A DNA stretch of 64,000 nt, taken from positions 23,002,001-23,066,000 of the forward strand of contig OY740797.1 in the NCBI GenBank assembly GCA_963514005.1. The letters run 5' to 3'. The number at the start of each line of letters is the position of its first letter. The stretch's first letter is position 1. Of this stretch, positions 1 through 64,000 are shown one piece after another. The stretch comes from Raja brachyura. Taxonomy: Eukaryota. The translations under genes and the position numbers were made by a program. The notes under the pieces were generated by a model that was not told the origin of the DNA, searched no databases, and saw nothing but the letters and a program-made list of their open reading frames with translations.

Positions 1-249
1 TCCCACATCTTGTGCTGCTGGGTTAATTGGCAGCAGTAAATGACCCCTTGATGCAGGCCAGCAGCATAACAAATCAAAGGGGGAATTGATGATCATGTGA
101 CAGAGAATCAGTTGCAGGCTGCAGGGAATGGGAATGATAAGATTGCTCTTCTGCAAGCTGGCTTGGATTCAATGGGCTGAATGACCTGTGGATTGTGAGT
201 ACTCAAATAACGCATCTGTGTGTGTTTTGGTTCTTTTGGGGAAATTGCT

Positions 250-343
250 ACAGTGGCACAGCTTATACAGCTGTTACCTCAGCACCAGAGACCTGGGTTT
301 GATTTTGACCTTGGGTGCTGTCTGTATGGAGTTTGCACGTTCT
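250..343 (+). mobile_element. tRNA-derived HE1-like SINE head fragment (a SINE tail fragment also occupies about 1-190)
   Basis: gtggcacag..gccagagacctgggtttgattttgaccttgggtgctgtctgtatggagtttgcacgttct pattern; homologous to other SINE copies in the window. Confidence 0.7.
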
Positions 344-451
344 GCTATTTTTTTTAGGTTAATTAGGCCTTTATAAATAATCTAATCTAATATGCAAAAG
401 TAATTTTCGGTGGAATGTTCCATAACTTTTTATTGGACGTGCATTTAATAG

Positions 452-30248
<29,797 letters not shown>

Positions 30249-31374
30249 TGCCAGCCCCTGGGCAGTCTTCATGGAATTGGTTGTTATGTATCCTCCTGGG
30301 GGAGTAAGATGCAGAATGTCCTATCTCCAGGCTGTGGGACAGGTTAAATAGAAAGCTTCATTTTCACAGTCTGATTTACACTGAAAATGGCTCCCACACT
30401 TTGCTAACCAAGATGGGACATTCAGCGTGCATTATTTTCCAGGCTCCCTGGATATGATTAGCTGTGGTGCATCTAGGATGGGTAGACATACACTGCTCTG
30501 GCAATGACAGGAGTCACTCCAGAATAGCTGACTACACATCACTGGCTTTGCTTTAAGATGCAGCTAATTAAAGTTGGTTTGCTTGCAGTATGATTCCCAG
30601 AATTTCCAGAGCAGTCTGTTGCATTGCTGACTTTACCAACCACCAGGAGACTGATTCCACCCTGGGATATACTGAGATGACTGACCGTGGTTGGATTAAC
30701 CAAAGTACTCCATCCAAGGTGAACACATGAACATGCAGCTCCTGGTTACTGTTCATTAAATCCCATTGGGAAAACGTGGGTTTAATGCCTGAAGGGACAA
30801 CTGGTCTGGAAAACTCGCTGCAGGGAATGGCCATTTTTTAATGAAGTACCAAAGATACAAGCGCAGATGGGAATGAGTTGACCTCCAGAGTGGGGCTTGA
30901 ATCCACAACTTTGAGATCAGAGTGGTACTTGGTGGTGAATAACCTAAATAATACCAAAAATTACAAACAATCTACTCTCTGCCTAGGTGTGCCCTGACAA
31001 CGAGATAAATGTATGTGACTCTTAAACGCAGAACACAGATGAAGTCATGTACAAATGCATTAACTCATGTTATTTAACAAGATTTATGATGTCATGAACA
31101 CAATGAAGAACATCGAGCAGGCCCACACTGTTAAGGAAAAATGATTTAAATGTGAATTATTTCAGAGTTAAATGGAAAATAATTAAAGACTCGGGTTGGA
31201 AAATATTATGGAGAGAACAATTGTACTAATCTTCAGTCCGATGACACTGAGCTTAAATGCTGGCTCAAGGCTCTATATCATGACTCTCAGCTGTGTACAC
31301 TGCAATACCCAATCACTGCCGCAAACCGACACCAAGGCACATTGTTAAATACTGTACAGAAATTAAAACGGAGC

Positions 31375-31590
31375 TAAAAGGACTGCAGGTGCGGGAACTT
31401 TGCGTTGAACACTGGGTGCTGGAGGAACCCGGGGTCAGGCAGTATATTTGGAGGACATGGATAGGTGACGTTTTTGGTCGAGACCCTGCTTCAGACTGAT
31501 TGGAGTAGGGGAGAAAAGACTGAAACGTTGCCTATCCATGTCCTCCAAATATACTGCCTGACTCATTGTGTTACTACAGCACAAAGTTCT
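31375..31590. mobile_element. Fold-back Penelope-derived element with 32-bp perfect inverted repeat
   Basis: 31434-31465 is the exact reverse complement of 31531-31562. Confidence 0.8.
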
Positions 31591-31753
31591 ATGGAAATGA
31601 AAACAACTGTTTTTGAAGATGCATCATTCCATCTCGAGCAAGCAGAATTTGTAGTTTAGTGCTCAGCTGCCCAACAAAGTGCTTTAAGCAATGGGAAGTT
31701 CTTGTACTTGTGTGGTGAAACAACCAAAATACTGCAGCTGATGGGGATGTTGA

Positions 31754-31759
31754 AATAAA
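31754..31759 (+). promoter_or_regulatory. Candidate COG4 polyadenylation signal
   Basis: First canonical AATAAA after the COG4 stop; ATTAAA variants occur earlier (about 30567, 30755, 31182). Confidence 0.3.
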
Positions 31760-32759
31760 AACAAGTGCCAGAGAAACTCGAGTCATTGGTCTGAAGCACA
31801 AACTCAATCTCCTCCCACTTTTGTGTATCTAGTGTTTGATTTTTATCATTCTTCTAATGTGTTCTGTTAATTCATGTCAAACTCCCTGACATTGTACAAA
31901 TAATTGTTAATTTTCAATTTTATTCTTACAGATTTCCATTGTTTTAAAATGTTAATAGAATCTATTTCATTGTCCAATTTGATGTTAAATTCATTCAGTG
32001 CACTTCTATCTGAGTCCTTGTGGTTCTTTCGATTAATCTTATTCATTAATGAAATAAGTGATTTTCTCTCTTAGTTCGTATTTTCTGCCTCTGAAATGAG
32101 CATTTTTGGCATTTTGTTTTATGATTCCATGATAGAGCAAATCGGAAGTTTGGGACTGCAGTATGGGTTCGCTTAATCCCTATGTCTGCTATAATTTTCA
32201 AACATTGTTATTCCTCTTAAATTAAGGCTACTAAAGTTGCAAACATTTAATATTATGTTAATTCATTTTTTTCTGGTATTTATCCAATGGGCAAGTTCTG
32301 GGTCATGGTAGTTGTGTCTTCTGCCAGTATCTTTATAATTTAACAAATATTACACTATTCCAGCTCACTGAATATATGTTAAACCCTGTTACAGGGAATA
32401 TTGGATGCTTACTGACCATTTGTTACTGTGAAAATTGAATCTGCTGCCGCTTAGTTGTATCAAATTATAAATTAGCCCCATTGTAAGAGCCGACTGAGTA
32501 CCTGAACAGTTGTGAGGTTCAGAGAGACAAGCAAGGTGTGGGGGTTTAAGCACCACCCACCCACCTGGAAATTCACACAGTATTGGCAGCACAAAATTCA
32601 TATAATCATAGAACACCAAAAGGTGTTATTTGATTTCTCGTGCTGATGATGGATCTGCAGAGGAGTGGCCCGTTCTCCTGTTTTTAGATCATTTCTCTTA
32701 AGCCCACGTTTCCCGTTGGAAAGATTGCCTGCTCTTCAGCAAAGTGATCTTGGTACCGT

Positions 32760-33196
32760 TGTTAATTCCGGATCTAAACTTTCCCCTCTAGTCTGGTTCA
32801 GTCAAGCATCGAATACAAACACTGGAATTCCAACTCTATTTTATTGTATTCAATACCGCGGGACCGATCCTCGGAACCACCTACTCGAGCCCAGCCTCGT
32901 GCAAATAGAACAGATTAAAGACAATCGGCACAGCCCAATGTGCTCCCCACCCCTTTATACCCATCCGAACTATGGGCGCAAAAGTACTTGGGGGAGGCAA
33001 CCCCTACAAGCCAATTACTGATACCAGCTGTAAAATACATAGGACAACAACTCTTTGGCCCAATTATACAACAGTACATAACATAAACACTTACAATAAG
33101 TAAAGAAACATTACCATTAGATAAAGAAACATCTGTGGTGAGGCCACTCTTCTGGACCAATCACAAGTACCGGCAGGAAGGTACTGAAATATAACA
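32760..33196 (-). mobile_element. LTR-like element, 437 bp
   Basis: TGTTA..TAACA termini; on minus strand CCAAT boxes, TATAAA (32954-32959) and AATAAA (32840-32845) in U3-R-U5 order; GGGGAAA purine run just upstream; no TSD seen. Confidence 0.55.
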
Positions 33197-33340
33197 TTTC
33201 CCCAACCAATCACAAGCATGCCTTTAGCATCAGGGCATAGCTGCCCCTGCAGAATCCCAGACATCTTGGCAACGTGTCGGCTATCTGGACAGAAACCTTT
33301 TGCAACCCCTTCCCAGGCTTCAGACTCCCTGGAGCCATCT

Positions 33341-33606
33341 AATAATATATTTTATTGTCATTGCACATGGGTGCAACGAGATTTGGGATGCAGCTTCCAT
33401 CCGATGTCATAACTTAAACACCTAATAACATTTAGATACCCCGAGAAACATGATTTATAAAAAGAACAGTAAAACAGTCTAAAGTGCAAATAGGTCTGTG
33501 CCAGGTCGATGTGCGACGTGACCATCCGAGGGAGACGGCTCATGGGGGTAGGGGGGCACTCAACAGGGCCGGTTCAGAGCAGCGATAGCTCTGGGGATGA
33601 AGCTGT
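33341..33606 (-). mobile_element. Rex1-type LINE extreme 3' end
   Basis: Minus strand acagcttcatccccagagctatcgctgctctgaac (SFIPRAIAALN) to gcaatgacaataaaat tail. Confidence 0.7.
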
Positions 33607-35143
33607 CACATGGGTCTGCAGTTCCCTGCAACTGATGCCACCCTTAGTGAAGCAGGTTTCACTGACGTCTGCCACTTTCCCAAATACCCAAACCCCTGCA
33701 TATTCACACGGTGCAGTTCAAGACACACCTACGGGAACACCGCCATCGGCTGTGCAGATTGAGATATAGCAAGTCAACGGGTGGAAGATCAGGATTGGAA
33801 TAACTCAACAGCTTCATGGGCTCTCTGGAGAAAGCCAAGGATAAAGAGAGGTAATGGTGTGTGCCAGTGTCCAATATCCGAGGTACAGAAGAGGACATCA
33901 ATCTGTCATTGGTAGGGACACGGCCAAGGGCCTACATTGTGAACTGAGCATGCTCATGGACACATGATTAGTCTGAAGTAGCCAGTGTAAACTTGTCCTT
34001 GAAAACAGTGCAAAAGCTAAAAGGACCGATGAATGAGAGACAGGAAGGGAAAATGAATCAGTAAAGGAGAAACCACAAATGACACGTTGGTGTTTTTTCT
34101 GGACTTGAACTATGTACAATTCTCAAAAAAGCTGTGGGGTTATTATTTTGGTCCAAAGGAACGAGAACTATTTTATATTCTCAGGGTAAGGAAAAAATTG
34201 TGAAGTTGGTGAAAAATGTTCACTCTGAAGGGAAAAATCATGTTGTTAAGTAAAAGATTTTCAATCCTACGAATATGAATTCTCAACCTTGCGGGCTGTG
34301 AATGTACAGTGATTGACTGTTTAAAACTAACTGGACAAGTGGCAAAGAAGAGACGCGAGAATAGAAAGACGAGATATTGATGAAAATCAACGTGACTGTC
34401 AACTGGAATTGCAGGGTCATTGAGGATGGGAGGTCCTTGGAACCGCCACCTTCTCCCATTAGCAGTTTAATTGTCTAACGCCATTCATGTCTTGATGTTT
34501 ATAATGACATGTCCTTGCTCTGACCTGTAGGATGTGAGATTACACAGCTCTGCCCATTGCATGCTGCTTCTGGGATTTAACATGTATGAAGTTCTGTATT
34601 GCACAACATCAAGTTTTAGGAATGCTGACTGCTCATGGCAAATTCATCTGCATTCTTCATGAAACCAGATTAATCCCTGCCTTCAAATAAAGGTAGAATG
34701 AAGAATATGCAAGTCTACGAGTTAAAGATTGTGGTGCGCAGCATCTCATGGATGTTTAGGGTTGAGATGCCCCATCGGTACTGTTTGTCCTATTTAGCTT
34801 GCTTGTAGTGCCACACAGCACAATGGAGTGTGTCCTCGTTACAATTAAGTGATTTTGCCGCCACAAGAACTTAAGTGGTCTCTTGAAACATCTTTCTGGA
34901 AAACGTAATTTCTTCATTATGTCAACATTAATTTCTTCCGATGTGCGAGACAACTTCTGGAAAGGTTCTGATTTGTATTCATTAATAAAAGTGAACTGTA
35001 CTAAAAACATCAATAATATTACAGATGTCATAATGTAGTTGGGTCCTTTGTTATTTTCCTTCATTGATGATGGAGCAGAGTTTGCTTTAGATGGTCAGGT
35101 AGAACCAGGGGCGTTAGATAATCTGTGTGGGATTTGGGTGTCT

Positions 35144-35218
35144 CTACGGTCCAGTAACGCACATGCTGAGTCCAGTCTCATCAACCTCCACCTCGTGGAC
35201 ACTGAAGTTCCCCAAACC
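35144..35218 (-). CDS. FCSK: FCSK terminal coding exon
   Basis: ctgcag|GGT TTG GGG..CCG TAG; [24 protein letters not shown]. Confidence 0.93.
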   Translation of the reverse strand, partial: GLGNFSVHEVEVDETGLSMCVTGP

Positions 35219-38200
35219 CTGCAGGCAAGTGAAAATAAAAGCCATTAACATCTTACCTCAATCTTTCCGAAAACAGACCTGTAGACTGAGCTGGGATTCC
35301 AGCTCGGGCAAGATTGGAAGCTGAGCACACATTGATACTTGACAATATATTGAAAACATTTTGACCTATTAAAGACAGGACGGGAGAGGATTCAAAAAAT
35401 GTCTCTTCATGATAATCTCCCTGTCTACAAATGCCCACATTCTGCAGTCTAGACAAACTGCTCAGACAAGCTGGGTCCAAATAATTTATGGTTTATTAAT
35501 GTTTTAACTATGAAAGCCAAGCTGTGGATTTAGCTGCAAGTGGTTGGGGAGGGAGGGTGGTGCTCCAATGTTTGTTGTCCACTGGCCATCTTACCTCACT
35601 TCCTCTCAGTATCCTCTCAATTGTTTCCTTCTGACAAGGTTTTCTGGTTAGGAGATAAAGGAAGCCTCCGCCCCCTGCCCCAGCCAAGCTCTGCCCATGT
35701 ACGTGGGGCTGCAAGATGGTCATCATCTCTCGGACTGCCAATGGCTCACATCCAGGTGCCATGCACTTCTTCTGCTGCCAGTATGTGTTGAGGCACTGCC
35801 CGATCCAGGAGAGGTCACCTGTCAAATACATGAAACATACTTTGAAGATTTTTCTCTCTGCTGTCCTCTCTTTCCCTGCCCTGAACATCTCAACTACAGC
35901 TGGGCATGAAACAGATGAAAGTTTATCCTAGCTGCTAATATACAATCGATCACTGTTGTAACGTGTGAAGACAAGGCTCCACAGGGACTAGCAAGGTAAA
36001 TGCCTTGGTGATGCCGACCCAGGAATTTGGAGGAATTCTAAACCAAACCGTTCTTCTGTAAGTGGCTACCTGAAGGAGCAGGCCACATCTGACAGAATTA
36101 ACTTGAACTCATCTCTGGTGCTACGGAGCTAAGTGCCACCAACTCAACCCAGGGTGCAGAGTTGACCCAGTGTATCCCAGGATACAGGGAGGCTCTGATA
36201 AGACAAATTGCTTCAAGACCATTTACTTTAAACTTGCTTACCTTTCATAAAAGCTTGTGCACATTCTTCTGCGTTCCTAACCAATGCGTGTGTGTTGTGC
36301 ACAATGCTGGGCAACCTGGCATACCAATTCCGCAGAACATCCTGTAAAACAACCAAAAACCATTGTTGAAACTTCTAAGTTGTTCACACTGGCATCAAAT
36401 CAAACTTCCCAGCAGCCTTGCCCAACGTCACTGAGAACTGAACATTCTCAATATCCCCTTTATGCTGCTCAAGAAAACCACAGGTAGAGGTCACTCTGCC
36501 CAACAAAACAATGCCATTTCATTAGATCTTGGGCAATGAGTACCCAAAGCTTGAATATTACAATTGCCTACTGCATCCACAGCTTTATATGTGGGAGAAA
36601 ATTCTACACGTGCATCATTGTTTCCTATTTCTGCTCCAGCTGGGCTTTGATGTAGGATTAAGGAAATGCCCACTAGCACCCAAAGAATCATGTTTCTGAG
36701 CCTAACCTACTTGCTGCCTCAAATAGCTTTCCCGCTTTGCTGTCTGTGTTCCTTGCATTTTGACCATTCCACCAATGGAAACATTTCACTCTGTTACTTC
36801 TGTCCACATCCCTCACAATTTAAACCTCCGATGTTCCAAGGAGAAGCACAACTGTTTTTTCTAGTGCTTCCAAAAAATGTCCTATTCCAGGTATCACCCG
36901 AGTGAATCTACTATAGCAAGGCTGCACTTCTGGTTTTCACACCTGATCTGAAGTGTGGTGCACAAACCTAGTCTGTCAGTCTAGTCTTGCACAGGTGACC
37001 TGTGCAGGCCTGGTCATCACACTAGGACATGGTTACGCTAGGGTGAAGAAAAGATTCACAAGGATGTGACATGAATTGAAGAGCTTGAGTTATAAGATTT
37101 GTTCTGTTTTCCCTGGAGTGAAGGAGGATGAGGTGACATTATGCAAGTATATAAAGGTATGAGAGGCATAGTGTACATAACCAGTGTCTGTTTCCCATGC
37201 TAGTGGTGTCCAAAACCAGAGGGCATAGGTTTAAGCCTAGAGGGAGAACATTTACAGAGGATATGAGTCCCCCCCCCCCCCCCCACAGATAGAGTAGTTA
37301 GTATCAGGAATGAGCTGCCAGAAGAAGTGGTGAAGATAGGAGCGATAACAACATTTAAGAGTCATCTGGACTGGTGCTTGAATGAGCAGGGCACAGACGG
37401 ATATAGAATTATTGCAGGCGAATGGGATTTGTATTGTTTATTGTACAGTGAAAAGCTTTTTTGTTGCAGGCTATCCAGTCAGAGGAAAGACTACATGAGA
37501 TGGGCATAATGGTCAGTCAAAGGGCGTGTTTCAATGTTGCACACCTTTGATTCTGACTCCAGGAGGGTGGGCTGTTACACCCAACTGACAGACTATGAAA
37601 GCCATTCACTGTCCTGCCTGAAGTGCAGCCCATCCCACAGGTGAGAGAAGGATCGGAGTGATTAGTATTACAGATACTCCATCGGGCTCACCTGCAGAAG
37701 GTTGCGGGCGAGCCGTGTTTTTCCCGTGTACACCAGCAGCAGATGGTCATTCAGGGTCTTCACAAACTCGTCTGTCACTGGAATATGTTCAACATCCACT
37801 CGTAAGGGCAACTGGGGCTTGGACCGACCGATCTTGATCCCAGGCACCAGGCCTCCGACTTGATCCTGCCAGCCTCCACCTAGACAAGGGAAGGAAGAGT
37901 TACGAGGTCAAAGTATCTTTCACAACTGCAGGTTCCAAAATACTGTACTGCTGATGTACATCTGAAGTTGACCAAAAGACCCAACAAGGCAGAATACAAT
38001 ATGAAATGTGACCAGAACGAGAGCCAGAAATTTGTCTTGGATGATAACTCATGGATTGGCAACTCTTGGGACTGTCCACAATACAACAACCAGGAACTGA
38101 ATTCACAGTTAAACCCACAGCAGGCTCTTTGTCTGATAATACCCATCGGATACTCCTGACCAAGACCCCTCTGGTTTCATGTGTTGGTTGAGAAATAAGT

Positions 38201-41200
38201 ATTGGTCGGGAGACCAGCGTGCATATTCTGCACTGAATAATGCTGAGAAATCTGTATCGATGCATTATAGATGCCTATCTGTCGACTCAAGTGCCTGTAA
38301 CATAGAATAACATTGGGGCTGGAAAGGGGAGATGAAAAAAAGGCATTTCCGGTTCTAACTTACGTAACATCTGTCTTACGCAAAGGTCTGCGGGATGTAA
38401 CCCTTACAGGAGGCAGGAGACTCAGCAGACCTTGCTGAGCAGATGCTTTACTTCTAACTGATGACATGTCTCTCCTAGAATTGGTCATAATAAAGGAATA
38501 GCCAGGATATATTCTATTGATTATCACAGCCTAGCAATCTGCGATGGTGCTGCTGGTTACCTGTGGTGAGTATCTGTTCCAGGTGAAGCACAACATGGAT
38601 AAGGGAAGTGGTATCACAGGATTTCCCAGCTGCTGAGATCAGGGCTGCCGCCACTGCGCCCGCCAGGATGCTACTAGTCCCTAAGAACATAAATAGTAAA
38701 CAATCTAGAAATCACATCAATGTATTTGCTGAATGTTTAAACACTCAGTACGACTAATGACAGACACAATTATTGGATTCCGATTCCTGGGATGGTTTGT
38801 CAAATGAGGACAGATTAGTGGCACAATAGTGCAGCTGGTAGAGCAGCCACCTCACAACTCGTGAGACTCCGGTTCAATCATAATAAACCTCAGGCATTGT
38901 CTTTGTTGGCAGTGAAGAAAGCAAATGGTATGTTAGCATTCATAGCGAAAGGATTTGAGTATAGGAGCAGGGAGGTTCTACTGCAGTTGTACAGGGCTTT
39001 GGTGAGGCCACACCTGGAGTATTGCGTACAGTTTTGGTCTCCAAATCTGAGGAAAGACATCCTTGCCATAGAGGGGATACAGAGAAGATTCACCAGACTG
39101 ATTCCTGGGATGTCAGGACTTTCATATGAGGAAAGATTGGATAGACTCGGCTTGTACTTGCTGGAATTTAGAAGATTGAGGGGGGATCTTATAGAAACTT
39201 ACAAAATTCTTAAGGGGTTGGACAAGCTAGATGCTGGAAGATTGTTCCCGATGTTGGGGGAGTCCAGAACAAGGATAAGGGGGAATTCCTTTAGGACCGA
39301 AATAAGGAAAACATTCTTTACACAGAGAGTGGTGAGTCTCTGGAATTCTCTGCCACAGAAGGTAGTTGAGGCCAGTTCATTGGCTATATTTAAGAGGGCG
39401 TTAGATGTGGCACTTGTGGCTAAAGGGATCAGGGGGTATGGAGAGAAGGCAGGTATGGTATACTGAGTTGGATGATCACATTGAATGGCGGTGCAGGCTC
39501 GAAGGGCCGAATGGCCTACTCCTGCACCTATTTTCTATGTTTCTATGTTTAGCCGGTGGCGCAGGTTGGTGGGTTAAGTAGGCATTGTAAATTAGCCCAT
39601 AGTGCATTGGCAGGAATCTGGTGCATAGTTGATGGGAATGTCGGAAGTATAAATGGGATTAGTGGAGGATTAATGCAAATAGGTATTTGATAGTCAAGCA
39701 TTGACTTGGTGGGTGGAAGAGATTGCTTTTGTTTAACTGAAAAATGAAGCAGACTAGGCCCATACTCACTTGAGGTTGGAGGAATGACAGATGATCTCAT
39801 AGAAACATAGATGTTTCTCTGTTTGGGTGTCTCAAGCCTGGAGTCACATTCTCAGAACAAGGACGGCCATTCAGGACACAGATGGAATCTTTGGAATTCT
39901 TAGCCCTAGAGGTTTCTGGAGGCCCAGTTGCTGAGTACATTCAGAATAGAGATCAATAGATGTTTGGATTATGAGGGAATCAGGGAATAGGGAATTTGTG
40001 TAGGAGAGTCTGACATCAATTCATGTTCCTACTTCTTACTGTATTTGCATATAGTTCACGTTATTGCTGAATGTCCCACCCCAGGCCACATTTTGAATCT
40101 TTTCAGAAGCTTTGATCCGCACCAAAAAGCTTCTGAACATACTTCCAAAAGGGTGAGTTTGCACATTGATGTAAAAAAGCTTTATGCTTTGATGCTAATT
40201 AATACCTGACCAAATATGCTCGAGCTTTTGGTGAAGCGACACTCTGATCAGTTTCTAGACTGATGTTTCAGGTCTCAAAAGACACATTGTTCTTACATTC
40301 TGCTCAGATAAAGCGACCTCGCTCAGGGCAAAGGATAATGACTCTAGACGGATTTGGCGCACTACGATCATAGAGATATAAACATCAATGAAGGCTCCTT
40401 CACACGTGTGGGTTTACAATCAGACATGAGGAACCTAAGCCAATACCAGGGTAAAATAGAAAGTGTGATAAAAAGCATAATCGGTCTTGAGTTTTGAAAG
40501 CACAATATTGTAATGATGGAAAGATAGTTGGAAGTAAGATATTCAAAAGAATGAGAGGAATGCAATACATTTGCGTTTTAACACAGCATAAATATAAAAC
40601 AAATATAAAATGAGAGAAATCGCTCTTTCCTTACAGGCTTATTAAATTATTTTTCTAATTTTATATTTAATTATATTATATATTTCAATTTATTCAGGAT
40701 CCAAGTAGTGGTGCATTAAAATGAAAAGTGTGACGAATTACCGATCAGTGGGAATATGGGAAGGAAAAGAAAGCCAGTTCAAAGAGAGAAAAAAACAGGA
40801 CATAACTTTGACACTAGCAAATGATGCTTGTCCCAGATTAGTCTCACAGTTACTCACCCATGCCAGATCCATGGGGCAGGCTGGACCAAGTGTGAAGCTC
40901 AAAACCGCCACCAAACCCTGCCATCAATTGATCTCTTAGAGGAATCTGTGAGGGGTACTGGATGATTTGTGTGCAGATAAAGGCTGCCTTCAACAAAGCT
41001 CCTGCCAATAAATGGTACATTACTTAATCAAAATAATTATATTCCCAAATTCCCAGAGTACAACGTCAAATATAATAGAGCCTAGGTCTTAGATGAGAGG
41101 GGGAAAGTTTAAAGGAAATGTATGTAAGTTTATTTTTACACAGAATCGTTTGCAGTGTCTGGACCATGCTGGCACAGTAGGTGGTAGAAGCAGATATGAC

Positions 41201-44200
41201 AGTCGCAACTACAAGGCATTTAGACAGCCACATGAACACGCAGGGGTTGGAGGGATATAGACTTGGTGCAGGCAGATGGCAACTAGGCAACTCAGTGTAG
41301 CATAGGGATTTTACCCGAGACCCTCCATGCCTAACTTTCTATAGTTCAGTATAACAGCCAGCCATTGAAGGGAGGGTACCTGGAGCGTGAGGCTGACAGT
41401 AATCCTTCAGATCTTCCAGACACTGGCATGATATCTCCACGGCCATTTCCTGTTCTCTGCCCCTGCTCATGACGAGGTGCAGCTTTGGCTCCTTAATGCG
41501 GCGCACTTTGGCGCCAATCGGTTTCAACTTGTCCACCAGCACGGCAATATCCACCACCACTCCCCCATGTTCATACGTGATGGGCGGTGTGTCACTCCAG
41601 CCACCTACAGGTGAATCATAGACCTTAGGCTTCTGAATCGAGTCATGAGGAGAGCAAGGAATAAACAATGATAGAAGGCTTTTGGGACGACTTGAACAGC
41701 AGAATTAAATGTTTATACTGTTGGTTTGTAAACTATCTAAGCGGAACAAGAGGTGTTCCTCCAGTTTATGTGTGCACTCACTCTGCCAATGGATGAGGCC
41801 CAGGACAGAAAGGTCAGTGTGAGAATAGGAAGAGGAATTAAAATGGTTAACAAACAGGAGACTCAGCAGACTTTGGCAGTCTGAGCGCTAGTGTTTGGCG
41901 AAATGGCCATCTATTCTACGCTCGGCCTCACCAATGTACAGGAGGCCACATCAGGAACACCGAATACAGTAGATTAAGTTAGAGGAGTTGTACTCAAACC
42001 TCTCTTACCTGGAAGGACCGCTGGGATCGCTCAATGGATGTGATGAAGGAGGTATAGGTGCAGGTGTTACGTCTGCTAAGGTTACAAGAGTACCGAGGGA
42101 GGGGGTGGTTTAGATAGGAAGGGATGAATGAAGCAAGGAGTTGTGGAGGGAGCAGTTTCTGCAACAAGCAGAAAAGGATATGGATGGGAAGATGTGACTA
42201 GTGGTCGGATCACATTGAATACTTGAGGCACGTTCTAGAGTTCCATTTGTTTATTTCATCAACATCACCTAAAAATGTCCCAAATTCTGAATAAAAGCTA
42301 AAATAAAACCCTACACATAGTGGTAATCTGACATAAAATAATGCTGGAAACACTCAGCAGGTAAGGCAGTACATTATAGATCTATAGAGTTAAACAACAT
42401 AAAACAGGCCCTTCAGCTCAACTTGACCGTACCAACTAAAACGCTTGTCCCATTTGTGTTAGTCCCATTTGCTTAAATTTAGCCCACATCCAGCTAAAAT
42501 TTTCCAATCCACATACCTGTCCAAAGGTTTTGAAATATTATATTTGCACCTGTTTCTACCACTTCCGCTGACTACTTGTCTTGTCTAAAACCTGACACAG
42601 CAAAACTAAATATCATATTTGCAGATGACACCAAAACAGTGAAGGAGGTTGTCACAGGTTACAAGATCTGATGCAACTGGGAAATGGGCAAAGGAAGGGG
42701 AGTCGGAATTCAACTCAGCCATGTATGAAAGGATGCTTTGTGGAAACCATGTGATCTAACTCACATGGTCACATGATTAAAAAACCATCAAAGTGATGGT
42801 TTGAATTAAAACACATTGATCCTCAATGGGATTTACTCTCTCCTTAGTTACCTTCTTGCTCTTAAGGTATTTGTCGAATCTTTTAGAAATCTCCCTTTCC
42901 TTATCTGTCAAATATATCTCAGGTCCCCTTTCCACGCTTCTAATTTCCGTCTTAAACGTACCCCCATAGCCATTATTCTCCTCAACGAACACATTTGATC
43001 CCAGCAGCTTAACATCTGTGTCCTTTTACCCGACTAGAGCCTCAATATCCCTCATCAACAAGAATTCTCCATTCCTGCTGGCCTTGCCCTTCATTCTAAC
43101 AGGAACATACAGGAACTCTTCATATCACACTTAAGAGCCTCCTAGCTGCTGCATGCCTGTGGAAAGAGAAAAGGATTGCATGTTTCAGGTTGAAAAGCAT
43201 AAAGAGGATCTTCTACCTGAAATGCTAGCTTTGTTTCTCTTTCCACGGATACTGCCCGTCCTGCTGAGTGTTTTCTGCATCCACATTATTTGATCCTGTC
43301 ACACTTTGTCGAGAACACTGGATGTACCTGAGATATCGATACGAGCCGGGCATTCGGCGACCACCCAGTGGTTCATGGGAGGAAGCCCCACCTCTCTTAT
43401 TGAGATGAACTCACGCGCTGACATCACAGCCTGTCGGATCAGGATTTGCTCTGCCCCCTCGTAGTGACGGGCAGCCCTCACAAGCCGGTCAGGCCTACAG
43501 GACAGACAGCGTACCAAAGACAGAGGGAGAAACAAAATCAACATTAAGAAATTTGCTGTGAGATCTGACTCGATGCATTCATGTCAATTGGCATTTTCTC
43601 AGATTTTGGTTCGCCAGAATGATACATTAAATAGCATTTGCTGGTTTATTTCAAGAAACTAACAAAACAGTAAGATTCTTTTGTTTGTAGACACAAAATG
43701 TTGGAGATTCTTTCGTTTCCTTGGTTCAAAAACACCAACGCTATTTTCTTTGGGGTAGTTTACAAACCATTGGTTGTTCAGGCAAGTGCAGTTCAACATT
43801 TGTGCACACAAGTTCAGCTCACCTCAGAACCATACCCAATAATTAAAACAATCCTAAACATCCAGTCAGCTGCCTGCCTGTTCTCGGGTACAGTTCCACG
43901 TTGGGCAGCGCACAGGTTTCTTCCTCAAGAACTATTATTTATGTGTGTGATTCCAGACAGCAAGTGCCAGCACACTATTCAAATGCAGTGCCGGAGGCTG
44001 TCCTCAATCACCAAGTGTTCATGGATGCATACATCCACTTCTGTAGCTCCCTCATTTTACAGTCAGGGGTTCAGGCTTGAACTCCTATTCCAAAGATTGA
44101 CGCTCTCTCTCAGGGTGCAGTTGATGGTGCTGATTCAGATAAGATTTTGCACCTAAAGGTTCTTATGATAATTTTTATGTGGACATTTCTTGGTTTATGA

Positions 44201-47200
44201 TTATCCTTCCATCTAGAAAACCAATAAAACCAAGCTATCTGGGCAATGTAACACTGTTCCTTTGAAATTTCCTGCCTCAGGTGCCACATTACATAAAAAC
44301 ATAGAAATTAGGTGCAGGAGTAGGCCATTCGGCCCTTCGAGCCTGCACCGCCATTCAATATGATCATGGCTGATCATCCAATTCAGTATCCCGTACCTGC
44401 CTTCTCTCCATACCCCCCGATCCCCTTAGCCACAAGGGCCACATCTAACTCCCTCTTAAATATAGCCAATCAACTGGCCTCAACTACCCTCTGTGGCAGA
44501 GAGTTCCAGAGACCCACCACTCTCTGTGTGAAAAAAGTCCTTCTCATCTCGGTCCTAAAGGATTTCCCCTAATCCTTAAACTGTGACCCCTTGTCCTGGA
44601 CCTCCCCAACATCGGGAACAATCTTCCTGCATGTAGCCTGTCCAACCCCTTAAGAATTTTGTAAGTTTCTGTAAGATCCCCTCTCAATCTCCTAAATTCT
44701 AGAGAGTATAAACCGAGTCTATCCGAGTCTATTACAATAGTGACTTCACTTCAAAATGTACTTGGCTGCTTGTAAAGTGTTTTAAGATATCTTCAATTTG
44801 GAAATGTAATGCTTTGCACTCCAGAACACGGTCTTACAAAATGAACAGAAATACTGGCTGCTTTAGTGTATTGATCCTGAGGTAAAAGGCACCAAATCTT
44901 GACAGTGCCTTCTGGTACCTGAATCCTGTCCCTCTTACTGGTCTGCAATGAAGAACCAAGGGGGAGATGGATCATGAGCAATGATTTTATTTGATCAGAT
45001 ATGGGATTCAGAGGTCATCAGACATCCTGCAAATCAAAGCTAAAATTTCCATTACCACCACAGGAGGTTTACATGGATATCACGCAAGTGTGCCTGAAAT
45101 TGGAATTGTTTTGCAGGAGAGATATTCTCCACAGAATAAGCCTGGCTGAGGTCCTGCGTCACTGTAATGAACCTTCATAGCCAAACCTTATAAAGGTATG
45201 TTGGAAGGGCAAAAACAAAACCACGGGCAGAGAAGAGCTGGGAAAATGGCTTATCTACTATATTCTCTACTATAAATTTGACATGAACATTTTTCTCACT
45301 GGCTACCAAACTGCAGAGATATCAGAGCCTAATCCTGCCCACGTCCCTACACTGCCAACACCTCTATACTGCAGAGACTTATCCCCATAGCATGCAGCCC
45401 AGAAAGTTCTTGCACTATCAAATCTGATCAGTACCCGCTCAACAAGACCGTCGCCCCAGTTGTGCAGCAGCTTTTGGGCCTGGCAGGAAGCCCCAATCCT
45501 CACCTGTTCAGCCATTTCCCCCGTTCTTCGGTCAGCTTCTCCACTCCCCGCACCACGTTCCCGCTCTCCAGCAGACTGAAGGCCTCAGTCCATGCCCGGT
45601 TAGCAGCGGGCCCACTGCGGAGCCCACCCTGCCTTCCAGCCACGCAACCCAAGACATCCGCCACGCATGCGAGGGCGCGGGCCGCGATCCCCAGGTCCTT
45701 GGTGCTGGCAGCCACTGTGAAGCAAGAGGGCAGTTGGTAGTTTCTTGCACATTAATCTTGTCCATTCCTTGAGTCCAAAGTTGGCCTCAGGTATCAAAAA
45801 AAGGACACTGGGTCACCTTGTTATCGCCAATAAATGAAAGATATCCTGCAGGAACGCATCTTGTCTTATAACACAGGATAAAAATGGGAAAAAGGGGTTG
45901 GCATAAGAGAAAAACAATTTTTTTATGAACACGATTGGTCTGGAATTAGTAGTGGTGGGTTGCCTGCACTCTGGCTCCTCGCATCCATTAACAATGTTGG
46001 TCGGTGGTTAACATAAATATATAACTATATAACAATTACAGCACGGAAAAAGGCCATCTTGGTCCTTCTAGACCGTGCCAAACACCTAGTCCCATCTACC
46101 TACACTCAGACCATAACCTTCCATTCCTTTCCCATCCATATACCTATCAAATTTATTTTTAAATGATAAAATCGAACCTGCCTCCACCACTTCCACTGGA
46201 AGCTCATTTCACACAGCTACCACTCTCTGAGTAAAGAAGTTCCCCCTCATGTTACCCCTAAACTTCTGTCCCTTAATTCTCAAATCATGTCCTCTTGTTT
46301 GAATCTTCCCTACACTCAATGGAAAAAGCTAATCCACGTCAACTCTGTCTATCCCTCTCATCATTTTAAAGACCTCAATCAAGTCCCCCCTTAACCTTCT
46401 GCGCTCCAAAGAATAAAGATCTAACTTGTTCAACCTTTCTCTGTAACTTAGGTGCTGAAACCCAGGCAACATTCTAGTAAATCTCCGCTGTACTCTCTCT
46501 ATTTTGTTGACATCTTTCCTATAATTTGGCGACCAAAATTGTACACCATACTCCAGAATTGGCCTCACCAATGCCTTGTACAATTTTAACATTACATCCC
46601 AACTTCTATACTCAATGCTTTGATTTATAAAGGCCAGCACACCAAAAGCTTTTTTACCACCCTATCCACATGAGATTCCACCTTCAGGAAACTATGCACA
46701 GTTATTCCTAGATCCCTCTGTTCAACTGCATTCCTCAATTCGCTACCATTTACCATGTACGTCCTATTTTGATTTGTCCTGCCAAGATGTAGCACTTTAT
46801 CAGCATTAAACTCCATCTGCCATCTTTCAGCCCACTCTTCCAAATGGCCTAAATCTCTCTGTAGACTTTGAAAATTCACTTCATTATCCACAATACCACC
46901 TATCTTAGTATCATCTGAATACTTACTAATCCAATTTACCATACCATCATCCAGATCATTGATGTATATGACAAACAACAGTGGACCCAACACAGATCCC
47001 TGAGGCACCCCACTAGTCACCGGCTTCCAACCTGACAAACAGCCATCTACCATTACTCTCTGCCATCTCCCATTCATCCACTGTTGAATCCATCTTGCTA
47101 CTCCACCATTAATACCCAACAATTGAATCTTCTTAACCAACCTTCCAAGTGGAACCTTGTCAAAGGTCTTACTGAAGTCCATATAGACAACATACACCAC

Positions 47201-50200
47201 TTTACCCTCATGAATTTCCCTAGTAACCTCTTCAGAAAATTCAAGATTAGTCAAACATGACCTTCCAGGCACAAATCCATGTTAACTGTTCCTAATCAGA
47301 CCCTGTTTATCCAGATGCTTATATATATTATCTCTAAGTATCCTTTCCATTAATTTGCCCACCACTGATGTCAAACTAACAGGTCTATAATTGCTAGGCT
47401 TACTCTTAGAACCCTTTTTAAACAATGGAACAACATGCGCAGTACGGCAATCCTCCGGTACCATTCCCGTTTCTAATGACATTTGAAATATTTCTGTCAT
47501 AGCCCCTGCTATTTCTACACTAACTTTCCTCAATGTCCTAGGGAATATCCTGTCAGGACCTGGAGACTTATCCACTTTTATATTTTTCAAAAGTGTCAGT
47601 GCTTCCTCTTCTTTGATCCTCATAGTTTCCATAGCTACTCTACTTGTTTCCCTTACCTCACATAATGCAATAATTATGATCTGCACAGCTCAATTGGTTT
47701 GTTGCCACCTCAGGTGTGAAAGGTCGAGAGTTGAAATGGAGCAGGTTGGATTCCAGGCCATCAAGCAGCAGAGTGCTGAAGATGCTTTGTACTGCAGGAG
47801 GAGTGATGTAGGTGATGTAGTCATAGAGTCGTACAACACAGAAACAGGTCCTTCGGTCCACCACATACATGCCGACCTTATCGTCCATTTACACTGATCT
47901 CATTTGATACACAGATACATAGAAAATAGGTGCAGGAGTAGGACATTCGGTCCTTCGAGCTAGCACAGCCATTCAATGGGATCATGGCTGATCATCCACA
48001 ATCAGTACTGCGTTCATGCCTTCCCCCCTTATCCCTTGATTCCGCTAGCCCTAAGAACTCTATCTACTGTAACTCTCCTTTGAATGCATCCAGTGGATGG
48101 GGTGGAAGATTGCAACCTTCACATGGTCCGCCCTGTTTCGACGAATGCAATCAACCCGGCGTGCACAATCAACTAAGATCAAATAGAACAAGTTGTCCTA
48201 TAACTTTAGGCTGTGCACGCCATATGCAAGAAGAAGAAGAAGATCCAGTGAATCTGCCTCCATTGCCTTCTGAGGCAGAGAATTCCACAAATTCACACCT
48301 CTCTGGATGAAAAAGTTATTCATCATCTCAGTTCTAAATGGCCTATCCCTTATTCTTAAACTGTGGCCACCTGGTTCTGGTCTCCCCCAACGTCGGGAAC
48401 ATGTTTCCTGCATCTAGCGTCCAATCGCTTAATAATTTTATATGTTTCTATAAGATCCCCTCTCATCCTTCTAAATGCCAGTGAATATGAGCCCAGTCAT
48501 TCCATTCTTTCATCATATTACAATCCCGCCATCCCAGGAATTACCCTCATGAACCTACGCTGCACTCCCTCAATAGCAAGAATGCCTCTTCCTCAAATTA
48601 GACCAAAACTGCACACAATACTCCAGGTGTGGTCTCACCAGGGCCCCGTACAACTGAAAGTATTGAAGAAATTCTATCTTAAGCCCTTGGGCCGGTTACA
48701 TCTTAAGAAAGAGAAGCAGGTAAAGACCATTCAGCCCTATGCCTCTGCTCTGATATTTACCAAGATTACAGATGATCTTTCACTTCAGTGCCATTTTCTT
48801 GTGCCAGCTTCATGTCCCTTGATTCCCTTAATATCTAAGAATCTATTGATCTTTGCTACGTTCCGCTGAAGCTGTGAATTCCCAACATTTGCCACCCTCT
48901 GGGTGAAGAAATTCTTCTGATATCCTGAAATATGTTCCTGATTTGAGACAGGTTAGGAGAAATATTAACTTTGCGTCTACTGATTCAAGCCCTGTAGAAA
49001 TTGTATGCTTCAATTAGATAATCTCTATTCTTCTGAACTCAACAATCTAGGCCAACTCAATTTAATCCCTCCTTGGACAAACCCACCATTCCAGGAATCA
49101 ATTTGGTGAACCTTCATCTCATTTCCACTTTTGGAAGTATGTCCTTCCTCTGGTGGGGAGAACAGATCTGCACCCAGTGTTTCAGATGTAGTTTTGTCAG
49201 ATCCATCAATAATTGGACAAGACACCCTACTCTTGTGCTCAAGGCCTATGGCAATGGACTTGCTGGATGCTGGTGGAACTTCAGTGTAACCTCACCTGGA
49301 AGGTGACGCTCTGGCAGTGTCAGCTCACATCTCCACTGAAGCTCGAGCCTCTAGCTGCTGAGGTGGAGTTGAGGCCAAAAGCTCCCGACTATGAGAAATC
49401 CATAAGCTGTTGGTGAGCTACCCATTGTACAAATCCGTACGAAAGCTGGCCCTCACCTGTGTCGAGGGTGTGGAGTATTTGCTGCTCCTGCCCCTCGCAG
49501 ACGGCTGCTCTGATGAGAGGGCAGAGGCTGTTGTCTTTGCGGGCGTGCAGGATGCTCTGCACTTGGTGCTGGGCCTGGGCGAGGAAGAGCTGCTGCCTCC
49601 AGGCAAGCTCAATTTGCTGGTCCAGACAACTCAGGATCTCCCTCATCGACAGGCGCCAGGCAGACTGCCACTTCCTCAGATACTGTCCGCTCTCGTGCCC
49701 GAGCAGCCACAGCACGTCCTCCATCCCGATGGGCTCGGAAGTGTGCAGGATTGGGAAGAGCTGAGCGTTGAGCAGGTTATTATCCAGATGGCTGGGAGCC
49801 CAGACCTCGTCTTTCCTAAGAAAAACAAGCAGTCAATTAACTCCCAACCTGCACGGCTTTGGGACATGAAAGGACATCGGTGGACCCGGGTGAAACCTAC
49901 GTGTCAAAGGGAGATCGTGCAGACTTCAGATAGCGTCACTCGAGCTATGAACCAACAGTTCTACCAGTTTCAACGCATATTCTCAGTGAAATATGATTTC
50001 TAAGGATTGGTCCTGATTTTGACAAATAGTGGCCTGTGGTTCTATGGTTCAGGATTAAGTAAAAATGCTGTGTTTCTAAAATATTTAAAAAACGCAACTG
50101 CACCCTAATTCTCAGCTTTTGCTTCACTCAGGAGGCCGTGTGCAAATTAGGCGATTGCTCTGTGTAATATGGACTGGTCCTCACTCTGGTTTCTCGCTTC

Positions 50201-53200
50201 CATACCATTGCGGGAACTGTAATGTATTTTGGTACTACACACAGTGCACTAACACACGGAGCACTGAGTGCAGTCACATAACTAATAGGTTATTTCAATG
50301 CTTGAGTTCAATGAGTGAGCTTGAAATCTGTGCTCTCACTCACAATCCCCAACCCATCACGTCCAGCCAGCTAGCAACTGCTGGGTTCAGTCATCCCTTC
50401 CCACCCAAACCCAGGTACTTTCCTTGGTCCCTATACCTCCTCCCTCACCTCCATCCAGGGCCCCCAGCAGTCCTTGCAGGTGAGACAGAGGTTTCCAATG
50501 TGGCTCTCTCTACATCAGTAAGACCAAGAGAGTAAACTAGGTGACCGTTTTGCCACACACTTGCATTTGGTTGCCTAGATGTCTCTATTGCTAATCATTT
50601 TAATTTCCCTTCCCATTGCCATGCTGAATCTTTTGTCCTGGGCCTTCTCCTTTGCCAGAGTGAGGCCACATGCAAGCTGGAGGAACAGCACCTCATATTT
50701 CACCTGGGTAGCTTACAACCCTAGGTGGATAGGTGAATACAGGTGAGAGGGGGTTTGATTAGCAGATGGGATGACCAAGGCTAGAGATGAAAAAGAGACA
50801 TAAAGGTGTTAGATTGCTGGACGGGAGTTGCACAATGGATGGGAGTTCCTAAACTTTACAATCAATCTGGTACCCTTCCTTATCTTGCTGGTTGCCTACT
50901 GCGGAATATAGAAGAATATAGAAGGAAATCCCTGGGGCGGGGGGGGTTAAGACTTGGTGTGCAGGACAAGGTTTTGGTGTGCAGGTCAAGGTTTCCTCAT
51001 ACTTGGACATCGCTGTGGTGGTTTATAGGTCAATAGGCATGGGTCAGAGTAAATGAACCCACAATCTTGGTGACATCTGACAGATCCGCTGCCCTCTTCA
51101 ACAGCAGATTGCATTACTTGTAGGTGGATGGCTTTTAGTAGGTTGGGGAGGGGAGGTTGTGAGTTAACAGGATGCTTTCTTCTCTTCACCAAAGGTGACA
51201 ACCTCCATCTGGTGAGCGGGGTGGGTGGGTGGGTGGTCATTGTCAACGTAAGTGACCAATCTTTATCTGACCCCAGGAGGTAACGCAGAGAAACCATCCT
51301 TACCCAATATCCACTAGATTAGTCATCACACTTGCATTCTGCCTCACCAAACGAGAGTTAAACATTTGGTACAGCAAATTTGGTCAGTCTCTTAACCTAG
51401 CTAGTCCTAGGATTTACATACTCATCGATCCTCAAAGTCTTTAGATGCCTTGAGCAAAACACAAAATGCTGGAGGTCAGGCAGCATCTGTGGAGGGAATG
51501 GAAAGGCAACGTTTCGGGTTGGACTCTTCTTCAGACTGATCAGTTCCAAAATCTATGTCCCTTTTCACTGCCACCTGCAGGATTAAAGATAACACTAAAT
51601 CAGTGCACTGAGCATAGGCAGCCATGGGCAGAGTTGGCTGTTCATCTCCTGGATAGTCAGCAACTGCTTCCAGAACTCTCTCTGGTACTCATTACACTTT
51701 GAGTGAGAAAGGTCCCCTCAGATTCCCTTTAAATTACTTACCCCTTGCATTTTTTCTGCCATTCAATTATAGCTTAGTTGATCTGCATTTGAATCCCAAT
51801 TTAACATAATTGATTCTCCAACTCCTACTATCCTTTTCTAACAAAAAATGATAATTTTCAGTTCTTAATTTTTCTTCTAACCTACAGTCTCTGCAGCTTT
51901 TTGAGAGAGTTCTAGATTTCTTTTACCCGGACAGAGTGGCTGAAGTTGTGTTGTTGACAGTATTTAGGAAGTGGTGAGAGGAACACTTGAATCAATTTGA
52001 CATAGTGATGGACCAAGTGCTGGGTGATGGGTTTAATACAGAAGTGTGCCCCCTGGTTGACTTAGACAAATTGGTCCGAATGGCCTGTTTCCATGCTGTA
52101 TGATTCCAGGATTTTAGATGAAAAAGCTTCCAGACACACTCAACCAGCTGTTCGAATTTAAAGTCTAGGCACTTTGGGCAATACTCCCCTCTGAAAAAAA
52201 AACTTTCAGACTCTCTACTCCACACTTTAGTAAGGTTTGAACTAGCTTTAAAACAGTCAAATAACAGATGATGTGGACACTTTCTCCATTATTAATTAAG
52301 GATGTCATAGAGTTGTACAGCATGGAAACAGACCCTGCGGCTTGGCTTATCCATGAACCCAACAACGTTGATCATATTTGCCCACGTTACGCGTGTACTC
52401 TTCTACGCCTTTCCTATTCGTACTTGAAATGTCTTTTAAACATAATTCTATCCGCCTCCACAACCTCCATTATGTTTGGTATCACCTCATCTTGGCTATC
52501 TTCCAACATGGTACGTTGGTTGCCACAGGGAGATGGATCGAGAGACTATTAAAGACAGAGCTTCACTGATTAATCTGTCAACATCAAATAAATCATAAGC
52601 AGTCTGCAGTCAGTTTTCAAGGTTGACTGCCATATGTGAGTTGTTTGCTCACAAATCCCTGTGAAGATAAACAACAAAAGGATGAGGAAAATAACAGTAT
52701 TTTATTTAAATATGCACAGAAGTATTGTCATAGAGCGCCGCGTGAAAGGGCAATGGCTAAAAATCCAATTGTAACTTTCGAAAAGGAACTGTCTATTTAT
52801 TTATACAGAAACCTTCAAGGCAAGAGCAGGGAAGTGGTTCTAATTGGATCCATCCTCTGGGCAGAAAACCTTCTGCAACATGGCTCTACGATGCTACCAC
52901 TGCGGTGCTACTTATGAAGATGCATGCAAGAAAGGACATGGATTAGCCTTACTTGATTCCCGTCTTTTCAAAGAATTTGGACCATGGAACATTCAGGAAT
53001 GTTGAGCAGCTATTGCTGAAAGGTACCTGTGGAGAGACCATATGATTCTATTGTTGACAATAGTTTGGATCCACCAAAGGAAAGATTGCATCAAACTCAG
53101 AAAAGGCTGGTTTGTACCCAGCTGGTTGGGCTCTTACAAATCCAAAATTGAAAATACAAATAAGAACTGAGATTGATTTTGAGGACAAATATCTCATAAT

Positions 53201-56200
53201 TAACCAAAACCAGCAATCCAGAAGTACTCCAGGAGACTACTTTCCATCCACATCACCTTTACTCTCAGGAACATCCATTTCTGTCATGGATGTATTGAAA
53301 TACCTGCGACAAGAATTTAAGGTGGAAGGCACAAGCCAGAGCGTTCAAATTTATCCCTCCCTGTTTTTTTTATATCCAAGGACAGCAGGAGAAAATCATA
53401 TAGAGGTCGAGCCAACCTGTTCAATGATCCTGTGCACCAGTACCACAGCTCTGTCAAGCCCCCTATTCTTTTGTTCTCCTCAATGGACAAACATTTATCA
53501 GGCTAGGCCGAGAATATTCACAATGTCTGGAAATCCACAGCTGTGGGACTTTCCCTGGAGGCTGTGGGGTGACATTACAGAAGTTGGTAAAATTATGAAG
53601 GGCATAGATAAGGTATATGACCACTGTCTTTTTCACAGAATAGGAAAGTGTAAAACTAGATGGTATAGATACAAAATAAGAGGGGGAAGATTCAGATGGG
53701 AATGATTTAAAGGGAACCCAAGGGGCAAGGTCTTTACAGAGGGTAGTAAGTTTATGGAACGAGCTGCCAGAGGAAGTGGCAGAAGCGGGTATGATTCCAA
53801 TGTTTAAAAAACATGTGGACAGGTTCATGGATGGGAAAGATTCAGAGGGATCTGAGCCAAACATGTGCTGTAAATCTAGATCAGTAAGGCACTTTGGTCA
53901 GCATAGACGGGTTGGGCCAAAGTGTCTGTTTGTGAACTGTACGACACTGTGGCAATGGGAAAATGTAACTTCCACTCTGGCAGTGAGCTTGCTGGAGTGG
54001 GATGTCTCGTGGTACGACCCACTGGTTACACACCTTCACTTACTCCTTTTGCAGAATCACTTTAACGCATTTCTTGCGCAGGATGATAACAGGACAGTGA
54101 AAGTGATGGTGGGCTCCTGCTGACAAACAAGGCATGTAACCATGCAATGAGATTCTTGGATTGATAAGCAGGAATGACCAAGGGAGGAAGAATAGATAGG
54201 GACTGAAAAGCAGAGAGAAATAAAAGATTGGGAAGAGCAACACAGTGGTACAGCTGCTGCCTCACATCTCCAGACACACAGATTTCAATCCTGACCCATT
54301 TGTTAAGTTTACAATCGGGAGAATGATATTGCTCTGAAAACTGAGATTGGGCAACAGACCTGATAAGCTGAATGACCTTTTCTGTCATAAGGAAATATAG
54401 AAAAGTAAGTGAAAGATAAAAGAACCAGGATAACTTAGGATAACGACAGAGGGCTGTGAATATTTGGAGATCTCCAGCTCTGAGGGAGGTCACTGTGTAA
54501 ATTCAAGGCAGGTATCAATAGAGGTAAGGACACCACAGGAAATGAGTGATGTGGTATTAGGAAGGCATGTGGGTGATGTAGAGAATCAGCCATGACATCT
54601 GGGCCTGAGTACCTGTAAAATATTTGAGTTATTATTTTGTATTTTCTTAAAACTTAGACTACGTTGTACCCTCTCTGACCTTCGTTTTCAACATTGAGAG
54701 ACTTGTTAATTATCAGCTCAAAATTTCTGGTGTGAGTTCAGTGGCCAATTGCTGCACAAATCTAAAAAATCATGTTCTTAAAAATAACAAGCAGTTTAAG
54801 GGCGAGGAAAACAGTGGACCAGCGCAAAGCTGCCTGCAGGTCTTGGGAATCTGCAGGCCATGTATCATCTCTTAATCAGCAGCAGTTGCTGCCAACTCAC
54901 CCAGTAATAGCAGCACACGCCACAAACATACCACCACGCTTCCAGCATTGTTAACTGCATTGTGTGTGAGGATAAGCAATCTAATTTTAATGTTAGGGAA
55001 GTGGGATCTGCAAGATATGAGCGCAGGACCAATATTGATTTTGCCTTGCTCTGTTCCCTGAAGGTGCCGTCAGCCCATGATTCATAGCATGGAAGCCTTT
55101 CCACAGCTCCCCGCTTCTGTATTGAGTGATGAGCATCAGCTGACATGAAAGGTCCTTAGGCTGTATACATGCGGTGTCTTGACCACAGCTCAGCTTTCAA
55201 CACCATAGTACCAAATATGCTCACCTCTGAACTCCTGGGCCATGGTTCCCTGCTCTACTACCTGTACACCCATAACTGTTTGGCCAAGTCCAGCGCAACT
55301 TGATCTTTAAGTTTGCCAATGATACCTCTCTTGTAGGCCAGACTAACAATAATGATGAAAATAGAGTACAGGAGAGAGATTGTGTGAAGATGTCAGAACC
55401 ACAACCTGGCCCATAACGTCAGCAAGGGGAAAGAATTGGTTGTTGACCTAAAGAAGCAGAGAGGTGAACAGAACCCTGAACAGATGGTTTTTAGCTTCAA
55501 GTTCCTTGATATCCATATTACCAACAACCTAACTAGGTCCTTTCACACTAATGTGGTGATCAAGTGCACAAACATATTTACTTTTATACGTGTCCGAAAA
55601 GATTTTGAGATTTCTCTTGAATCTATACAGTACTATCAAAAGTATTCTGAATGATCTGAAGAAGGGTCCTGACCTGAAACGTCACCCATCCATGTCCTCC
55701 AGAGATGCTGCCTGACCCATTGAGTCACTCCAGCACTTTGTGTCTTTTTTGTAAAACAGCATCTGCAGTTCCTTGTTTCTAGTCTCCATAGAAAGTATTC
55801 TGAAGGTATGCATCTCTGCCTAGTGGGGCAACTGTTCTGCTCTTGATTTGCCTGAACCTGCATAGAGTGATGAATATAGTCCATAATTCATCAAGGGATT
55901 GTCATTTCTTTCCATCCAGCCTATCGCCATGGTGCATTGAGTCAGGAAGGCTGAAAGTATCGTCAATGTTGCCTGACATATGGCCATTCTCTTTTCTCTC
56001 TTCTACCTTCTGGAGAAGATACAGAAACGGTGTGGAGATATGGGGTAACACCTACAAAACCAACCTACCGCCGTTATGCGCATTACAAAAAAGAGCAATA
56101 AGAATTATCAATAACGTTGGATATCTTGAACATACCAATTTATTATTCTTAAACTCACATTCACTGAAGTTCACCGATCTGGTTAAATTTAAGACTGGAC

Positions 56201-59200
56201 AAATCATGTACAAAGCAAGAAATAATTTACTTCCAGGAAATATACAAAAACTGTTTATGGAAAGACAGGGTGGGTATAATTTGAGAGGGGAACATAATTA
56301 AAAAAAACTCAATGTCAGAACAACTCTTAAAAGTATGTGCATAGCAATCTGTGGGGTGAATTTATGGAATGGTTTGGAACAGGAGATAAAACTTAGCACA
56401 AACATAATTCAGTTTAAAAAGATATACAAAAACACTTTTTTTAAAGGATATTGGGTGATTGTGAGTGAGATATTTGTTATACTGATTGTAATGGGAAGGG
56501 TGATTATAGGGTGATGGGTTGTATATATGACTAAGAGATACTGTATAGTACATGAGGGTTTTTTCTTATTTCTTCCTTTTTTTGGTGTACATATGGTGTA
56601 CATATAACTGCTAAATTTGTACAAGATAATTATAAGCAGTTGAATAAGGGGTGGGAATTAATAAGCTTTGGCTTGTTCCTGCTCCTTTTTGGACACATAG
56701 GATTTCATTTATTTATAGATATTGTTTATGACACTTTATAAATATTCTTGTTTTGTTTTTTGTATGCTGTTTCACACTCGCTTTTTATTGTTTTATTCTG
56801 TTCGAAATAAAGAATTAAATAAATAAATAAACAAATAAATAAATAAATAAACTGGAATGCCAGGATGTCCAGACAAAAGAGCAGCTTCCCTATGGCTATC
56901 AGGCTCATGAACTAAGCACATCCTTCATACCTCCTACCCAGAGATGCTACCATGTATGTATCTTTACTCTAAACTCTACCTCATTTACTTATTCCATATT
57001 TGTACTCTGGTACTCTTTTTGAACTACTTCGGATAACACTACAATCTTTGCAAAATTATGCTGTTTTCCATTTGTCGTTGTATTTATGGTATGTAGTCAT
57101 TGTACATAACGAATCAAGAATGTCTTGTTGTCGACTTAACGTATATTCCTCTGTGAGCTTTATGCGAATATGGAATATCCTTGCACCTAGCAGAACATTA
57201 CAGTAATCTAAATCTGAATGTGGAATGCAGGAGTTGGAAGTCCAGGCTTTGTTGCAGCAGTGGGCAGTACCGTGAGATTGTGGCTAAGCTGGATCAGCAT
57301 CCAGAGGAGAGGGAACTTTATATCTGTGTGGACTATGTCTGATGGGGTGGGCCATTTAGAACGGAGATGAGGAAAAACATTTACACCCTGAGAGTTGTGA
57401 ATCTGTGGAATTCTCTGCCTCAGAAGGCAGTGGAAGCCAATTCTCTGGATGCGTTCAAGAGAGAGTTACATAGACCTCTTAAAGATAGTGGAGTCAGGGG
57501 ATATGGTGAGAAGGCAGAAACGGGGTACTGATTGTGGATGATCAGCCATGATCACAGTGAATAGCGGTGCTGGCTCGAAGGGCCAAATGGCCTACCCCTG
57601 CACCTATTGTCTATTATCTATTGATACTGAATATCACAAAAAATCTGATATTGTCTGTTTGCACCATGCAGGTTCTGCAAGATTATGTTAATAAAATGAC
57701 CAAATGAGGAGCATTTACTACACCTGCAGATCATCTAGCCGCCCCATGATGGTGAAAATCCTCAGCTTCAAGCCCCTCAGCTTGATGTGGTGCCCCTGGA
57801 TGATCACATCACGGAGCTGGTGCCGTTGGAGCGAGAGCGATGACAGCTGATCCACTCCTGACAGCAGACAACCAGACCCTAAATGAATGGGCCCCTGTCA
57901 AAACAAAAAGCAGAGAGATGGGAACACCCTTCAGAAACCAAATCAAAAATCATAATCCCAAACACAAAGCCACATGAGCCCTCTATGTTTAATATCTAGC
58001 TATTTGCTTATACACTTACAGCATGGAAACAAGCCTTTCACACCCCCCCCCGGAGCCCATACCGATCAACTATGTCCATTCATTAGTTAGAATAGTTACC
58101 TACAACCATCTCAGACAGTTTCCTTTTAAGTTAAGGAGAAACAGGTTCTGCAGGCACTAAGAACGTCTGCTCCTGAATGAAGATGGCACAGGAACTGGAC
58201 ATTCAGCTCATAAAGTCAGTGCCGAATATGATACCATATTAAACTAATCTCCTCATCCTACATATGATCCATATCCCTTCATGCTCTACATTTCCATGTG
58301 CCTATGTAAAAGCCTCTTAAATGCCACCATCAGGTCTGCCTCCAGGCATCCACCAAGCTGTAAAACATTTGCCCCATACATCTCCTTTAAACTGTGACCC
58401 TCTCATCATAAAGTTATGCCCTATAGTTTTGCCATTTCTCCTGGGGAGAAGGTTCTGATAGTCCACCCTATATATGTCTATATATATGCCTCTCATGATG
58501 TAATAAACCTCTATCTCCTTAGTCTCCAAAGCTCCAGAGAAAACAATTCAAGTTTGTCCAACCTCTCCTAATGGCTAATATCCTTGAATCCAAGCAGCTT
58601 TCTAGTAAATCTCTGCTGCACCCTTTCCAAAGCCTCCACATCCTTCCTGCTGTTGGGTAACCGTAACTGCACACAAAAATACTAGACATGCAACGTCCTA
58701 CAAAGACTTCCAGTCTCATATTAAATGCCCGAACTGATGAAGGCAAGCAAACCACACGCCTTCTTTACCTCTCTATCTAATTGTGTTGCATCATCAGGGG
58801 GCTGTTGACTTGCACCCCAGGATCCTTCTACTTATCAATTCTTCAATGCTGTTTGCGGTCTTGCCATTAATTATACTTTCCCCTGTTGTTCAGCCTCCGA
58901 AAGGGGAACATCTCACACTTGCTCAGTTTAAACTCCAAATGCCTTTTCTCTGCCCATTTCTGTAGCTGATCTATACCCCGCTGTATACTCTAACAACCTT
59001 CCTAATTGTCTGCAACTCCATCAATTTTGCTGCTGACTGCAAACTTACGAACCAAGCTACCTACTTTTACGTCCAAATCATATATATATATATCATAAAC
59101 AACAGAGGTTCCAACGCAGATCCCTGCGGACCTCCACTAGGTACAGAATACCATCCGTCCACTACAACCCTCTGTCCTCTATGAGTAGGACTGTTCTGAA

Positions 59201-62200
59201 TCCAAATGACCAAGTCATTGTGGATCTCTTGCATCTTAACCTTTTGAATCTGTCCACCATGAAGGACTTTATCAAATACCTTACTCAAATTCATGTGGAA
59301 AACATCAACTACCCTACTCCAATTGATCATCTTTGTCAGCTTCTCAAAGAAATCACACAGTCGACTCAAGTGAGACCTGTCCTGTTGTGGATAAAGAAGT
59401 TGTAACTGTCACTAATTTGCCCATCACCTCCAAATGAGTGTAAGTCCTATCCCGAAGAATCCTCTCCAATAGCTTTCCAACCACTAGCATGAGGTTCACC
59501 GGCATATAATTTTCTGGATTCTCTCAGCTTCCCTTCTTAAACAAAAGATCAACATTGGCTAATTGTAGAAACAAAGAATTGCATATGCTGGTTAATACAT
59601 AAAGGACACAAAGTACTGGTGTAACTCATGAAGAAGGGTCTCGACACAAAATGTCACCTATCCATGTTCTTCAGAGATGCTGACTGACACGTTGAGTTAC
59701 TCTAACACTTTGTGTCCTTTTGTGAACAACATTGGCTTTTCTCCAGTCTTCCGGGATGTGGCTAAAGAAGATACAATGATCTTTGTTAAGACCCTTACAA
59801 TCTCCTCTCTTGCCTCTCAATAACCTGGCATACATCCCATCAGGTCCTGGAAATCCACCTTAATGCTCTTCAAGAGCCCCATATCAACTCCTTCTTGATC
59901 TTAAACTGCCTTTACATAATAGTATTCCTCACACTGATTTCACTGTTCTCCACGGTCTTCTCTTTGGTGAATGCGGATGCAAAGCACTCAGTTAGCACCT
60001 TGCCTCCATCCTCTGATTCCAAACATAAATTCACTCCTTTATCCAACATTCTCTTTGGTTACCCTTTTGTTTTGTTTGAAAATAAATTACAAATGAGGTG
60101 GTGTGTTACAAGCCAGTGGTCATCAATGTGCATGACAGTGGTTTAAAGAGAACCTACCTACGTCAGCCCAGTAATTACCAAGACCAATCTGAGACAGGTC
60201 CCTTTTAAGTTAAGGAAAAACAGGTTTGCTGACACTGAGAATGTCACCTCCTGAGTGAGGACACCACAGTATCCAAATATATGAATAAAGGCAGTGGACA
60301 ATGTGCATGTCAGTAGACCTACTTGCGTTAACACAGGTGAGCCATAGGCACATACTACATAGAACCCGCATGCAGTCTCTGTAATTCAACTGGCTTTAAT
60401 TTTTAAAAATTTGGGGAAACGTTTGCACCAGAGGGCGATGGATATATGGAACAAGCTGCCAGAGAAGGTAGTTGAGGTAGGTACTATAACAACATTTATA
60501 AGACATTTGGGCAGATGCATAGGTAGGAAGGTTTAGAGGGATATGGGCCAAGCACGGGCAGCTTAGATGGGGTACCCCCTTCATCTGCATGGACAAGTTG
60601 AGCCTGCTTCCGTGCTGTATGACTACTGACTCTATGACTCTCTACATGCATAGCAATTGGACTGAAAATTAAATACTGCAGGTAAATATAACTGCAGTGA
60701 AATAATTGCAAGCATTAGTGAAAAAATGTACAGGAATATTTTCTATAATGGGCTATGGAGATAGTTGAGCATAGCCTGTGTTTTACCTCAAGGTGGCAGT
60801 GTTGTACAACACTGTTTGGTTCAATTCTGATCTCTCCTTCCAGAAGGCTATTGATGACAGAACAATTCTTGTTCAACAGAGCATGGTGCTGTAAAACAAA
60901 AAAGTTGTGTTAGACAATAAGCTTTATCTCTTTGTTTTACATCAAAGTGAAAGCAACAGTTTTAAGGTATGTAACAAATGCTATGTGTATGCTGGATTTA
61001 GCAATGTCTATCAATATTCATAATTGACTAGATTGACAGCAAGAGTTCAGGCCCATTAACCTGAGACATTCGTTCAAATCCCACCATGACAGCTGGGGAA
61101 TATCAATTCAAATAATTAAACAAAGGTGAACATTAAAAGCTAGTCTCAGTAATCACAGCTATGAAACTTTCAGACTGTTGTAGAAACTCATTTTGCTCAC
61201 TGACCTTTTCAAAGGAAGGGGATCTGCCCTCTTTGCAATCACCTCTTTCACACCCACTCCCTGGGGTGCTGCCATGTACTCTTAACTCTATCTCATTCAG
61301 TTATTCCATTTTTATACTTTCATTTTCTCTTGCACTACTTCAGATTGCATTGCAACATTCTGCTCTTTTGCACTTAATGTTATACTTAATGTTGTAACTA
61401 TCAGGTAGCAGGTAGACACAAAATGCTGGAGTAACTCGGCAGGACAGGCAGCATCTCTGGAGAGAAGGAATGGGCGACGTTTCGGGTCGAGACCCTTCTT
61501 CAGACTGATGTCAGGGGAGTGGGTGGTACAGAGATAGAATGTGGTCGGAGACAGTAAGACTGGTGGGAGAACTGGGAAGGGGGAAGGGATGGAGAGAGGG
61601 GGGAAAGTCAGGGCTCCTTGTTAGAGAGGTCAATGTTCATACTGCTGGGGATTAAGCTACCCAAGCGAAATAAAAGGTGCTGTTCACTCTGACAATGGAG
61701 GAGGCCCAGGACAGAAAGGTCAGATTGGGAATGGGAGGGGGAGTTAAAGTGCTGAGCAACCGGGAGATCAGGTAGGTTAAGGAGGACTGAGTGGAGGTGT
61801 TCAGCCAAACCATCGCCGAGCCTGCGCTTGGTCTTGCCGATTTACAGTTGACATCTGGAACAGCAGATACACTAGACAAAGTTGGAAGAGCTGCAAGTGA
61901 ACCTCTGCCTCACTTGAAAAGACTGTCGAGGTCCTTGGAAGGAGTCGAGAGAGGAGGTAAAGGGACAGGTGTTGCATCTCCTGCAGTTGCAGGGGAAGTA
62001 CCTGGGGAGGGGGTGGTTTGGGTGGCCTGGTATGTAAAACCTCATCCTGGGCGCAGACGGAGGAATTGGCAGTAGGGGATAGTCTTTACAGGAAGCAGGG
62101 CGGGAAGAAGTGTAGTCTCGATAGCTATGGGAGTCAGTGGGTTTGTAATAGATGTCAGTCAATTATCTCCAGAGATGCTGCCTGCCTGTACCGCTGAGTT

Positions 62201-63680
62201 ACTCGAGCATTTTGTGTATATCTTCGATTTAAACTGGCATCTGCAGTTCTTTCCTACACATATAATACCTGCATGTTGTTTACTCTGAGCTACATGCTAA
62301 CACAAAATTTAATTGCATCCTGGTGCATATGACAATAAACAAATCTGAATCAGAATCCAACTCTCCTCTGCCTTCGTAGTTTTGGGGCAATTAGGGGTGG
62401 ATATTATGTACCAACGTTTGCCAGTGACATCCATGTCCTATGAATCAGAAAAAATCCCTCAAAGGATTAAGTGGATAGTGTGTGGAAACAGTCTGTAATC
62501 CTCAAATCTGCAAAATAACTCACCACAACATGTGAAATGACTAAGCTTTGTTGGGTAGACAGAGCCATTTTTTCCTCTGACAGATGTTCTAAACAAGAGG
62601 AATAACGCAACTATAATGGAGACTTTTTTTTTGGAAGTGGCGGCTCGCCAGCAGTCCGTCTGTTTTTTCTTTTCTTTTTGTTTTCTTGTGTCTGTTTTAG
62701 TTACATTTTAGTTTATTAGGCTGTGTATATGTGTGTGGGGGAGGGGGGGGAGAAACAAGGTTTTAGTCTCTCCCTTCGGGAGGATGCGACTTTTTCTTGT
62801 CGTGTCCCCGTCACCGTCTGTGCTGAGGCCTAATGGCGGAGCTGGAGGCCTCGGAGCTGTGGCGGTGCTCCAGCGGCGGAGGCGGACCCGGCTTCAGAGC
62901 TGTGGCGGCGTTCCAGCAGCGGACCCGGCTTCAGAGCTGTGGCGGCGTTCCAGCAGCAGACCCGGCTTCAGAGCTGTGGCGGCGTTCCAGCAGCGGACCC
63001 GGCTTCAGAGCTGTGGCGGCATTCCAGCAGCGGACCCGGCTTCAGAGCTGTGGGTGTGGCGTTCCAGCGTTCCGGCAGCGGAACCGGCTTCAGAGCTGTA
63101 GCGGTGTTCCAGCGTTCCGGTGACGGCGGTGGCGGCGGCCCGGCTTCGGAGGCTCGGCCGCGGGCCTAGTGGACGAAAACATCGGAGGCCTGGATTGCCT
63201 CAGCGCAGAGGGAGAACAACGAGGGAAGAAGACAAAGACTTTAAGACTTTTGCCTTCTACCACAGTGAGGAGGTGTCTGGTGAACTCACAGTGGTGGATG
63301 TTAAATATGTGTTTATTGTGTGTTTTGTTTTTTATTAGTCTTATTTTAGGTTTATCTGAATGATGGAAGCAGCCTGCTCATATTCCTATGCTCAGAACCA
63401 CCTTCCCTCACCGAACTAACAGGTGAGGTTCTACACTAGGTTGTGGAACAGGACTATTTATCCAAACAGCAGGAAATATCTGTGAAAAAAGTGAAGGGAG
63501 TAAGACAGAAAAAGAGGCAGCAATCCCAATGATAGGTATAGTTGTTACATACGGTCAGCTTAGAGTACACAACATGATGGCTCACGAAGCAGTCGGAGAC
63601 ATTCCCTCTCCGGGTCAGGTTCCGTACGTGGTCATCAGCTGACAAGCTCATGTAGTCATAGCCACCATCAGCTACAAGAG
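35144..63680 (-). CDS. FCSK: L-fucose kinase (fucokinase), spliced CDS, 5'-partial: complement join(63553-63680,60787-60888,57724-57894,52953-53026,49457-49815,45504-45714,43328-43494,41380-41604,40858-41001,38561-38680,37692-37879,36242-36341,35595-35818,35144-35218)
   Basis: 14 GT-AG exons with compatible phases; GHMP kinase motifs [44 protein letters not shown]; tail-to-tail with COG4 as in human. Confidence 0.97.
35595..35818 (-). CDS. FCSK: FCSK penultimate coding exon
   Basis: tgacag|GT GAC..AGT GAG|gtaaga; [46 protein letters not shown]. Confidence 0.96.
36242..36341 (-). CDS. FCSK: FCSK exon
   Basis: ttacag|GAT GTT..AAA G|gtaagc; [33 protein letters not shown]. Confidence 0.96.
37040..37550 (+). 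mobile_element. CR1 LINE 3' fragment, degraded
   Basis: aagattcacaaggatg..aatgagctgccagaagaagtggtg..acatttaagagtcatctggac. Confidence 0.75.
37692..37879 (-). CDS. FCSK: FCSK exon
   Basis: gtctag|GT GGA GGC TGG..CTG CAG|gtgagc; [36 protein letters not shown]. Confidence 0.97.
38561..38680 (-). CDS. FCSK: FCSK exon
   Basis: tcttag|GG ACT AGT..ACA G|gtaacc; [39 protein letters not shown]. Confidence 0.96.
38908..39548 (+). mobile_element. CR1 LINE 3' part, young, inserted into an HE1-like SINE
   Basis: Open ORF2 C-terminus [45 protein letters not shown]..; (ttctatgt)n tail; SINE head 38818-38907 and tail 39550-39720 on either side. Confidence 0.93.
40858..41001 (-). CDS. FCSK: FCSK exon
   Basis: tggcag|GA GCT TTG..ATG G|gtgagt; [47 protein letters not shown]. 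Confidence 0.96.
41380..41604 (-). CDS. FCSK: FCSK exon
   Basis: ctgtag|GT GGC TGG..CCA G|gtaccc; [22 protein letters not shown]. Confidence 0.96.
41690..42220 (-). mobile_element. Penelope-like element GIY-YIG region, degraded
   Basis: Homologous to 61620-62030 (gaggcccaggacagaaaggtcag..; gggggtggtt). Confidence 0.75.
43328..43494 (-). CDS. FCSK: FCSK exon
   Basis: ctgtag|G CCT GAC..TCA G|gtacat; [35 protein letters not shown]. Confidence 0.96.
44291..44725 (-). mobile_element. CR1 LINE 3' end, same subfamily as 38908-39548, opposite strand
   Basis: catagaaattaggtgcaggagtaggccattcggcccttcgagcctgcaccgcc.. Confidence 0.9.
45504..45714 (-). CDS. FCSK: FCSK exon
   Basis: tcacag|TG GCT..AAC AG|gtgagg; [42 protein letters not shown]. 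Confidence 0.96.
46020..47670 (-). mobile_element. CR1 LINE, 1.65-kb 5'-truncated copy with reverse-transcriptase domain (frameshifted)
   Basis: [45 protein letters not shown] motifs over three ORF pieces. Confidence 0.95.
47905..48655 (-). mobile_element. CR1 LINE 3' part
   Basis: catagaaaataggtgcaggagtagg tail; [17 protein letters not shown] remnant. Confidence 0.85.
48096..48242 (+). mobile_element. Short retroposon with (GAA)n tail nested in CR1
   Basis: 8-bp TSD ATCCAGTG at 48088-48095 and 48243-48250; ends gcaagaagaagaagaag. Confidence 0.8.
49457..49815 (-). CDS. FCSK: FCSK exon
   Basis: tcttag|G AAA GAC..ACA G|gtgagg; [44 protein letters not shown]; 359 nt. Confidence 0.94.
50405..50722 (+). 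mobile_element. Penelope-like element GIY-YIG fragment
   Basis: [38 protein letters not shown] remnants. Confidence 0.75.
52953..53026 (-). CDS. FCSK: FCSK exon
   Basis: ccacag|GTA CCT..ATC AA|gtaagg; [24 protein letters not shown]. Confidence 0.92.
53560..53950 (+). mobile_element. CR1 LINE 3' end
   Basis: [19 protein letters not shown]..; tggaacgagctgccagaggaagtgg; tail gggttgggccaaagtgtctgttt. Confidence 0.8.
55652..55791 (+). mobile_element. Penelope-derived mini-element with hammerhead core
   Basis: CTGAAGA-a-GGGTC-ct-GACCT-GAAACGTC; 13-bp TSD AAAGTATTCTGAA at 55639-55651 and 55792-55804. Confidence 0.8.
56029..56851 (+). mobile_element. L2/Crack-group LINE 3' end, young
   Basis: [38 protein letters not shown]2 C-terminus with one in-frame TAA; 3' UTR; (AAAT)n tail. 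Confidence 0.75.
57350..57622 (+). mobile_element. CR1 LINE 3' end
   Basis: gttgtgaatctgtggaattctctgcctcagaaggcagtgg..gcacctattgtctatt. Confidence 0.85.
57724..57894 (-). CDS. FCSK: FCSK exon
   Basis: tgacag|GGG CCC ATT..CTG CAG|gtgtag; [48 protein letters not shown]. Confidence 0.93.
58220..60060 (-). mobile_element. CR1 LINE, old 1.8-kb RT-containing fragment
   Basis: [22 protein letters not shown] remnants with many stops. Confidence 0.85.
59561..59726. mobile_element. Fold-back Penelope-derived mini-element in CR1
   Basis: TSD CAACATTGGCT at 59550-59560 and 59727-59737; aaaggacacaaagt..taactc inverted against gagttac..actttgtgtccttt. Confidence 0.75.
60787..60888 (-). CDS. FCSK: FCSK exon
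   Basis: ttacag|CAC CAT..CTT GAG|gtaaaa; [34 protein letters not shown]. Confidence 0.93.
61405..62260 (-). mobile_element. Penelope-like retroelement: RT thumb plus GIY-YIG remnants with inverted terminal repeats
   Basis: [66 protein letters not shown]; 61410-61462 inverted to 62165-62220. Confidence 0.9.
61476..61503 (-). ncRNA. Minimal type I hammerhead ribozyme core in Penelope terminal repeat
   Basis: CUGAAGA-A-GGGUC-UC-GACCC-GAAAC-GUC; intact core and stem II, palindromic ACGU stem III, but stem I only 2 bp. Confidence 0.55.
62631..63340 (+). mobile_element. Unclassified GC-rich interspersed element containing a tandem array
   Basis: Abrupt CpG-rich block with T-rich flanking segments, unlike the host intron. 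Confidence 0.5.
62883..63120. repeat. 37-bp minisatellite, 4 near-perfect plus 2 expanded copies
   Basis: Unit cggacccggcttcagagctgtggcggcgttccagcag starting at 62883, 62920, 62957, 62994, 63031. Confidence 0.95.
63553..63680 (-). CDS. FCSK: FCSK exon, 14th from last
   Basis: ttgcag|CT CTT GTA..CTG ACC|gtatgt; [42 protein letters not shown], aligns with human AYVSSGSYSYM..IVHSQVE. Confidence 0.88.
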
Positions 63681-64000
63681 CTGCAAAGCATAACAGAGAC
63701 AATCACATTGTCTGTCTTGCTGCACTCTCTCCAATCACAAGGTCACAGACTGAAGTCCTGCTTCAGAAGTCAAATTCCTAAACACTCCAGTGCATGATTA
63801 ATAACATTTACCCTTGTATCCTTTAACCTTTATGCACTGTAATCGGTTTGATTGTTTTCATGTATAGTCTTTTCTTTGATGGATAGCATACAAACAAAAT
63901 CTGTTCACTGTACCTCAGTGCACGTGACAACAACTAAAGCCGCAGAATTATTAACGATGGTATATATCAGATGAGACATCAAAGTCATGCCTTGTCTGCC

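Follow-up and report, generated by a model that had tools for sequence, protein, structure and literature searches.

Minimal hammerhead ribozymes (min-HHRs) in the pLTRs of Penelope-like elements (PLEs), their solo copies, their weak activity as dimers and a variant with a 2-bp helix I have already been published (Cervera and De la Pena 2014, PMC4209133). Protein-assisted cutting and the use of uncut RNA have been published for PAc (Poseidon_Ac), an element of Anolis carolinensis (Frangieh et al. 2024, PMC11167929). EN+ PLEs of the Neptune and Nematis clades, and the CX2-5CxxC linker that serves to define Neptune, have been described by Craig et al. (2021, PMC8557442). Non-LTR retrozymes derived from PLE pLTRs and carrying type I hammerheads were reported in the sole chondrichthyan sampled in a recent preprint (bioRxiv 10.64898/2026.07.22.740005).

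The motif analyzed here lies at 61476-61503 on the minus strand of a 64-kb stretch of skate DNA (the window). It is real and ordinary for PLEs, its kind being already published (PMC4209133), and judged by sequence it belongs to a very abundant Penelope-like retrotransposon of the Neptune type, whose pLTR carries it as a minimal hammerhead. Like the metazoan PLE min-HHRs, it is located in the pLTR, has an intact core, lacks a monomer stem III and is present mostly as solo copies of truncated elements. It differs from them in a helix II of 4 bp (7-8 bp in Schistosoma), in a helix I of 2 bp (typically 4-5 bp; 2 bp in D. virilis), in number (about 190,000 extrapolated motifs, compared with 4,000 in the coelacanth and 9,000 in Xenopus) and in belonging to one nearly invariant family, whereas the published min-HHRs form many variable ones (PMC4209133). 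With PAc the skate family shares two right ends about 35 nt apart just 3' of the hammerhead and a copied RNA that was apparently uncut. The PAc ORF starts at stem II, whereas the ATG of the intact skate element lies 136 nt past the predicted cut, with both right ends in the 5' UTR; PAc belongs to the Poseidon clade, which is without the CX2-5CxxC linker that the skate element has (PMC11167929). A single ORF with RT followed by a C-terminal GIY-YIG domain, a DKG motif, a CX4CxxC linker, partial tandems, an inverted 5'-truncated upstream copy and an optional tail are all shared with Neptune and Nematis PLEs; unlike these, the skate element has a long low-complexity proline-rich N-terminal stretch (in an ORF of 1191 aa) and has insertions that are not limited to microsatellites and often come with 8-17-bp duplications (PMC8557442). 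Retrozymes consist of short units in tandem, every one of which bears a hammerhead, whereas the copies in the window are dispersed monomers, two or more short consecutive units of this kind being absent (bioRxiv 10.64898/2026.07.22.740005). Shark or skate names do not appear in the two supplement files of PMC4209133 that were searched, and the open-access literature yielded no report of the family in cartilaginous fish, nor of a capped start at a PLE hammerhead.

Read directly, the minus strand at 61476-61503 is CTGAAGA-A-GGGTCTCGACCC-GAAA-CG-TC, and the core named in the preliminary description is thus present. It consists of CUGAAGA, an extra A, a 4-bp stem II (GGGU/ACCC) closed by the loop CUCG, GAAA, the palindrome ACGU to which stem III is cut down, and a GUC triplet, with cleavage predicted after 61476. 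The core boxes CUGANGA, GAAA and UH are all intact, and the unpaired base between 9 and 10.1, the pair G10.1-C11.1 and a palindromic 15.2-16.2 are present both in this copy and in an intact element, L107. Stem I had been put at about 2 bp, and 2 bp were found (U-A or U-G, then G-C), where 4-5 bp are usual for a min-HHR. Stem II had been given as GGGUC/GACCC. The fifth pair would need a 2-nt hairpin loop, which is excluded, and for this reason stem II is taken as 4 bp with the tetraloop CUCG. A hammerhead search, which had been proposed as a check, was run against Rfam, and none of its hammerhead models matched the window at E<=1.

Table 1. Positions in the window of the hammerhead, the surrounding remnant and other copies of the family.
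Feature	Position	Strand	Remark
Minimal type I hammerhead core	61476-61503	-	Identical to core of intact element L107:2487-2514
AGU, 5' strand of 2-bp stem I; putative first bases of element RNA	61504-61506	-	Family-wide 5' boundary
Segment 3' of predicted cut, to nearer of two family right ends (about +65)	61409-61475	-	
Pyrimidine-rich 3' UTR / upstream pLTR part	61507-61619	-	Common to 29 other loci at 91-95%
Broken linker and GIY-YIG endonuclease region, two in-frame stops inside domain	61620-62012	-	tblastn to P0002 aa 1051-1189, 70.5%, E 1.5e-47
Piece of RT C-terminal region, 5'-truncated	62023-62162	-	tblastn to P0002 aa 893-919, 85% (62082-62162); blastn to L107
Inverted piece of element right end with long tail, at 5' end of remnant; without hammerhead core	62159-62260	+	
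Solo copy, intact core and tail, antisense in FCSK	55652-55791	+	13-bp target-site duplication (55639-55651, 55792-55804)
Solo copy with tail; GUU triplet, stem II closed by U-G; sense in COG4	11327-11457	+	
Solo copy, sense in FCSK; stem II short and mismatched	51452-51534	-	
Solo copy, sense in COG4; stem III palindrome gone (AUGU)	9429-9535	+	
Decayed copy, antisense in FCSK; broken core	59629-59721	+	
Head-to-head pair, beyond both coding spans	31406-31582	.	31406-31494 minus, broken core; 31520-31582 plus, truncated core
Copy without CUGA box	28359-28444	+	
Other partial or old copies	9996-10061, 13326-13399, 20964-21007, 42337-42371, 43202-43280	-, -, +, -, +	

This copy had been placed in the terminal repeat of a Penelope remnant with GIY-YIG and RT parts. 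The pLTR, a GIY-YIG remnant and a C-terminal piece of the RT were indeed found; the remnant lacks the catalytic core of the RT. Its RT piece adjoins the GIY-YIG part across a deletion of about 315 nt, the remnant is 70-85% identical to P0002, the ORF of L107 (tblastn), and the broken region at 61620-62012 alone gave no Pfam match. A search with an RT-proximal query of 80 aa produced 5,879 candidates, 150 of which were scored; many of these fall within open frames 800-1200 aa long. Among 20 fetched stretches, L107 has the complete design, in the order inverted truncated copy, 5' pLTR hammerhead (2487-2514), ATG (2650), ORF, 3' pLTR hammerhead (6469-6496) and tail. P0002 (1191 aa) has matches to RVT_1 (E 5e-4) and then GIY-YIG (E 1.8e-3), both under Pfam's curated cut-offs, and carries the CX4CxxC linker between RT and EN. 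Hammerheads are present in both pLTRs of L107 and in every unit of two tandem arrays, five at a period of 3965 and three at about 4045. Partial-tandem pLTRs, the inverted 5' copy and a tail of 30-40 bp were found in L107, L110, L120 and the arrays L101-103 and L113-114. By its predicted domains the element is an EN+ PLE with one ORF for RT together with a C-terminal GIY-YIG domain. The Neptune type is assigned from the linker motif, which points to the Neptune or Nematis clade.

The preliminary description of a minimal type I hammerhead of a high-copy Penelope-like family was right. Exact copies of a 31-mer number 31,099 (reversed control 0). In a genome sample of 100 evenly chosen 10-kb stretches from large contigs (1 Mb), a profile built from 146 seeds of the sample gave 409 matches (reversed control 0), with at least one match in 93 of the 100 stretches. 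A general min-hammerhead descriptor matched 75 times in the same sample, compared with 1, 4 and 6 times in three resampled controls. Extrapolated to 2.7 Gb, these figures give estimates of about 1.1 million pieces, which would make up 3-4% of the DNA, and of some 190,000 motifs that pass the descriptor. In the window, the pattern CTGANGA-N11-14-GAAANNTH was searched on both strands and in 100 shuffles. It occurs five times (9429-9456+, 11330-11357+, 51508-51534-, 55656-55683+ and 61476-61503-), the shuffles having a mean of 0.25 and none of the 100 attaining five. All the copies that had been listed near 9429(+), 11330(+), 51508(-) and 55656(+) were recovered, and the two decayed ones reported near 31467(-) and 59630(+) are present at 31467-31494(-) and 59629(+). 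The profile search gave 15 full or partial copies in the window (Table 1); the copy at 11327-11457(+) has an 8-bp duplication on both sides, with 6 nt of filler.

Variation was studied in 211 of the 409 sample matches, those whose alignment spans both the beginning of the core and the cut. Within the core, variability is highest at CpG sites, with a majority base in 70-82% of copies versus 87-97% elsewhere. The core boxes are kept in 104 of the 211 copies, together with stem II in 65 and with ACGU as well in 40. Stem II pairing had been described as largely kept while its sequence varies, and a covariation analysis of genome copies had been proposed. No covariation was found in stems II and III across the 211 copies, and the kept pairing is no evidence of selection: the paired fractions (0.875, 0.824, 0.836 and 0.889) equal those expected of independent columns (0.868, 0.824, 0.834 and 0.866), compensatory cases number 1-4 per pair, mutual information is within background, and the GACCU variant is the CpG decay of GACCCG. 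No diverged sister family was found, the 100 listed of 1,165 CUGAYGA variants looking like point mutants of the same family; hence the power of the test is low, and the lack of covariation within one young family is weak evidence against function. No special conservation of the core was seen in inserted copies (0.948 versus 0.926 at tail positions, detection bias favoring the core). The most strongly linked columns are subfamily markers, located downstream of the cut and in loop II. The inserted copies evidently decay neutrally, in the CpG manner, and the master elements appear to have kept the core, since subfamily differences fall mostly downstream of it.

The copies have characteristic ends. 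Among 40,808 exact copies of GT plus the core, A is missing at -3 in 9,709; in the remaining 31,099, C is missing at -4 in 6,473, so that 40% of these exact young copies lose element sequence 2-3 nt upstream of CUGA. Point mutation would give far less than this in copies whose 28-nt core is exact. As a whole, the left boundary is sharp and lies 2-4 nt before CUGA. In the 1-Mb sample, 16 of 22 young copies reach no more than 4 nt upstream of CUGA, and the right ends of the 22 fall at +65 to +69 (13 copies), at +101 to +105 (6) or earlier (3), relative to the predicted cut. The two right ends, at about +65 and +101, match the 30-40-bp tail of PLEs and the two RT starts of PAc (PMC11167929). Anchored copies (n=242) comprise 129 without upstream homology, a class in which diverged UTRs may hide, 34 with an inverted arm and 79 with upstream pLTR.

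The letter G accounts for 3,188 of the 6,473 non-C letters at -4 (49%), versus about 27% expected if these were flank, with G taken near 21%. At 6 of 60 inspected loci (L233, L237, L238, L291, L297 and L304) an exact duplication of 9-17 bp adjoins one or two G for which neither the target nor the element accounts; filler DNA, inverted arms, or a short duplication or none, are seen at the remaining 54. The window's own duplication example is the copy at 55652-55791, which stands between two copies of a 13-mer. An upstream inverted arm is present in 11 of 30 G-prefixed loci, and some of the surplus of G may therefore stem from microhomology at the junction. Untemplated G has been taken as a copied cap in work on L1 (PMC9341517). 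Taken together, the left boundary suggests that the RT ran off the capped start of an RNA. The sequence CAGUCUG, an interrupted palindrome, stands behind a pyrimidine tract that ends in CAG, and the boundary could therefore also be set by fold-back, a stalled RT or a 3' splice site. Neither a spliced form at CAG/U nor a GT..AG skip ending here was seen among the 15 contig joints listed of 63. The motif is present in contigs from runs guessed to be RNA; these contigs carry no information on start, end or strand, and since they were picked out by shared words, agreement among them in the core is circular.

Starts at the predicted cut itself were counted as transversion-type breaks before an exact young downstream stretch, which number 174, 314, 277 and 225 at -1, the cut, +1 and +2, respectively. 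Matches were inspected at the cut (40), one base before (30) and one base after (20), and the core was absent in 20, 7 and 4 of them, respectively, two duplicate rows of the palindrome having been removed at the cut and two matches re-classed by eye (a 2-nt deletion and a diverged core). The 20 of 40 at the cut differ from the 11 of 50 at the two neighbors (Fisher p 0.007; 17 of 37 versus 10 of 49 as independent events, p 0.018). The estimated breaks are 157 at the cut versus 41 before and 55 after, an excess of about threefold which rests on 90 inspected matches, the raw 314 being near 277 and not far from 174 and 225. Doubling for unsearched letters gives about 300 starts at the cut, less than 1% of the young copies, whose number is estimated at 43,000 (16 per Mb). 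A 61-nt triplet (L274-276) and a duplication-flanked insert (L252) begin exactly there. The excess is a weak but specific hint of cleavage, to which microhomology at inverted junctions could contribute.

Folding was predicted with ViennaRNA, which leaves out the tertiary contacts of the hammerhead core. From its putative start, the window copy is predicted to form a rod in which CGAC and GUCG pair across the cut site and the downstream pyrimidine stretch pairs with the CUGA/AAGGG strand; this competing hairpin would bury the cut site. The probability of stem II is 0.00 in the window copy and exceeds 0.5 in one of 42 near-intact copies, with a mean of 0.06 versus 0.21 with a shuffled linker. 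The mean energy is -19.6 with both natural and shuffled linker, and because stability is equal there is no sign of selection for the competing hairpin. The window copy is not unusually stable (z -0.36), and a longer stem I through distal pairing is absent from the predicted folds. For dimers, the ACGU duplex alone is predicted at -1.7 kcal/mol, and a hammerhead-like dimer with stems II and III only at -12.7 versus -19.7 for the best dimer fold; solo intronic copies are without a close partner, and intact tandem hammerheads lie about 4 kb apart. The doubt already expressed about activity is shared, in view of the 2-bp stem I and the predicted occluding hairpin.

Two genes surround the copies. 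COG4 is on the plus strand, with Pfam matches to COG4_m at 6349-6720 and 15514-15687 and to COG4_C at 29309-29446, and its last coding exon, judged by eye, ends near 30245. The minus-strand gene has a GHMP kinase C-terminal match at 35511-35927, a coding end near 35 kb, and a fucose pyrophosphorylase match at 60718-60909 (E 2e-5, below Pfam's curated cut-off). The preliminary description named it FCSK, of which a kinase and a pyrophosphorylase are the two expected halves. Copies had been described as dispersed through the introns of both genes; the one at 31467-31494 lies between the two coding ends and not in an intron that separates coding exons. Sense-strand placement, which had been noted for both genes, applies to four core-bearing copies within the genes (9429, 11330, 51508 and 61476), the two at 55656 and 59629 being antisense to FCSK. 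The weight given to such placement is not borne out: 15 copies in 64 kb correspond to a density of about 234/Mb, below the 409/Mb of the genome sample, and both orientations are found.

The reading that we favor, at a probability of roughly 0.6, is that the hammerhead forms the first 31 or so bases of the capped element RNA and that most copies are dead run-off products of uncut RNA. Transcription would start at the A (or G) of CAGU, and stem I would be limited to 2-3 bp because the capped RNA starts there. As has been shown for the anole element PAc, the element protein would nick the target and prime reverse transcription from either of two internal sites close to the 5' end of the RNA. The RT would run off the capped end after 95-135 nt, often copying the cap as G, and would so produce solo copies; longer copies, for example that of the window, would have arisen from tandem elements through read-through RNA. 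By default the ribozyme would stay off, given its 2-bp stem I, the lack of a monomer stem III and the hairpin that competes for the cut site; cleavage would be rare and would take place in a dimer or when protein assists. A wider proposal, which is tentative and stands at somewhat less than even odds, is that the family's roughly one million copies are a fossil library of 5' ends: a hammerhead at the capped start that is kept off by a competing hairpin, reverse transcription beginning within the 5' UTR to give strong-stop-like DNA of 95-135 nt, which integrates alone in the manner of a SINE without a SINE master gene, and a rare class starting at GUC that would record cleavage in the germ line.

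The left boundary could instead be a structural stop (RT stall or fold-back at the CAG-N-CUG palindrome or at the base of a 5' hairpin) or a 3' splice site comparable to that of D. virilis Penelope, where helix I begins at the end of an intron (PMC4209133). The inverted arm upstream in 34 of the 242 anchored copies, several of them centered on CAG-N-CTG, and the pyrimidine tract and CAG ahead of the motif speak for this. We consider this explanation unlikely, since the extra G before AGT or GT beside clean duplications fits a cap and not a stall. Splicing would leave copies that begin at U after an exon common to them, and no such exon was seen upstream of short copies; the 15 contig joints listed of 63 lack the corresponding skip. 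According to the model of Cervera and De la Pena, an efficient dimer ribozyme would cut tandem precursors to unit RNAs, which would be circularized and copied as in retrozymes. The core, the extra A, G10.1-C11.1 and ACGU all fit the published min-HHRs (PMC4209133), tandem intact elements exist, the master elements appear to have kept the core, and a small excess of copies starts at the cut. Less than 1% of young copies start at the cut, however, compared with about 40% at the upstream boundary, and a circle would leave no fixed stop before CUGA. Array partners are 4 kb apart, the hammerhead-like dimer is predicted to be less stable than the best dimer fold, published min-HHR dimers cut weakly (PMC4209133) and PAc inserts uncut RNA (PMC11167929), all of which makes efficient processing through dimers quite improbable for this family.

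Little credence is given to a catalytically dead relic which is kept only through overlap with an internal promoter (an initiator-like YCAGT and a downstream element) or with a protein-binding site. All catalytic positions are intact in the youngest elements, starts are in excess at the cut, including L274-276 and L252, and the PAc hammerhead cuts in the presence of its protein (PMC11167929). In its favor are the lack of covariation, the predicted fold that excludes stem II, the internal TATA-less promoter of D. virilis Penelope with Inr and downstream element (PMC2377424), and the spread of Naiads without canonical hammerheads (PMC8557442). A relic of this kind agrees with the capped-start reading except in holding that the motif never cuts. 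Regulation of the host genes, through cutting of COG4 or FCSK pre-mRNA by sense intronic copies, is very improbable. Four core-bearing copies are sense inside these genes and the core at 61476-61503 is perfect; three of the four are nevertheless damaged or altered, no partner copy is nearby, an occluding hairpin is predicted, and both the low density and the mixed orientation of the copies argue against it. Within the introns of COG4 and FCSK the copies are probably inert passengers, and no host function is indicated.

For COG4 and FCSK the motif is most likely without meaning. The family yields precise and cheap predictions, namely one capped start, two priming sites and one rare cut, and these bear on the role of PLE hammerheads in vivo and on how reverse transcription starts and finishes (PMC8557442, PMC11167929). 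If these predictions hold, they would explain why min-hammerheads are mostly solo copies in animal genomes, and the large ribozyme counts obtained from genome scans would be largely dead run-off DNA.

The intact element (L107) encodes a protein of 1191 amino acids, P0002 (L107:2650-6225), in which a long proline/serine-rich low-complexity stretch at approximately residues 165-465 separates the reverse transcriptase (RT) from an N-terminus that looks conserved. The length of this stretch varies among element copies, the reading frames of which span 1033-1208 aa.

Older Penelope remnants and other repeats of the window are listed in the table. The inverted repeat is a MITE-like hairpin; its matches to plant miRNAs in Rfam were weak and far under threshold. 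Among the LINE and LINE/SINE-like copies, the one at 46-47.7 kb still has a minus-strand reading frame that is long and RT-like.

Older Penelope remnants and other repeats in the window
Feature	Position	Strand	Remarks
Older Penelope remnant	41708-42371	-	39-56% protein identity to P0002 (range for both remnants); includes a piece of tail
Older Penelope remnant	50378-50721	+	39-56% protein identity to P0002 (range for both remnants)
Tandem repeats	25964-26410, 26716-26868, 62845-63114		units of 48, 46-47 and 37 nt; in COG4 and FCSK introns
Inverted repeat	17376-17564		65-nt arms (80%) around 59 nt
LINE 3' ends and second LINE/SINE-like family	18770-19490, 46014-46734; also ~38900-39550, ~44290-44730, ~47900-48660, ~57340-57620		LINE ends recent (pairs 81-98% identical)

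Head-to-head junctions were found at the element loci L007, L064 and L116 and in 34 of the 242 anchored sample copies. Several are near-perfect palindromes centered on CAG-N-CTG at the left boundary, a sign that the new DNA end may have been primed by folding back on itself. At L065 (4447-4705) and L110, two element copies are arranged tail to tail or as flanking inverted repeats.

Three 61-nt units (L274-L276; G000:C2:55272484-55272638) are arranged head-to-tail. Each starts exactly at the predicted hammerhead cut and ends at the nearer right end of the element; the triplet looks like the product of repeated template jumps on cut RNA.
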